A DNA stretch of 64,000 nucleotides from Marsupella aquatica (taxonomy: Eukaryota > Plantae > Marchantiophyta), in assembly GCA_973895155.1 (NCBI GenBank), contig OZ316899.1:16457974-16521973 (forward strand), read 5' to 3'. Both the position numbers and the translations under genes were made by a program. Below the pieces are notes generated by a model. The model was not told the origin of the DNA. It saw nothing but the letters and a program-made list of their open reading frames with translations, and searched no databases. Positions 1 to 64,000 of the stretch are shown one piece after another; positions within the stretch are counted from its first letter, which is position 1, and every line of letters starts with the position of its first letter.

Positions 1-1467
1 CAGAATGACAATGGCTCTAAGGATGAATGGGTTTAACCTCCCAAGCCTCTGTAGGACATCATATGTGAGAACTCCTTCCTCCCAAAGCTTTCTCAATTCC
101 TCCACTAGGGAAGCCAGAAACACATCTATGTTGGCAGATACAGCACTGTCTGGCCCTGGTATCAGTAGGACCATCAGAACAAAAAATTGCTTTGTAGTCA
201 TCCAAGGAGGAAGGTTATAATTCAAAATAGTTACAGGCCAGCACGAAAATTTGTTGTTCTTGTCTCCAAATGGGTTTACCCCATCCAATGACAGCCCAAG
301 TCTGACATTCCTCGGCTCAGCAGCAAATTCGGGATACATCTCATCTATTAGTTTCCATTGCCTTGAATCTGTAGCATGTTGTTGTAGCCCATCATCACTT
401 TTCTTGTCAGTTGCCCAAGTCATCATCTCCGAGATGGCACGGCTTCTGAACATCCACTGAAGTCTGGGAATGAGTGGAAAATGACGAAGTACCTTGGCGG
501 GAACCATAGACTTTCCTGAGTTCCGATACCTGTGCTTCCCACACTTAGGGCATGTCAACGATTCTTTATACTCCTTTCTGAAAAGAACATGCCCATCAGG
601 ACAGGCATGGATCGAATCATAGTTCAATCCAAGATTAGATATGCATCTTTTTGCCTTGTACATGTTCTTGGGCAAAATATTACCATCTAGTAGCACAGTT
701 GTTCGCAAGAATGCCAACAACTCAGAAACCAAAACATTGGGGACATTGTGGTTGCCGCAAATGTTCAGGAACATGATGACAAATCCCAGTTTATAACATT
801 TGCTACCGGGGTACAAAGACTTCCTGCCTTCCTGTATTTGCAGGGGAGAGCCAAACATCCCATCATGCCCAGGGGTTTCCTGCCCTATCTCAAACTCATC
901 AAGAGGCTCTTCGACAGGGGGCACACTTGCATCTGCAGCCGTATCCTCTTCGTTGTCCAGCCCATCATGAAATGCATCCAAGTCTTGGAAGATGTCTCTC
1001 ACCATCTCTTCCACATGAATTCCTTCGTCACGTGGTGCTGCCTGAGCACCATCCCGTTGGAGAGCTGACAACCCACAGAGACCAGCTACAACATTTTCAA
1101 ATGCACTAGGCAGAACCTCACTTGCCCGTCTTGCAGCATTGGCAACATCAAATTCTAACCTCCACTCCTCGTCAGAAGAATCTTCCTCTGCAGGATCATT
1201 CCAAACTCGATGTCGTGGATCTCTTCCATGAACCGCGATATGCCGCCAAACCTCATTCAGACCCCTGGTACGGGATCCTTGGCAGATTGCACAAGGACAT
1301 CTCATCCTACTGGCTCCTGAAAGTCTGGTTCGTAACCTTTCACGCTGCCAAAGCTTATTATCATGGCGTGATATCCTTGTGGGATGATGCAAAGGCAGTG
1401 CCTGTGCCCTGGGCTGGGTTTGGGGAGGGTGGTGACCAGGGTGTATTGTAACAGGCTGGAAGCTCTG
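1..1467 (-). CDS. CACTA Tnp2-family transposase A (transposase-associated domain + Transposase_21), runs off the left edge
   Basis: Not in the ORF track. Manual minus-strand translation is open: MRCPCAICQGSRTRGLNEVWRHIAVHGRDPRHRVW...YDSIHACPDGHVLF...CPKCGKHRY...VPAKVLRHFPLIPRLQ...EPRNVRLGLSLDGVNPF...WPVTILNYNLPPW...LLIPGP. Start uncertain: first in-frame ATG at 1305, possible splice acceptor near 1467. Confidence 0.92.
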
Positions 1468-1978
1468 CAGTCATGGACAGCAGTGAACAGGGATGCCTAA
1501 TGGTGGTATTTGTGTTCCATATATCCCTGACTGTATGTGCCAAAAGAGTTAACATAACGTGTAATAAATTCTCACAAACCCTAAACCACCCCAAAAGAAA
1601 AAAACAGGTTTGCGAGTAGTGTACCTATTGTCAAGTGAATGACACAAAATTCCTCAATGTTTGAGGGTGTCACCACCTCCACAGCTGTCCTCAAATGTAC
1701 CACCTCTGCATGTACACCCATGACCATATCAGAGTCCAATCATGTATAGTCATAGGCATAGGTGTGAGAGCGGTATCAGATATCTCACCGCCGAGATTTG
1801 AGCCCACCCAGTACGTTTACAGTGACACCCCCAGGCAGCAGGAAACAACAATCCGCCAACAGTAAAATAAGCCCAACTGCCACCAACCATAACAAGGTAC
1901 ATTAGTTCAAAGATCACATTTATTTCAATGATCTGATTTATACAAAAAAACTTGTGTCCAAACTGATGCTACTACTCC

Positions 1979-2857
1979 TCACTCTGATTCAGAATCGCTA
2001 ATGACCCATTCCTCACTTGTTGTCTCATAGTCCTCTCTGTAAGGATCCTGACCCTTCCGTGGCCAGGCCTCAAAAAGATCATAGTCCATTGGGTTTTGAC
2101 ACTTCCCAGCTGCTATTGATTCCACAAGCCAAGCATATGAAACCACAAACACATTATGGGACATGACATAAAAGTGAATTTCTCCCTTCCCAAACTTGCG
2201 GCAGGCTTTGGGATATGACTTAGTAATGACATGAGTGGTGTCCTCTGTTATATTCTCCTCCACTGTCCCACCTAGGTCAAGCACCGTGGACTTGTACACT
2301 TTGCACTTAACCTCTCCAATTCCCGTCTCCACAAATACCATGCTCAGCCCTTTCAGAATGGGGGTTGGTTGCTTCGTCTCCTCAGCCAACATACTCTTCA
2401 GCCTTCTAGAGCTCTGTCCTTTGTTGAGTACAGGTCCATATTGGACATCAGCAAGCCGTGCCTTTGCTTCCCAGACTTCTTGTTCAGCCCAAGCTGATGC
2501 AGTAGCTTCTTCATCCTCCCACAGCTCATATTGCTCAGTATCCTGTACAATCTGATGTGCTATGGAATCTGTGATCCAAGAGGCCTCAACTACTTTTAGG
2601 CCTTGCTTAGTAATTGCAGAATTCATGTAGGACCATGACCACTTCTTTATCACTGATAGCCATGTTCCTGCAACAACATGTGTAGTCTCTGGAGTGATGT
2701 CCTGAACTACAGTGCCATGGAGCTCAGAGAATCGTTTCTGTACAGTTGGCCAATGCACTTTGGTCAACCCATGCTGGCCATGGACCAAAATGGCTCTAAC
2801 CCCTGTAAACACTGCTGGGTGGTCACACTTTCTACGTTTCCCAGGCTCCATGTACAC
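1979..2857 (-). CDS. Intronless tandem-BRCT protein (292 aa); BRCT domains resemble the plant DNA polymerase lambda N-terminal BRCT
   Basis: Two repeats with BRCT hallmarks: VFTGVRAILV...HGTVVQDITPETTHVV...VVEASWITDSI and ILKGLSMVFVETG...LGGTVEENITEDTTHVI...KFGK...VVSYAWLVESIAAG. Basic N-terminus (GKRRK), acidic tail, no polymerase domain. Confidence 0.8.
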   Translation of the reverse strand: MYMEPGKRRKCDHPAVFTGVRAILVHGQHGLTKVHWPTVQKRFSELHGTVVQDITPETTHVVAGTWLSVIKKWSWSYMNSAITKQGLKVVEASWITDSIAHQIVQDTEQYELWEDEEATASAWAEQEVWEAKARLADVQYGPVLNKGQSSRRLKSMLAEETKQPTPILKGLSMVFVETGIGEVKCKVYKSTVLDLGGTVEENITEDTTHVITKSYPKACRKFGKGEIHFYVMSHNVFVVSYAWLVESIAAGKCQNPMDYDLFEAWPRKGQDPYREDYETTSEEWVISDSESE

Positions 2858-3521
2858 ACACCCTACGTGATGACAGTGAATTTTGGAAGAATGGGTTCAC
2901 CTGACAATACAAGGACAACAAAATTCCTGCTTTTTGAGTTGATCTGGCCCACTGGTGCTCAGGTCCGATTTTGATAGGTACAAGGGATATGTGAACAATA
3001 CGTACTAGGCACCTGCACGGATGCAGGACATTGTTTGAATATATACTACAAAATCCATATCGAAGGTGAAATGAAGTGCAACCAACTTGTCATGGCACAT
3101 ACATATTTTGTTGTAAAGGAGGATACGTTCAATGACAAACTTATAGGGCAATTTGATTAATCGCATGCCTGATAATTTATACGCTTACAACTTAGAAGTC
3201 CTATTTTAATTTAGCAGTCTGATGAAAGTGTTTATGAAAATGACCACTCAGCCTAAATACTTCCAAGAAGGCTTGTAAGGATAAGTTTTTATAGGCATGT
3301 ACCCAGCCACTGACGCCAGCGCACAAGATAAGTGCTGCCTATATAAACTTGCCTACCCAACTCCTTTTCAAAATTGGAATCTCTGCAATCTCAAAAAAGA
3401 GTACATCCACATCAGGTGCACTGTGCATGTACAATGTTCAGCTTCACAGCCAAGATATGTGATCTCTCACAGGAGTGCGCGAGGTAGGATCAATGGCATG
3501 GCGATGACAATAAAATATCCA

Positions 3522-4124
3522 TTAATCAACACCATGTGCAGAGTGATCATAGATTTCTCTATCACAAGCATAACCCTCTGCTTGACGATCTTTCAGGCAA
3601 TGATAGTGCCACATGGTGGGACACCTAGCACAGTGGACTATGTCAGTCCAGTACTCATGATCATGCTCACCACATGCCTTGCACCTATGAAGTGGGCAAG
3701 CTGTGGCATGAGCAGGCAAACACTCAAAACAGAAAAATCTCACACAAAAACGGTCTGGACATTTCCTAACATTTGCTGTAGCATCAACAGAGCCCTCATA
3801 GGACCCCAACTTCCCACACTGTGCACACTTAGCCTACTTCTCCAAACAATCAGTGCACATCCAGTCTCCCTGGTGTGTTGACGGGAGGCCCACCCCTGGA
3901 CAGTTGTTTTCTGCAGCAAGGTCAGACTCCGGGTTGAGGTGGAAATGCCTCATGCAAGGGCCCTCACAAATGACCAGGCCCCCACCATCATCACAAATGG
4001 CACAACAATGAGCTGCCTTCTGGAAAATCTGACTTGCAGAGAAGTTAGTAGCATCTGCCCCAAGTACACCTGTGTTTCTCACCTCTGTCACACGCTTTTT
4101 GGCTTGAATTTTAGGTCGTGCCAT
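3522..4124 (-). pseudogene. EDM2/NSD-type composite PHD-finger protein, broken by a single in-frame TAG (3834-3836)
   Basis: ORFs 3834..4124 and 3522..3809 are in the same frame. Joined: CAICDDGGGLVICEGPCMRHFH...C...WMCTDCLEK*AKCAQCGKLGS...VRKCPDRFCVRFFCFEC...CPLHRCKAC...HCARCPTMWHYHCL, matching the Cys/His spacing of the EDM2 PHD array as I recall it (CAICDNGG..CEG.C.R.FH / C..C..LGS / CPLH.C..C / C.RCP..YH..CL). Confidence 0.78.
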
Positions 4125-4135
4125 GCCTGCGCATG

Positions 4136-4279
4136 AGATAGACTCTACAGTTTAGCAGACTGCACAGAAAGTAATATATATTTAGCATTTAAGGTACAAA
4201 GGCATTTAGATAGACTCTACAATTTAGCAGACTGCACAGAAAGTAAAATATATTTAGCATTTAAGGTACAAAGGCATTT
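4136..4279. repeat. 72-bp tandem duplication (2 copies)
   Basis: AGATAGACTCTACA(G/A)TTTAGCAGACTGCACAGAAAGTAA...GGTACAAAGGCATTT at 4136 and 4208, directly upstream of the PHD gene. Confidence 0.9.
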
Positions 4280-4880
4280 GCTACTGCAATGAATTGGAAT
4301 GGCCACACAAGGATGCAGAGCAGACATACTTTTGGTATGTTGAGCCCACACACAAACCTGATCCCCTAATACAATTGCTCCACAACACCTCAATTTTAAT
4401 TGTGGCTATGATTCACCAAAGGAGATCTGCAACAACATTTCATGCATTTGAATCACATACAATAGTCGTGACATGTAAAACAGGCATTCTTCGAAGAGGA
4501 TTGGTATGAAGCAGTGTCATAAGGGTTGAAATTTATACATCCTAAATAGGCTATGATAGTGGCTGAGACAAATAAGTGATGCATAAATCACATTTTACAG
4601 GTTATCACATGGCCCATTAATTCATTGAACGTTGCAATGTTCACCAGGTTAAAGCAGTCATGAAAGCAGTCTTTCAATAGAGACTTTTATGCGAGTTTGC
4701 TAGCGTCTTAAATTAGGATATTTTGCTTAGTGCAGGCATAATAGGATATAAGTTATGTACTGTTGACCCTAAACCCTGGACCCAAAATTGCTCATACATC
4801 AAAATTTTAAGTAAATATCCTCTATGTTGAAGTCAGAGTGTTAAGCTATAGGTCAATGGTATCTGGTCTGTGCATGCGGT

Positions 4881-7800
4881 GTGACAAGTGGTCCTCTAGA
4901 GCATGTGATCCAAACATGTGTAGACACCAAAGTCACCGGTGGTGGGGTCTGGGAGGGCAGGACAAGTGACATCACCAGGCACACTGCAGGATGGCGAGTG
5001 GTTCCAGATGATACATTGTGCTCTGTGCAAAAATCGGCATCCAAGAGAATGGTCATCCAATTCTGCTACCGTTTAATGTACCTATTGCCAGGAACTTGGA
5101 AGGAGGCCAAGCGTGTTCTCTCATCAATTGGCATGGAATATCATATCATTCATGCATGTGTGAATGATTGCATGTTATTTCATGGGGCCGATGAGAAGAA
5201 GACACAGTGTACTGAATGTCATGAGCCACGATATGACCCCAACATGATTACAAAGAAGGTGCCAAGAAAAGTTGTTCGTTGGTTTCCCATCATTCCTCGG
5301 TTGTTGCACATGTACAGGTGTTCTGATTTGGCAGAGTTGATGGTATGGCATAAGACTCATCGATCAGAGCCTGGTGTTATGCGGTTGCCAATTGACTCTC
5401 CTGCAGTCAAACATATTGAGGAAACATGGCCAGACTTTGCACATGATCCTCATCATGTGAGGTTGGGATTGGCATCTGATGGGGTTAGTCCTCATGCCCT
5501 TGGAGGCAAGGGAAGACCTACATCAGTTTGGCCTGTGGTTGTGATGAATTACAACCTTCCACCATGGCTATCCATGAAGAAGGGGTTCCTCTTGCTGTCT
5601 TTGATTATTCCAGGTCCAAAAAAGGTGAAGAACTTTGACACTTATTTGGCACTATTGATTGGAGAACTCCAAAAACTGTGGGGTGGAGTGTGGGCATATG
5701 ATGGCAGGAAAAATACAGGAGGCATTCCACGTGTATTTAAATTGAGAGGGGTAGTTTGTTGGACAATGCATGACTATCCTGGTAAGATGACTTTTTGACC
5801 ATATGCCACCCTTCTTTGATATGCTCTTTAATATACTTGTTTGTCATGTGACAACCCTAACATTTAGTCTGGTTTTATTTTTGGTGTAACCAGGGTTTGG
5901 CTTTGTCTCTGGATTGCAAACTCAGGGGTACAAAGCTTGCTCCACCTGTGGTCCACAATTGCAAGATATGGCAATTTGGTCCCCATGGCTTAGGAAGACT
6001 GTTTACATTGGGCATACAAAGTTTCTTCCGATGGGGCATGAGATGAGGTCTGACCCACTTTTATTTTCCTCCTTTGACATGCCCCTTGGTGATATGCGGG
6101 AAATTCCGGAACCAACAACTTTTGGGCATTGGAAGTCACTAGATGATAGGGTGGCAGACCCTGATGATCCCCTCACCTTTGATGGTACTGGGTTGACGAG
6201 GTGGAGTATACTAGCCAGTTTGCCCTATTGGTCAGAGTTGAAGATCCGCCATCTTTTAGACCCCATGCACATAGAGGAAAATGTGGGGAAGGCGTTGATA
6301 GCTCATTTTTATGGGGAGAAGGACACTAACTTCAGGGAGGCATGTGAAGAGGTGGAAATGCATCCAGATGTATGGGTACAAGTTGATCCTGCCACAAGTT
6401 TGGAACATCATCCTTCTGCTCCTTGGGTGCTTAGTGTTGGCCAAAGACGTGAATTCCGGAATCGTATAGGGGAGATGCGGTTTCCTACAGGCTATGGTGC
6501 CAATTTGAGGAAAGCTTTTGGGATGGAGGACAATCACAAATGGCCACGGTATCTCAAGACACATGACTATCACCGCTTATTGCAGCATATATTGCCAGTG
6601 GCAATTATAGGGTTGGGGACCAAAGAAGTGCAAGATGCCATTTGGTCATTGGGTCGTTTGTTGAGATGGATATGCTCAAAGGAGATATATGTGGAAGAGA
6701 TTCCTAGAATGGAGGTATTGGCTGCTGAGGTGGTTTGCAAGTTGGAGAAGGCCCTCCCTCCTTCCTTCTTTGATTGTCAGGTTCATTTACTTGTGCATCT
6801 TGTGAGGGAGGTTGCCATTGCTGGTCCAATTCATTGTCGATGGATGTACTGGCTTGAGCGTTACATGTCAGTCTTGAAGGCTTATGTACGTAACCGTGCA
6901 CGAGTGGAGGGAAGCATAGCTACAGGATACTTGGCTGCAGAGAGCATATTTTATTGTAGTAACATCTTGGCCACCATTGATCGGACTTTACTACGTACTT
7001 GGATGGAGGAGAGGCAAGAGGAGGAGGACCGTTTAACAGGAGCAACAAAAACATGCATGCTTACATCAACAGAGTGGACACAGTTGAATACATTCATGTT
7101 GAGTAATAGCAATGTCATGGATGAATGGAGGGAGTTTTATGACAATGCCAAAAGAATGAGTCAAAGGGCAAGGATTTTTCCTAAGTTGCATGTGTTTATG
7201 AAGGAAAAGTTGGTTGAGTTGGATGGCATTTTGGCACAAGGAGGAGATGTCTCACAGTTTCCTACTATGACAAATGACATTCGGACCATTGTTCATGGCC
7301 CTTTGAGAGTGGTAACATCCAAGACGGCCATGTGGACCCAAGGGAGACACTTCAGGTTTCACTAGTTCCTAACCTTGTTTTCCATATTCATGTACTACTA
7401 CTTAAGATATAGTAATCATTTTACTTAAGATAAGTGTGTTTTTCTCTTTTGGTATGAAAGGTTCCTCATAACATGATTAGTGTTTTTTGTGTAGTAGTAA
7501 CAATATATGGGTCTTGTTAATTTCAGGATTTCTTCCCTTGATGAGAAGAGGGCTCGTACTTTTGATTGTGGAGTTCAAGGGCAGTTTTGTCAGGACTCCC
7601 GGAGTAGCCGACATGACAGGAACATTGTTCGTGATGTTGTGCCACACTATGGGAAGATAGAGGAGATTTTGGTGGTCTCATATGACAACCAATCTAAGTT
7701 TGAGGAGTATGTCTTCAAGTGCAAGTGGTTCAAAGTGAACCTTGTTGGTAATAATCGCACTGTACTCCAAGATGAGAGTGGGTTTACACGGTTGAGGACA

Positions 7801-8013
7801 AGTGCCACTAGTTTTCAAGCATCTCATTGGCAAACATCAGAGCCATTTACTTTCCCATCTCACTTGGAGCAATGTTTCTACGTTCCATACCCCTTAGACC
7901 CAGAGTGGTCACTTGTCATCACATATGTGCCATGGTCTCGTTCCATTGTTTCAGACAAGCCAGACACTATTTTTGTGTCAGATGTAGAGGACGTTGAAGG
8001 TGACCAAGTGTGA
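4881..8013 (+). CDS. CACTA Tnp2-family transposase B (Transposase_21 + DUF4218 + DUF4216-like), spliced, N-terminally truncated or chimeric
   Basis: Exons ~5080-5781, 5894-7355 and 7527-8013; GT..AG introns 5782-5893 and 7356-7526 restore the frame (HDYPG|FGFVSG, RHFR|ISS). Motifs IHACVNDC, VRLGLASDG, NYNLPPW, LDPMHIEENV, LKTHDYH, RWMYWLERYM, YGKIEEI. Tnp2 homology begins only at ~5080 (LLPGTWKEAKR). Confidence 0.9.
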
Positions 8014-8414
8014 GAGACACTTATGGATATTTAAACCAAAAATCTATATCATGGATTGTTCATGTTGTTTCTTAATTAATATTTCATACACCATTAGTGT
8101 GGTAGGTATTTTCATTTTGGACTCCTACTTTCAAAAGAGGTCATGCATATAAGTGACATGGGTACTCCCTCCCTTATCCCTCCTCCCTCTTTGAACCCAA
8201 ACTCTCCTTCCTCTTCCAAAAACTCCATAGCTTTTTCTCCTCCCTCCCTCTTCGCTAAAGTCTCTCCTATTTTTAGTAAACCCTCTTTGGACTCCCTTCT
8301 TCCTCCGTCCCTCATCCACCTTCCAACTCCCTTCCTCCCTCTTTCACCTTTCACCTCCCTCCCTCCTCCTCCCCCATTCAAACTCTAACCTAGATGCACA
8401 CACAAGTCTAACAT

Positions 8415-8913
8415 AAACGTTTGCAAACTGTTTGCGAAACTAAACAAATCCCAACCAAATCGCAATTCTGCCATTTAAACCGTTTCTCAATTATTCCATA
8501 CTATACGCTTCACTATTTTGCGATATCCAGACCATCCCACCTTTACCATCCACATCGTTTCGCACATTTGCCATACAAACCCATCGCAAATTGTTTGAAG
8601 CTAACCTTTTCGCAAACATCCTCCAATACTAATTGTTTTGCATCATTAATGTTACCATGGTTTCGGACTTTCGGAGCGGTCGCGGAGCCTTCGTAATGTG
8701 TTTTGTAATCTCTGTAGTTTCGCAAACTATTGTGATACAATAAAGTTCGCAAAATGTTTGCGATGCAAATCGCATGGAAGACCAAAGTTGCAATACCACA
8801 AGTATCGCAAATTGCGATGCGTATTGAGTCATCAACGGTTTGAAGCATCTGGAATCGCAAACGTGTGTCCGGACTCAAATGAGCTTCGCACAAGGGCAAA
8901 ATATGTTGTAGTG
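8415..8913. repeat. CACTA subterminal repeat region and terminal inverted repeat
   Basis: Many direct and inverted copies of TCGCAAA/TTTGCGA-like motifs, ending in TGTTGTAGTG. Confidence 0.85.
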
Positions 8914-10705
8914 TTGGCGGATTTTGATTTTGAAGTCCGTCACGTTCCGGAGAAGACAAACACGGCAGCTGATGCGTTATCGCATAAGGACCATAATCGT
9001 GTCAATGGGATCACGATGCTCAAATCCGAGTGGTCATTTAAGGTTCTGGCTAAGGCGTATGGGGATGACAGGTTAGTCAAGGAATGGCAAAGCAATAGGG
9101 GTAGCCAAGGCAAGGCGAGGCATGTTTCATTGGGGTTGGATACCACGCAAAATGTCCAGTTATGGCGATACAAGCAGAGGCGTGTGTACATCCCAGAGTC
9201 TATAAGGGAGGTTCTGCAAAAATACCATGACTTGACCTGGGGAGGGCATGGCGGACAAGCTGCTATGTATTGCAGTATGTTGCAAGATGTGTATTGGCCG
9301 GACATGAAGCAATTGGTTCTTGCCACGTGTAAAGATGTTACTCGTGCCAAAAGAACCAAACGGTCTATAGGGCAAAAAGAGGACTTTTGCAACCCTTACT
9401 AGTAGTTGCGGCTCCATGGGAGTCCATCTCCATGGACTTCATTGTTGGGTTACCTGAGTCCCACAGTAGTAACTCCATCTTAACAATCGTGGATCATTTT
9501 TCCAAGATGGTGTATTTTTTGTCGACTACGAAAATGGTTTCGGCCCGAAAGGTTGCCGGTCTAGTGTTTGACAATATCTTCCGACAATGGGGATTACCGT
9601 TGCATATCCTGTCTGACCACGATACCAAGTTCATGGGCCATTTTTGAAAGGCGTTGTTCCGGTTATCCGGAACAGACCTCATTAGAGGATCAGCGTATCT
9701 TCATGAGAAGGATGGCCAAACAGAACAAGTGAATGATATCGTGGAGGGCTACTTGCGTCACTTTGTGACGGCCAATCAAAAGGATTGGGCAAAGCACCTA
9801 ACAATGGCCAAGTTTAGGTATAACTCAACCAAGCATTCGGCAACGGGGTTTGCCTAGTTTGTGTCGGCCATAGGAAGGATGCCAAGGGTGCCCTCCTGGT
9901 TCATAAATCTAGAAGCTTGGCAGACTGAAAGCAAGGTTCCTTCTACGGACAATCTTATTTGAGAGCGGCGCCTAGTTGTGGAAACAGCTACCAAGGGTAT
10001 GACCCTTGCCCAAAGTTGGTACAAGGAGCAAGGAGATAAACATCAACGCCAAGTAAGCTTTGAAATTGGGGAGAGCGTTTGGTTGCAGTTGAGACCGGAA
10101 TAATACCACGGGAACATAAGTAGGAAGCTGGCTCCCAGATATGCGGGGCCCTATGGCATCATACGATGGGCCCACAAGGATAATCTGGTTTTGGTGGTGT
10201 TGGAGACACCCAAGGAAATGGGCGTAGGCAAAAGCTACCATGTTAGCCGACTCAAGAAATTTCCCAAAGACAATGATCCCAACCGGGATCAAGTCTTGCG
10301 TCCGGACAACATGTTGGTGGAGGATGTTGAGGAGTTTGAGGTGGAGGCAATTATGGACCACCGTTACAAACGCAAGTTGGGAAGGCAAATCTTAGAGTAT
10401 TTGGTGAAATTGGCTGGCTATGATCAGGCCGAGAGTACTTGGGAACCGAAAGAAAATTTGGGTAATGCCCCATAGATCCTTGGAAGCTATTGTAAGTGAA
10501 GCGGCCTACCGCCGTTGTGAACTGGTACAGGCAATTGTAGCTGCTACCTTTGTGAGTTGTATCTTAGTTTCACTCCTCCCGGCCTCTTGAAGATAAAGTT
10601 GGATTGTGTGGGCGCTAGAGGTTGTTGGACGGCCGATTTGCTTTTTGCAAGTGGAAGTTGATGGTCCCCACCTCACATCTGTGGGCGGGCTGGTTCAAAC
10701 CAAAG
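8914..10705 (+). mobile_element. Decayed Ty3/Gypsy chromovirus (family X) 3' part: RNase H end, integrase, chromodomain, 3' UTR
   Basis: LADFDFEVRHVPEKTNTAADALS, HDLTWGGHGG, PWESISMDFIVGLP, DGQTEQVN, chromodomain EEFEVEAIMDHR...[17 protein letters not shown]; stops and frameshifts. Homologous to 24452-25750 and 60956-61670. Confidence 0.9.
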
Positions 10706-13700
10706 ACCAATTCAACGGGAGAGAGCTTGTCTGCAGCAGCTCGCCAGGTGGCATGATACACAGCAATTGAGAGGGGCAGAAAGAGCTAGTAGCTCTGTAA
10801 CTAAAAGTGGCGTCAAAGAAGAAACATAAGAAGAAGAGTCGGTAAGGAGAAGTAAGTCCCCAACCGACATGGGGGAACTAGAGGCACGGCCAGACAAGAG
10901 GCTAGGAACCAGACTGAGCCAATGGTCACGCATTCATTACAAGGCATTTCATGGAAGAGGAGATGAGGATCCTGACAAATGGTTGGATGACTTCGAGGGA
11001 ACCACTACAGCAAATGGAGAGTGAGCTATCAAGATGCAAATTCTTCCCGGCCTGTTCAAGGGTGAGGCTAGGCCATGGTACAGAGCATTGAATGTGGAAG
11101 ATCAAGCCATCTGGCATACCTTCAAATCACTATTTGTCAAAGAGTTTTGACCCATTGGAACTTCAGAGCTAGCAGTGCTGAAGTTAGGATGACTTCGGTT
11201 CAAGGAGAACAAAATAATCCTTCAGGAAGTTCTTGCAACGCTTCCAAAAGCTGGTAAGACATACAAAGACCAATGCATCTGAAGGTATGCAACTTCAATG
11301 GTTGGTGAATGCTTTGCCACAAAAGATGAGTTTTGCAATTAGGAAGGAGAACCCAGAGACTTTAGCCGAGGCAATTAGAGATATCAAATTGTACATTAAT
11401 GCAGATATCACAAGCCGAAAGAAACAACTCAAGTCTGAAAGTTCCTCGTCGGAGGAAGGATCAACCCATAAGAAAAAAGATACAAAGAAGAAACATTCTA
11501 AGAAGTCAAGAAGTGATAACTCAAGCTCGGATAGTGGAAGTAGCAAGAGTGAGTCATCTTCTAGTTCTGAAGAAGAAAAATCTAGGAAAAAGAAAGGCAG
11601 GAGAAGGGGGAAGTTAAAAGTCAAGCTAGAGGCTAAAACTCCAGATAACCTCGTAGCTCTTACCGATCAGCTAAAGGCTATAATAGCAAAGGTAAAGCCA
11701 AAGAAGAAAGTAGTAGTAGAGGATAGCTCTGTATGGTGTGCCTTATGTTATGAAACCGGACACCATAAAGATGCATGTCCTAAACTCAATACTAGTCATG
11801 TTCGGCGTGTAGCTGAGGTCAGACCATGTCAAGGAGAAGTAGAGTACTTCCTAGGGGATGCCGCTGATAGTGTTTTTGGCATTAGTGAGACTGCAGCACG
11901 AGACCTATCCAACCGACTTGCATCTCTCTAATCAGGATTAAGAAACAATCTGGGAGAGATGTATCCTCGGATCATTCAGAATCTGCCAGTACCTCCTAGG
12001 CCGTACCCTAAAGATTTGCGGCATGCTATAATTGTGGTCAACCTGGCCATTTTGCTAGAGAATGCCCGAATGCACAAAAACAAGGTGATGGACAACCAGC
12101 TCAGCTATGTATGGGATGCCAACAGGAGGGTCACATGCTAGGACAATGTCCTACTTGGTTGGCAGGACTGGCCGCAAATCATAAGCTCTTGCCGGTCAAG
12201 GTCTTGCCACCAAATACTACCCCAGGAGGAGTTCAAATCAACCACATTGAACTCGAATGGCAAACGGATGTAGAGGCAGAGTTTGGACCATCTGATGATG
12301 AGGCCGAGGCCCTATCAACATTCTCAGAAGAGGATTTGGATCATGATTGCTACCGTGTCTCTACTCGATCCACCAGAAGGAAGGAAAGGTGAGATGGGCT
12401 GGCCAAAAATAAAGGGAAGGTTAAGGAAGAAAGGATCGACTCTTTGTCAACATCAACAAAAGGAGAAGGAAGGTGCCGGCAACACAGGTAAGCCATGAGC
12501 TCACCAATGAGCCCAATCCTTCACAAGACAACGACTTCAATCGAGATCACCCTAAGTTATTCTACCCCTCTATTACGGCAAGTGTTAAGGAACAACTTCA
12601 AGAATTAGAAACCCTGGAGAATACCGAAGCCATAGCCAAGGATGTGAAACGAGCAAAAGCGTTGTTTGCTTCTGAAAATCCTACGCCTGTGGAAACTAAC
12701 ATGAAACAGGCCAAAGCCAAGATAGAGACACCGCCAAAAGAGAAGCCAATAGTCCCCTATGACCTGGCTAAAGATGTACTAGAATCTAGAGTCTTGGCAA
12801 CGGTAGGTCAACTATTGAAAAATAGCCTGTACTTCCGGAAATAGTTAAGGAAGGCAATTCTTGGCAAGCCGAGATTACCCAAGGTAGCGACCAGATCTGA
12901 CGTGTTAATGATAGAAGAAGATCAAGGAGCCCCAGCATTACCATTAATGATTCAAGGAGATATATTACTGCGGGTACCCATCGATGGAGGATCAAGGGTA
13001 TGTATTATGATTGATTCAACAGCAAAAGGGTGGGGTCTAACGCCGGAGATGACTGGAAGAGTGTTGAACATGGCCAATGGGTATCAGGTCATTCCCACGG
13101 GAGTGTTAACCGACATCAAGACTGAGATAGGAGGTGTCTTGTTTAGCATTAACTATGTAGTAATGAAGCCGGTAAACCCTACATTGTTCCAACTATTGAT
13201 TGGCAGACCATGGCTGTACCTAGCCAAGGTAATAGAGGATTGGGATAAGAAGGAGTTCACTTTTGGGACCCCCTCTATCACGGTATCCTGGGACACCAAG
13301 GATGACTGTAGGAGAAGCATCAGGGAGGTAGACGGGTACGACAGTGGACTGGAGTCAGCTGATGAGGTACGTTGGCTAGAATGTCTCACTGACCTGACCG
13401 AAGAAAGTGTCTTTGGACCAGAAGTACCCCCCAACAGACTATGGCAAGAACCTATGGAGAGTGACTTGGAAGAATGTGAAGAAGAGACCGAGGATTGCTT
13501 TGCCATAGAGTCCACCTTTTTAGCTTCAATTCTGGAGGAAGCACAAGAGGTGGTCCAGTTGGATGAAACAATTAAGTGGGGAGCTGCACTAGAGACAGTG
13601 AATTTTTCTCAGGCGTTGTGGTAGACCCGACAAGATCCACAACTCCGTCTATCATTGACAACCAATTAAACACCAAGGGATCAACTTACAAGCCAATCAC

Positions 13701-15271
13701 AAGGGCAGAACAAATTGAGGCCCTACTAGAAGCCGGAAGAGCACAACGGCCTGACCCTCAGGAAGCAGGAATGGATGAGATGCAAAGAACCAATCCAGAG
13801 CCGAGTCATGAAGGGAAGCCAACAACCAATTCAAAACCGAGTAGAACGGCAAGAGAACAGTCTACGGATAACGAGGGAGAAATCAAGTCAACCGACTTAG
13901 CTAGTACAGCCGAGATTCCAGTCTATGGAGGGATGAGACTAGAGAGGCTAGAAGCCAAGTTGGACCCAAATTTGAAGAACCAGATTAATATGATCCAAGC
14001 ACGGCAATACCGAAAGCTTGACTTAGGAGAAGGAAGGGAACTAAACTTAGGGCGGGACCTAGCACCCAAGCTTGAGAAGGAGATCAGTGAATTACTGATT
14101 GAATTTCAAGATGTGTTTGCATGGAGTCACCAAGATCTGAAGGGAGTAGACCCAAAATTAGGAGAACACCGAATTGATCTAATGTTAGGAGCCAAATCGT
14201 TTTGACAACCGATTCAAAGGATGAACCCTAAGTATTCCCTGATGGTCAAAGCTGAAATTGACAAGCTAGTGGAAGCCGGATTCATCACTCCAGTCCTACA
14301 TTCAGACTAGGTGTCTCCAATTGTGATAGTTCCCAAGAAAGCTGGACCCGATGGTAAACCCAAGATCCAGGTTTGTCAGGATTATAGGAAGTTAATTGAA
14401 GCTACATTGAAAGATCATTTCCCTTGACCCTTTACTGATATGGTGCTAGACATGGTAGCTAGTCATGAACTATACTCATTCATGGATGGGTACTTTGGTT
14501 ATAACCAAATCAGGATTAGGCAGGAGGACCAAATCAAGACAGCCTTCATCACGGAATGGGGGATCTATGTCTTCAATCGTATGCCGTTCAGACTCTGTAA
14601 CGCACTAGCTATGTTCCAAAGATTGATGGTGAACATTTTCCATGACTACTTGAGAAAGTTCATGGAAATCTTCATTGATGACTTTGCAGTGTTTGGGAAG
14701 GCATTGAAACATGCTAAATACCTCAAGAAGACCTTCATGAGATGCAGAGAGGTAGGTCTCAAGTTACACCTAGATAAATGTTTCTTTGGAGTAACAGAGG
14801 GTGTGCTGCTAGGTCAGAAGGTATCAAAGAAGGGCATGATGATTGACAAGTGTAAGCTAGTAGTGTGGCTAGATATCATGCAACCTAAGAACATAAAGGA
14901 CGTGAGATCCTTCTTGGGGTGCATTGGCTATTATCGCCGGTTCATCAAGGATTTTGCCAAGCTAGCTTTACCATTGACCAACATGCTCAAGGTAGGCGAA
15001 CCCACACCAGAACGAGTAACAACAGTGGTGGAATTAAAACAAATGTTAGTTGAGGCCCCAGTCATGATAGCACCAGACTGGAACAAAGATTTTCATGTCT
15101 TTGTAGATCTCTTAGGCTTCTGTATCGGCTCAGTACTAAGTCAGTTGGATGAGAAAGGAAGGGACCATCCCATATACTTTGCAAGCCGCCAGCTTGTCGA
15201 TGCCGAACGAAACTACTCCACCACAGAAAGAGAAGCATTAGGAGTCATTTATTCATGTAAAAAGTTTAGGC

Positions 15272-15471
15272 TATTCAAAGACAAGAAGATGAGAGTAGAA
15301 CATACACCAACAACTGGAGGTTCCCTCCAACTTCCATTACCTTATAGAGTCCCTAAGGACTCGATCTATTACATGCGGTTAGGTTGTTAGTAACAACCTA
15401 AGCTTTGGTTAGTTAGGACTAACTAACCCTACTATTATGACTTGGGTTAGTGTTAACTCCATATTACAACA
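15272..15471 (-). repeat. Copia 3' LTR (200 bp, TG...TA termini)
   Basis: Direct repeat of 21053-21251 with about 3 substitutions and 1 indel; adjacent to the PPT. Confidence 0.95.
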
Positions 15472-16102
15472 CTCCCCCTTGGTTACTTGAATAGCATAAT
15501 AAAGTAACCATCTTAAGGAGTAATACTAACCCTAGGTGGATTATTTTGGTACCCATAAGGAGAGTGTGGTCTCATTAAAACCCCCCGCTTTCTTCTGGGG
15601 GGAAAGAGTACCACCACTCTGTACATTGCATGGGTCCGTATTGAAATGTAGACGCAGAGTAGAAAAGAAAACTAAGAGTATTGCGCTGCAGCGTTCCTAA
15701 TAAGGTATGCGACCTAAAACTGGCTTATGTTAGTCTTTTTACGAAGGGAAGGAGTTTAGCATGGAGATGATGGGTCGCTGCGTCTCCATGTGTAATGCTT
15801 CATTATTTTTGTATAGACGGTGAAGGTAAATGGCTGCAACATGGATATCTTTGATTCTTGTTTAGCAAACAGTCGTGTGCTTCGATGGATGCGTTCTTGA
15901 TAGGCGAAGGTGAACATGCAAATGCATCTTGAGTGGTAATGGCTGCTGTGTCTTCTATAATTGTGCAGAAGATGGAGGCGGATCGCAATGGTCATGTCTG
16001 CTCTGTGTGCAGTGTGGATAGGCTTCTCATGCCGATGCCGTATGAATGTTCCTTATGCAAAATTGGTGGTAATGGCTTTGTGAATAAGTCTGCTCGGTTG
16101 TC

Positions 16103-19100
16103 TCAACTGGGTATCCATTCGACCTGAATTTGATCACCGTGCTGTTCATGTGTATAAAAGAATTTCGGTGAGATGTGTTTAATTCTGTCACCTTTTATGA
16201 AGCCATGAGCAATTTGATCCACACAGGGGCGGTTGTCTTCGTAAATAGTAGTGGGCTTTTGAAATTGTTGGCGACCAGTGTGCTTGTGGATGTGATGGAG
16301 CATGCTGCGTAACCATACACATTCTCTGTAGGCTTCATATAGAGCTATGGTTTCTGCATGATTAGAGGATGTTGTGGTTAGTGTTTGCTTGGAGCTTCGC
16401 CACGAAATTGCAGTGCCACCTTGAAGAAAAATGTACCCTGTTTGTGATTTGGCATCTCTAGGGTCAGAGAGGTAGCCGGCATCTGCAAATCCAATCAATT
16501 TGTCTTCAGCATCTTTCAGAAAAATAGACCAACGTCGACTGTGCCCTTCAGGTATCGAAAAATCCTTTTCAGCCCATTCCAATGGCGGATGGTTGGCTGA
16601 GAACTATGTCTGGCCAATAAGTTGACAGCAAAAGAGATGTCGGGACGAGTCTGATTAGCCAAATACATAAGGGCGCCAATGGCAGAGAGGTAGGGTTTGT
16701 CTGATCCAAGAAGAGGTTCTGTTTTGCCGTGCCTTCTGAACATATCTTTGTTAGTGTCTAAGGAGCGAAGCTCCATTGGTGTGCTGATAGGGTGAGCTGC
16801 TTGCATATTGAACTGTCGTAAAATCTTCTCTGTGTAGGTAGATTGACTAATCAGAATACCATTGTGCAGGTAGTCAAACTGAATGCCGAGGCAGAAGTTA
16901 GGTGGACCAAGGTCCCTCATTTTGAATGTGCCCTTCAGAATACTGAGTGTATGGGCTGTGAGTTGTGGTGTCCCGAATATATTCAGGTCATCTACATAGA
17001 TAGCTATTATGACGAATTCCTCTGCCTCAGATTTCAGAAATAGACAGGGTGCTAGCTCATCATTTATAAATCCCAAAGCTAACATTTCAGCTTGGAATTG
17101 TTTATACCACATCCGGCCACTCTCCTTTAGGCCGTACATTGAACGCAAGATTTGTATGGCATATTCCATTTGAGGTCTCTTGCTGCGTGCAGTAGGCACT
17201 TGCTGTGTAGTATGTGGTGGGTATAGCCCACCAGAGCGTACAGTAGGTCCTGAATTTGTAATTTGCACAATTAAGGGCTCAGTAGGAGCCATCTGGATCA
17301 TGCCAGATCGTAGTGATTGGACTGATATGCCTGACTTCTCCCCCTGAATGTGGAAAGACAATCTATTGAGAAGCTCTGGAGGAGCTTTCATGTAAATTTT
17401 GGTATCTAGCATGCCATACAGGTAAGTTGTTATTACATCCAGGATGTGCATGACTAGCTTGTGTAGTAAAGCAAACGCTATCATGTAGCGGTATGTAATT
17501 GAGTCCATCATTGGGGAATGTGTCAGGTCATAGTCTTGACCTGGGATTTGAGTGTAGCCCTTCACCACTAGTCTGGCCTTATATCTAACTACTTCGCCCT
17601 TGGCATTTCTCTTTCGGACGAAGATGAATCTGTAGCCGGTCAGATGGCTGTGGGTGGAGCTGGAGTGATTGGTCCAAAAACCTGGCGTTTGATCAAAGAG
17701 TCAAGTTCAGAGTTAATAGCCGCTTCCCATTGGGGCCAGTCTGGATGAGATTGACATTCTGTTACTGTCAATGGATCTGGAGTATCATTGGTTATCTCTT
17801 CTGATATCATATATGCAAATGCATCATCTATGGTAGTGGTTTCTCGTTTCCAGACTTTGCCTGAATGCATATATTGGATGGCTATTTTGTCATTGTCATT
17901 AACTAAAGTTGGTTGAGGTCCAGGGGGTGCAGGTGTGGGTCTTAGGGCTGTAGGTACAACAGCTGTGGTCCGGCGTTGCCTGGGTTGGCTATCTTTTGAG
18001 CCTAGTGGTCTGCCCCTTTTTGCCTTAGGGGGGGCTTCGGTAGCTAGTCGAGTGGGTTGGATTCATGCTGGTGCATTGGCAGCTGGTGTTAAGGACTGAG
18101 TGACATTTGCTGCATCATTAAAGGCGTCTGGGAGTTTCTCTAACATTTGTTGAAGGTGGAGGATTTTCTGTACTTCTGCTTCGGTTTGGACTGTCCGTGG
18201 GTCATGCTGGAAGGGGGGTTTTAACTGCCATTGTAATTCCGGAGTATGGACAAGGGGACTTGATGTCTGGTTCTCCATTAATTTGGGGAAATCATCTTCA
18301 ATAAAATCACAATCAAGGAACCGTGCCTTGAATAGATCTGCTGTAGATGGTTCTAAGTACCGAATAATTGATGGTGAGTCGAATCCTACATATATCCCCT
18401 GTTGTCTCTGTGGGCCCATCTTGGTGCGTTTGGGTCCCAAAATGGGGACCAGTACCAAGCAGCCGAAGATGCGAAGGTGAGAGACATCAGGTGGGATCCC
18501 GAACAATAATGGTGTGGGGTGTACTTGTTATAGGCAGATGGTCTGTATCTGATGAGGGAGGAGGCGTGTATGATAGCATGACCCCATGCTGATATAGGTA
18601 AATTGGTCTGTAGCAGTAAAGGTCTGGCTATCATCTGCAGTCGCTTGATTAAGGACTCAGCTATTCTGGAAGTGTACATGGGGGACAGGATACTGAACAT
18701 TGATCCCTGCAGTTTTGCAGTATGTGTCAAATGTCCGGGATGTGAATTCACCAGCATTATCGACTCGCAGGGTGCGGATCGGATGATCTGGAAATTGTGA
18801 TCTTAGTTTCAGTATGTTGGACAGTATCCAAGAAAATACAAGGTTTCTGGTTGATAGCAAGGAGACTTGGGACCATTTGGAGGAAGCATCAATGAGTACT
18901 AGGAAGTATCAGAAGGGGCCTGATGGGGGTCTATAGGGCCGCACACATCGGCATGTAGGCGTTCAAGGAATCGGGGTATAGAATATATGGTTTTGTCAAT
19001 GGAGGGGCGGATGACAAGTTTACCCTGGGAACATGCTGTGCAGATTTGTTTACTTTGGGATGGGTGTACGCCAAGTGGGATGCCGACTGTGTCCTGAATG

Positions 19101-20628
19101 ATTCTATGGTACATGGTGGTGCCCGGATGACAAAGGCGGAGATGGCATTGGTCTGTGAGTGTTCTGGTTGCCTTTTTTGTGTGATATGAATATATGTGAG
19201 TGATATAGAGGCCAGGAGGATGGTTTAATAGGGTCTCTTTGATTATGAGTCCTGTATTAGTTTCGGCCAAAATGTGCAATACCTCCTGTCGATCTTGTTT
19301 GCTGGTATGGATGTGTAAGTTGTTGTCCCGTATATTACAAAAACTTATCAAGTTGCGGGTGGCTATAGGGGCTATATGGCTGATCAAATGCGGATGGTTG
19401 TTCCTCCAGGAAATTGGACTATGGCTGGGCCATTGCCCTCTTCAATGTGATTCTGTCCAGTGATGGTTGTGACAGGGCAATTGGATCGAATGATCTTGGT
19501 GAAGTGTTTCTTGTGGCGTAGTATCGAGTGGGATGTTCCGCTGTCCACAATACAATGTGTGGGAGCAGGATTGGCAGGGAGGTCGCTTTGTAAACTAACA
19601 GTATGAACCTCAGGTAAGGGTGAAGAGACTACGTACTGGTCAAGTTCATTGGGTGCCTCTAGGAAATTGCCGTGACGTCCGGGGCCTAGTTGATGCAAAT
19701 TATCTTGATATAGCTTCACTAAGTGGGCAGGGGCACGACAATCTTTTTGTGTGTGACCTTGAGTTCCACATCTAAAACAAGTGGGAGTGTCAGACTTATC
19801 TCTGTTGTAGGTGAGGTAGCCTTGACCTCTACCGTGGATGGAGCTGCGGCCTCCTCCTCTGTTGCCTCTCCGGTTCCAGGTTCATCTCGGTGATGTTTGC
19901 CAGTCGTAGCTCCTGCCCATGCCCCGGTTGAAGCGGCCTCGTCCTCTTCCTGTCGAACGTCCTCTGCCGCCATAGAAACTTCTGCCTCTGCCTCTAGTGC
20001 TGCCTTTCCTCTGTTGAAGTGGGTCTCGGTCTTGGTTGGTGGTGCAGCATTGCCGGGTGGTCGAGTTTTGGCGTTTTCAAGGAGCAAGATCTGGTGCTTT
20101 TCTGCTAATAGCATGTAAGCGATTAGTTCAGAATATTTGGTAAAAGTTCATGTTACGGTATTGTGCCGAGAGTACCAGGTTTGTAGCATGAAATGTTGAT
20201 AGCGTCTTCTTGATTTGTTCTTCGTTTGCTACAGGGTGATTGCACACTGCTAGCTGTGAGGTGATACGAAATAACTCGGTGTTGTAGTTGGCAATTGTAG
20301 CATGGTCTTGAACTCGTAAGTTGATCCAATCGTGGCATGCTGCAGGGAGTGATATAGTTTTCATGTGATCAAAGCGAGATTGTAGGTCCTCCCAGAGTAA
20401 GTGTGGGTTATATTGATTCAAGTACTGTCGCTTCAATGGGGCTGCTAAGTGATGACGGATGAGGATGAGGGCCTTTGCCTTCTCTTGAAGAGTGCATCCA
20501 GCGTCTCTGGTGATCGTGTCTTGGAGAGATTTGGAGCTGAGATGTGCTTCAATATCCAGGGACCACGATAAGTAATTGGCCCCATCAATTGACAGTGCCT
20601 CAAATAAAAGTTTCTCTACGGTGGTCAA
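16103..20628 (-). pseudogene. gag-pol: Copia gag-pol polyprotein, frameshifted
   Basis: ORF pieces: gag (20128-20628), protease CIVDSGTSH, integrase HLRLCHPG / HADVCGP / RVDNAGEF, RT AIYVDDL, RNase H GFADAGYLSDP...YEDN. Confidence 0.9.
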
Positions 20629-21037
20629 TGTGTCTATCCGGGGTAGTCTATGAATGTGAACTGTTGGAAATCAATGTCGAATGTTCAGAATGCTATAAAT
20701 GTCGGATTTAGCTGCCTTGAGCATTTTCGTGTGGATTTCGTGGATGGATGACTGTGGCGCTCTTCCTTCGTAAAAGTGAATGTGGGCAATTTGATGGAAT
20801 GCAAAGCCTCGCTGCAGGAATGATCGCTGATCTCTGGTGGGGGTCAATTAATCTCAAGTGTTGGGTGACGCTTCACAGAGTTTGGAAGAAAATCACGAAG
20901 ATGAGTTGTGGATACAATCGCTTTTGGGTAGTGCGTAGTATGGCATTGATGGCTTGTGATCTAGCTTGTTTGATTTGTGGACAGTCAGTTCATGTGCCAG
21001 TGTATGAGAAAAAAAATTCTATGCTCAGCTTTGGCAG

Positions 21038-21052
21038 CTCGTGCTGATAACG
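21038..21052 (-). promoter_or_regulatory. Copia primer-binding site (internal half-tRNA-iMet type)
   Basis: CGTTATCAGCACGAG immediately after the 5' LTR, without a TGG start; this PBS type is characteristic of Bianca. Confidence 0.75.
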
Positions 21053-21251
21053 TATTCAGAGACAAGAAGATGAGAGTAGAACATACACCAAAACTGGAGG
21101 TTCCCTCCAACTTCCATTACCTTATAGAGTCCCTAAGGACTCGATCTATTACATGCGGTTAGGTTGTTAGTAACAACCTAAGCTTCGGTTAGTTAGGACT
21201 AACTAACCCTACTATTATGACTCGGGTTAGTGTTAACTCCATATTACAACA
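21053..21251 (-). repeat. Copia 5' LTR (199 bp)
   Basis: Direct repeat of 15272-15471, followed by TSD TAGGC. Confidence 0.95.
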
Positions 21252-21505
21252 TAGGCATTATTTGCTAGGGTACAAGGTAATCTTTCATACTGATCATGAA
21301 AGTTTGAAATACCTAGTGAATAAGCCAGACCTTACAGGCAAGGTAGCAAGATGGATATTGCTATTATAGGAATTTGACTACGAGCTAAAAATCAAGCCGA
21401 GAAAGCTTTAGGGTTTAGGGTTTGTTTGCTGTTGTTTTTGCTTACAATTTAGCCTATAAATCCACTACCGGTCATACCCCCTTTTTCTTAACCTTTGGAT
21501 AAAAA

Positions 21506-23907
21506 GCTCTGGTACCCATGTGTGATGCCAATGACATGGTCCTTATTCTATAATCTGATTAACTAGGCTGTTGTATGCAAGGAGTAGCTATTGATATTGC
21601 ATAACAATTAGCAAGCTGGTAAGAATAAGGGCAATCATGTCGTTAAGAGTAGGGATAAAGGTATTTCAACTTGAAGACTGCACAACCAAGGCAGACACAG
21701 TTGAGGTAGTCACTGTCAAGGCCACAAAGGAGAAACTGGGGAAGAGAGGATTCAACTCTTCAAGCATACCATCTTCTTGACAAGCAAGATGGAGCATGAA
21801 GGCTCTTCAAGACGCCGGTAAAGAGGTAGGTGTGGTAATTCAAGGAAGCAAGTCTCCATGGCTGAATATGAAGCTGTGGGGTATGGAACTCCAAACTCAG
21901 GATGAAATCTAAATGTCTTGGGTGTGTAGCTTCATTTTGTTAGTTAGGTTAGTGGTTCATAGTCTAGTCTTAGAATGTTAGGGAAATAAAAGGCTATGTT
22001 GCGGGTGGTCGGCGACCATATCTCGTTCAATATGTCACCAAATCCGGATCTATAAAGAGCATTGGAAAGATCTAGTCAAGGCAAGTAAAATCCATAGAAA
22101 ACACTTGGGAAACGGAGGTGTATTAAGAAAGATACGATCTGATTAGTGTGACAGGTTAACTTGTGGCCGGAATTAGCGGATTCAGCTTTGGTTTTGGGTT
22201 ACCCTAAGCTCGGCCACGGCTTAGCTTTTGTGAGCATGGCTTCAGCTTAGCTCAGGTCAGCACAGCTTTAGCTTAGGCTTAACTTGGGTTTGGATTAGAT
22301 TGATCCCGGGTTAGACTGAACTCGGGTTAGCCTAAACTCGGGCTCGGGTTAGCATAGGTAAGCTCGGGTTTGGGCTCAGCTTAGCCTAGGTTAGCAGATA
22401 GCGGGTAGTGGCCTAACCTGAGACCATGGGTTAGCCAAACTCGGGTTAGCTATGTAACTTGGGTTAGCGCAGAAATGAGTACCCCCTCTCGGTTACGAGG
22501 GCATAGCTTTCTGTGTATTTGACCAAATCGGCTATAATTGACCTCGTTGGAAAGAGGAGCTCAAGACACTTCCAACGCTGCTATCCATGCAGCAAATGGT
22601 TGAATAGAGAAATTGGGAGAGGAGGCACAAGCTTGCAAAAACTATGGAGGAGGGCCAAATCCGAAGTACATAGCCAATTTGAGATAGAAATAAAGCTGCA
22701 AGTTAGGGTTCGGTAGTTAGAGATAGTGGCAGCTCTGTTAGGGTTGGGATGAGGCTCCAGCAGCGTAGCATCCACCCATTTGGACTCAATGTGAGAGTAT
22801 ATAGAGTAGCCCCCCGGTAGAGGCAGGGGGGACTTCAGTTGTGTGATCTCACGTAGACTGAACAACGGGGAGGAGCTCTGTGCAAGGAAGGCTAGGCTTG
22901 GAAGCTATGTGTTGGGAAGAGCTTGGTTGTGCTATTACTCTGGGAGTGATCAGCCACGCTTCACAGCAACAATTGGCCAGGTTTGCAAGCTGGATTGTGG
23001 CTCTTTCTAGTAGGCAACACCACTGGGTTCTTTTCCCCTGATACAGAGCCTTGGTGATAGGTGATGTGTTGGTGATTGTAAAATGTGGGGAGGATTTCAA
23101 TGTTATTTGCGGTGAGCACATTAGGGAGGCTGAGATACTGATTGAGGGGTAGCAGAAGGAGCATTTACAGTTTAGTCTGGCAAGGCTACGTGATCCATGG
23201 GGAGTCCCGGCCTTTGTCTGGTAGAGAGCACTAAGGGATTTATGGCCAGAGTTGAGCTTGCAAGGCAAGCGTGAGGCCGGGCCTCATTGTAGTCTGGGGT
23301 AGATTGCCGTTAGGCCTGGTACCAGCTGTGAAGTCAAGTCAACTGTGCATGAGTAACTTGCCATTCTAAAATGGAGGTGTGAGATCTATATGTGCCCCCA
23401 AGAATGAAGTGTAGTGAAGGAGGTTGAGTTCAAGATTGAGTTTGCAAGGCAAGTACGGGATTGGTTTGAGTCCAATCTGCCATTGCAATCTGGAGTGAGC
23501 CGGGCTCAGGTTCAGGATTGAGCTTGCATGGCAAGCACGGGGCTTGCAGGGCAAGCACGTCGCAATCTGGAGTAGATAGTCTTCGGGCCTATTGTTTGGA
23601 TCAAGTGTTCTCAGTGAACTATTGTGCACATCTTTGAATCTAATTGAGTTTTCCTCTCAGGCCTCATTTCTCTCATGGATGTGTGTGTGTGAGGCAATCT
23701 GAGTGTATGATGGGACTAGCAGCGCCACTGAGAGGTGTACCGGGTGCATTGAAGTGGGTTGGGTGAGGGCTATCATAGCTCTGATTGCTGAGAGTGGAAT
23801 GGCAGAGTGGTGGGGCAATGGCTTAGAAGTCCATAAGCCGGGAATCAGTCAGGATTCACTGGTTTATGGATACATTGTGGCGGCAAAATTGAAATATACC
23901 TATGACA
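21506..23907 (-). mobile_element. Probable ~2.4-kb LTR of another family with degenerate tRNA-Met PBS
   Basis: TGTGATG...TATGACA ends; adjacent TGGGTACCAGAGC (21506-21518, minus) resembles TGGTATCAGAGC; non-coding; internal CTCGGGTTAG/TTAGC repeats at ~22190-22470. No second copy in the window. Confidence 0.5.
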
Positions 23908-24219
23908 ATAAGCATACGTATAGACATATGCACACCGTAGCGCTAGGCCCTGTGTGTACGGACCCGATATGAAGACCCCTTCTCACCAGAACTATCATGA
24001 GCACAGGGTCTGATTCCCAACCTTGGTTCCTAGGGATTGAGCTTTGATGATGTGTGATAGAGTCTTGCTATGATAGTCTGGTGTTAAGGGCATAAACTGG
24101 TGTTTACCAACCTTCACAGCATCCCTTTGTGATCCTCAGGTACAAGGAGATGGTTTTGGCACCCAATAGTGATGTTTTTGGTGTTAAGACCCATGTCAAT
24201 CGCGTGACACTGACAGACG

Positions 24220-24415
24220 ATTAACTAGGAAGTTATGGGCGTTGCCAGTTGGTGGCGTGCCCATACATGCGAGATAGGGTTTGGGTTGGGGACCAAAAGT
24301 TTGGGGACCAAAGGTGATCCAGGGGTGGCAAGTCTCCAGAAGCATATATGAGGGGAGTGGTGTCTCCCTGGGGGCTAAGGGCAAGCCCGAACTTGTGAGT
24401 CGCGGTGGTCGTGAG
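24220..24415 (+). repeat. Fragment of family X LTR
   Basis: Reverse complement of ~32420-32610, including the GCATATATGAGGG TATA-like motif. Confidence 0.8.
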
Positions 24416-24451
24416 TGGTGGGCCTAGCCACCCAACGCCCTCACCAATCCG

Positions 24452-27400
24452 ACCTTGGGGGTCTCCAACACCACCAAAATTGGATTATCCTTGTGGGCCC
24501 ATCGTATGATACGATAGGGCCCCACATATCTAGGAGGCAGCTTCCTACTTATGTTCCCGTGGTATTGCTCAGGTCTCAACTGGAACCAGACGCTCTCCCC
24601 AATTTCAAAGCTTGCCTAGCGTCGATGTTTATCCCCTTGCTCCTTGTACCGACTTTGGGCAAGGGTCATACCCTTAGGCGTCGCTCTCGAATAAAATCAT
24701 CCGCAGAAGGAACCTTGCTTTCGTCTGCCAAGCTTTCGGATTTATAAACCAGGAGGGCGCCCTTGGCGTCCTTCTTGTGGCCAACATAAACGGCGCAAAC
24801 CCCGTCGCCGAATGCTTGGTCGAGTTATACCTAAACTCGGCCATTGTTAAGTGTTTTGCCCAATCCTTTTGATTGGCCATCACAAAGTGACGCAAGTAGT
24901 CCTCCACGATACCATTCACCTGTTCCGTTTGGCCATCTGTCTCATGATGATACGTTGATCCCCTAGTCAGGTCCAACCCGGATAACCGAACCAACGCCTT
25001 CCAAAAATGGCCTGTGAACTTGGTATTGCGATCGAACAGGATATGCAACGACAATCCCCATTGTCGGAAGACATTGTCAAACACTAGACCGGCAACCTCT
25101 CAGGCCAAAACCATTTTCGTAGTAGGCAAGAAATACGCCATCTTGGAAAAACGATCCACGGTTGTTAAGATGGAGTTACTGTCGTGGGACTCAGGTAACC
25201 CAACAATGAAGTCCATGGAGATAGACTCCCATGGAGCCGCAGCTACTGGTAAGGGTTGCAGAAGTCCTCCTTTTGCCCTATAGACCGTTTGGTTCTTTTG
25301 GCACAAGTAACAACTTTGCACGTGGCGAAGGACCAATTGCTTCATGTCCAGCCAATACACATCTTGCGACATGCTGCAATACGTAGCGGCTTGTCCTCCA
25401 TGCCCTCCCTAGGGCAAGTCGTGGTACTTTTGCAGGACCTCTAACCTTAGAGACTCTGGTATGTACACACGCCTTTGCTTGTATTGCCATACCTGAACAT
25501 TATGTGTCGTATCCAGCCCCAATGACACGTGCCTTACCCTGCCTTGGCTACCCCCATTGCTTTGCCATTCCTTAGCTAACCTGTCATCCTCATACGCTGC
25601 GGCCAGAACCTTTGGCCACTTGGATTTGAGCATCGTGATCCCATTGACACAATGATGGTCCTTACGCAATAACGCGTCAGCTGCCGTGTTTGTCTTCCCA
25701 GGAACGTGACTGACTTCAAAATCAAAATCCGCCAAGAACATATGCCAGCGCATTTCCTTGGGGTTGAGCCTTGGCTAAGAACTGAAGTACCCGGTCGACG
25801 AGCTATCTGTGTGGATTACCACTTTGGGACCGTTCTTAAGGTAAATCTCCCACTTCTTCAACGCATAGATCACAACATACATTTCCCTTTCCGGTGTGAT
25901 CCAATGATTTTCCAACTTACATGACTCGAAGGCCACAGGACGCCCATCTTGATGAAGACAGACGCCAATGGCATAATCACTTGCGTCTGTCCAAATTTCG
26001 AACGGCTTTCCCATCTCAGGTAACTTTAGAACCGGTGGCGTTAGCATTTAGCCACTTAAGTTCTAGGAATGCTAACTCGCAATCCTGTGTCCACACAAAC
26101 ACTTTGATTTTCAACGTTAGTGCGTTTAGGGGCCTCGTGATCCTTGCATAGTCTTTCATGTATCTCCTATAGAACCCCGTAAATCCTAAGAAGGCTCTAA
26201 CTTGCCTTACATTGGACGGGCGCTCCCATTCTTTGATCTCCTTAAGTTTGTCCTGACTAGGCGTAATCCCTTCCGGGGTAAAGGTATGGCCGAGGAACTG
26301 AATCTCGTTCATTGCAAACTCGCACTTGCTAGGTTTAGCAAAGAGACGAGCCTTACAAAGGCCAGAGAACACTTCTTTGAGCAACTGCTCATGTTCCTCC
26401 AACGTTTTTGAGTAGATTAGGATGTCGTCAATAAAGACGACCACTCCTTGGTCCAACAAGTCATGAAAGATGGTATTCATCATCTTCATGAACGTTGCGG
26501 TTGCATTACACAACCCGAATGGCATAACCAAAAACTCATAGGATCCGAATCTTGTGCGCATCGCGGTCTTATACTCGTCTCCCTTACCCATGCGGATCTA
26601 GTAATACCCAGACCGCAAGTCCACATTTGAAAACTTCCTAGCCCCGGAGAGGCAATTGAAGAGGTCATCCATATGAGGTAACGGGTACTTGTTGTTTACC
26701 GTCTGCTTATTGAGGGCCCGATAATCTGCGCACAATCTCAAAGTACCATCATTTTTGGACACAAACAATGCGGACTCTTACTAGGACGAATGAACCCTTG
26801 GTCAATCAGCTCTTCCAAGGCGTTCTTCAACATCATTCGTTCGTTCAAGTTCAAACGATAAGGAGCTTTAGCTTGAGGGGCCGAACCTGGCTCCAACTCA
26901 ACTTGGTGATCCACTTCTCTCCGCGGGGGTAAACCTTTAGGTAGCTTCTGCGAGAGCACATCATTGAATTCCTCTAAAATTTCAGGAATTCGACCGCTGT
27001 CGGGCCTGACCTTAGCTGACTTAACCTTTGGCTACAAAGCAGCCTCCTTAACTGGGAGGAGATGAAAGAAGAAACATTCATGTCCACCCTTGAAGTCTTT
27101 CCACCATTGCTTTGCCAATACACACGGAGACAACCACGACATTTTACTTACTTTGAGAAATCTTTATTTATTTTTGGTAACTTTGTGTACAACAATGGGC
27201 TCACCACCCTTAATGGGAAAATGGAGCACTTCACCCCCCGGTTTCAAGGTAACATTGTGCTTTTTGAGATAACCTACCAACAAAAATGAAGTCTACGGCT
27301 AGACCGTCTAGAACGTAGAACATCTCATGACGAACAAAATTTTGTTGTTCGCCTGTGACCCCTACTCAAAGTCTTTGCACTACTCTCGACACTAACCCGT

Positions 27401-29079
27401 TTGTGTTGTTGGCAAACTTGCACACTAACGGTTGTAGCAACTCTTTCACGTCCACCCCAAGACGTGCTACCACCTGCCCACTTATGAAGCAGGCGGTCAT
27501 GCCTGTATCCACCAAAGCAACACCCAGATTACCGTTAGAAGTGACATTCACAAAAGTCAAATTTTCAGGATCCATTGTCTTAACCTTAGGTATCTTCTCT
27601 CGCAACAACACCTTCTCTCCGGCAGGAACCTCCCTTATAGGGACCCTGTCAGCTACTAAGGGTTTGATTAGAGCGATACTTACCTTAATGCTCTTCTGCC
27701 CTCCACCATCTCCGCTTTGCTTGCCACCTTTCGTGGAACAATCCTTACTTTGATGGCCCATGGCACCACATGTGAAGCACAAACCTTTAGCCCGCCTCTG
27801 CTCCGTGAGTGCCTGCTTCTTTCCTGTCTGTGCCGATGAGGTTCCTTTCTTGAAATTGCCGGCCTTCCGGTTTTGCTTAGCTTCTCCATTCTGGGGCTGG
27901 GGATCTGAACCATCGTCCCCCGCCCCCTCAGGTTGCTTACGCTTATTCCAGGACCTTTTGCTTTCCCAGCTTCCCCCTCAGATCCCTTGCCACCCACCTT
28001 CGCCAAGTCCGGTCTGTTATTCACCAATGTAGTGGCCTTGTCGAAGGCGTCAGAAAGCGTTTTGAACTCATGATGCTTTTCCTATAACTTTTCCCTAAGC
28101 AACGGCGAGAGATTCTCTATAAAGTTGTGAAGCTATGTATATAGGGTCTCTTGTCCCACCTGGATACACGCCAACTGGTTCTGGTAATAAGTGATGAAAT
28201 TTTGGATATCACCCCTGAAGCTCATCTCCGTCACACATTTTTGAGCATGCCACTCCGGGTACTTAGTGGTGACATGAGCACGGAGTCCCTAACCAGGTTT
28301 TCCCGAGTTAATGGCAAGGAGGAGTCCTCTCGCGACTTCTTCCAAGACTTGTACCAAGTCAAGGCATAGTCCTTCAAGTAAGGAGCGGCTGCGGTAGCCC
28401 AAGTGGGACGCTCAACACACGCTTGGAGATGAATCTCCATTGTGGAGAGCCAACTCAGGAATTTTTGTCCACTCTACTCGTAGGCCACATCGTAAGTTGG
28501 AGGAGTTGGTAGCTAGTTCACTTGGAACATACTCCATCCAACTACCATTTCCCCCTTGGGACGCGTTGCACTCTGACTACCCAGACTAAGTAAGTATTTA
28601 ATCTGGGCCCCCTTGCTGTGTTCCAACTGTTCATAAATGAGTCGTTGGTCTTGAGTCAACGGACCCAGACTGTCGTCAGTGGCTGGGCCCTTGCGGGTTG
28701 TATGAGGACGGTCCTCCAACCGTCTTTCCTTTGCGGGTCGCCTGTCCTTAGGTTCTCTCGTGGATTTTGGTGACACCCCCGACGTCTTGCGAGCACCATG
28801 ACCTCCTGGGGCTGAGGCATCACCCTCATCGCCCTGGTTTTCCTTGGTCAGATTATCCATGATGACGTCCAGCTTGACGTCATTCTCTAGTTCCGTGTTC
28901 AACCCTCTCAAGGCTGGGATCAGTTCCTCTTCTGGGTCCTGATCGTCGTCCTTCGATTCGGCTTCAGCATCGTCGTCGCTTCCTTCTGCGTCGGAGTTGT
29001 CATTGTCCGATCCGTCCTCCAAAGGATCGGCCACCTCCTTCCCTTTAAGTTGACGGCGCTCTGCACTTGACGTTGTCAT
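24452..29079 (-). pseudogene. gag-pol: Family X gag-pol, many stops and frameshifts
   Basis: ORF track fragments 28513-29079, 27366-27782, 26016-26591, 25775-26047, 25100-25372, 24674-25084. Confidence 0.88.
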
Positions 29080-31610
29080 GAGGTTTCCATCCTAAAGGAG
29101 GAATCCTCATGTTTTGTGAAGGAAGTTGAAACCAATTTTGCTTCTAACTTGGGCAAGTTGACTTGACTTGAGCTAACTTGACCAAGGTGAAGGAGGAAGT
29201 AGAGTTATGAGGGTCAAGGTAGGGATGAGGTTGAGCCTACCCACCCTTGTTACTATTGTGGGGTATGTTTTTCATTTGTGACCAGCGATTAAGTTATCAT
29301 TTGGCGGATCGGCGGAATGGAGGTTGCTTGCCCGACAAGCAAGGTATTTAGGGTTTTGGCGACATGGTGACCAGGTTCATTGAATACATGGAGAAGGTGA
29401 CCAGGTTCAAGGCATGTAAGAGGGTTTGGACCAAGTGCATCAGTTTTGTGAAATTTGGACCAGATTCAGATTTTTGTGTTAATTGGACCAGATTCAATGT
29501 ATCTACTTCAACGGTGGATCTTGGTTTTGGTTAATGGATGGTTTGGATTGAAGGTGGAGATGTGAGTTAGGGCTTGGTGGAGGTCGTGGCTTTTTCAAAA
29601 AGGTCAAAGCTCTTTTGGTTTGCAAGTTACTAAGGAGGGGTTTTTTGGCTTATTTTTGGCCGTTTGATCTAATTGGTGTGAGATCGAGGGCTGTGATTCA
29701 ATGAGGATTAAAAACATAAGTGGAGGAGCTTGTGGGTGCCCTGGGCCTTCCCACGTGGATACTAAAGGAGGAAGTTCGAGTGGCCAAGGGTTCGGAGGTT
29801 AGATGTTGTTGAAGTGCTGCCGTTTTGCCGTTTTGGAGTGTTAAGTCCCATTTTTAGTTGTAGGAGCGAACCTCTTGAGGGGAGCTCGAGCATGAGGCAT
29901 GAGTGAAGGGGGAGCCCTCCTCCTTGGCCATGGCCTTAGGATTTTGAGGGTAGGAGATGTAGAGGCAATTTTGTGAAGAGATAGATGGAATAGAAGCTTT
30001 GAATGTGAAGAGATTGAGTTTTGTGACGGTTTTTCTAGGGATTTGGAGAGAGGTTTCGAATGTAGGAGAGGCTGACTCGAAGCCTTAGGAAGGAGGTAGG
30101 ATGTGAGTAGGAAGTATAAGGAGCTTGCATGAGAGATTGCCCACAAGAAGGCATACTCAAATGTAAGTTTGTTGCTTCAAGTTTTGAGGAGAATGGACTT
30201 GTAGGAGATTTTTGAAAGCTTAGAGGAGATGAGACCTAATCTTGTTGAAGCTTGGGAGTCTTGCATTAGAGATGGCTCACTGAGAAGGACTACTCTCTTG
30301 TAAACTCCTTGACTTGAAGCTTCGAAAGTAGATTTGGTTGATAGAAGGAAGTATGAGAGAAGGAGACTAGGGTTTTGAAGCTTGGATAGGCTATGGAGGG
30401 ATTTTGAATGCTTGGTTGATGATTAGACTTGGTGATGATTCATTTTTGCTAGGAGGGTCTTGCTTGTGACCCATGTTTTTACTTGGAGGCCATGATGCTA
30501 CATGTGTCTTCTTGCTATGCATTTAGAGGAGAGGTATCCTCGTTTTTGAGATGTGTGTTGATGCCTTGCTTTGGCTATGAATGATGGAATGGTTAGAATG
30601 AATGTCTTCATGCCATTTTCGAATGTTGTTGTGAGCTTGAAGGTGTTTTTGAAAGTAGATGGGTTGAATGAAGGTACTTTCGAAAGTAGTTATTATGCAT
30701 GAGGGAAGTTGCAAGAGTAAAGAGTGAAGGCATTTTCGATTGATGGATTGGGTTGTTTGTGGATTATACTTGGTGGTTCTACTAGAGGAAGGGACTAAGG
30801 TCAATTCCATGTTTGTTAAGGAGTTTGTTGACCAACCCTAGGTCACTTTTCGAAAGTAGTTTCCCATGTTTTGAAAGTTGGATGTTTGAATGGTGCATAG
30901 AGATGCCTTGCATACCTTTGGATGTCCCACTTGTCTTAGCCACAACCAAGAGTGACCCTTAACTTGACCACATTGAATGTACACTTGAACTTGTGTACCT
31001 TAGAAGGTTGCAAGGGATTGTGTGCAATCAAGTGTTGGAAAAGGAATGGTGACCAATTGAATGTTGGGCTTAGACTTGTGAGGATTACATTGGGAAGCTT
31101 GAACCAGTTATTTTGATTGTGATTGGATATGAGTATGTAAATGGCTTGAGTTTCGAAAGCATGCATGCTTGCTTGCTTGTGATGATGTGGATGAAAGGAA
31201 GTGCTTAGGGTCTACTTTATCTTGTTTGCAACCGTTTCCTATCTCAAGCAGCCATACACCCTGCGTGTCCCTTGATCCTCTTTTCCCACCTCTTTGCTTA
31301 TCCTCAGGACAATGTGTTCACCGCAGCAGTCGACGGTTTGGCCATTGCGTCTTCTTCATCCTGCTTGTAACATTTGTCTAGGGAAGTCAACTTGTCCTCC
31401 TTCTGTTCATCTTGAACTTAAGCTCTCCCCTTGGTGGGGGGAGCCTGTTTGCCACTCTTTGATCGAGTGTTTTTAGCCATGTTCCCAGCGGCCAAATCTG
31501 CCCGCAGTCGACCTGCCAGGCACGTTGAAGCACTAAGTCCCTGCAAAATCCGTTAAGATTTTTGGATTCTAACTTAGCCCAACCCCGGCCCGGTGTCTAT
31601 GCCAGCAATC

Positions 31611-31622
31611 GCTCTGATACCA
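31611..31622 (-). promoter_or_regulatory. tRNA-iMet primer-binding site of family X element
   Basis: GCTCTGATACCA on + strand, 4 nt from the LTR end (...CCACCA). Confidence 0.9.
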
Positions 31623-34600
31623 CAAGTGGTGGACCTTGCCACCCAACACCCTCACCAATCCCAGCACTCGCGCCTAAGTGCCCCTGGTGCCCTGAATGCC
31701 TCCACGGAATACCTCGAGCAAGCACCCTAGTGCCCCTTGCACCGCCAACGGTTCCTCCCATACGAAGTCGCACTTGCTCACCTACACGACCGCTACTCAA
31801 TGGTCCTCACTGTCTGCACAAGCAACCAACCACCTCGGTAAGTAACCCCTCAGGATCTAGAACTCGCCAAGTCTAGCATCCTAACTCAACCTCAACAGAC
31901 GTTGGTAAATAGGTCAGCGATAGGTCCTCCCGATGCCATAAGCCAGAACCAGAACCCACGCCCATTGTCCGTCCAGGGGCACGGCCCGGGTTCCCCCTCA
32001 TACCTATACATCACCAACTGACCGCTCTGACCTCAGGACATGCTCATGGCCCAATTAGCGTAGCTTGTCCTAAAGCTTGTCCCAACACATCGGGACCAAA
32101 CTGGTCCCAATTCTAGCAACCAACTCCCAGGTTGCCTCACTAATGGTCCAGAGGCCGGACACTCTTGGGACTCAACCTCCTCACCTACTTGGCCTTGCCT
32201 CCCCAACGAAAACTCCCTTGGGAGACTGAACGCGGCTTGGTTGTTGTTCGGCAGGATTTGGCAAGCGGGCGAGTCAACACCCGCAAACCCCGAGAACCCA
32301 TGGCACCCCTAGACCCAGCTGAGCTCGAGAGCTTTCCAATGCATCCAAGATATCCGTTGTCCTCCAACGGACTTCCTGTTGGGAAGATATCGCCGTTTCC
32401 GTTTGGCGGTTTCCCTTAGTGTCGCGACCGTCGCGGCTCACAACTTTGGCTCGGCCTTAGCCCCCAGGGAGACACCACTGCCCTCATATATGCTTCTAGA
32501 GACCTGCCACCCCGGACCACCTTTGGTCCCTAAACATTTGACCCCCAACCCGGAACCTATCGCGCCTAATGGGCGCGCCATCAACTGGTAACACCCATAA
32601 CTTTCTCGTTAGGCATCCGCAAGCGGAGTGCCTTAGCCCGTTGTGATCGGGCCGACCCAGTGCTCATGCCTAGGCCCTCAGGTCTGATTGCCGCTCGGGG
32701 CCTCGACTGGCCCAACCCGTATCGGGCCACAACTTGCGCCCCAAGCGTTCGTTGCCCATGGCGTCAACTCCATTGGCCTTGGGCCCAAGAGGAGCTCACA
32801 CTCAAGTCCTCAGAACTCAAAGTGCATCCAGGGGTCCGGACGGCCATCCTTGAGCCCGGCCAATTTCCCCTTGACCCGACCAGCTATCAGCTAGTCCAAG
32901 TCCTTAGTGTGTGTCCCTAGCTTGGCTCCTGCCTCGCTGTGGACCGGCTCAATATAGGGTATGTAAGGAACTTGTCAATTTTTTTGTTGTTTGTACAAGG
33001 AATAGTAAGAAAGTTGTTGTAGTGTTAGCAAAGTACTTAGGGTTTGCAACCCTAAGTCACTAGGGAAGGCTAGTAGGAAATCATGGAAGGGAGAAAATGT
33101 GTTGTTCTAAGCAAATGTAAAGGGATAAGTAATGTGATTTTGGTAGGCAGCAAATGTTCCACCCTTAGTTAGGATAGGCGACTAAGTCGGGACCGGAAAA
33201 TGACCCGACACCTGACATCTTATTTTTGGCTGATATTTCTCCCATGGGTGCTGGGAGGTCCCTAGGGAACCCTGAAAAAGTATGAAGTCAAGTGGGGTCT
33301 CAACCTAGGAGTTGTGAGTATTTTGACAGAAATTAAAATAACCAACTAGCGGGCCCCGGAGAAAATAGCCAAGGGGTAAATTTTGTGGGTTCGAGGTTAT
33401 AATTGAGTTTAGTATAGACCATAATATCCCTGGATTGTCTCAGAAATAATTTGTCACCTTTTGTTATTTTTTGGGAACACCTCAAAGATTGGGAATAGCA
33501 ATGCGCTTTAATAGATATGGTCAAACTTATGTATTTTTAGAAAAGTCGTTATGGAGTGTTTAGAGAGTTTGATAAATTTAGGAGTGAGTCCTATGTCCAA
33601 GGATTCCAGAAATCTGCTCAGAAGTACTTTTGGACATTTGAGTGAATTATGGCATGGCCTTCAAGAGGGGCCAGTATAACTGTTTCTCCTGAGAGGAAAA
33701 CGAAAATTTTCTAAGTGTCAAAACGCGTCGACGCGGCTGCGACCAGACTAGCACGAGGTCAGGCAAGCACGACATGGGCAGGAATGCACGAGGTGGGCTA
33801 ATTGAAGGGCTGGTGCTCATCAAAATAGGCCACTCTTGATCTGAATAGGCAGGTGCAGGATTGAATTGAGCTAGCTGCTGCTGAGAAGGACTTGACCCAG
33901 CTGCTACTGTGAAATTGAATTGTGAGCTATGGCTGCTGATTGGAATAGGGAGGCTGGCTTTGAATTGGGAAGGTTGCTTGCTGCTATGGCAACGGCACAA
34001 TAGATTAGAGGTGCTGCTATTAATCAGGCATGAGATGCTCACGAGAATTGGCTGGCTGCTGCCTTGATGCTGCTGAATTGATGGATGCTGCTGCTAGCTG
34101 CGAAATTGCAGAGGTGGGCAGCTACGAAATTGAGGAGAGAGACCTGCTTGGCTAAGTGATTGGAATAGAGCTAGTTGTTGAGAAGGAATCAAGCTATGGC
34201 TGCTGCTGTGCTTCGAATCTGCTGCTATGCTTCGAATCTACTGTTGTGCTGTTGTGTTGCAAGCTGCGAATTGGTGGGCTATGGCTGCTGCAAAATTCTG
34301 CTGCGATTTTGAATCACTTGCAAGACTGGATGGCTATGGAGGTGGACTGAGAAGGGTGTTGTAGACTTGGCTGAGCTATCAATTGACCTGTTGTCATTTG
34401 ATCCAATAGAGAATGCTGCCGTTTCAGATTGAATTCAAGAGAGAGGAAAATGCTGCAAAAATTGGTGTCCTTATCAATCTTCTTCATAAGAAATATGAGT
34501 ATACTGAGAGTACTCTCCCCTCATGACACGTGGAATCCCCATAAGGGGCGTATAAGGTTCAAGTGTAATCGGGTCGCCGCTTACACCCGCTTTACACCAA

Positions 34601-37048
34601 AAATAGGCCTTGGGAGAATGGGCATAACTTTGGCTAGGGGTATCCGTTGGGGCCCAAATGTTTTTGTGCTGAGTTAGGGGAAGGTAAGGCACCCCTTGGT
34701 GAAGGTGGAAACCCAGAAAAATAATCACTCAAATATATTTTTAGCGGAGGCCACGAGGGGGTCCCCATAGCTTGCAAACGGGAGTTGGCATGGGGGAAGT
34801 AAGACCAGGTTTTTAGGCTGACACTTCTTGCACCCGTGTCACCCAAGTTAGGATACATGGAGAAGAGCGTACCTCAGGGTAAAGGTGCAAGGCCGTTAGG
34901 GTAAGGAAAGTAAGTTGATAGGTCGGGGTAGTAAGTAAGAACTAGTAAATAAGGAGCCAACTTTGACATGACACAACTTGAGACTCACTCACTCTTTTTG
35001 CGAGCTTTCAAGTGGGTTGGGAAGCTGGTGAGGAGGACCATAAGTGAGAGCAGGTTTGGAGGTCAAAGCATGCAACTCATGTGTGGCATATTCCAGGGCT
35101 TGGAAGGAGTCAAGCAATAGGTTGTAGAGTGAGCTACAAACTATAGAGTTGGACTTTGTGTGTTAGGAGGAATTGGGGGAGGAGTAGTTGGACCCCAGGT
35201 CAAGCTTGGTGTGGTGTGAAAGGAGAATAGTATATAAGGAGAAAGTTTTCCTTTGTTAGGGACCGGGAGTCTCATCTCTTAAGTGGAATCTCTACCTTGC
35301 CAAGGTAGGGCTAAGCTTGAGAAAGGAGAGGTGGTCCATGTTTAGTGTGGAGAATGTGTAGTGAACTTTTGTTGTAAAGGTGATACAATAAAAGGAGACT
35401 TGCCAATCTTCATTGTGACCATTAAGTGTGAGTGCATTTGAAGCATATGAGAGCAAGAGAAGAGTCCATGCTATGATGTAATCTTGGTCTAAGCTTGAAG
35501 GGGATGTGCTAGTACAAAACCAAGGCCAAGAGGCAAGGTTAAGGTAGAGCACTACTTTGAGACTTAGAGAGGATTATAGCTTGAGGGTGGAAAGTATTTT
35601 GCTTGGTGTGTGGTGTTAACAAGAAGTAAGAACAAGAGGAAGAGTCCTTAGATAGAGGAGCCTTCTCTAGAGCTCAAAGGGGATGTGTGGACCCAAACCA
35701 AGGCCAGGGGGGCAAGGTTGAGGGGTAACACTACTTTGAGGGTCTTGAGGAGACTTAAGCTTGAAGAGGAAAGTACTTTGGTTCTTGGGTGTTTGTGTGA
35801 GACTCTTCTCTAAGGTGACAGCTTGGAGCGGAGATCCCCCTTGCTGATCCTTGGAGTAGAGGAGAGGGGAAGGGTGCGAGTACAAAAGTAGTCAAGGGGA
35901 CTACCTCTCTAGAAGTGCAGAGTTGAAACTACTTATGTGTCACTTGCCTCTCCAACGGTTAATACGTGCAAACCGCACTTTTCTTCGCTTAAACCGTTGG
36001 TATCGTATTACGGGGTCGTGGAGGGACGCTATTTGGATTCTTTTCACACCAGGATGAGTATTTTGGTTTCCGCTCCCGGAAATGTAGGTTTTGATCAAGT
36101 CTACCGACTACCCTCACCCCACAGCTTTTGATCAAGTCCTGCCGACTACCCCACTACACCTTCACTCGGAGTCACCCAAAGAGTGCTGTCACCACCCCTA
36201 CTCACAAGGCCGACTCAAACCAAGCAAGTTTCTTCAAATCATAGAACGGGAGAACACAATTCGGAAAGCGAAAAAGGGAGAAGGAACACACAACAAAAGC
36301 CCATCAAGTCAAATGTACAGATCCATATCTCTTGGGAAAAACGATACACATTGCATGAGTAACCCGGCCTCCTGCCGTCTACTCAACTCCTGCCTCTCCG
36401 GACAATGAGTATGGCTCCCCCTCACTACTCTGAACACGCTTTCAAACTCCTCAGGCTCCACTCTATCCCTCCTTGCTAACTTCACACTGAGTCCCCCTAA
36501 CTACTTCGGGGCTATCCCCCTAAATACTGAAAAATCACACCAAAGCACCCCTCACAGGGTCACAACGGTGGCGGCTACCCTAGCGGCGCCGCTAAAACCT
36601 TGCACTAAGAGAAATCCTTAAACTGAAGAGGAGCATGCGGCACACACATGCTGCTAAAACCCTAAACCCAAAACAAGGGGGCCGACGGTGCCTTCGACGG
36701 CGCCCCAACAGTACACGTGAACCCTGAAAGTGAGAGGCACCCCAAAATGGCCGAAACTAGGTGCCCTTCCAAGTGCACACCTGAGCTCACCCCTGGATAG
36801 CTCTTCTTTTCCTGCTTCCGAATCACTAAGTCGCTCCCTCAACGGACTTCAGACGCCTGAGTTATGGCCGTTTCCGTACCGCAAAAACATAAGTTCTCCA
36901 GGCCATAACTTGCTCATCCTGGCTCCGTTTGAGGAGCGCCGCCTCTTGTTGGAATCAGCTCCGCGAGCTCATCCCAACAAGCCCATGAGTGACCCCCCAC
37001 TAAAATGTTGGAAATCTGGAGGCCGTACACCCACGTCCGTACGCCTAT

Positions 37049-38905
37049 CTAATCCTCCTCTTCTTCTTCGCTCTCGGTGCCCGGACTTGTGCCCCGTGAG
37101 TGGTCCTCCTCCTCATCACTCACGGGAGTGAGTGCCACCGTACTTTTCTTCTTCTTCGACGGAGTACTCTTAGTGCTGCTGCTCCCGCGCTTCCTCAAAG
37201 CAGCCAAGGCCTGCCACGCCTTGATGTACCCCTCACCAATTGTGTCCTTCCAGAGGGTAGCCTCTTCTCCGGACCGCAACTCCAACGGTAGAACTTGCCC
37301 CGTGGCCATGGGAGTCCCGGGGGTGACAGACCTGGGTGGCATCCCCGTACTGACCTGAGCCTCCCGTAACGATTTCCGTACCTCCCGGAGCTTCTTCTCC
37401 AAGCTCTTACTCTTCTCCTGACTCTTCTTGGCTCCATCCAACAAGGGTCCATACTTCCCACTAACCTCCTTCACCACCATCTCGATAGCTTGGGAGATCA
37501 CATCCGGGGAAAGTGTGGAGCCAGGTGTGCCGGGACTCTTCCGTTTCCCTAGACTCAGGGCCTCACTTCTCTTCGCTCGTGTCTCAAAGGCTGCCACCTG
37601 ACTCCGTAGTGCTCCCACCTGGTTCCTCCACTCCATCACTTCTCCAGAATTTTGCTTCTCTTTGGCCAATGCTTGCCTCAACGCTCCTACTTCTTCTGCT
37701 TCCTTGGCCTTGGTGGACAAAGCTCCCTTCAAGTTGGTGATCTCTACGTGAGCTGCATTGATGTGCCTGACCTTCTCATGAATGGTCTGCTCCTTGGTCT
37801 TGATCACCTCCTTCAGTGACAGGATGCTCTGCTCTAACGTCTCTACTTTGACTGTGGCGTGCTTGAGAGACTCCCTCAATGCGTGGACTAGCTTGAGTCC
37901 CTCGTGGACTCCCTCTCTGAAATCCCGTAGCTCTACCAAGTAAACATCCGGAATGTTGTATTCCAGAGGCTGTTTCGGATCTCCCACGAGTGATTCAAGC
38001 CACTCCAATGTGCAATCATCCTCCTGGTTCTCTTCTTCTCTATTATCCTCCCCACCAGCAGACAATGATTCCTCCGTGAGCTTCCCTAAAACGGTAGTGG
38101 CAATACTCCGGATCTCCGTGGTGAGAGATGATCCCGTGTCTTCATGCCCCGGAGAACCAATCAACCCTTCTGCCCTGGCCAATACAAATGACCCCATCAA
38201 ATGTACAGCCCCACCTGGTTTCACACTCCCGGGCTCAGCGGCCAATAGCTTCTTCAATCCGTAGCACCACCATCCGTACACATGGGCTGGGTAGTTCTTG
38301 ATGTCCATAGCTACCACGAAATGCTCCTCATTCAGCACTCCGGATTGCACGTTGCCAAGAACCCGTTGATGCACCTTGGCCAGGAAGCCCTTATACTCAA
38401 CATCCTTGACAGCAGAAAGAGGGATGGCGGTGGTGGAGGTAGGATTGGTCACCCAAGTGGCCACCATTTTCAACGTGAGTTCTCCCCTGATATTCCGAGG
38501 TGTGAATGAGAATTTCTGATTCTCAAGAAACAATAGCTTAGCCAACTCCACATGGGGCACTACACGTTTGAGACATTCAAAGTAGATTCCCTCCGTTCGG
38601 AACTCCATCCCGGCCTCAATGTCCCAGCTCTTCCCTGAAGGGATGGTAATCTCCACCTTCATGAATTCTGTAAGCCCGGTGGCTTGGAAAATGTTCCGAC
38701 AATCCTCCATCACCTTGGTGGAGGTCTTGGGATAAATTCGACGAAAAATCTTCCTACCCACCGGTGAGGAACCCGCTGCCAATCCCGTGCTCATCATAAC
38801 TTCTCTCTCTTCCCTTTCCCGTGTAATCCGAGTCTCCACGTAGTCACGGTAAGCAGCCTTGTATCTCCGAATGCGTGACGCACTAAACTCTGGTTGATCT
38901 AGCAT
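37049..38905 (-). CDS. LTR-encoded 618-aa accessory protein (3' LTR copy): globular N-half, acidic linker, coiled coil, basic NLS-like motifs, acidic tail
   Basis: Long open frame in the same sense as gag-pol; heptad-rich segment (aa ~340-440), GKRKSP and SKKKKS motifs; wholly within the LTR. Confidence 0.88.
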   Translation of the reverse strand: MLDQPEFSASRIRRYKAAYRDYVETRITREREEREVMMSTGLAAGSSPVGRKIFRRIYPKTSTKVMEDCRNIFQATGLTEFMKVEITIPSGKSWDIEAGMEFRTEGIYFECLKRVVPHVELAKLLFLENQKFSFTPRNIRGELTLKMVATWVTNPTSTTAIPLSAVKDVEYKGFLAKVHQRVLGNVQSGVLNEEHFVVAMDIKNYPAHVYGWWCYGLKKLLAAEPGSVKPGGAVHLMGSFVLARAEGLIGSPGHEDTGSSLTTEIRSIATTVLGKLTEESLSAGGEDNREEENQEDDCTLEWLESLVGDPKQPLEYNIPDVYLVELRDFREGVHEGLKLVHALRESLKHATVKVETLEQSILSLKEVIKTKEQTIHEKVRHINAAHVEITNLKGALSTKAKEAEEVGALRQALAKEKQNSGEVMEWRNQVGALRSQVAAFETRAKRSEALSLGKRKSPGTPGSTLSPDVISQAIEMVVKEVSGKYGPLLDGAKKSQEKSKSLEKKLREVRKSLREAQVSTGMPPRSVTPGTPMATGQVLPLELRSGEEATLWKDTIGEGYIKAWQALAALRKRGSSSTKSTPSKKKKSTVALTPVSDEEEDHSRGTSPGTESEEEEED

Positions 38906-39328
38906 CCATGCATCCCAAAATCAATTTCTCAATCACCAATCCCGTCACCCGTGGCAATGTCAATTCCCTGGCCCGAAACAGCCCCCGTAGCCCGATCACT
39001 TAAATTCTCTCAATTTCCCGTCACTACTCCGTGCGGCCGCCACTAATGCCTGGAAGAATGACGCCAGCAAGCCCCACTAATCCACCATGAAAGAGAGAGC
39101 TTCAAAAATAATTAGAATCTGGAGAGAGCTTCCGGCAAGAGAGAGAAGAACCCCGTTTTTGCTTTCGGCAATGAGAGGGTCGTGCAAAAGGAAGAGGGAA
39201 AGAAAAAGGAAGGAAAAAAAAATAGAACCGAAAAAACTCCTGGCGCCTTCGCCATGCGCCCCGGCCCATTTCTCGGGCCTTACCCTTGCGTCCTCCTGCG
39301 CGCGGCCCTATGCAGGGCGCGCGGCCAT

Positions 39329-39652
39329 TCCTCCCGGCTCGCGGGAGGCCCTTCAACTCCCCCCCGCTCGCGTGATCCTCCCAGCTCGCGGGAGGCCCTT
39401 TAACTCCCCCCCGCTCGCGTGATCCTCCCAGCTCGCGGGAGGCCCTTTAACTCCCCCCCGCTCGCGTGATCCTCCCAGCTCGCGGGAGGCCCTTTAACTC
39501 CCCCCCCCCCGCTCGCTTGCGCTCCTTCAGCTCGCGGAGCCTCATTAATTGCCCGGGCACGCAGCCCTATGGGCTCGCGAGGCAGCCCCTTCAGCTCGCG
39601 GAGCCCCATTAATCGCCCGGGCACGCAGCCCTATGGGCTCGCGAGGCAGCCC
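39329..39652. repeat. GC-rich tandem arrays in 3' LTR: 4 x 47 bp + 2 x 64 bp
   Basis: Unit TCCTCCCAGCTCGCGGGAGGCCCTTTAACTCCCCCCCGCTCGCGTGA; second unit CTTCAGCTCGCGGAGC...GGCAGCCC. Confidence 0.93.
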
Positions 39653-39980
39653 CTCTTTCTCTCGGACGGCCACTAATGGGACTCGCCCTCCTGAGGAGGG
39701 ATTTATTTAAAAAAAAACCCCCCCCTCTCCTGACTTTGCAATGGGGGTCTCAACAATAGCTCTTGAAGCAAAACGGTAAGTCCTATGGGGCTGGTCCTGG
39801 CTAGTTTCAAGGTCCCAAAATATTTGCCCACTTAGGTCGCCGCAAATCTTAGAACTATTATGAGAGAAAGAATATAAAGTCACCTGGGGCATCATCAACC
39901 TATAATGACGGAATTAACTAAAAATTAAAAAATGGCTTATTTACATTGACTATTAACAAGGTATCGGCCTTTGCAACCAG

Positions 39981-42900
39981 TTATGTGTGACTTCCCGTGA
40001 CGGGGTACCCGTCACATAGCTCCTCTCTTAATTGCGAAGCGCCCCCGCGAGCACCATACTCTTCCTCCGTGTAGTACTTCTTTAGGCGCTCTTGATTGAT
40101 CCGTGTGTTGAGTAGTTGCCCCTCCAATGTCTTGAGTTGAACCGAGCCGTTGGAGTAGACGGCATCCACTACGTAGGGTCCCATCCACCGTGTATGCAAC
40201 TTCCCGGGGAAATGCATGAAGCGGCTATCGTAGAGGAGCACCAAATCTCCCTCCTCAATGGACACACGACGGAGACGGGAATCGTAATGTGACTTGCGTT
40301 TGCCTTGCTCCTGCTCCGTATGTGTCAAAGCCTCTTCTCGTGTCTCCGTGAGTTGCTCCAACTGTTGGATCCGTGAAGCGACACTTTCTTCTGCCCCTTC
40401 CCTTTCCCGTGTTAGGATTCGAATGGTTGGAACCTCAAATTCCACCGGCACAAGAGAGTGTTGTCCAAACACAAGGAAATAGGGGCTGTGGCCCGTGGTA
40501 GTCTTGTGAGCCAGGTTGTAAGCGTAAGTGGCAGCCAACAACTTCAAATCCCAATCGGTCTTGTGAGCGGATACCGTTTTGTTGAGGATCTTGCCCATGA
40601 TCCCGTTGGCTCTCTCAGTGAGCCCGTTGGCTCGAGGGTGGTACGGAGTGGTCTTCCTATGTGAGATCAAGTAGTTCTCCGTCAAACGTTCAATCGTATG
40701 ATTGAGGAAGTGAGTACCCCTGTCACTTACCAACTCCAATGGTGGACCAAATCGTGTAAAAATCTGCTCATACAAAAAACGTGCCGTGGTGTTGGCATCA
40801 TCCTTGGCAGTAGCTCGGGCCTCCACCCACTTGGTGGCATAGTCCGTTGCAAGAATGATGTAGCGCTTCCTCCCTCTTCGTGTGATGGGAGTGAAAGGGC
40901 CAATGAAGTCCACCCCCCACTTCTCAAAGGGTGCAAGAGGAAGTATGGGCACCAATGGGTGTCGTGAGGAGGGCCCTGGTTTGCCTTGACGCTGGCACGG
41001 ATCACATCGCTGGATGTACCGGTGTACATCCCGAAAGAGAGTTGGCCACCAATATCCAGCATCTAGTATTTTCCTTGCGGTGGTCTCCCGTGCAAAGTGG
41101 CCACCAGCTTCCTCCTCATGTAATGCTGCCATGACTGTACGTATCTCCGCTTCCTCCAAACAACGACGAAGTCGGCCATCCATGCCGTACTTGTGAAGTA
41201 CTCCCTTCACAAGCAAGTAGGGACCTGTCTTACGCAAAAACACTGCTGCTCTCTCCGGGCCCAAACGTGAGGGAACTCTAGCCGTGCGGAGAAATTCCAA
41301 AATTTCTCCATACCAAGTAGTGGCCTCTGTATTCACGCTGAACACTTCCTCATCCGGGAACCGATCATCAATCTCCTGGGAGTCAGATGCTCCCTCAATA
41401 CGGGAGAAGAAGTCTGCATTGCTATGACTCTTCCCCGATCTTACTCTCACCTCATAGTTGAACTCTTGTAGCAACAAAACCCAACGTGCAATTCTCCCGG
41501 ACAGATCTGGCTTGTTGACCATGTATTTCAAGCTGTTGTGATCCGTGTGGAACACAACCTTGTACCCCAACAAATAATGACGATACTTCTTACAAGCGTA
41601 GATGATACCAAGTGCCTCCCTATCGGTGGGTGAGTAGTTTTTCTCTGCCGGGGCCAACTGCCTACTGGCAAAGTAGATGGGATGGTCTCTTCCATCATCA
41701 TCTAACTGACTCAAAACGGCACCGATGCAAAATCCTGATACGTCTACGTAAACATGGAATTCCTTATTCCAATTGGGCGTAATGAGCACGGGGGCCTCTA
41801 GCAATCGTTTCTTCAATTCATCAAAAGCAGCCTGACGGGAAGGAGTAGGTTCAAACTCACTTCCTTTTTTCAACATGGAAGTGAGTGGCATGGCTACCTT
41901 GGCAAAGTCTTTGATGAAGCGTCGGTAGTAGCCAACACACCCCAAGAACCCTCTCACTTCCTTCACATTCTTGGGAAATGAGACTGCTACCCACACGGCG
42001 ACCTTCTCACGATCAACTTCAATCCCTCGTGCAGACACTTTGTGGCCCAATAGGATTCCCTCCTCAATTCCAAAGAAACATTTCTCCGGATGCAGCTTCA
42101 GGCAAGTCTCCCGGCACCGCTGAAAAGTCAACCGTAAGTGTTCCGGATGCTTGACTCGTTTGCCGTAGACAGCAAAGTCATCAATAAAGATCTCCAAGAA
42201 CCTGCGTAAAAAGTCATGAAATATATTCATCATGAGCCGTTGGAACATGCCAGGGGCATTGCACAACCCAAAAGGCATTCTCCGGAATGCAAAAATCCCC
42301 CACTCTGTTGTGAAAGCCGTCTTGAGTTGGTCCTCCTCCCGTATCCAGATTTGGTTGTACCCAGAGTAGCCATCCAAGAAGCTGTATATCTCCCAACCTG
42401 CTACCATGTCCAACACGATATCCGTGAACGGTAGCGGGTAGTGATCCTTCTTGGTCGCATCATTCAACTTTCGAAAATCTTGGCACACCCGTATTTTCAC
42501 CTTCCCGTCTGGCCCCTTTTTCTTGGGCACGATTACGATGGGTGACACCCACTCACTATGCATGACCGGATAAATGAATCCTGCATCCAACAAACGGTCA
42601 ATCTCCTCCTTCACCATGAGTGAGTATTTGGGGTTGAGGCGGTATTGGCGTTGCCTCACAGGTCGTGCTCCTGACATCAGGTCAATGCTGTGCTCACCAA
42701 ACTCAGGTGGCACTCCTTTCAAATCTTGGTGGCTCCACGCAAATACGTCTTGGTACTCTTTCAACAATTCCTGAATCGTGCGTTGCTCCGTAGCATCCAA
42801 CTTACTACCAATGTTGAGTGTCTTGCCCTCACCCACTTCCACCTTTGTGTACTGCTCCGGCCTGATCACGTCCAACTTGTTGCGTGTCTCCTCATCAAAG

Positions 42901-45900
42901 GTTTCTTCCAACCGTGCGAGCCTCATCCCTCCATACACCGGTGCATCACTCTCCTCCTGGTCTGGTCGGGATGGAGGTGGATCCTTTGTCACATGGGCCA
43001 TTATTTCTTCAACGTCAGATTCTTTGTAATGTGACAATAGCTCCTCTCTAAAGTCATCATCCAGGATGTCATTCAAAAACTGCTCTCTTTGCTCATCATC
43101 AAACATGATCGTGTGGGCTTGCATTTCCACCTCCTCGGGGTGATCCTCTGCCTCCCTATCATGAATCTCTAGAGGTTCAGCCTCCACAATTTTGCTTCGC
43201 TCGTCTTCCATCTCTTCTAGAACAGCGTGCACTTGGCTAACTGATTCCTCTACTGCATGCTCTTGAGTAGCAACTCCGGGGCCAAAAACATCTTCCTCCG
43301 TGAGGTGAGAAATCAGTTTCACCATGTATACTTCATCCTCGTCTTCATCTGAGGTGACCTCTGAATCATATTCCTCCTCCATAGTCGTAGTCTCCCCGTG
43401 AGGTGACTCCGCTGACCATGGAATAGTGATAGTGGGGATACCAAACCGAAACTGCCGTTTGCCCCAATCACTTGTGACCTTGGCCACATACAACCATGGC
43501 CTGCCAATTAAAATGGGAAAACCGTACGGCCGAACGGGTCGCATCACCAAATAGTTGAGGGGGAAAGATTTTCCCCCAATCATTGTTGGAATCTTGGTGA
43601 GACACCCCAACGGCACCACCCGTGCACCATCAGCCAACCTCATGGCACGTGCCGGTGGTTCTAACTCTGTATACCCCAACCGGTTTGCCGTCTCCTCAGT
43701 CATGATGTTGACTCCCGAGCCCCCGTCCACCGGTACAAACCGTATTGCACATCCATTGATGTCCACCGTGAGTTCTGGGGCACCCAAATCCTCCGTGACC
43801 CAGTTGACTTGTATGGGGTCAGCCCCAACTTTGGGTAACCTTCTTCTACGTCTCCTCCTCATGAGAATCTCCTTGACTTGGCGACGGTATAGGGAGCTAT
43901 CCCGTAATAGTTGACCAATTGTGGCACTGACTGGGCAATCCAGAATGTCTTGAGCAATGTTGTACGCGGTTGCAGGAGGTATGGGTGGGATGACCTCTTC
44001 TCCCGGTTTCCAACGAACAACCCTCTCCTCCGCTTTCTTTCTGGCCTTTGCCTCCTCCATGTCTTTGTCAATGGCCGCTTGCATGGCTTGTGCTTCTAGC
44101 TCCTCCAACTGCTTACGTACCTCTTCTCCCACCTTCGGATAGAACAACTTGGGGTTGTCCCGATCAAAGTCACTATCCTCCATGGGTGGCACCTCCGGTT
44201 CGTGTGAGGTACCCGATGTGGAAGCTTGATGCACCTCCTTGTACTTCTGCTTGAGCTCGGACTTGCCCTTCTTTTTGCCGGATCGAGTGGAGACTCGGTA
44301 ACAAGAGTAATGCCTTCTCTCCTCGTCGCTGTCTTCCTCCGGTAGATTCTCAGCATGAGTCCACTCATGACTTGGGGGTGAGGGGTTAGCAACTTCAACT
44401 TCCGTAGATGTTGCAACAACAACCACCGGTATCTCAACAACTGGAGATACTACAACGACTAGCGGTACCACCTCCTCCGTTATGGTGGTCATCCTTTGCT
44501 TGGGAATGTTCACTACGGTTTCTTCTCTTCTAGTGATTAGAGGGGTGTCGACTGCTTCCGTGGTGAGAAAGTTGACGCTAGCTTCTTTCAGAGGAGGTGG
44601 CGGCCCCTTCTTCTCTTGTGCCCCAATCGGTTGAGCCTTGAACGCCTCCAAGGTTGGGCAGTGTGGTGCAAGATGACCCTCCCCCTTGCATAGTTGACAC
44701 AGCCGGGCAAAATCTCCATTGCCTTGACGGGTGGGCTCTGGGCACACATTAGCGTAGTGGCCCGCCACTCTACAATTGTAACAAATAGGGATCTTCCTCA
44801 CTCCAGGGTACGGTGGTCGATTCCCTGGGTTAGCGTTGGGATAGTTGGAGTATGCGGGTGCTCCGGCGTTTGTTGAAACTCCATGAATGCTCCGTGGTCC
44901 CGGGTTGAGAGGTTGTACACTATACACGTTGGCCTCTGGTGGCTCCTCCATGAAGTACTCTATTGGCCCTTCCGCTGCATATGAAGGATTTGAGTAGCTT
45001 GCCCCCTCAACATCCTCCTCCCGTACTTGGAAAACCTTGGCTGGTTCTCCCGCTGGGCACTCCTTCGGGGCATGACCAAACTTCATGCACTTGGTGCACC
45101 ACACATTGGCTCTCTCCACCGGAACTTTTCTCCTCTCAGGTTTGAGTCCGGCAAAATGTACTTTCAACGCTTTCATTTGCTCCGTCAGCTCATCATATCT
45201 GGCCTCTTGCTCCTTCAGGCGTCTTGCCGTAGACAATGGTGTAACGGCCACCGTGGGTAGTATCACTTCACGGTGAGAGGACTTCTTGACTTTCTTTGAC
45301 AACTTCTTCTTCTTCCTCCTTCGTCTTTCAGCTTCTGACTCCGTAGTGTCTGACTCTGTAGTACTCTCAGAATCCTCAGATTCATCACTACTATCTGAAT
45401 CAGATCCACTCGACTCCTCACTGGAGGAACTGTCAACCGGCTTCAGCTTCTTTCTTCGGCAACGCTTGCTTGTGGCATCAGCTGCGGTGTATGACTCCGC
45501 TGCTGCAATAGCTTCAGCCAATGTGGTTGGCTTGGCTTGACGTACAAAGAACCCCATCTTGCTTGGTAGGGCAGCCACAAACCAGGCTTGACGCATAGCA
45601 TCATCGGTACGGGCTTGGATCCGACGTACCAGCTTTTGGAACCTTTGCAAAAACCTCCGTAATGACTCCTTCTTCTTCATCCTGAGTTGGCCCACCTTTA
45701 ATAGTGAGGTGGCCTCCACTCCTATGGATCTGAACTCCTTCAAGAAGGCTTGCTTGAACAGAGCCCAATCAGCTTTCACGTTGGCCAACAACGAAATGAA
45801 CCATGGACCTGCCTCCCCTCTCATCATTCCAGGAATGATAGTGAGCTTATGTGCAGACTCCCCATTAGCTTCGGCAATCCCTTCAAACTCCTCAATCCAT

Positions 45901-46379
45901 TCGTCTGGATCATCCTTTGGTCTCCCCTTGAAGGGTACGTACTGAACACGGGTACGTTGTGCAGCTGCCATCGGTGCAGCCGGTGCCTGTATCAACACAG
46001 GTGGTAATGGCGCTTGTTGGGCCACCGGTAACAGCACCGATGATAGGTGTGAGATGATTTGTGGCAATGCAGTGAGCTCTGGGATCAGATTTTGTAACTC
46101 AGACTGCACCAACACAAAGGGCTCTCCTTCTTCTCGCTCGTGATCTATGTCTGGCTCTTCGTCTGGGCATATGGCCTCATTACGTTGAGCCTCTTCCTGT
46201 TGCACACCAACTTGTTCTTCCAGCACCAGTGGCAACCTCCTCTCTTCTGCAAGCCGTAAGCGTTCTTCGGCAGCAACTCGTCGTCTGGTCCCAATCCAAG
46301 AGGGCCCCCCTTCTAGCTCTGATCTTGGGGTACGTGTGTGTTGGGGACTTCCTCTACCTCCCCTTCTCCCTCTCGGCAT
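39981..46379 (-). CDS. gag-pol: Gag-Pol polyprotein (2132 aa): gag, 3 CCHC knuckles, aspartic protease, RT, RNase H, integrase with GPY motif
   Basis: CTKCMKFGHAPKEC / CYNCRVAGHYANVC / CQLCKGEGHLAPHC; VDGGSGVN; IFIDDF; VDVSGFCIGAVL; HEEEAGGH..CDPC; VDFIGP..SDRG..TERAN; WMGPY. No stops; the stop codon lies inside the 3' LTR. Confidence 0.97.
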   Translation of the reverse strand: MPRGRRGGRGSPQHTRTPRSELEGGPSWIGTRRRVAAEERLRLAEERRLPLVLEEQVGVQQEEAQRNEAICPDEEPDIDHEREEGEPFVLVQSELQNLIPELTALPQIISHLSSVLLPVAQQAPLPPVLIQAPAAPMAAAQRTRVQYVPFKGRPKDDPDEWIEEFEGIAEANGESAHKLTIIPGMMRGEAGPWFISLLANVKADWALFKQAFLKEFRSIGVEATSLLKVGQLRMKKKESLRRFLQRFQKLVRRIQARTDDAMRQAWFVAALPSKMGFFVRQAKPTTLAEAIAAAESYTAADATSKRCRRKKLKPVDSSSSEESSGSDSDSSDESEDSESTTESDTTESEAERRRRKKKKLSKKVKKSSHREVILPTVAVTPLSTARRLKEQEARYDELTEQMKALKVHFAGLKPERRKVPVERANVWCTKCMKFGHAPKECPAGEPAKVFQVREEDVEGASYSNPSYAAEGPIEYFMEEPPEANVYSVQPLNPGPRSIHGVSTNAGAPAYSNYPNANPGNRPPYPGVRKIPICYNCRVAGHYANVCPEPTRQGNGDFARLCQLCKGEGHLAPHCPTLEAFKAQPIGAQEKKGPPPPLKEASVNFLTTEAVDTPLITRREETVVNIPKQRMTTITEEVVPLVVVVSPVVEIPVVVVATSTEVEVANPSPPSHEWTHAENLPEEDSDEERRHYSCYRVSTRSGKKKGKSELKQKYKEVHQASTSGTSHEPEVPPMEDSDFDRDNPKLFYPKVGEEVRKQLEELEAQAMQAAIDKDMEEAKARKKAEERVVRWKPGEEVIPPIPPATAYNIAQDILDCPVSATIGQLLRDSSLYRRQVKEILMRRRRRRRLPKVGADPIQVNWVTEDLGAPELTVDINGCAIRFVPVDGGSGVNIMTEETANRLGYTELEPPARAMRLADGARVVPLGCLTKIPTMIGGKSFPLNYLVMRPVRPYGFPILIGRPWLYVAKVTSDWGKRQFRFGIPTITIPWSAESPHGETTTMEEEYDSEVTSDEDEDEVYMVKLISHLTEEDVFGPGVATQEHAVEESVSQVHAVLEEMEDERSKIVEAEPLEIHDREAEDHPEEVEMQAHTIMFDDEQREQFLNDILDDDFREELLSHYKESDVEEIMAHVTKDPPPSRPDQEESDAPVYGGMRLARLEETFDEETRNKLDVIRPEQYTKVEVGEGKTLNIGSKLDATEQRTIQELLKEYQDVFAWSHQDLKGVPPEFGEHSIDLMSGARPVRQRQYRLNPKYSLMVKEEIDRLLDAGFIYPVMHSEWVSPIVIVPKKKGPDGKVKIRVCQDFRKLNDATKKDHYPLPFTDIVLDMVAGWEIYSFLDGYSGYNQIWIREEDQLKTAFTTEWGIFAFRRMPFGLCNAPGMFQRLMMNIFHDFLRRFLEIFIDDFAVYGKRVKHPEHLRLTFQRCRETCLKLHPEKCFFGIEEGILLGHKVSARGIEVDREKVAVWVAVSFPKNVKEVRGFLGCVGYYRRFIKDFAKVAMPLTSMLKKGSEFEPTPSRQAAFDELKKRLLEAPVLITPNWNKEFHVYVDVSGFCIGAVLSQLDDDGRDHPIYFASRQLAPAEKNYSPTDREALGIIYACKKYRHYLLGYKVVFHTDHNSLKYMVNKPDLSGRIARWVLLLQEFNYEVRVRSGKSHSNADFFSRIEGASDSQEIDDRFPDEEVFSVNTEATTWYGEILEFLRTARVPSRLGPERAAVFLRKTGPYLLVKGVLHKYGMDGRLRRCLEEAEIRTVMAALHEEEAGGHFARETTARKILDAGYWWPTLFRDVHRYIQRCDPCQRQGKPGPSSRHPLVPILPLAPFEKWGVDFIGPFTPITRRGRKRYIILATDYATKWVEARATAKDDANTTARFLYEQIFTRFGPPLELVSDRGTHFLNHTIERLTENYLISHRKTTPYHPRANGLTERANGIMGKILNKTVSAHKTDWDLKLLAATYAYNLAHKTTTGHSPYFLVFGQHSLVPVEFEVPTIRILTREREGAEESVASRIQQLEQLTETREEALTHTEQEQGKRKSHYDSRLRRVSIEEGDLVLLYDSRFMHFPGKLHTRWMGPYVVDAVYSNGSVQLKTLEGQLLNTRINQERLKKYYTEEEYGARGGASQLREELCDGYPVTGSHT

Positions 46380-46596
46380 CCCATTGAGACCTGCATTCCA
46401 AACTTACACCAATGTCTCAGAAAGCAATATTTGTAAACATCAACCGTCGCACGATGCATTGTGGTTGACGTACAATAACAAAGTAACCAACAAACTTCTC
46501 ACGTATCAACCGTCGCAAGTTGCGTTGTGGTTGATAGGTTTGAACTCCCAATAGACGTAGCTCCCCTCCTTCGTGTCGTCAAACAAGAAGAAGGAT

Positions 46597-46614
46597 TCCC
46601 CGGCAGCGGTGCCA
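46597..46614 (-). promoter_or_regulatory. Primer-binding site, tRNA-Asp-like (Athila type)
   Basis: TGGCACCGCTGCCGGGGA vs canonical TGGCGCCGTTGCCGGGGA (2 mismatches); 20 nt from the LTR end. Confidence 0.8.
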
Positions 46615-47745
46615 AAAACAAAAGACCACACTTATGTCACTTGCCTCTCCAACGGTTAATACGTGCAAACCGCACTTTTCTTCGCTTAAACCGTTGGTAT
46701 CGTATTACGGGGTCGTGGAGGGACGCTATTTGGATTCTTTTCACACCAGGATGAGTATTTTGGTTTCCGCTCCCGGAAATGTAGGTTTTGATCAAGTCTA
46801 CCGACTACCCTCACCCCACAGCTTTTGATCAAGTCCTGCCGACTACCCCACTACACCTTCACTCGGAGTCACCCAAAGAGTGCTGTCACCACCCCTACTC
46901 ACAAGGCCGACTCAAACCAAGCAAGTTTCTTCAAATCATAGAACGGGAGAACACAATTCGGAAAGCGAAAAAGGGAGAAGGAACACACAACAAAAGCCCA
47001 TCAAGTCAAATGTACAGATCCATATCTCTTGGGAAAAACGATACACATTGCATGAGTAACCCGGCCTCCTGCCGTCTACTCAACTCCTGCCTCTCCGGAC
47101 AATGAGTATGGCTCCCCCTCACTACTCTGAACACGCTTTCAAACTCCTCAGGCTCCACTCTATCCCTCCTTGCTAACTTCACACTGAGTCCCCCTAACTA
47201 CTTCGGGGCTATCCCCCTAAATACTGAAAAATCACACCAAAGCACCCCTCACAGGGTCACAACGGTGGCGGCTACCCTAGCGGCGCCGCTAAAACCTTGC
47301 ACTAAGAGAAATCCTTAAACTGAAGAGGAGCATGCGGCACACACATGCTGCTAAAACCCTAAACCCAAAACAAGGGGGCCGACGGTGCCTTCGACGGCGC
47401 CCCAACAGTACACGTGAACCCTGAAAGTGAGAGGCACCCCAAAATGGCCGAAACTAGGTGCCCTTCCAAGTGCACACCTGAGCTCACCCCTGGATAGCTC
47501 TTCTTTTCCTGCTTCCGAATCACTAAGTCGCTCCCTCAACGGACTTCAGACGCCTGAGTTATGGCCGTTTCCGTACCGCAAAAACATAAGTTCTCCAGGC
47601 CATAACTTGCTCATCCTGGCTCCGTTTGAGGAGCGCCGCCTCTTGTTGGAATCAGCTCCGCGAGCTCATCCCAACAAGCCCATGAGTGACCCCCCACTAA
47701 AATGTTGGAAATCTGGAGGCCGTACACCCACGTCCGTACGCCTAT

Positions 47746-49602
47746 CTAATCCTCCTCTTCTTCTTCGCTCTCGGTGCCCGGACTTGTGCCCCGTGAGTGG
47801 TCCTCCTCCTCATCACTCACGGGAGTGAGTGCCACCGTACTTTTCTTCTTCTTCGACGGAGTACTCTTAGTGCTGCTGCTCCCGCGCTTCCTCAAAGCAG
47901 CCAAGGCCTGCCACGCCTTGATGTACCCCTCACCAATTGTGTCCTTCCAGAGGGTAGCCTCTTCTCCGGACCGCAACTCCAACGGTAGAACTTGCCCCGT
48001 GGCCATGGGAGTCCCGGGGGTGACAGACCTGGGTGGCATCCCCGTACTGACCTGAGCCTCCCGTAACGATTTCCGTACCTCCCGGAGCTTCTTCTCCAAG
48101 CTCTTACTCTTCTCCTGACTCTTCTTGGCTCCATCCAACAAGGGTCCATACTTCCCACTAACCTCCTTCACCACCATCTCGATAGCTTGGGAGATCACAT
48201 CCGGGGAAAGTGTGGAGCCAGGTGTGCCGGGACTCTTCCGTTTCCCTAGACTCAGGGCCTCACTTCTCTTCGCTCGTGTCTCAAAGGCTGCCACCTGACT
48301 CCGTAGTGCTCCCACCTGGTTCCTCCACTCCATCACTTCTCCAGAATTTTGCTTCTCTTTGGCCAATGCTTGCCTCAACGCTCCTACTTCTTCTGCTTCC
48401 TTGGCCTTGGTGGACAAAGCTCCCTTCAAGTTGGTGATCTCTACGTGAGCTGCATTGATGTGCCTGACCTTCTCATGAATGGTCTGCTCCTTGGTCTTGA
48501 TCACCTCCTTCAGTGACAGGATGCTCTGCTCTAACGTCTCTACTTTGACTGTGGCGTGCTTGAGAGACTCCCTCAATGCGTGGACTAGCTTGAGTCCCTC
48601 GTGGACTCCCTCTCTGAAATCCCGTAGCTCTGCCAAGTAAACATCCGGAATGTTGTATTCCAGAGGCTGTTTCGGATCTCCCACGAGTGATTCAAGCCAC
48701 TCCAATGTGCAATCATCCTCCTGGTTCTCTTCTTCTCTATTATCCTCCCCACCAGCAGACAATGATTCCTCCGTGAGCTTCCCTAAAACGGTAGTGGCAA
48801 TACTCCGGATCTCCGTGGTGAGAGATGATCCCGTGTCTTCATGCCCCGGAGAACCAATCAACCCTTCTGCCCTGGCCAATACAAATGACCCCATCAAATG
48901 TACAGCCCCACCTGGTTTCACACTCCCGGGCTCAGCGGCCAATAGCTTCTTCAATCCGTAGCACCACCATCCGTACACATGGGCTGGGTAGTTCTTGATG
49001 TCCATAGCTACCACGAAATGCTCCTCATTCAGCACTCCGGATTGCACGTTGCCAAGAACCCGTTGATGCACCTTGGCCAGGAAGCCCTTATACTCAACAT
49101 CCTTGACAGCAGAAAGAGGGATGGCGGTGGTGGAGGTAGGATTGGTCACCCAAGTGGCCACCATTTTCAACGTGAGTTCTCCCCTGATATTCCGAGGTGT
49201 GAATGAGAATTTCTGATTCTCAAGAAACAATAGCTTAGCCAACTCCACATGGGGCACTACACGTTTGAGACATTCAAAGTAGATTCCCTCCGTTCGGAAC
49301 TCCATCCCGGCCTCAATGTCCCAGCTCTTCCCTGAAGGGATGGTAATCTCCACCTTCATGAATTCTGTAAGCCCGGTGGCTTGGAAAATGTTCCGACAAT
49401 CCTCCATCACCTTGGTGGAGGTCTTGGGATAAATTCGACGAAAAATCTTCCTACCCACCGGTGAGGAACCCGCTGCCAATCCCGTGCTCATCATAACTTC
49501 TCTCTCTTCCCTTTCCCGTGTAATCCGAGTCTCCACGTAGTCACGGTAAGCAGCCTTGTATCTCCGAATGCGTGACGCACTAAACTCTGGTTGATCTAGC
49601 AT
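47746..49602 (-). CDS. LTR-encoded 618-aa accessory protein (5' LTR copy)
   Basis: Identical to 37049-38905 except one residue (VYLAEL vs VYLVEL). Confidence 0.88.
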   Translation of the reverse strand: MLDQPEFSASRIRRYKAAYRDYVETRITREREEREVMMSTGLAAGSSPVGRKIFRRIYPKTSTKVMEDCRNIFQATGLTEFMKVEITIPSGKSWDIEAGMEFRTEGIYFECLKRVVPHVELAKLLFLENQKFSFTPRNIRGELTLKMVATWVTNPTSTTAIPLSAVKDVEYKGFLAKVHQRVLGNVQSGVLNEEHFVVAMDIKNYPAHVYGWWCYGLKKLLAAEPGSVKPGGAVHLMGSFVLARAEGLIGSPGHEDTGSSLTTEIRSIATTVLGKLTEESLSAGGEDNREEENQEDDCTLEWLESLVGDPKQPLEYNIPDVYLAELRDFREGVHEGLKLVHALRESLKHATVKVETLEQSILSLKEVIKTKEQTIHEKVRHINAAHVEITNLKGALSTKAKEAEEVGALRQALAKEKQNSGEVMEWRNQVGALRSQVAAFETRAKRSEALSLGKRKSPGTPGSTLSPDVISQAIEMVVKEVSGKYGPLLDGAKKSQEKSKSLEKKLREVRKSLREAQVSTGMPPRSVTPGTPMATGQVLPLELRSGEEATLWKDTIGEGYIKAWQALAALRKRGSSSTKSTPSKKKKSTVALTPVSDEEEDHSRGTSPGTESEEEEED

Positions 49603-50025
49603 CCATGCATCCCGAAATCAATTTCTCAATCACCAATCCCGTCACCCGTGGCAATGTCAATTCCCTGGCCCGAAACAGCCCCCGTAGCCCGATCACTTAA
49701 ATTCTCTCAATTTCCCGTCACTACTCCGTGCGGCCGCCACTAATGCCTGGAAGAATGACGCCAGCAAGCCCCACTAATCCACCATGAAAGAGAGAGCTTC
49801 AAAAATAATTAGAATCTGGAGAGAGCTTCCGGCAAGAGAGAGAAGAACCCCGTTTTTGCTTTCGGCAATGAGAGGGTCGTGCAAAAGGAAGAGGGAAAGA
49901 AAAAGGAAGGAAAAAAAAATAGAACCGAAAAAACTCCTGGCGCCTTCGCCATGCGCCCCGGCCCATTTCTCGGGCCTTACCCTTGCGTCCTCCTGCGCGC
50001 GGCCCTATGCAGGGCGCGCGGCCAT

Positions 50026-50302
50026 TCCTCCCAGCTCGCGGGAGGCCCTTTAACTCCCCCCCGCTCGCGTGATCCTCCCAGCTCGCGGGAGGCCCTTTAA
50101 CTCCCCCCCGCTCGCGTGATCCTCCCAGCTCGCGGGAGGCCCTTTAACTCCCCCCCCCCCGCTCGCTTGCGCTCCTTCAGCTCGCGGAGCCTCATTAATT
50201 GCCCGGGCACGCAGCCCTATGGGCTCGCGAGGCAGCCCCTTCAGCTCGCGGAGCCCCATTAATCGCCCGGGCACGCAGCCCTATGGGCTCGCGAGGCAGC
50301 CC
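50026..50302. repeat. GC-rich tandem arrays in 5' LTR: 3 x 47 bp + 2 x 64 bp
   Basis: Same units as 39329-39652, with one fewer 47-mer. Confidence 0.93.
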
Positions 50303-50954
50303 CTCTTTCTCTCGGACGGCCACTAATGGGACTCGCCCTCCTGAGGAGGGATTTATTTAAAAAAAAACCCCCCCCTCTCCTGACTTTGCAATGGGGGTCT
50401 CAACAATAGCTCTTGAAGCAAAACGGTAAGTCCTATGGGGCTGGTCCTGGCTAGTTTCAAGGTCCCAAAATATTTGCCCACTTAGGTCGCCGCAAATCTT
50501 AGAACTATTATGAGAGAAAGAATATAAAGTCACCTGGGGCATCATCAACCTATAATGACGGAATTAACTAAAAATTAAAAAATGGCTTATTTACATTGAC
50601 TATTAACAAGGTATCGGCCTTTGCAACCAGTTATGTGTGACTTCCCGTGACGGGGTACCCGTCACATTATGTATGGAGTGATTAGTCATTGTAGGCACAT
50701 TTCAGAAGTTTTGTCAATTCTTTGTGACCCTGGTATGATATGGAGCAGGTATTAGGTAGTCTTTTGGGGAGAAAAGCCGCTTAAGCTCCTTGACAAGTGT
50801 TTGACACTCGCTAGTGCCACGTCTCATTGCCCGCAAGTCTCCCCATGCTAAGTCCTCCCTGGATGGCCTATCCAAGCCTGGACCATAAGGGAGCTCATCG
50901 TCGGAGTCAACGACGCCGGAGCTAAGTGTTAAGGTAGTTGAGTTCCGCGACTCA

Positions 50955-53500
50955 TACAAAGCCGCACTTGCTCTCCAACATGACCGCTACTCAACGGTCC
51001 TCACTGTCTGCACAAGCAACCAAGCACCTCGGTAAGTAACCCTTTAGGATCTAGAACCAGTCAAGTCTTGCATCCTAACTCAAGCTCAACTAACATTGGT
51101 AAATAGGTTAGCGATAGGTCCTCCCGATGCCATAAGCCGGAACCAGAACCCACGCCCACTGTTCGTCCAAAACAGCTCCTTCCTTGGGCGCGGCCCAGGT
51201 TCCCCCTTGTACCTATCCATCACCAACTGACCCCAGGACATGTTGGCCCAAATAGTGTAGCTTGTCCTAAAGCTTGTCCGGTGGTCCAGGGGTGGCAAGT
51301 CTCCAAGAGCATATATGAGGGGAGTGGTGCCTCCCTGGAGGCTAAGGGCGAGCCAAAGTCGTGAGCTGCGGTGGTCGCGACACTAAGGAAAAATACCAAA
51401 CGAAAATGACGATAACTTCCCAAAGTTCATTAGAGGATTTCTTTGGTGCGTTGGAAAGCTCTTGAGGAGGGCTACACCCTCTTGAGCTTAGTTGGGTTTG
51501 GGGGTGCCGTAGGTTCTCAAGGTTTGCGGGTGTTATCTCACCCGCTTGCCAAATCCTGCCAAAACAACAGCCAAGCCATGTTCAGTCTCTCAAAGGAGCT
51601 TGCGTTGGGAAGGCAAGGCCAAGTAGGCGTGGAGGTTGACTTCCAAGAGTACTTGGCCCGTAGGGTATCAGTGGGGCGAGAACCAGAAGTTGGTTGCTAA
51701 AGTCGGGGCCATTCTGGTCTCGACGTGTAGGGACAAGCTTTGGGACAAGCTACGCTATTTGGGCCATGAGCATGTCCTGGGGGTAGGGTAGTCAATTGGT
51801 GATGGATAGGTACAAGGGGGAACCTGGGCTACTTCCAAGGAAGGAGTTGTTCTAGACAAAGAGTGGGCGTTGGTTCTGGTTCCGGCTTATGGTATCAGGA
51901 CCAATTGCTGACCTACTTACCAATGTTTGTTGAGCTTGAGTTAGGATGCTAGACTTGGGAGATCTAGACCCCAAAGGGTTACTTACCAAGACACTTGGTT
52001 GCTTGTGCAAACAGTGAGGGCCGTTGAGCAACAATTGAGTTGGAGAGCAAGTGCGGCTTTGTATGGGAGGGGCCGCTGGTGGTAAAAAGGGGTACTAGGT
52101 TGCTTGCTCGATGGATTCCGTGGAGGCGTTTGGTCTCTAGGGGCACTTAGGTATGAGTGTTGGGATTGGTTTGAGGGCGTGTCACGTCATCAGCCTTGAC
52201 CTTAACTCGGGCTTCAGCTTAAACGGGCACATCCTTCGTAAATATGAGGGTTTGGGCAGGGAGGGAAGAACGTAATGCACCTAATTCACGTAAACTAGCG
52301 CTAAGTGCGCCTACATATAGACATCTCCTAGGTATGGTTTGTGTTCCGCCGCCGAAACGTACCTTAGTCGATAACAGGATTGACCCCGGCTTAAGGACTT
52401 TTAAGCCTTCATGTTATCCGCCTTCGATCCGGTTTCAATGATACAGGTCCTCAACCCGTGCTCACAACCACATACCCGCAAGCTGCACCCCGTGCACGAC
52501 TCGGGTAGTGCGTTCGGCCCGGCGTTGTCACCTATACACGAGATTCACACACACATACATGCGCACAAGCATACAATCTCGATTTACACGAAGGAAATTA
52601 GGGAAAGGATTTTACTACATAGGGGACATATGCGTACACTTGGTTGACCCGACAGCTCCAGAATGAACAGGTTCAAGGCCGAGGGAGTACACTACAACGG
52701 AGCCCGGCTCCGCACTCGCCCGACGAGCTTAGTCCCACTCCCTCCCCTTGGTACTCTTCCACTCTCAGAGGTTGGGACTCCCCGCGCATACCACGGATGT
52801 CCAACTCTGAGACTAAAAACCCCCCTGCCTCTACCGAGGGGTGCACTAAATACTAAGGGCCGGGGAACAGATGGCTCTCTCGTACTCGCGTTCGATTTTG
52901 TATCGGCACGGGTTGGCGTGTTTCAATGAGTCGGCCAAGTGTCTTCCGGTAGATATGAACTGCGTCCAGAATTGAATGGCCAAACTGGAGAGGATCGTGT
53001 GCGACATTCAGAGGAGATAGTAGTGGCAACTAAGAGAGAACGAGAGAGCTGGGGTTCAAGCTGGCGCGTGGACTGATGGACTGGTGCACTACAAAGGGTC
53101 GGCTCCCTTTTTATACCTTGAGGGCTTGTCGATCCCCCGACATCTCCTTGTTGCCTATAGGCTGAACCGTTCACGCTTGTAGTGTACCGGCCACTCCGCC
53201 GGTCTGAGTCACCGCGTGTCAATGGACGCCTCCCAAAGTTTGTTATACGGACCCGAGGGAGGGCCCCCCCCCACGCTCGTAACTCGGGCATGCGAATGGC
53301 GACGCGCCGCCAGCCCGAACATGAATTCCCCTTATTGACTAATGATTTCCTACTCATAATGGCTACCTAAATACTGTCGTTATGCTAATCATAGCGGCCT
53401 AAGATACCCCTAATGCGTGTGCTAAGCACGGTTTAGACCGAATTACTCATTACTCGCCGTACCGGCGGCTTCACAGGGCGCTGGGTGGCAAGGTCCACCA
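50955..53500. repeat. Two family X LTR fragments in opposite orientation (50955-51279 minus; 51280-52179 + 53476-53500 plus)
   Basis: Both match 31627-32520; orientation flips at 51279/51280; the plus copy ends ...GGTCCACCA at 53500. Confidence 0.85.
52180..53475 (-). mobile_element. Solo LTR, family Z (1296 bp)
   Basis: TGTCAC...TTCACA termini, TSD GGGCG (52175-52179 / 53476-53480), TATA-like GTATAAAAAGG on minus near 53110; the X LTR resumes after it. Confidence 0.9.
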
Positions 53501-53759
53501 TTGAGAGGCAGCACTGGTATGCTTGTAAGCAAAATAGGATGGGCGAAAGGAATCTGAAAATTCTGTTGTAAGGCTAGGTTGTGTAGCAGAGGATAGCACA
53601 CGCTCATTTGATGCTATGAGCATCAAATGGCAAGCCATAGAAAGAGAGAGGTAGAGATGCTAAACTGTCAGTGGTGCTTGGACTAGGATGGGTTGCACAT
53701 GACCAATAGGTTGAGAAGGACCAGCAGAGGCAAGTGACTTGCCTTTGATGTTGGCAAGT

Positions 53760-55076
53760 TGAGCATGTAAGGATTCAATTTCATGAGTCAAAGACTATAG
53801 TTGAGTTGTCTGTGTGTTGTGAGCCTTCTTCTGAGCTGGTTGCTTCTATTGTTGCTTGGGCGGTCTGTTGGCACCGAGTGCTTTGCCACTAGAAGGAGGA
53901 GCAACTGATGTAATAGGAGCCCTCCTAGCTGGTGGGGGAGTGGCAGAATGAGGGGCCTGCTGTTGTAGCTGCTTCATCTCTCGGAATTTGGCAAAACCCA
54001 CTGCCTCCAAGTGGGCCCACTTTCCTACAAAAATCACAAGACAAGTTCTTGGCAACAATGTCACATTCATTAGCCTTGTGATTAGGGTTACCACAATAGT
54101 TGCAAGATGGTAGCATGAAAGTAGTTGTATGTGCTGGCTTGGGCTTGGAACCATATTGTGGTGCACGGGAAGGAGTGGCGAGTGGAGGGGCAGCAGCCTG
54201 ATACCTGGATCATGATGGACGTACAATACAGGCCTCATAATGTGCATGGGCCAACTCTAGTATCTCAGCAGTGTTGTACACATGGAGCAATGTGTAGCTG
54301 TCTCCAAACACTAAAAATACTTGCTGCAACACTTGTGAATGGAGAGCTGGTGTGCCCTCCAATGCACAAAGATAGCGATGAGCAGCCTCCGAGTCAATGA
54401 TGCTCTGGGTGTCCACCTTCAGCTTGAGAAGCCAGCGGTACATCATCTTCAATGTTTCATCGTGCTGCCTTACAAAGGTGGCCAACTGCATGATTTTGTT
54501 AGCACTCTTGATTGGGAATTCCAATTCAAGAACCTGGACAAACTCAACCACTAGATCAGCAAAGGCAGGGAAATCAATGGTGGGAGAAATGTTAGATGTA
54601 GCCTGTGCCAATACAATGAGAGTAACTGGCGCAGTGGTAGGAACTGGAGTAGGAGAGGAAGTGGCAGAAGCAGCAACATGGGCTGCAATGGCATTCTGTA
54701 ATGCCAGTTATGAGGCAACCACAATTGCACTAGCATAGGCAGGGTTAGGCAATTGTGTGACAGCAAGCAGCTATTGAGTTTTCTCATACCAAAGCCTCAT
54801 GGTGCACATACCTGGCTAGCTGCTTAAATGCAAATGTATTTGTGAAATTTTTGCCGTACTTCAACTCTAATTTGTAAATGATAGTGTAGAAAGTGGATTT
54901 GAACTCAAGCAAAGAAACAGTGTCTGGCCGCCCGCTGAAGCACTCAATGCGGCCAAATGAGTGGCTGGCATCCATGCTGTATGTTGGTGAAGTAGGGACA
55001 ACCAGTGATGAAGATGGACTCGTAGAGGGCAAAGAAGTAATAGCAAACTTTGGGGTAGTGGTGAAGCGACTGCCAA
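53760..55076 (-). pseudogene. Decayed gag of a further LTR retrotransposon family
   Basis: FGRIECFSGRPDTVSLLEFK.., FVRQHDETLKMMY.., knuckles CNYCGNPNHKANEC / CDFCRKVG; PBS-like TGGTGCC near 55155-55161 on minus, next to a possible LTR end. Confidence 0.65.
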
Positions 55077-55550
55077 ATGTAGTAGAAGGATTGCGTGGTG
55101 TGGGTGCTATTGTTGTCTGTTGACGTCATTGAAATTGCCAACAAAATGAAATTGGCACCAACGATTGTGGATCACTTCGCAAGTGGTACTTGGGTGTTGG
55201 TGGCGATGAGTTGTGTGATGCCTTGCTAGGATCACGAAGTACTTAGTTTAGCCTAAAATAATGGCTAAATAGTATAAGGTAGGAATAAAGACCGAAGCCG
55301 ATTGCAACGTGTTATGAGGAGGATTGCGATAAGGTAAGATCCAACGGTCACGATTGAGCGGGATTAGGGTAAAGACCTAATCCGGGCTTGATTAGGCAAG
55401 CCATCAAAAGGCGGGTTCATAGGGAGGGAACCGACACTCTGTACACTTGCTCATTTGCTTGTTTGATCAACCTAGGACCGCGGAAATAGTTGCCGATTGA
55501 TCAAGGGAGGTGGTTAGGGAATTGTTCAAGCTCCTTTTTCTTTTGGTGGA

Positions 55551-58500
55551 ATGACCACGGTGAATCAAGCGGCTAAGTTCTGGGGCTGTTTGCTTGAAGA
55601 AGCACGGCAGCTCATACCAACTTACGAAGACGTCGAGCCGGAACGAGTAGCAAGGGAACGGGTAAAGCTTGCGCGGTTACAGGGAATTCATAAGACGGTG
55701 TTTGTGGGAACGGAGGAGGTACTTGAGAAATTTGTATGGATTCCCACCAGTGCCGAGCTTGACAAGTTGCTGATCAGAGAGAATTGAGTCGTTGGAATTC
55801 GGGAGGCGATTAAGAACGCTGGACAGCCGGTGTGGGAGTTGAAGGGTCACACTTTGGCTTGGACCAAGGAAGCCATTCTTGGAGAGTTCTCAAGAATTGA
55901 AGAGATAATGCGTAAAGGTAGTTTGGCGTCTGCAACACCAGCTAAGCAGAATCGATCGGAGAGGCAGGCCAAAGCTGAAGCCGTGCCAGTTCGTGATAGG
56001 GCAATGGAGGATAAGTTTATGACGGGTTGGGCGGATAAGCTACCTGCCGACTTACAACTATAGTTCGCACAAGAAGAAGATGAGGTCTTCTGTGCTATCT
56101 AGGATAACAAGTATTCTGGATACATGAACGACACCGACTTAGAGGGATTCATTTGGTTACCATGGCGGTTAATTGACATACCAGACAAAGATCTGTTAGA
56201 CTTTGTAGGATGCTGGGAGGCTTCTTCTAACACGACACTGATGTATGGAAAGGTGGTGGAATTAATGCCAGCACTAATTGAAGCCGTCTTTGCTCTTCCA
56301 CAAGGGAATAAACTAAGGTGGAGCAGCGAAAGACTTTGCCGGATAATCAATTCCGATCATTTCCAGGGCCCTCTACTAAGAATGGGTTCTTTAGAAATCA
56401 ATGCACTAATCCACATGTGGGGCAGTTGATTGATTTCTTACGAGTCACGCTACACTATACATTGCCGAGAGCAGAGATCGGCAAAGCCCAGGTATTTTTG
56501 GTGGAGAATATCGATTCAAGCCGAGACTACAATGGCTATCTTTTAATGCAGTTAAAGAAGGCATTGAATGAAGAGAAGCAGAGTATTGGGGAAGGAGCGG
56601 TATCCAAAATAGGGTACCATCTGCAATTACCTTGCCGATATGCAAGAAGCCAGTCTTTTGCACCCGTTTTACCACTACAGGAGAGGATGGCGATTACAGC
56701 ACGGGTGGAGGAGGAGGACGAGCAGCCCCTGAACAAGCGACAGCAAGAGAAGAGGTCGGAAACACCGGCAGTCCAGGGACGGGAGAATAGGCCGGAGTGG
56801 TGGACATATGATGTGGTGAGAAATCCATTGCGACGGCCTACTCGTAATAACCCATATGCAGGTATTCAACTGGTAGAGAGGAAAATGACTGCCAAAGAAA
56901 GAAAGAAATGAGATGAGCAAATGGATTTGGAGTCAGAAGATGGAAGTCGAGGCCGTAGTCAAGAGAGGCCAGTCCTTAGAGTTTCTAGTCGGGCCCGAGT
57001 AGAGGAACCGGTGGAGGTAAATCAACTAGTGGCAGCCCAACAATACTCAGTGGAGGAGATTGGGGGCTTTACAGAAGAGGCCGACATGCTCGGTAGTCAG
57101 GTTAATGTGGATGACTACGACGAGGATTATGTCGATCATGGGGAGAGACCGGTGCCAGGAGTGAGAACGTTGGGAAGGTTTTGTAGAAGACTTCCCTTAG
57201 TCTTTTATGGCAAGCCAGAGGATCAGAAAACCCCAGAGTCTCCTCCACCGGACGTGACACCATTGGAATTTGACCAAATGAAGGAAGCCGAGGCAGGTCT
57301 GAAGGAGAAAATTGACAAGTGGAGGGCCCCAAATGACATACAAGAACAGCAGCTACCAGGCGGTGATTGGCCGGAGGAAATAAAACGGCTTAGTGAGAAG
57401 CAAGCCGCGCCTCTCACTGACTTTGATCAGTTACGAGCAGAAGCTTGGGAGAAACGGCCTCGTTGGCAGATGCTAGTATCACCTGGCAGGTCAAAATATG
57501 CGACGGATCGGGCTAGGGAGAGTGGAGACATGTGTGGACTGCTAGCCTTAGAAATCTTTGGCAATGAGTTAGAATCCAGACCATTTCTTAGAAAGGAAAT
57601 GGCTGACCAAACAAGGTTGGAGGAGGCAATGACGTTGGAGCGATTAAAGAAAGAAGAGGTAATCGCTTGGCTTTGCTCCATGGAAGCCGAAGTTGCTAAG
57701 ACAAAGTTTGATCAACAAGCTCAGCAGGATCTCTTGGCTAAGCAGCAGGAATTGGAGGTGGCGAACAACCAAGTGGAAAACTACGAATTGGATAACCAGC
57801 AGATCAAGGAAAAATTGACAAAGGTAGAGCTGGAGTTAGCCGATTCAAAAGTAGAGGTACAGGGTCTAAATCGCCAAGTCAAGAGGCTCAGAAAGACGGC
57901 AAAGGACCAGGCCACCCAGAGCGAGAAAGCCTTGGGAGAAGCCCAAAGGAAGTATGACAAGTTACTCGACCGGTTGGAGGCCATGCAAGAGAAGCACGAG
58001 GACGCCACGTGCACTGCGGCCAATGATCACCTGAGCCGAGTTCAACAGATATGCAAGGAGCTACAGGAGGAGATAACCCGGACAAAGCAGGCATGGACGG
58101 ATGAGGTCACAAAGCTGGAAAGCATCAACGATTCCTAGAGAGCCGCTTTGGATAAGCAGGAGTTTGAGATTGTGCAGATCTTAAACGAGGAGCTCAAGAC
58201 GGCCAAAGAGGAGGCGCATCGGCTCAATGAGGAAGTTGAGGATTTATCCCAAGAGCTGGAGGAGGCCAAAGACAAGATGATCGGCTTGTAGAGGCGTGCA
58301 AATAATCAAATAGAGAAGTTGTGGAAGTATGCCGAAGCCGGGCACGGATCACCAACTGGACAATCTCCCGCTAGTGGCGTGGTAGCCGGGAATACTGAAG
58401 TGCCAAAGTCAACATCTATATTGTCAAGAGTAACTGGGGGTAAGGTAATGCAGTTGGTAGCAGATCTGGCCAAAACATTCATGGGGCCAGCAGGTACTGC

Positions 58501-58843
58501 TGGGGTACCTCTCAAGGCCACTCTAGAGGAGGTTGAGAGTATGGTTGCTCACATTTGTGGGACTGTTGCTATGAAGGCAGCCATGGTAGAGATAAGTAAT
58601 GCCGATGAACTTGGAGCTGCGGTAATAGGTTCAGACACCGGTACAGCCACCATGGACTACCAGAATGTGAAGCCATGGAAGATCGATACCAAACGGATTG
58701 GAGAGCAGGCTTGGATTGAGGAAGTAAAGGCCAACGCTATCCAAGCCGTTTCCCAAGAAGATGCTGCTGCCGCTGCCGATGCCGGGGCCGATAAATCAGA
58801 ACCCGAGGTCGAGGAAGCCGAAGGAAGATCAAGCCGGAGCTGA
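55551..58843 (+). pseudogene. Decayed ~1090-codon retrotransposon accessory ORF with long coiled coil
   Basis: ORF pieces 55551-55787, 55830-56063, 56124-56429, 56318-56911, 56921-58138 and 58319-58843 are collinear, separated by single stops and about one frameshift. The VELMPALIEAVFALPQG motif resembles Gypsy extra-ORF proteins. Confidence 0.65.
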
Positions 58844-59984
58844 TGGCAGGAGAAGGTGCAGAGTTGGAAGATTCAGGCTTACCGCCGGTCATCTAACAAT
58901 TAAGGAGGGCCAGTCATCAGTTGGAGGGAGGACGTGGCGATAGGAGGAGGGCTTGGGCCAGAAGGGCGCGGCCGTTGTAGGATGGGACAGGGCAAGTAGC
59001 GCCTTGTCGGCTTAGGTAGTATTAGATGCTCGGTTCCCACAAGGTTCCGGGTTAAGTCAAATTATGTTAGGTGTTAGTTAATTAGTTGGATTTTCGCGGT
59101 GGAAGGCCATGATTTGTGGTTCAGATTTCCGTCAGTTCCCCTGGACGCGCTGCAAGGATAAAAACCTGGGTAGCGTGACTCGAGGGGCTTTTTCTTAGTT
59201 AAGACTCTAGTGTAAAGTCAGTATCACTAGCATAACCTCTCGGCTAAATCTAGACCGCGGATTATCAGTAAACCACAATTTCCATTTCTGTGCAATTGTT
59301 TGAATTGAGTTGGCCTTGTTGCCTAGTTTGTAGATTCTTGCAGTCATGGCATTGTGTGTTGTGATACTTGTCGCTTGATCGATTTGAGTCAGATAGAGCG
59401 ACTGCGAAGCTATACAATCGCATTGTCTTGATGGGAAAGAAATTGACAAGAAAAGGAGTGGCAGCCCCAAGGCTAGGAAATGAAACCCACAAAGGAAACA
59501 AACTATGCAAGGCAGAAATGTGTAGAATGTGTAAGCACGGAGAAACCATCAAAGTCAAAAAACCGTCAAAGAAAAAGGGCCCTTAAAAAATTGTGGCCCC
59601 GTCATGCTGTATACATTGGCGATGCCAGATTGTCATCTGATGTATATACTTGGGGCTTGTAGCCCGATGCAACTGACCAATAGCCACCAAGTCTACAAGT
59701 AGGGGTGCCGCGGTGAAAGGAAAGGAATAAGGAGGAAAATGGGCCCCTAAAACATAAAGCCCCCCCCCCCCTTAAGTATATACATCGGGCCCTAATGTGG
59801 ACCCAAAGTTGACAGCAAGCCAAGAAACTGAGGGCACGTCAAAAGGGAAAAGAAAACCAGGTGGGGACCGACAACCAAGCGGGTGTGTATGCACACTCGG
59901 GGCACGGTGCGCTATGCTGCAGGGCAAATAAAAGCAAAAGTGAGGCGAGGCAAAAAAGAAAAGGGTGAGGCAAGGAAAAAGAAA

Positions 59985-60420
59985 CGGGCCACTAATGGGC
60001 TCAAGCCCTACATAGGGCTTTGCGCCCCCCCTCCTTATATGCTCCCAAAAAGAGGGAGGCTACGAACTCCCCCCTCCTTTCCTTCAATGTCATTTGGGCC
60101 TCTTGCCCTAGCAGGAGGACTCCCAAGAAGGGAGTAGACTTAACTCCCCTCCTTGAATGCCTGATTGTACTCCCCCCTCCTCTTAACGCAGCATAGGGCC
60201 TCGTGCCCTCTCCTTGGGCTCGTGCTTTGGCTCCCCCTCCCCCTGCTTTAATGCTGTTGAATGGGCTTTGTGCCCTGCAAGAGGGCTCTTGAAGGGAGTC
60301 TACGTCGTTAACTCCCCCTCCCCATCGTTAATGCACCGTGGGCCTCCCAAGAAGGGAGTCAAATGTACTCCCTTCCCATCCTCTTAATTTGCCATAGGGC
60401 CTTGTGCCCTCCGTCCTCTC
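59985..60420. repeat. Degenerate GC-rich tandem repeats
   Basis: Recurrent (TTA)ACTCCCCCTC, GGGCCT(C/T)..TGCCC and AAGGGAGT motifs; shares GGCCACTAATGGG and TTAACTCCCC with the LTR arrays at 39329-39690. Confidence 0.6.
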
Positions 60421-60507
60421 TTGCTTGTGCTTGACACGGCAGGAAGAAAGAAAGAAATGACGGGAAAGGGGAAAAATGGGCGCTCGGCCCTATGCACTCG
60501 AGAGGTA

Positions 60508-62598
60508 GCGGAGTGCCTTAGCCTGTTGTGATTGGGCCGACCCAATGCTCATGCCTAGGCCCTCAGGTCTCATCGCCACTCGGCCAAACCCCGATCGGGC
60601 CATAACTCACGCCCCAAGCGTTCGTTGCCCATGGCGTCAATCCATTGGCCTTGGCCCAAGAGGAGCTCACACTCAAGCCCTCAGAACTCAAAGTCCGTCT
60701 GGGGGCCCGGATGGTTGACCTTGAGTCCGGCCCCTTTCCCCTTGACCCGACCAACTCTCAGCTTGCCTAAGTCCTTAGTGTGTGTCACCACCTTGGCTCC
60801 TTGCCTTTGCTAGTGCCACGTCTCATTCCCCACAAGTTTCCCCATGCTAAGTCCTTCCCGGATGGCCTATCCGGGCCTGGACCATAAGGGAGCTCGACGT
60901 CGGAGTCAGTAATGCCGGAGCTAAGTGTTAAAGTAGTCGAGTTCCGCGACTTTCACCCTCCTTAAAAATGGTAACGTCCGCATGACCTTAGTAAACATTC
61001 TAGCACGCCTAGACCACTTTAGGTCTTAAAATTTTTATGAGGTAACAAATGGTTTGCCCATAAGGCTGATGCAAACCAGGTTGGTGTGCGCATTCCAGAC
61101 TTAGGAAATTCCAGCCTATCCCACTTATCCAAGTAGGATGCCAGTCCAAGCGGGTAAGCTAACTCCAAACTCGTCGGACCCATTGTCCTCCCCTTGGGGT
61201 ACTCCCCTTTGGTTTGAACCAGCCCGCCCACAGATGTAAGGCGGGCACCATCAACTTCCACTTGTCAAAAGCAAATTGGCCGCCCAACAACCTCTAGCAC
61301 CAATGCAATCCGATTGTATCCTTAAGAGGCCGAGAGGAGTGAAACTAGGATACAACTCACAAAGGTAGTTACAGTTGCCTGTACCAGTTCACAACGGCAG
61401 TAGGCCGCTTTGCTTATGATAGCTTCCAAGGATCTCTGAGGCATTACCCAAATTTTCTTCCGGTTCCCAAGTACTCTCGGCCTGATCATAGCCAACCCAC
61501 TTCACCAAATACTATAAGATTTGTCTCCCCAACTTGCCTTTGTAACGGTGGTTCAAAATTGCCTCCACCTCAAACTCCTCCGCGTCCTCCACCAGCATGG
61601 CGTCCGGACGCAAGACCTGATCCCGGTTGGGATCATCGTCTTTGACAAATTTCTTGAGCCGACTAACATGGAGTGGTGGACCTAGCCACCCTGCGCCCTC
61701 ACCAATCCCAACACTTGCGCCTAAGTGCCCTTGATGCCCGAACGCCTCCACGGAATACCGCGAGCAAGCATCCAAGTGCCTCTTGCACCACCAGCGGCCC
61801 CTCCCATACGAAGCTGCACTTACTCACCTACACGACCGCTACTCAACGGCCTTCATTGTCTGCACAAGCAACCAAGCACCTTGGTAAGTAACCCTTCCGG
61901 CGGGCCTTCCGGATCTAGAACTCGCCGAGTCTAGCATCCTAACTCAAGCTCAACAGACATTGGTAAATATGTCAGCGATAGGTCCTCCCGATGCCATAAG
62001 CCGGAACCAAAGCCCACGCCCACTGTCCGTCCAGGACAGCTCCTTCCTTGAGCGCGGCCCGGGTTCCCCCTTGTATCTATCCATCACCAACTGACCGCCC
62101 TGACCTCAGGACATGCTCATGGCCCAAATAGCGTAGCTTGTCCTAAGCTTCTCCCAACACGTCGGGACCAGAACGGCCCCGACTCTAGCAACCGCTCCCG
62201 GTTTGCCCCACTGATGGTCTAGGGGCCGAGAACCCTTGGAACTCAGCCTCCACACCTACTTGGCCTTGCCTCCCCAACGCAAGCTCCCTTGGGAGACTGA
62301 AAGAGGCTTGGCTACTCTTCGACAAGATTTGGCAAGCCGGCGAGCTAACACCCGCAAACCACAAGAACCCATGGCACCCCCTGACCCAGCTGAGCCCAGG
62401 AGGTTGTAGCCCTCCTCAAGAGCTTTCCAACGCACCCAAGAAGTCCTCCAACAGACTTCCCGTTGGGAAGATATCGCCATTTCCGTTTGGCGGTTTCCCT
62501 TAGTTTCGCGACCGCCGCGGCTCATGACTTCGGCTCGCCCTTAGCCCCCAGGGAGACACCACTCCCCTCATATATGCTTCTGGGGACCTGCCACCCCC
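60508..62598 (-). mobile_element. Internally deleted family X chromovirus: LTR part (61674-62598), integrase C-terminus + chromodomain, PPT, LTR part (60508-60955)
   Basis: HVSRLKKF...EEFEVEAILNHRY chromodomain; AAGGAGGG PPT followed by TGAAAGTCGCGG; LTR parts match 31627-32937 and 50812-50954. Confidence 0.85.
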
Positions 62599-64000
62599 TA
62601 TGGAATGGCTCAGTGGAGGCTTGAGTAGGAAATGCGTCAGTTTTTGCTTTCAAGGAGTAGTAATTACATAGTTTTAGTGATTAGCGGAGTTGTTAGGTTT
62701 AGGGTAACTTAATAACTAAGGAAGTAGAGTAGGGAAATAAATTGAGGGAGAGGACATGTTTCTCTAAGAAGCATCAAGAGTTGAGTAAGTTATTTGGTAA
62801 GGGCGGAAAAAAATTATGGTAGTCGGCAAGTCGGGCCGAAGGCATGACCGATACTTTTGAGTGATAAGTTTTGCTAAGACTCACCCTATAGGTGCTAGGT
62901 AGTCCCTAGACCACACATAAAAGTCACAAAGTCAAGTGGGGTCTTAACCTAGGAGTTGTAAGTATTTTGGCAAAACTTAAAGTTACCAAATAGTGGGTCT
63001 CGGGAAAAATAGCTGATGGGAAAAGGTAGGGGTTCCAAGTTTCAAAGTAGGTTAAATAGGGTCCACTCTATCCCTGGAAACTTGTGGGAGAACTTGGTTA
63101 CCTTTGGTTACTTTTTGGGAGCATCTCAAAGTTGAGAAGAATTTTGGAAAACATAAAAATTAACCCTATTTACCTAATTTTAGAAAATTTATTATAGGGT
63201 TTTGTTTAGATCTTAGTAAACCAAGACATAGCCCTGTGTCCAGAGAATCTATGGATCTACTCAAAAGTCCTTTTGGCCTTATGGGTGATTTTTGGCGGTG
63301 GATACAATATGGGCCGGGGAATTATATTTTTTCCAAAATAACAAAATCCGACTAAGTGTAAAAACGCTTCGACGAGGCTACCACAAGGCAGGAATAAGTC
63401 AAGCACAAGGGCGGCTGGGAGATGGTTGAATAGACCAGGCAATCACAAGGTGAAGGAGCTTGAGTGGGAGTGGTAGTTAGTTGGACTTTTGTTGTAGTGT
63501 GACTTTGATAGTTAGGAGGACTTTGGTGATTGGACCTTGGTCCTTGGTCCTTGGTCCTCCACTTTGGTCCTTGGTCCTTGGTAAGCTACCTTGGTGTGGT
63601 GTGGAAGGAGAATAGTATATAAGGAGGAAATTTTTCTTTGTTAGGGACCAGAATTCTCAATTCTCAAAGTAGAGGCTCTACCTTGTTAAGTTGGGGCTAA
63701 GCTTGAGAAGGAAGTGAGATCCATACTTAGTGTGAGGATATTGTAGAAGATTTTTTGTTGTAAGGATTGAGTATGCAATGAAAGGAGTCTTGTCAATCTT
63801 CAATGTGACCATTAAGTGTGAGGGAATTTGAAGTGTATGAGGGCAAGAGAAGAGTCCATGTTAGGGTGCAATCTTGGTCTGAGCTTGAAGGGGATGTGCT
63901 GGTACACAACCAAGGCTAGGGAGGCAAGGTTAAGGTGGAGCACTAATTTGAGACTTAGAGAGGATTGTATCTTGATAGTGGAAAGTACTTTGTCTTTTGT
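62599..64000 (+). repeat. Family Y LTR, runs off the right edge
   Basis: Homologous to 32938-33760 and 35150-35600 (e.g. AGTCAAGTGGGGTCT.AACCTAGGAGTTGT, GGAGAATAGTATATAAGGAG); contains a short CCTTGGT tandem at ~63535-63582. Confidence 0.85.

Follow-up and report, generated by a model that had tools for sequence, protein, structure and literature searches.

Two diverged transposase genes and, as likely long-retained cargo, an EDM2-type PHD gene and a Pol-lambda-like twin-BRCT gene in a plant CACTA element present in multiple copies

Introduction

In large plant genomes, the means by which cut-and-paste elements gain copies and evade silencing are understood only in part, and the known transposon helpers, TnpA and VANC, act on DNA methylation. 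Elements of the CACTA/En-Spm type, such as maize Spm and Arabidopsis Spm1/KAKUSEI and Spm3, have a TAGTG end, a Tnp2 transposase with DUF4218 and DUF4216 and a cluster of subterminal motifs; in one description, they encode a transposase plus ORF2 (PMC4158355). The target of Arabidopsis TnpA-Spm1, CCVTCGCAAA, has the core TCGCAAA (bioRxiv 10.64898/2026.08.24.746577). Other transposons bring accessory genes that act, or have been proposed to act, on host chromatin, among them VANC of VANDAL, TnpA, the TET/JBP cargo of fungal DNA transposons (PMC12730594) and PHD or chromo fusions. Pack-CACTA elements, in turn, hold host-derived sequence, in the form of recent gene fragments, within CACTA ends.

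Two host factors are also relevant here. Arabidopsis EDM2, of the AAE complex, is an H3K9me2-binding protein that supports the production of full-length transcripts across heterochromatin (PMC7529245, PMC9910501). DNA polymerase lambda (Pol lambda), which belongs to Pol X, is anchored on Ku by R57 and L60, and catalytically dead Pol lambda impairs gap-filling via that site (PMC12056208); the BRCT domain of the Arabidopsis enzyme binds Lig4/XRCC4, and the repair of transposon excision sites has been tied to Pol lambda (PMC4444747).

The element analysed here, in a window of 64,000 nt (the whole stretch of DNA examined), shares the end, the transposase domains and the subterminal cluster of CACTA/En-Spm elements but has two diverged, divergently oriented Tnp2 genes and, among the ORFs scanned, no TnpA-like Pfam match. 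Its PHD gene has the atypical NSD-type fingers and the C-terminal motif of EDM2 and EDM2-like, but is a PHD module alone, of about 220 aa, without RFD or C-terminal part, intronless and inside a transposon. Its twin-BRCT gene resembles the N-terminal BRCT of Pol lambda in its best per-domain matches, its clade and single residues, but the domain is duplicated, without a polymerase domain, and has an acidic tail; BRCT1 has lost the Ku-binding residues, which vary from one family member to another. In contrast to the accessory factors above, the readers here are separate genes, of EDM2 type, and paired with a putative repair-factor docking module; in contrast to Pack-CACTA, the cargo appears to consist of whole, old, protein-conserved ORFs. 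We found no description of a CACTA element with BRCT or PHD cargo among the titles listed in our literature searches, although Repbase, subscription papers and bioRxiv supplements may hold one; the main text on 962 Spm proteins, in its available part and supplements aside, mentions no such cargo (10.64898/2026.08.24.746577), and searches for a DNA-transposon-encoded BRCT and for BRCT expansion in ferns returned only unrelated papers.

Results

Window positions 1-8913 make up the right-hand part of a CACTA element that sits in the RNase H of a Gypsy element. The right terminus (8897..8913, plus strand) closes with TAGTG at 8909-8913 and is followed by TTG, which would be the expected 3-bp target duplication and matches the empty insertion site in a sibling Gypsy copy at 24453-25735; the interrupted Gypsy element, of the chromodomain type, lies on the plus strand at 8914..10475. 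A subterminal cluster at 8431..8861, to which no strand is assigned, holds nine TCGCAAA motifs in both orientations, out of 11 matches in the window, and when up to one mismatch is allowed 16 matches fall in 8400-8913 against a window mean of 1.5 per 514 nt. The first-pass annotation had placed the cassette inside a CACTA terminus, which stands for this right end, the only terminus in the window; the left terminus lies outside, and element membership is judged from the right end together with contig tiling. The internal TAGTG sequences at 4557 and 4728 are not regarded as termini: contigs of three runs carry a 4-nt deletion at 4560, and the motif is missing from the loose-end consensus (10 contigs) at 4748.

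Tnp2-a, the 5' part of a CACTA TnpD-type transposase gene on the minus strand (1..1470, first in-frame ATG at 1305), runs off the window edge; in a Pfam scan it matched PF02992 (Transposase_21) at E 1.3e-42 and PF13963 at E 1.6e-4, the latter below that profile's cut-off. The second CACTA transposase gene, Tnp2-b (4845..8013, plus strand), matches PF02992, PF13960 and PF13952, and its modelled exons, 4845(ATG 5049)-5781, 5894-7355 and 7527-8013, join into a 961-codon open spliced frame with DGVSP, TMHDYPG and MHIEEN, which we take to be the motifs of the acidic DDE triad. PF02992 is thus found in both genes, which are 42% identical over 228 aa. Transpos_assoc was detected neither in Tnp2-b nor upstream of it, no TnpA-type (ORF2) Pfam match was found among the window ORFs scanned (such a gene may lie left of the window), and a search of viral contigs with Tnp2-a found no loci. 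An arrangement of three co-oriented minus-strand genes, PHD, BRCT and transposase, between two Tnp2 genes had been described at first pass. The three minus-strand frames are present in that order, but only two genes lie in between, the third being Tnp2-a itself, and the second Tnp2 is divergent, on the plus strand. In the spacer common to the divergent PHD and Tnp2-b genes, directly upstream of the PHD gene, is a 72-bp tandem duplication (4136..4279, 97%, no strand assigned). No further BRCT or PHD remnants occur in six frames of the window, and a promoter scan gave nothing above shuffles, its models being bacterial and irrelevant to plant DNA.

The triple-PHD gene (3444..4124, minus strand, ATG at 4124) is intronless, is of EDM2/NSD type, has 226 codons and matches PHD-1st_NSD, PHD_NSD and PHDvar_NSD in Pfam. 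Its earlier description as EDM2-like was upheld, since the module carries the EDM2-type C-terminal motif H.I......P.RDHI and scores 99 bits against an EDM2-type protein and 32 bits against NSD2; the first Atlas match (0.93) is a streptophyte NSD-type PHD cluster. In the window copy the gene is broken by TAG at codon 97 (3834-3836) and TAA at codon 201 (3522-3524), stops that are absent from the first-pass annotation. Among named proteins from other organisms, the closest, a grass EDM2-type protein, is 26-28% identical. Five homologues of 217-245 aa (82, 75, 52, 36 and 37% identical) are open and all end at the same DHISW motif, and in this family 24 of 38 Cys/His positions are invariant as against 27 of 188 other positions. 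Family members have neither the N-terminal RFD domain PF12047 nor a long C-terminal region; PF12047 is present in P0012 and in the L001 ORF. Searches with the PHD gene found no loci in viral contigs and 12 in metagenome contigs, every one of them distant, either a plant transcript of EDM2 type or an unrelated PHD gene, and none with Tnp2 or BRCT by tblastn; six of the 12 (L002-L007) are stand-alone EDM2-type PHD proteins of 216-380 aa in plant transcripts, on contigs without transposase. No PHD-transposase or PHD-BRCT fusion emerged, the search of longer proteins giving 2 candidates of 3393 (an EDM2-type protein and NSD2), which is weak evidence, and neither cargo domain was fused to a transposase among the matches examined.

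The twin-BRCT gene (1979..2851, minus strand, ATG at 2851) is intact and intronless and encodes 290 aa with an acidic tail. The earlier call of a tandem BRCT gene holds in that two BRCT stretches (E 3.8e-15) are present, BRCT1 at 2821-2516 and BRCT2 at 2365-2069, both on the minus strand; a packed, phospho-binding pair is at most putative. By sequence comparison both repeats are closest to the N-terminal BRCT of Pol lambda and not to the repeats of BRCA1 or TOPBP1, an assignment that is new here. Compared with 46 host BRCT domains, of which 4 are from Pol X and 42 are not, each of the eight family domains tested had its best score with a Pol X BRCT (a tie in one case), and in a tree of 101 columns and 81 rows, built without BRCA1, Lig4, XRCC1 and Pol mu rows, the family and Pol X BRCTs are joined, apart from TOPBP1, REV1 and PARP, with support of 93/94. 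These scores and the tree narrow the role of general repair adaptor proposed at first pass to a BRCT of Pol lambda type. BRCT2 keeps TGIG of human Pol lambda and has K/V/Y, conservative replacements, at the positions of R57/L60/F61, where BRCT1 has H/T/V; of the 24 family domains that have a residue at the position of the Ku-binding arginine, five have R and three have K. Pol lambda appears in PDB profile and fold searches as one of many BRCTs, not ranked first, and when both repeats add up the top of the list in Foldseek and PDB profile searches is taken by Rad4/TOPBP1, BRCA1 and Rtt107; fold searches recognise the BRCT fold and do not separate BRCT classes. A structural model built from 21 sequences (pLDDT 77.5, against 31 from three sequences) has two BRCTs with a long helix and a low-confidence linker between them, a pTM of 0.43, which makes the relative orientation unreliable, and an rmsd of 12-16 A to packed tandem BRCTs. 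Pol X catalytic domains were found neither in the window ORF nor in its 12 best matches, all of at most 313 aa (seven of them Pfam-scanned or aligned over full length). BRCT searches of metagenome, viral and prokaryote contigs found no loci, Atlas matches were all below 0.9 and are leads only, and a 143-aa stand-alone BRCT of this type is annotated in Riccia fluitans.

Four public runs, with four organism labels, gave 3240, 7384, 2012 and 753 contigs, which cover 30 of 30 bins in each. In the same order of runs, listed variants were carried by 13, 18, 6 and 1 contigs at 1702 (Tnp2-a-BRCT spacer), 16, 14, 1 and 1 at 2798 (BRCT), 1, 7, 1 and 1 at 3162 (BRCT-PHD spacer), 4, 28, 5 and 0 at 3659 (PHD) and 6, 16, 4 and 1 at 4382 (PHD-Tnp2-b spacer). 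Since contigs of all four runs cover every part and spacer with many variants, the cassette is multi-copy. Summed contig depths do not equal copy number, and run X1 is possibly the window's own source. Contigs bridge the joints 1380-1715, 1811-2148, 2573-2871 and 2842-3390; two joints from the PHD side to Tnp2-b have just 23-26 letters on the short side, and none of the contigs listed spans the whole cassette.

Homologues, which were sought only as open ORFs in a search that favours intact copies, are 36-82% (PHD) and 22-61% (BRCT) identical where intact and stand-alone. Two BRCT proteins of 294 and 295 aa are 61% and 54% identical over 98-99% of their length, and five further twin-BRCT proteins of 264-313 aa are 22-26% identical. 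When the BRCT ORF was mutated neutrally it was still open in 4 of 1000 trials at 62% identity and in none of 1000 at 54%. Because the open homologues are too diverged for neutral drift, long purifying selection on both genes is pointed to. Variant contigs in all four runs and open, diverged homologues speak for the most part against single-copy, recently captured and neutrally decaying genes, the counter-reading named in the first-pass annotation. For the window copy itself decay is probable, given the PHD stops and the private differences in Tnp2-a, which are mostly amino-acid-changing; two BRCT differences between copies are listed, a tiny sample, and both are silent.

Discussion

What we observed is the anatomy of the locus, the repetition of the cassette with its spacers, open homologues of each gene that have diverged, and the host proteins nearest to the two. 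On this basis we interpret the locus as a plant CACTA element in multiple copies, whose two diverged transposase genes are accompanied by two stand-alone cargo genes that have likely been long retained. We put the probability that the PHD and BRCT genes are retained, functional, element-borne accessory genes at roughly 60%, judging from sequence.

An alternative that agrees with this reading on cargo function and differs on architecture is a nested or hybrid composite. Here, Tnp2-a would belong to a second CACTA family, which entered an element with BRCT, PHD and Tnp2-b at a point 360 nt behind the BRCT gene, the composite then being amplified; the cargo could still function, but for Tnp2-b, and its co-orientation with Tnp2-a would be accidental. 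The 5' end of the inserted element would be CACTAC followed directly by TCGCAAA at 1621-1609, a pair produced by just 9 of 3000 Markov resamples, albeit one noticed post hoc. The 42% identity of the two transposases fits such an origin, as do hybrid CACTA elements from adjacent insertions, described in a review (PMC13317346), which could give two transposases. However, the motif at 1621 is single, unlike the cluster near the right end, and lies inside a candidate 94-nt GT-AG intron with a telo-box (1531..1624, minus strand), whose T fraction of 0.41 is like that of intron 1 of Tnp2-b; a contig from another organism label crosses 1380-1715 at 96% and gapless, and none of the loose ends listed falls at 1621. 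The motif may mark a terminus, either a relic or a nested one, or be an isolated binding site, and we consider the composite rather unlikely.

That host stand-alone PHD and twin-BRCT genes are under selection and that recently captured copies spread passively and decay, as in Pack-CACTA, appears distinctly unlikely to us. The broken PHD gene would fit, as would the stand-alone EDM2-type PHD transcripts of other plants and the similar BRCT of Riccia fluitans; moreover, the homologues are known without genomic context, and as none below ~80% DNA identity could be placed in one, the distant ones may be host genes. Nevertheless, both ORFs are whole, intronless and run from start to stop, the BRCT frame is intact with both of its two listed differences silent, the nearest named host proteins are remote, and the homologues are unnamed ORFs on short assembly contigs with graded identities, as for diverged transposon families. 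Least probable of all, in our view, is a phosphopeptide-reading tandem BRCT of the BRCA1/MDC1/TOPBP1 type, serving either to bring in factors of the checkpoint or of recombination or to read gamma-H2AX, together with a PHD protein that directs insertion site choice and not expression. The summed-repeat searches favour such a phospho-reader, but per-domain scores favour Pol X BRCTs and the model, with its long helix, low-confidence linker and large deviation from packed tandems, may speak against it. Transposon-PHD reader fusions are common and tied to targeting, according to one study (10.1101/2021.11.30.470311), and the window copy sits in a Gypsy-rich region; the separation of both cargo domains from the transposases in the matches examined stands against targeting.

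If the PHD and BRCT genes are indeed functional accessory genes of the element, the BRCT protein could imitate Pol lambda, without a polymerase of its own, at DNA breaks of the element, a specific mechanism that we put forward tentatively. It would dock at the Pol X site on Ku or XRCC4-Lig4 and displace Pol lambda, or delay its fill-in, at the excision break; such interference could favour sister-chromatid repair of the donor site together with a gain in copy number, or just alter footprints. The PHD protein, in a second step, would bind H3K9me2-type marks over the element, mimic EDM2 or compete with it, and help transposase transcripts to run through silenced chromatin. The combined proposal, that a CACTA lineage carries a toolkit in which a duplicated, polymerase-less Pol-lambda BRCT on Ku steers excision repair so that copies are gained and an EDM2-derived reader lets two transposases be expressed through H3K9me2 heterochromatin, is possible but doubtful on present sequence comparisons.

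Should it be correct, a transposon would be encoding a mimic of an end-joining factor, and the element-borne Pol-lambda-type BRCT would give direct and testable access to the way in which a transposon biases the repair of its own breaks. The EDM2 module would likewise be captured host machinery for gene expression across heterochromatin. BRCT expansion has reportedly been described in a fern genome. If our reading is true, what looks like an expanded BRCT or PHD 'gene family' in large plant genomes can consist of transposon cargo.

Structure of the element and its setting

The feature is real. Its right end, TAGTG at 8909-8913, closes bases 1-8913; a subterminal TCGCAAA cluster (8431-8861) holds 9 of the 11 matches in the window, and from 8914 onward the sequence belongs to a chromodomain Gypsy, within its RNase H. 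The uninterrupted insertion site is seen in a sibling Gypsy copy (24453-25735), with TTG at the junction. Position 8913 is a CACTA right end, and on the single side visible the 3-bp duplication is as expected; the claim of the first-pass annotation that the genes lie inside a CACTA terminus is supported by this right end (TAGTG/TTG) and by contig tiling. On the minus strand lie the PHD gene (ATG 4124, stop 3444-3446), the BRCT gene (ATG 2851, stop 1979-1981) and the transposase gene Tnp2-a, whose frame is open from 1470 as far as the edge of the window. The second transposase gene, Tnp2-b, is on the plus strand; its three modelled exons join into an open frame of 961 codons that includes the acidic motifs, and the two transposases are 42% identical across 228 residues. 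In the window copy, two in-frame stops interrupt the PHD gene where the closest homologues have Q and R, both of which would be compatible with methyl-cytosine decay. The whole window is a transposon-filled, land-plant-type genome stretch: CAG/CTG is depleted to about 0.67 across it, and in the cassette genes the CpG observed/expected ratio is 0.2-0.37.

CCVTCGCAAA, the motif targeted by TnpA-Spm1 in Arabidopsis, has the same core, TCGCAAA, as the cluster at 8431-8861. TnpA-like proteins are reportedly restricted to flowering plants (bioRxiv 10.64898/2026.08.24.746577), and none was seen within 1-8913. Upstream of Tnp2-b, an alternative short frame (4856-4966; CxxC...RH...G) loosely resembles the Tnp2-a zinc finger, a likeness for which Pfam gives no support. 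Elsewhere in the window, a young Gypsy (35931-50667) has an intact gag-pol of 2140 aa (39981-46403) and 4.09-kb LTRs that are 98.7% identical. Each LTR contains 47-bp tandem repeats and an open 623-codon minus-strand frame with a coiled-coil region (37049-38920, 47746-49617), for which Pfam returned nothing under E 0.01. A Copia with 200-bp LTRs (98% identical) and broken coding frames is inserted in a Gypsy at 15272-21251, and a 408-codon plus-strand frame of coiled-coil character, with no significant Pfam match, lies amid Gypsy-related repeats at 56912-58138.

Repetition of the cassette and its unity

Contigs from four public sequencing runs (X1, X3, X5 and X9; four studies, four organism labels) were matched to 1-9300 at 80% likeness, giving 3240, 7384, 2012 and 753 contigs, respectively, and covering 30 of 30 bins in every run. 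Distinct overlapping contigs, in the same order, numbered 13, 18, 6 and 1 at site 1702; 16, 14, 1 and 1 at 2798; 1, 7, 1 and 1 at 3162; 4, 28, 5 and 0 at 3659; and 6, 16, 4 and 1 at 4382. Contig depths are summed and do not equal copy number, and X1 is possibly the source sample. Single sites with many distinct contigs occur in both cargo genes and every spacer, more than one diploid locus could yield. The first-pass annotation had named single-copy, recently captured and decaying host fragments as the opposing case; the contigs of four of four runs speak against a single copy.

Among the 32 pieces listed of 13,493, contigs bridge the joints 1380-1715, 1811-2148, 2573-2871 and 2842-3390; at 4065-4792 and 4363-4907 the short side is just 23-26 letters, and none spans the whole cassette. 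Among the 40 site differences listed of 1174, five of six in Tnp2-a change an amino acid and two of two in the BRCT gene are silent, a pattern that, in this tiny sample, fits recent decay of the window copy.

Bases 1-8913 might instead hold two elements. A minus-strand CACTAC runs straight into TCGCAAA (1621-1609), a pair recovered in just 9 of 3000 resamples, and this motif could mark the 5' terminus of a nested element carrying Tnp2-a; hybrid CACTA formation is on record (PMC13317346), and under nesting or hybrid origin the cargo would belong with Tnp2-b. However, the motif sits inside a 94-nt GT-AG stretch resembling the first intron of Tnp2-b, the motif cluster is missing around it, and a contig of another organism label bridges the stretch. 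We consider this origin unlikely.

Conservation of the cargo genes

Two full-length homologues of the BRCT protein, at 61% and 54% identity, were found among 482 candidates. When 1.84 billion representatives were searched with a profile, 59 matched, and all 12 with E <=1e-10 measure <=313 aa; five more twin-BRCT proteins (264-313 aa) share 22-26% identity with the window protein. Under simulated neutral mutation, the frame of the BRCT gene was still open in 4 of 1000 runs at 62% identity and in 0 of 1000 at 54%, figures to be read with a homologue search that favours open frames. Five PHD homologues (217-245 aa; 82, 75, 52, 36 and 37% identity) were found among 117 candidates, and all five end at a DHISW motif. 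Invariant positions in the family comprise 24 of 38 Cys/His against 27 of 188 others. The two closest BRCT and the five PHD homologues are unnamed ORFs on Logan contigs of 1-3 kb. Several homologues that are open, nearly gap-free and equally long argue for long purifying selection on both cargo genes.

Origins of the PHD and BRCT genes

All six PHD family members match NSD-type PHD models, and the best solved relative of the profile is NSD2. Among longer proteins the sole strong match, which has an RFD domain, comes from Zizania and is 1339 aa long; it aligns at 28% over 188 aa, from the first finger through the C-terminal motif H.I......P.RDHI. The family scores 99 bits on a 1305-aa RFD-PHD plant ORF against 32 bits on NSD2, which lacks that motif; the initial description of the gene as EDM2-like is thereby borne out. 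We take RFD plus PHD to be the EDM2 layout, the two plant records themselves not being named EDM2. Because the family branches as a deep group of its own next to the EDM2-type rows and shares the C-terminal motif, the PHD gene is, judged on these comparisons, an old derivative of the EDM2 reader module that stands alone and has no introns. Plant transcripts in metagenome contigs (loci L002-L007) likewise encode short, stand-alone PHD proteins of EDM2 type (216-380 aa; RFD absent in the one scanned), apparently a separate origin of the reader-only form. No transposase was found on those contigs, and this weakens the uniqueness of the module.

The AlphaFold model of the BRCT protein (21 sequences; pLDDT 77.5, pTM 0.43) has two BRCT folds, connected by a long helix plus a linker modelled at low confidence. 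Fold searches confirmed BRCT without separating BRCT classes, Pol lambda standing at rank 14 (Z 11.6, rmsd 2.1 across 94 residues). Scores per domain are 35-55 bits for proteins that carry Pol X catalytic Pfams, 35.5 for REV1, and <=29 for multi-repeat TOPBP1-type and PARP proteins; two cluster members bear the name DNA polymerase lambda. Against 46 host BRCT domains, a Pol X BRCT was the best match for eight of eight family domains, one tied. A tree of 81 domains and 101 columns, which held no BRCA1, Lig4 or Pol mu rows and from which P0031, P0067, P0074 and near-duplicates were excluded, joined family and Pol X rows with support 93/94. A 143-aa stand-alone BRCT protein of Riccia fluitans (P0037, KAL2607684.1; 70 bits on the family profile) also falls in this clade. 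In the second repeat, BRCT2, TGIG and K/V/Y align with TGIG and R57/L60/F61 of human Pol lambda, residues reported to anchor Pol lambda on Ku and through which the catalytically dead enzyme stops gap-filling (PMC12056208). Since the basic residue is present in just 8 of 24 family domains and absent from BRCT1 of the window, Ku binding is a prediction.

Relation to known CACTA elements and proposed role

The canonical CACTA gene set is described as transposase plus ORF2/TnpA (PMC4158355), whereas this element has PHD and BRCT cargo and two Tnp2 genes. Fusions between PHD readers and transposons are known generally (10.1101/2021.11.30.470311). Neither PHD nor BRCT is mentioned in the main text of a structural survey covering 962 Spm proteins (bioRxiv 10.64898/2026.08.24.746577), and a term search of an Arabidopsis TE product atlas (PMC13547354) returned neither. 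Nothing relevant on BRCT with CACTA or DNA transposons appeared in the literature searched, which lay outside Repbase, subscription papers and preprint supplements; in that literature, the cargo is a variation on CACTA elements not found described.

Beyond the established anatomy, repetition, conservation and closest relatives, we propose, with a probability of about 0.6, that both cargo genes are accessory genes retained because they benefit the element. EDM2 binds H3K9me2, and the AAE complex with EDM2 promotes full-length transcripts through heterochromatin (PMC7529245, PMC9910501); the PHD protein may read the element's own heterochromatin in the same fashion. The BRCT of Arabidopsis Pol lambda binds both Lig4 and XRCC4, and the polymerase has been tied to excision-site repair (PMC4444747). 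At the excision break, the BRCT protein would act on the end-joining complex as a competitor of Pol lambda, a specific mimicry that we put forward tentatively, as a possible mechanism.

Follow-up and report, generated by a model that had tools for sequence, protein, structure and literature searches.

The 64-kb window, meaning the whole stretch of DNA analyzed, contains a 14.7-kb Ty3/gypsy element with a complete protein gene, here called ORF618, inside each of its LTRs. The whole element, including ORF618, lies on the minus strand; the repeat at 46635 to 50666 is therefore the 5' LTR, and ORF618 is in the sense orientation relative to gag-pol. The features are as follows.

35933..35937, no strand: left TSD, TTATG (5-bp match at both element ends)
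35938..40016, minus strand: 3' LTR, 4079 bp (repeat comparison)
37049..38905, minus strand (read 38905 to 37049): ORF618, 3' LTR copy, uninterrupted, 1857 bp, V at residue 324
39329..39654, minus strand: GC-rich tandem arrays of the 3' LTR, upstream of ORF618 (47-bp unit x3.8 and 64-bp unit x2)
39981..46379, minus strand (read 46379 to 39981): gag-pol, a single ORF of 2132 aa (ORF call and Pfam)
40017..40029, minus strand: PPT adjoining the 3' LTR, within the integrase coding tail (motif)
46388..46395, minus strand: splice-acceptor-like TGCAG/GT, 11 nt before the gag ATG, a lead only
46558..46570, minus strand: unexplained PPT-like tract within the 5' leader (reached in 20 of 1000 internal-region shuffles)
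46597..46614, minus strand: PBS, matching the published FIDEL tRNA-Asp PBS at 16/18 positions (the reference is FIDEL, not the host tRNA)
46635..50666, minus strand: 5' LTR, 4032 bp (repeat comparison)
47354..47362, minus strand: telobox-like motif (consensus AAACCCTAR), downstream of ORF618
47495..47507, minus strand: PPT-like tract, candidate relic of an earlier PPT/LTR start, with a counterpart in the 3' LTR
47746..49602, minus strand (read 49602 to 47746): ORF618, 5' LTR copy, uninterrupted, 1857 bp, 618 codons
50026..50304, minus strand: GC-rich tandem arrays of the 5' LTR (47-bp unit x2.8 and 64-bp unit x2)
50646..50666, minus strand: 9-bp hairpin with which each LTR opens (as RNA, -14.2 kcal/mol)
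50667..50671, no strand: right TSD, TTATG (5-bp match at both element ends)

The original prediction had described the 4079- and 4032-bp repeats as true LTRs with TG..CA ends and a TTATG TSD, and this was confirmed, with both repeats starting in TG and ending in CA when read on either strand. The pair differs by 2 substitutions and one 47-bp tandem unit in the repeat alignment, a divergence of 0.05% by substitutions. The substitution at 49614/38917 is non-coding, and that at 48632/37935 exchanges A and V at residue 324 of ORF618. The gag-pol frame encodes, in order, Gag, zinc knuckles, protease, RT, RNase H, and integrase (Pfam), and its last 11 codons extend into the 3' LTR. Only one RNase H was detected, and neither an aRH nor a chromodomain was matched at an E value of ≤1 with Pfam models, which are not REXdb profiles. 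A PBS and a PPT had been placed beside the LTRs. Both are present, and the PPT abuts the 3' LTR inside the integrase tail, but the PBS starts 20 nt past the 5' LTR end and is not flush with it. Self-priming was considered for this spacer and set aside because perfect complementarity within the LTR extends over no more than 8 nt and the best duplexes contain many G-U pairs and lack a null model. No Rfam match was found anywhere in the element.

Each LTR was also said to carry an uninterrupted 1857-bp sense ORF with about 1.1 kb on either side, which agrees with the 1064 bp before and 1111 bp after ORF618 measured in the 5' LTR. The stop-free frame of the LTR spans 623 codons, compared to a maximum of 321 and a mean of 166 in 500 dinucleotide shuffles, indicating that ORF618 is not due to chance. 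Its codon usage agrees best with that of gag-pol in frame (rho of 0.67, versus 0.52, 0.34, and 0.17 for the comparisons). The predicted protein has a PMD/Transposase_32-like domain at aa ~57 to 241, assigned through a homologue, followed by a coiled coil (aa ~320 to 445), a bipartite basic patch (aa 571 to 587), and an acidic tail. No transmembrane helix was found (maximum 19-residue hydropathy of 1.09). Within the 64-kb window, no further relatives of ORF618 were detected by tblastn, HMM, or blastp, and the small ORF of L001 has no detectable relation to it. Apart from the tandem arrays, no internal terminal repeats or duplications surround the gene.

An exhaustive protein search returned 13 homologues of ORF618 at an E value of ≤0.001, with 26 to 60% identity and covering residues 1 to 617, of which 9 are short unnamed fragments without element context. 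Those homologues that carry a name come from a liverwort, Calypogeia fissa, making the claimed plant host likely; the C. fissa sequences concerned are CAM6083533, CAM6129071, CAM6090912, and CAM6126659. Neutral evolution of the ORF had been put forward as a refuting observation; instead, replacements were more conservative than neutral, with a mean BLOSUM score above the neutral mean in 13/13 homologues. For 12 of the 13, no more than 50 of 1000 neutral simulations attained the observed score, in a test that is inflated by local alignment and by the selection of matches. By these sequence comparisons, ORF618 behaves like a gene. Word-index protein searches yielded no homologue, whether with the single protein, with a near-length alignment, or with an alignment to shorter proteins, the last of which covered only 30 to 37 aa. 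The ORF618 locus was present in 0 of 36 candidate metagenome contigs, so these provided no homologue in its DNA context.

Family-wide occurrence was assessed from near-exact contigs of two public runs from different studies (X1 and X2), either of which may be the window's own source. Among the pieces listed for X1, depth was 687 to 724 for the internal region (5 pieces), 1599 for the ORF, and 1572 for the non-coding LTR, giving ratios of 2.26 and 2.22. For X2, the pieces listed gave 2729 to 2934 for the internal region (3 pieces) and 6012 to 6330 for the ORF (4 pieces), with ratios of 2.24 and 2.14. ORF618 contigs thus have ~2.2 times the internal depth in both runs, like the non-coding LTR, although contig depth is a crude measure and these figures rest on the 32 pieces listed out of 4847. 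Beyond its initial 87 bp, the first ~720 bp of the LTR lies outside the part covered by this comparison. Runs X7 and X8 contained only low-depth exact LTR pieces and diverged pol pieces and were excluded from the depth comparison. One of the 12 indels listed falls in ORF618 and is 3 nt long; the other 11 are in the non-coding LTR. The presence of ORF618 in both LTRs looks family-wide rather than like a one-off or an assembly error. The proposed plant LTR-encoded accessory gene is supported in part: the ORF follows the LTR across the family (ORF/internal depth ratio of ~2.2) and shows signs of protein-level constraint. The element is an intact member of a very young, multi-copy family whose host is likely a liverwort.

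The fold of the protein was approached through a homologue. ORF618 aa 57 to 241 aligns with C. fissa P0009 (28% identity, E value of 1e-19), and the Atlas model of P0009 matched 8 plant clusters among 10 rows at TM scores of 0.57 to 0.67, all under the tool's family-naming bar. Four of these clusters carry Transposase_32, PMD, DUF1985, or ATHILA. The feature matches of ORF618 itself are weak (ATHILA, 0.82; Transposase_32, 0.81), and PMD-type Pfam models matched neither ORF618 nor five homologues. Predicted structures of ORF618 had a pLDDT of 35 from the single sequence and, as a weak model, a pLDDT of 52 and a pTM of 0.32 from eight sequences. The Foldseek check suggested earlier was run with the latter and gave nothing at an E value of ≤0.001 in PDB or BFVD; a PDB sequence search with ORF618 gave no match either. 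By this two-step link, the N-terminal domain probably belongs to the Transposase_32/ATHILA-ORF1/PMD/DUF1985 fold group, and ORF618 is probably not an orphan protein. The novelty would then lie in the position of ORF618 rather than in its kind.

Coding sequence inside an LTR, doubled by reverse transcription, is familiar from MMTV sag and HIV nef, genes in the U3 of retroviruses, but these encode unrelated proteins, in animal retroviruses with far shorter LTRs. A literature search did not find a protein gene inside plant LTRs, though key sources lay outside its reach. The closest plant relatives in organization are the Athila elements, non-chromovirus OTA elements with an ATHILA ORF-1 (PF03078) or Transposase_32 (PF20167) extra ORF, 72% of which have a tRNA-Asp PBS (REXdb, PMC6317226). 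Like these, the element has a 5-bp TSD, a PBS of the tRNA-Asp type that is separated from the LTR end, a single GAG-PROT-RT-RH-INT frame without an aRH or chromodomain match, and a sense extra ORF, probably of the same fold group. However, Athila has a long region with the extra ORF that separates pol from its 3' LTR, whereas here pol enters the LTR, and we therefore class the element as Athila-like rather than as a member. Tat elements (Tat/Ogre/Retand) differ in carrying an archaeal-type RNase H (aRH), which was not detected here with Pfam. Large accessory ORFs likewise occur in other plant Ty3/gypsy elements, including Ogre (PMD eORFs), Retand/Grande/RIRE2 (TRP28 antisense ORFs), and Tekay Retrosat2 (ORF0). 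Some of the ORFs have PMD-type domains or SMC-like coiled coils and a nuclear location, and some of the elements have 3- to 5-kb LTRs. By description, these ORFs are internal and single-copy and are mostly antisense (Ogre and Retand) or upstream of gag. Phygy/Selgy elements share only a compact internal region with the 14.7-kb element and its 5-bp TSD and Asp-type PBS; they are short, with a 4-bp TSD, a Trp/Ala PBS, and no eORF. The Cassandra TRIM, also a plant retroelement, likewise has a gene-derived unit (from 5S rDNA) in each of its two LTRs, but that unit is a short stretch of non-coding RNA sequence within a non-autonomous miniature element, in contrast to the autonomous element here with its 1.9-kb protein gene (PMC12486564).

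On balance, and with modest confidence, we favor a young Athila-like element in which ORF618 entered U3 by a shift in plus-strand priming and in which a nuclear PMD/Transposase_32-type product keeps the LTRs of the family unsilenced. The ancestor would have had the layout gag-pol, tract A, accessory ORF, tract B, and short LTR. Relocation of plus-strand priming to tract A, the PPT at the end of pol, would have turned all sequence downstream into U3, thereby absorbing an Athila-type 3' accessory gene. Reverse transcription would consequently copy the gene to both LTRs, and solo LTRs formed by recombination would retain it. The candidate relic tract lies 239 bp past the ORF618 stop and 860 bp ahead of the LTR end; its pattern was picked post hoc, was matched in 48 of 1000 whole-LTR shuffles, and is followed by TC rather than TG. 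The third PPT-like tract, in the 5' leader where a PPT is unexpected, is a further point against the relic reading. Expression could be driven by an LTR promoter upstream of the ORF, through the GC-rich arrays and then a pyrimidine-rich leader. The PMD-like domain may bind DNA or chromatin, the coiled coil may mediate oligomerization, and the basic patch may direct nuclear import, with the product acting in trans against silencing on the LTRs of its own family, as do VANC and MAIL1/MAIN. MAIL1/MAIN/MAIL2 (PMD-C) and VANC (DUF1985) share the predicted fold group and are nuclear proteins opposing silencing at sequence motifs, but they are flowering-plant host or DNA-transposon genes with no sequence-level match to ORF618. 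PMD-C proteins counteract silencing by Polycomb and are similar to the DUF1985 domain found in anti-silencing VANC (bioRxiv 10.1101/2024.09.27.615353). By this analogy, the ORF618 product is likely a nuclear anti-silencing factor.

The placement in U3 has a competitor that we consider possible but less probable, namely, that ORF618 lies in R (or U5), with transcription starting upstream of the ORF, early polyadenylation giving a monocistronic mRNA, read-through giving genomic RNA, and gag-pol expressed from a spliced RNA. The pyrimidine-rich leader that follows the GC-rich arrays ahead of ORF618 and the U-rich stretch behind it fit a position in R equally well. The leader contains multiple ATGs, and no TATA box was found in the LTR downstream of ORF618. 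A GTAAG donor-like site at 49980 could pair with the acceptor-like site before gag, although 4.4 kb of sequence should contain roughly one donor motif of this kind by chance. This arrangement also leaves the missing pol-to-LTR spacer unexplained, and there is no relic PBS upstream of ORF618. A position in R or U5 can be compatible with an origin by U3 capture if the start site moved later. As for function, we give a similarly limited chance to another job for the protein, in particle or RNA export, integration targeting, or an env-like role. None of the PMD-type retrotransposon proteins in PMC7264820, PMC11963269, and PMC11728184 has a tested role, a long coiled coil would suit a scaffold, and the fold assignment is indirect; against this, the basic patch and the PMD/DUF1985-like domain point to the nucleus. 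The env-like role was rejected because there is no membrane helix.

It appears improbable that ORF618 is a passenger that came from a captured gene or a fragment of some other element and is open just because the burst is recent. LTRs only 0.05% apart and the many fragmentary homologues would fit a passenger, but homologues at 26 to 49% identity keep long open stretches, conservative replacements, and an aligned start and end, the surroundings of ORF618 hold no repeats or duplications beyond the tandem arrays, and its codon usage fits gag-pol. Least probable, and very unlikely in our view, is a one-off rearrangement or assembly artifact by which an internal ORF and a short LTR were duplicated jointly, the former of which the original prediction had listed as a refuting outcome. 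The element is not whole in any read-derived contig. However, its TSD, TG..CA ends, and three inter-LTR differences argue against both, as does the ORF depth, equal to that of the non-coding LTR and ~2.2 times the internal depth in two runs of different studies.

A bolder form of the favored reading, which we regard as rather doubtful, is that the LTR itself is the gene: a U3-encoded PMD/VANC-like anti-silencing factor, doubled per transposition and persisting in solo LTRs, with each LTR a cassette of protein and binding sites that leaves the family unsilenced in trans, in what would be the first such plant lineage. The PPT shift suggests a simple route for turning internal genes into LTR genes, and annotation pipelines that mask LTRs overlook ORFs of this type. 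The element also offers a handle on the long-open question of the job of PMD/ATHILA-ORF1-type extra genes in plant Gypsy elements, with gene, putative promoter, and candidate target repeats together in a single 4-kb unit, in a multi-copy family that is very young. LTRs are usually treated as non-coding, and solo-LTR formation is seen as the host's way to neutralize an element. If ORF618 is expressed from the LTRs, a solo LTR would still encode a trans-acting protein, whose dosage would rise with each insertion.

The direct repeats at 35938-40016 and 46635-50666, delimited by self-BLAST and direct comparison, have TG..CA ends and carry TTATG at both flanks. With a primer-binding site (PBS) and a polypurine tract (PPT) also in place, the original prediction that they are true long terminal repeats (LTRs) was borne out, and the feature, an intact Athila-like Ty3/gypsy element, is real. 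Its parts are arranged as follows.

50666 to 46635, minus strand: 5' LTR
46614 to 46597, minus strand: PBS
46379 to 39981, minus strand: Gag-PR-RT-RH-INT in a single 2132-aa frame
40029 to 40017, minus strand: PPT, followed by the 3' LTR

Because only two base substitutions and a single 47-bp tandem unit distinguish the LTR pair (divergence, 0.05%), the insertion is, on sequence comparison, very young. The tRNA-Asp-type PBS is separated from the 5' LTR end by a gap of 20 nt (46615-46634, minus strand), compared with 9 nt in FIDEL and ~2 nt in L001, a distant relative of the element. It has two mismatches to the published Asp site, one of them private to the window copy (~98% of depth differs at 46610). 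A 9-bp hairpin opens each LTR (50646-50666 and 39996-40016), and the last 11 codons of the integrase cross the hairpin. Five host-flank bases beside the 3' LTR (35928-35937; three in the target site duplication) recur, offset by two, after the 5' LTR (46630-46634), through either chance or target-site microhomology.

The uninterrupted sense open reading frame (ORF) predicted for each LTR was found twice, as a 618-codon frame (ORF618) identical in both save for one residue. Its length is beyond that expected from shuffled sequence, with a longest open frame of 623 codons in the LTR versus a maximum of 321 among 500 shuffled LTRs. When 1.84 billion representatives were searched exhaustively with phmmer, 13 matches emerged, comprising nine Logan/ENA fragments and four proteins of the leafy liverwort Calypogeia fissa, the only named source, which makes a liverwort host likely. 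Identity to ORF618 is 26-60% across these homologues, which together extend from residue 1 to residue 617. Replacements were more conservative than under neutral simulation in all 13, at a level reached by no more than 50 of 1,000 simulations for 12 homologues and by 78 of 1,000 for the other (P0007), and stop-free simulations numbered at most 12 per 1,000 for each of the five longest alignments; both tests are biased upward by local alignment and ORF calling. Eleven of the 12 indels listed (of 50) were in the noncoding LTR, and the sole ORF618 indel among them was in frame. The correlation of ORF618 codon usage with gag-pol was highest in the true frame.

If this arrangement were a one-off rearrangement and the ORF internal in sister copies, the ratio of ORF to internal contig depth should be ~1, versus ~2 if the ORF lies in both LTRs. 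Between 74 and 93% of sampled words were present in six public runs with three organism codes, and contigs of 4 of the 12 runs listed were compared with 39930-49860. Depths were taken from 32 listed of 4,847 contig pieces, using pieces of two runs (X1 and X2) with 0 or 1 difference; the diverged records 1 and 10 were left out of the ratios. Among the pieces listed, X1 depth was 687-724 for internal sequence (five pieces), 1599 for the ORF, and 1572 for the noncoding LTR, and X2 depth was 2729-2934 for internal sequence (three pieces) and 6012-6330 for ORF-containing pieces (four). The resulting LTR or ORF ratios of 2.14-2.26 are contig depths rather than copy numbers, and X1 or X2 may itself be the source of the window. 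With ORF depth about twice the internal depth in both runs, the location of ORF618 within the LTR looks family-wide. The excess of ~0.2 could represent solo or truncated LTRs. If the diverged low-depth contigs (depth 16 in X1 and 58 in X2) mark single copies, the near-identical family would have, very roughly, some tens of members.

Among retroviruses, MMTV sag and HIV nef are LTR-borne genes. Full-text literature searches found no report of a protein gene within plant LTRs. Additional ORFs of plant retrotransposons are located in the internal region (PMC7264820), as are the accessory ORFs described in PMC11963269, PMC3485330, PMC11728184, and PMC2844528; both LTRs of Cassandra contain 5S-derived sequence (PMC12486564). 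What is new is the place of ORF618, while the type of protein is probably already known.

In this element, the pol-to-3' LTR stretch is absent, and ORF618 sits in the LTR instead. The simplest path is likely that plus-strand priming switched to a purine tract where pol ends, by which the old 3' region would have become U3. A purine tract ending like the working PPT lies 239 bp past the ORF618 stop, with 860 bp of LTR remaining. Such a tract, chosen post hoc, occurred in 4 of 1,000 shuffles of that segment and 48 of 1,000 of the whole LTR, and a third PPT-like tract in the 5' leader weakens its reading as a relic PPT. A search for a relic PBS found none. L001 (46% over RT-RH) has one purine tract directly after pol and another directly before an LTR-like segment of ~650 bp, with a small ORF, unrelated to ORF618, between them; this layout serves as an analogy for the origin of the element, not as its ancestor. 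From motifs, we estimate an about even chance that ORF618 lies in U3 by transcription start, with R a weaker candidate and U5 improbable.

The L001 polyprotein (2-7153) has two integrase zinc finger (H2C2) stretches and, after the integrase, a second aspartic protease domain (aa ~2010-2100), an unusual order for a gypsy element; a small unassigned ORF at 7291-8022 lies behind an acceptor-like site. Within the window, a decayed relative of the element (10900-15471 and 21053-21520, plus strand; 66% over RT-RH) is interrupted by a copia-like insertion at ~15272-21251 with 200-bp repeats, and no ORF618 relative was found beside it. Three successive open frames of 199, 408, and 183 codons (56312-58840, plus strand), the middle one coiled-coil rich, matched neither a Pfam family nor the ORF618 homologues and may be another element's accessory gene. 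An intronless ORF with two BRCT domains (1979-2851, minus strand) adjoins a CACTA-like transposase region (DUF4218, 5968-7365) and is possibly a transposon-borne BRCT gene. Copies of another repeat, 78-90% similar and in both orientations, occur at 31625-32521, 50810-52180, and 60507-62597, one of them ~140 bp from the right end of the element.

Pfam gave only subthreshold coiled-coil matches on ORF618 (~aa 320-445), and no membrane helix was found in the protein, which has a bipartite basic patch (571-587) and an acidic tail. Residues 57-241 match P0009, a C. fissa homologue, at 28% identity (E = 1e-19). The Atlas model of the matching region of P0009 resembled eight plant clusters among 10 rows (TM, 0.57-0.67), including Transposase_32, PMD, DUF1985, and ATHILA clusters, all scoring below the level at which the tool names a family. 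ORF618 itself had weak feature matches to ATHILA and Transposase_32; its own structure predictions were poor (pLDDT, 35 and 52), and these low-pLDDT models had no match in PDB or BFVD. A PMD-type fold is fairly probable, and ORF618 is probably a plant transposon accessory protein of known type in an undescribed place.

By analogy with PMD-C proteins and Gypsy-encoded PMD-A, the ORF618 product is predicted to act in the nucleus on the LTRs, as an anti-silencing or activating factor. PMD-C proteins counter Polycomb and resemble the DUF1985 domain of the anti-silencing protein VANC (bioRxiv 10.1101/2024.09.27.615353), and PMD-A is encoded by Gypsy elements (PMC5418596). Candidate target sites of the product in the LTR are its GC-rich tandem arrays and a motif resembling a telobox. 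Each LTR and solo LTR might then, as a tentative and rather doubtful prediction, act as a self-contained anti-silencing cassette.

Follow-up and report, generated by a model that had tools for sequence, protein, structure and literature searches.

Structure and lineage of the element

The window (the whole stretch of DNA that was analysed, 64 kb of the Marsupella aquatica genome) contains a Ty3/gypsy element on the minus strand. Self-comparison found a direct repeat of ~4 kb once, and its two copies have the TG...CA ends of LTRs. The 5' LTR (46635..50666, minus strand; 4,032 bp) contains tandem arrays and an entire accessory gene. The 3' LTR (35938..40016, minus strand; 4,079 bp) differs from it by 2 substitutions and by one extra 47-bp array unit. 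The element is flanked by a perfect 5-bp target site duplication (TSD), CATAA in element orientation, with the left copy at 50667..50671 and the right copy at 35933..35937 (both minus strand). The primer binding site (PBS; 46597..46614, minus strand) lies 20 bases past the LTR end and shares 16 of its 18 bases with the tRNA-Asp PBS of FIDEL as tabulated in PMC2844528. No tRNA-Asp gene was found in the 64-kb window or in the metagenome loci considered below. A 5' leader of 255 bases separates the 5' LTR from the pol start codon. The single, intact ORF that follows (39981..46379, minus strand; 2,132 aa) has Pfam matches for Gag, zinc knuckles, protease, RT, RNase H and integrase in the Ty3/gypsy order, and no Pfam match for a chromodomain or an additional RNase H. 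Its last 36 bases are inside the 3' LTR. The polypurine tract (PPT) in use (40020..40029, minus strand) is located within the end of pol and is separated from the 3' LTR by 3 bases, so that pol is not followed by any internal region. The locus thus has everything expected of a Ty3/gypsy element, namely two TG..CA LTRs, a TSD, a PBS, a PPT and the GAG-PR-RT-RH-INT order. Since the 4-kb LTRs are bracketed by the TSD, PBS and PPT, we rejected a tandem or nested-insertion artefact. An Rfam scan gave one chance match. The insertion is estimated to be very young, about 20,000-28,000 years at 0.9-1.3e-8 substitutions per site per year or about 250,000 years at 1e-9, these being general rates and not those of this host.

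Criteria for distinguishing Athila, Phygy, Selgy and Tat (TSD, PBS, ORF layout and extra RNase H) are given in Additional file 5 of PMC6317226. The element shows the Athila (REXdb) traits, a 5-bp TSD and a tRNA-Asp PBS, without an extra RNase H or a chromodomain according to Pfam. Phygy and Selgy, which have a 4-bp TSD and a tRNA-Trp or tRNA-Ala PBS, were ruled out by the 5-bp TSD and Asp-type PBS. Tat (Ogre, Retand) was ruled out by the lack of an additional RNase H Pfam match in the 2,132-aa ORF. TSD, PBS, ORF layout and the absent extra RNase H thus fit Athila, not Phygy, Selgy or Tat. We also drew up a tree of 41 RT-RNase H rows, quickly made and left unfinished, for which 35 of 120 proteins and 5 loci were picked by hand and which contains no REXdb references. 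The element falls in a 14-row clade (support 97) together with a Riccia protein and environmental sequences, while the 13 angiosperm rows are placed outside this clade. In this quick tree, therefore, the RT-RNase H of the element differs from Athila in grouping outside the angiosperm clade. The tree and the liverwort homologues of the accessory ORF described below both point to a bryophyte as the likely host. Viral and prokaryote genome collections yielded no relatives of either the accessory ORF or pol.

The LTR-borne accessory gene and its product

The accessory ORF, 618 codons long and co-oriented with gag-pol, lies entirely within each LTR, and because of this location it is present twice per element. 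Both the 5' LTR copy (47746..49602, minus strand) and the 3' LTR copy (37049..38905, minus strand) are intact; their products differ by one amino acid. A search of 1.84 billion representatives revealed 13 relatives. Nine of these are fragments of 43-62% identity that together tile the protein from the start codon to the tail. The other four are proteins of the liverwort Calypogeia fissa, and a further search added a fifth protein from the same species. A single-sequence homologue search with the accessory protein gave no match among 7,994 candidates, and PDB sequence searches gave none below E 0.2.

Variant data were derived from contigs of four of the six listed runs, aligned to 46380-49850; one run may be the source of the window itself. 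Among the best-supported 40 of 533 variant rows, changes in the ORF are silent in 9 of 12 cases versus 23% expected. Ten of these 12 listed variants fall in one 60-base stretch, and so the 12 are not independent. Among the best-supported 12 of 61 indel rows, 11 are outside the ORF and the sole one inside is 3 bases long. Judging by the homologues that cover its full length at 43-62% identity and by the predominance of silent changes among the listed variants, the ORF looks to be under selection. In two runs, exact-match pieces cover the ORF and the rest of the LTR evenly, with a depth ~2.0-fold and ~2.3-fold that of the internal part. Such depths would be expected if most copies have the ORF in both LTRs, bearing in mind that depth is not copy number.

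An earlier, sequence-only reading of this DNA had attributed NLS-like basic patches, S/TP motifs, a coiled coil and an acidic tail to the protein, and all of these were confirmed by a residue scan and helix prediction. Basic patches are found at residues 454 (KRK), 504 (KKLR), 571 (RKR) and 584 (KKKK). There are 11 S/T-P sites compared with 4.1 +/- 1.8 in 2,000 shuffles (p 0.001), and the tail (residues 595-618) has a net charge of -11. Residues 320-451 and 467-520 are predicted to form long helices, the generic coiled-coil Pfam matches being weak and below the cut-off. Along the chain, a globular domain (residues ~57-245; 48868..49434, minus strand) is followed by the predicted coiled-coil helices (residues ~320-520; 48043..48645, minus strand). 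The C-terminal region (47749..47985, minus strand) consists of a conserved helix (~540-575) and then an NLS-like basic patch, S/TP sites and the acidic tail. The highest 19-residue Kyte-Doolittle mean is only 1.09 and the N-terminus is hydrophilic, so that the hydropathy scan reveals no apparent transmembrane segment or signal peptide. The earlier view of the protein as 'not envelope-like' therefore holds, and an Env-like protein was rejected.

The same reading had suggested that the N-terminal half loosely resembles Athila/Transposase_32-type domains. At the sequence level this was not borne out: Pfam profiles, including Transposase_32, ATHILA ORF-1 and PMD, gave no match above the curated cut-off for the N-terminal domain. 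A profile comparison of the domain with three Transposase_32 regions scored 14.7, inside the range of 30 decoys (10.0-26.7). The check proposed at the time, structure prediction followed by Foldseek, did not succeed with models of the protein itself. The full-length model is poor (pLDDT 44), and with the N-terminal domain model (pLDDT 51.8) as a query neither Foldseek on PDB and BFVD nor VIA-align returned a clear match. An Atlas feature search with residues 40-255 had two clusters of the suggested types in the top three, ATHILA at 0.84 (17% of members) and Transposase_32 at 0.83 (56%), a result at the level of a lead. A positive but indirect indication came from a homologue. The Calypogeia protein P0012 matches the window domain at 28% identity over 189 residues (E 9e-20 pairwise, E 6e-12 library-wide). 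The Atlas model of P0012 residues 10-208 matches the clusters ATHILA (TM 0.69), Transposase_32 (0.67), PMD (0.64) and DUF1985 (0.58). Eight of the ten rows of structure matches have TM >=0.58 and the other two <=0.33, all of them below the Atlas bar for naming a family. Since the P0012 model matches these four, and DUF1985 is the domain of VANC, the suggested domain type gains indirect support. PMD has been noted to resemble the DUF1985 domain of VANC (bioRxiv 2024.09.27.615353; PMC13547354). Overall, we consider it probable that the globular domain adopts the PMD/DUF1985 (VANC-type) fold predicted via P0012.

Repeat arrays and related elements

Two GC-rich arrays with a GCTCGCG core, which had been reported ~430 bp upstream of the gene, are real and start 424 bp from the accessory ATG. 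The 47-bp array has 2.8 copies in the 5' LTR (50026..50156) and 3.8 copies in the 3' LTR (39329-39506), with two GCTCGCG per unit. The 64-bp array is located at 50174..50304 in the 5' LTR (2.0 copies) and at 39524-39654 in the 3' LTR. The two kinds of unit have a common 34-column core (4 of 2,000 shuffles score as high), and every unit of either length contains two GCTCGCG-type sites. GCTCGCG occurs 24 times in the window versus 1.9 expected, and 23 of the occurrences are within the element. The motif is near-palindromic and recurs in the opposite orientation beyond the ORF stop, where an imperfect palindrome centred on it (47642..47678) lies ~70 bp from the stop. A single further copy (40046..40052, minus strand) is found immediately upstream of the PPT. 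Collapsing the tandem copies leaves 5 motifs in 2,028 bases of non-coding sequence, and in 50 of 300 Markov shuffles the most frequent 7-mer likewise reaches a count of 5 or higher. Allowing for motif choice, the enrichment with collapsed tandem copies is therefore not significant. Family-specific tandem repeats without a known function are common in related lineages (PMC11963269).

The arrays had also been described as CpG-retaining. Their observed/expected CpG ratio, 0.89, does exceed that of the ORF (0.58) and that of gag-pol (0.64). Retention is nevertheless not specific to the arrays, since ratios as high are found in the spacer between arrays and ORF (0.96) and in the 5' leader (1.04). 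We rejected CpG retention as a sign of present demethylation because it extends past the arrays and because this copy of the element is too young. A pyrimidine-rich stretch lies ~0.3 kb before the accessory ATG. Among the patterns scanned, the only TATA-like hexamer in the non-coding LTR is TATTTA (47218..47223, minus strand), a candidate genomic-RNA promoter located after the ORF, ~590 bp from the 3' end of the LTR. We infer that the arrays form the promoter region of the accessory gene and that genomic RNA starts after the accessory ORF, which would therefore place the gene in U3.

To see how the accessory gene is arranged in other elements, we used 80 metagenome loci from an integrase scan, 10 of which were inspected closely. 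Locus L003 (59% for the integrase) is a collapsed unit of 10.7 kb with a 742-aa accessory ORF. The order is pol, a PPT-like tract, the 742-aa ORF, a second PPT-like tract followed by TG, an LTR of ~1 kb and an Asp-type PBS. In L001, L004 and L007, TGT comes after the tract that follows pol. L004 has an ORF ~430 bases after this tract; its second LTR is absent from the locus, so that placement of the ORF in the LTR is a candidate assignment. In L006, an accessory-like region with a coiled coil and an acidic tail is fused to pol. Profile comparisons found no significant sequence link between the accessory ORFs of L003, L004 or L006 and the window protein, and these ORFs are thus positional analogues only. 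A profile comparison involving window positions 56124-56426 was not significant either, and eight accessory proteins gave no tblastn match at E 0.01 against the 80 loci.

The window element contains a T-run plus G-run like the PPTs of the family (47687..47702, minus strand), ~45 bp beyond the ORF stop and ~1.05 kb from the LTR end. It is a candidate relic of an older PPT. The last 1.1 kb of the window LTR has no nucleotide similarity to the L003 LTR, and so the relic idea rests solely on position and motif. Considering that the accessory gene of L003 is internal, between two PPT-like tracts, the simplest reading is that plus-strand priming shifted to the purine tract in which pol ends, and that the LTR thereby likely absorbed the accessory gene. 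The gene would formerly have stood between pol and a 1-kb LTR and would have entered U3 upon this shift.

Family-specific motifs, another expectation of the sequence-only reading, were found in the related elements. The top CG-containing 7-mer beats at least 99 of 100 Markov shuffles in five of seven non-pol regions (the window element, L003, L004, L006 and L007). The motifs differ: GCTCGCG in the window element (tandem copies included), AGCGCTA in L003, a GAAACCG type in L004 and L007, and RGTCGAC in L006. No clear CG motif is seen in L002 (7/100 shuffles) or L005 (51/100). One of four pol regions beats the shuffles, that of L006, whose motif also fills the coding region.

Possible function of the LTR-borne gene

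Our preferred reading, a tentative one, is that the intact gene in the LTR of this young Athila-like element encodes a nuclear self-activator of predicted VANC-type fold, which may bind the element's own GCTCGCG repeats and counteract silencing. The protein would be made from U3, with the arrays as its promoter region, enter the nucleus and bind the motif in both LTRs. Its coiled coil would oligomerise it, allowing several motifs to be engaged at once; oligomers formed through coiled coils have been modelled for VANC and for the Athila domain (PMC13547354). Once bound, it would oppose host silencing of its own element, as VANC does.

A common fold does not establish function, and the likeness to VANC of VANDAL (Mutator-like) elements goes beyond it only in part. 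In both cases a predicted DUF1985/PMD-type domain precedes a coiled coil (PMC13547354). VANC targets are short motifs that are specific to each family and multiplied in tandem arrays of the element itself (PMC5735166). GCTCGCG likewise stands in arrays here and is replaced by other motifs in related elements, but it is not significant with its tandem copies collapsed. However, the window protein is encoded by an LTR retrotransposon and has no DUF1985 sequence match, and its motif is CG-rich unlike YAGTATTAY of VANC21 and AGTTGTMC of VANC6. In addition, VANCs are described as dicot-specific (PMC13547354). Binding and demethylation, known for VANC, would be predictions for the window protein. 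The host proteins MAIN, MAIL1 and MAIL2 have a similar predicted fold and are associated with promoter motifs, one of them palindromic (M2M), but they are products of host genes (bioRxiv 2024.09.27.615353).

The protein might instead have a PMD-type fold and yet act on RNA or cDNA of the element, be it through export, packaging, import into the nucleus or the tethering of the integration complex. The arrays would then be an ordinary GC-rich promoter for host factors. We regard this as unlikely. Such roles have been proposed for retrotransposon accessory proteins (PMC7264820), and the accessory protein of a nematode element is reported to export genomic RNA. Basic patches and a coiled coil are equally compatible with it, GC-rich and CpG-retaining DNA reaches beyond the arrays, and two hairpin repeats in the 5' leader could be RNA signals. 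Against it, the two members of the fold that have been characterised, VANC and MAIN/MAIL, are proteins acting on chromatin, where they work at short DNA motifs (bioRxiv 2024.09.27.615353; PMC5735166), and the near-palindromic motif is present also beyond the ORF stop in the opposite orientation.

Quite unlikely, in our estimate, is a nuclear chromatin regulator that works via host partners, like MAIN/MAIL1 with PP7L, and loosens silencing without recognising the arrays, any target motif being elsewhere. PMD-C proteins counteract silencing by Polycomb, and it is described as undemonstrated that PMD proteins bind DNA directly (bioRxiv 2024.09.27.615353); many host contacts are predicted for accessory transposon proteins (PMC13547354). 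The enrichment of the motif, moreover, comes mostly from tandem amplification. Yet the distinct clusters of CG motifs that related elements have near the accessory gene or LTR are easier to explain by matched pairs of protein and motif. Finally, the ORF might be a passenger or encode an envelope-like or structural protein, with its location and the arrays being accidents of replication; tandem arrays do arise readily in such regions (PMC11963269) and their copy number is already unequal between the two LTRs, but the excess of silent changes and frame-keeping indels among the variants listed, conservation along the whole protein, and the absence of transmembrane segments and signal peptides make this improbable.

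The gene also has to be placed among other plant accessory ORFs; those without a known function occur in thousands of plant LTR retrotransposons (PMC6317226). The closest counterpart is the Athila eORF-3'F (ATHILA ORF-1 PF03078 / Transposase_32 PF20167), likewise an accessory ORF that follows pol in sense orientation, in an element that is not a chromovirus and has a 5-bp TSD, a tRNA-Asp PBS and one polyprotein ORF without an extra RNase H (PMC6317226). The same fold is predicted for both, via P0012 in our case, and Athila 14 of sunflower shares NLS-like patches (PMC11728184). In contrast to eORF-3'F, the window ORF is located inside the LTR and hence occurs twice, no internal region follows pol and there is no Pfam match. 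Published descriptions of Athila-type accessory ORFs place them in the internal region, either before or after gag-pol (PMC7264820; PMC6317226). PMD-A ORFs of Ogre are also retrotransposon-encoded and have the predicted fold, but Ogre PMD ORFs are internal and mostly antisense (431 of 434 matches; PMC6317226). TRP28 ORFs of Retand, for which a regulatory DNA-binding role has been proposed, resemble the window gene in combining coiled-coil parts with adjacent family-specific tandem repeats. They differ in being antisense and internal, in having another Pfam domain and LTRs of 315-1,194 bp, and in being described from angiosperms only (PMC11963269).

A gene in or at the LTR that is copied to both ends is familiar from animal viruses. 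Examples are the retroviral U3 genes (MMTV sag and the HIV nef overlap) and foamy-virus Tas, which activates its own LTR. These proteins are unrelated to the window protein, and the analogy is one of layout only. Our literature search, which covered only a minority of subscription papers, did not reveal a plant element whose two LTRs both contain an intact gene, nor a VANC-fold protein of a retrotransposon that had been tested for anti-silencing. A regulatory role of such accessory ORFs has already been suggested in print (PMC11963269; PMC11728184; PMC12844716), and whether they shape the epigenetic state of their own element is stated to be an open question (PMC12844716).

It is doubtful that a complete VANC-type anti-silencing cassette, that is, a sequence-specific protein together with its own target repeats, is built into the LTR. 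If it were, each insertion would carry the cassette twice and each solo LTR would be a self-sustaining gene that can reactivate its family in trans. Each of the sister families in bryophytes would own a protein-motif pair, a function would be at hand for the unexplained accessory ORFs of Athila, Ogre and Retand, and the anti-silencing role of the fold would be placed well before the eudicot VANCs. Irrespective of the cassette, a gene inside the LTR would outlast the formation of a solo LTR, an event that normally disables an element. Should the predicted fold hold, its use by transposons would date back to bryophytes, which bears on the proposed origin of VANC from host MAIN-like genes (PMC13547354). 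The predicted VANC-fold gene and its candidate target array are less than 0.5 kb apart in one LTR, so that a single protein and a single 47-bp probe would suffice to test the proposed interaction.

Motif distribution in related elements

Two metagenome loci with related elements, both recovered by the integrase scan, show different motif distributions. L003 contains 11 copies of the motif AGCGCTA, which fall into distinct clusters (637-685, 5124, 6748-6796 and 7992-8024) in the pol linker, the accessory-ORF linker, the LTR and the leader. This pattern resembles that of the targets of VANC, the VANDAL anti-silencing proteins, more cleanly than does the pattern in the window element. In the other locus, L006, RGTCGAC is spread over the entire element, including the coding parts. 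An accessory-like region of L006 (1650-4713), featuring a coiled coil and an acidic tail, is joined in frame to the integrase end.

Leader and LTR of the window element

The primer-binding site (PBS) of the window element lies 20 bases from the LTR end (spacer 46615-46634), compared with 9 bases in FIDEL, an element with a similar PBS (PMC2844528). Base pairing between this spacer and the end of the LTR is predicted (z of -1.8 for the region). Further into the leader, two 30-base repeats (46439-46468 and 46505-46534) are both predicted to fold as the same hairpin; overall folding of the region holding them was no better than that of shuffled sequences. The two hairpins are possible packaging or dimerisation signals. 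As for the LTR itself (46635-50666), 73-94% of its sampled words were present in runs under three different organism codes, which may mean that the organisms are closely related, that labels are shared between them or that the element has recently spread horizontally.

Other ORFs and transposon remnants in the window

A series of interrupted ORFs that includes a coiled coil (56124-58843, plus strand) is perhaps the accessory gene of a different element. Its beginning looks PMD-like (plant mobile domain) on visual inspection; Pfam and profile tests were negative. Transposon remnants include CACTA transposase sequences (4845-8013, plus strand; Transposase_21 and DUF4218), adjoined in opposite orientation by an ORF with two BRCT domains (1979-2851, minus strand), possibly a captured gene or a host gene. 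A decayed element of the same gypsy group as the window element (10920-15390, plus strand; 66% over RT-RNase H) is accompanied by two minus-strand remnants, one Ty1/copia (16100-20700) and one more distant gypsy (24700-28000).
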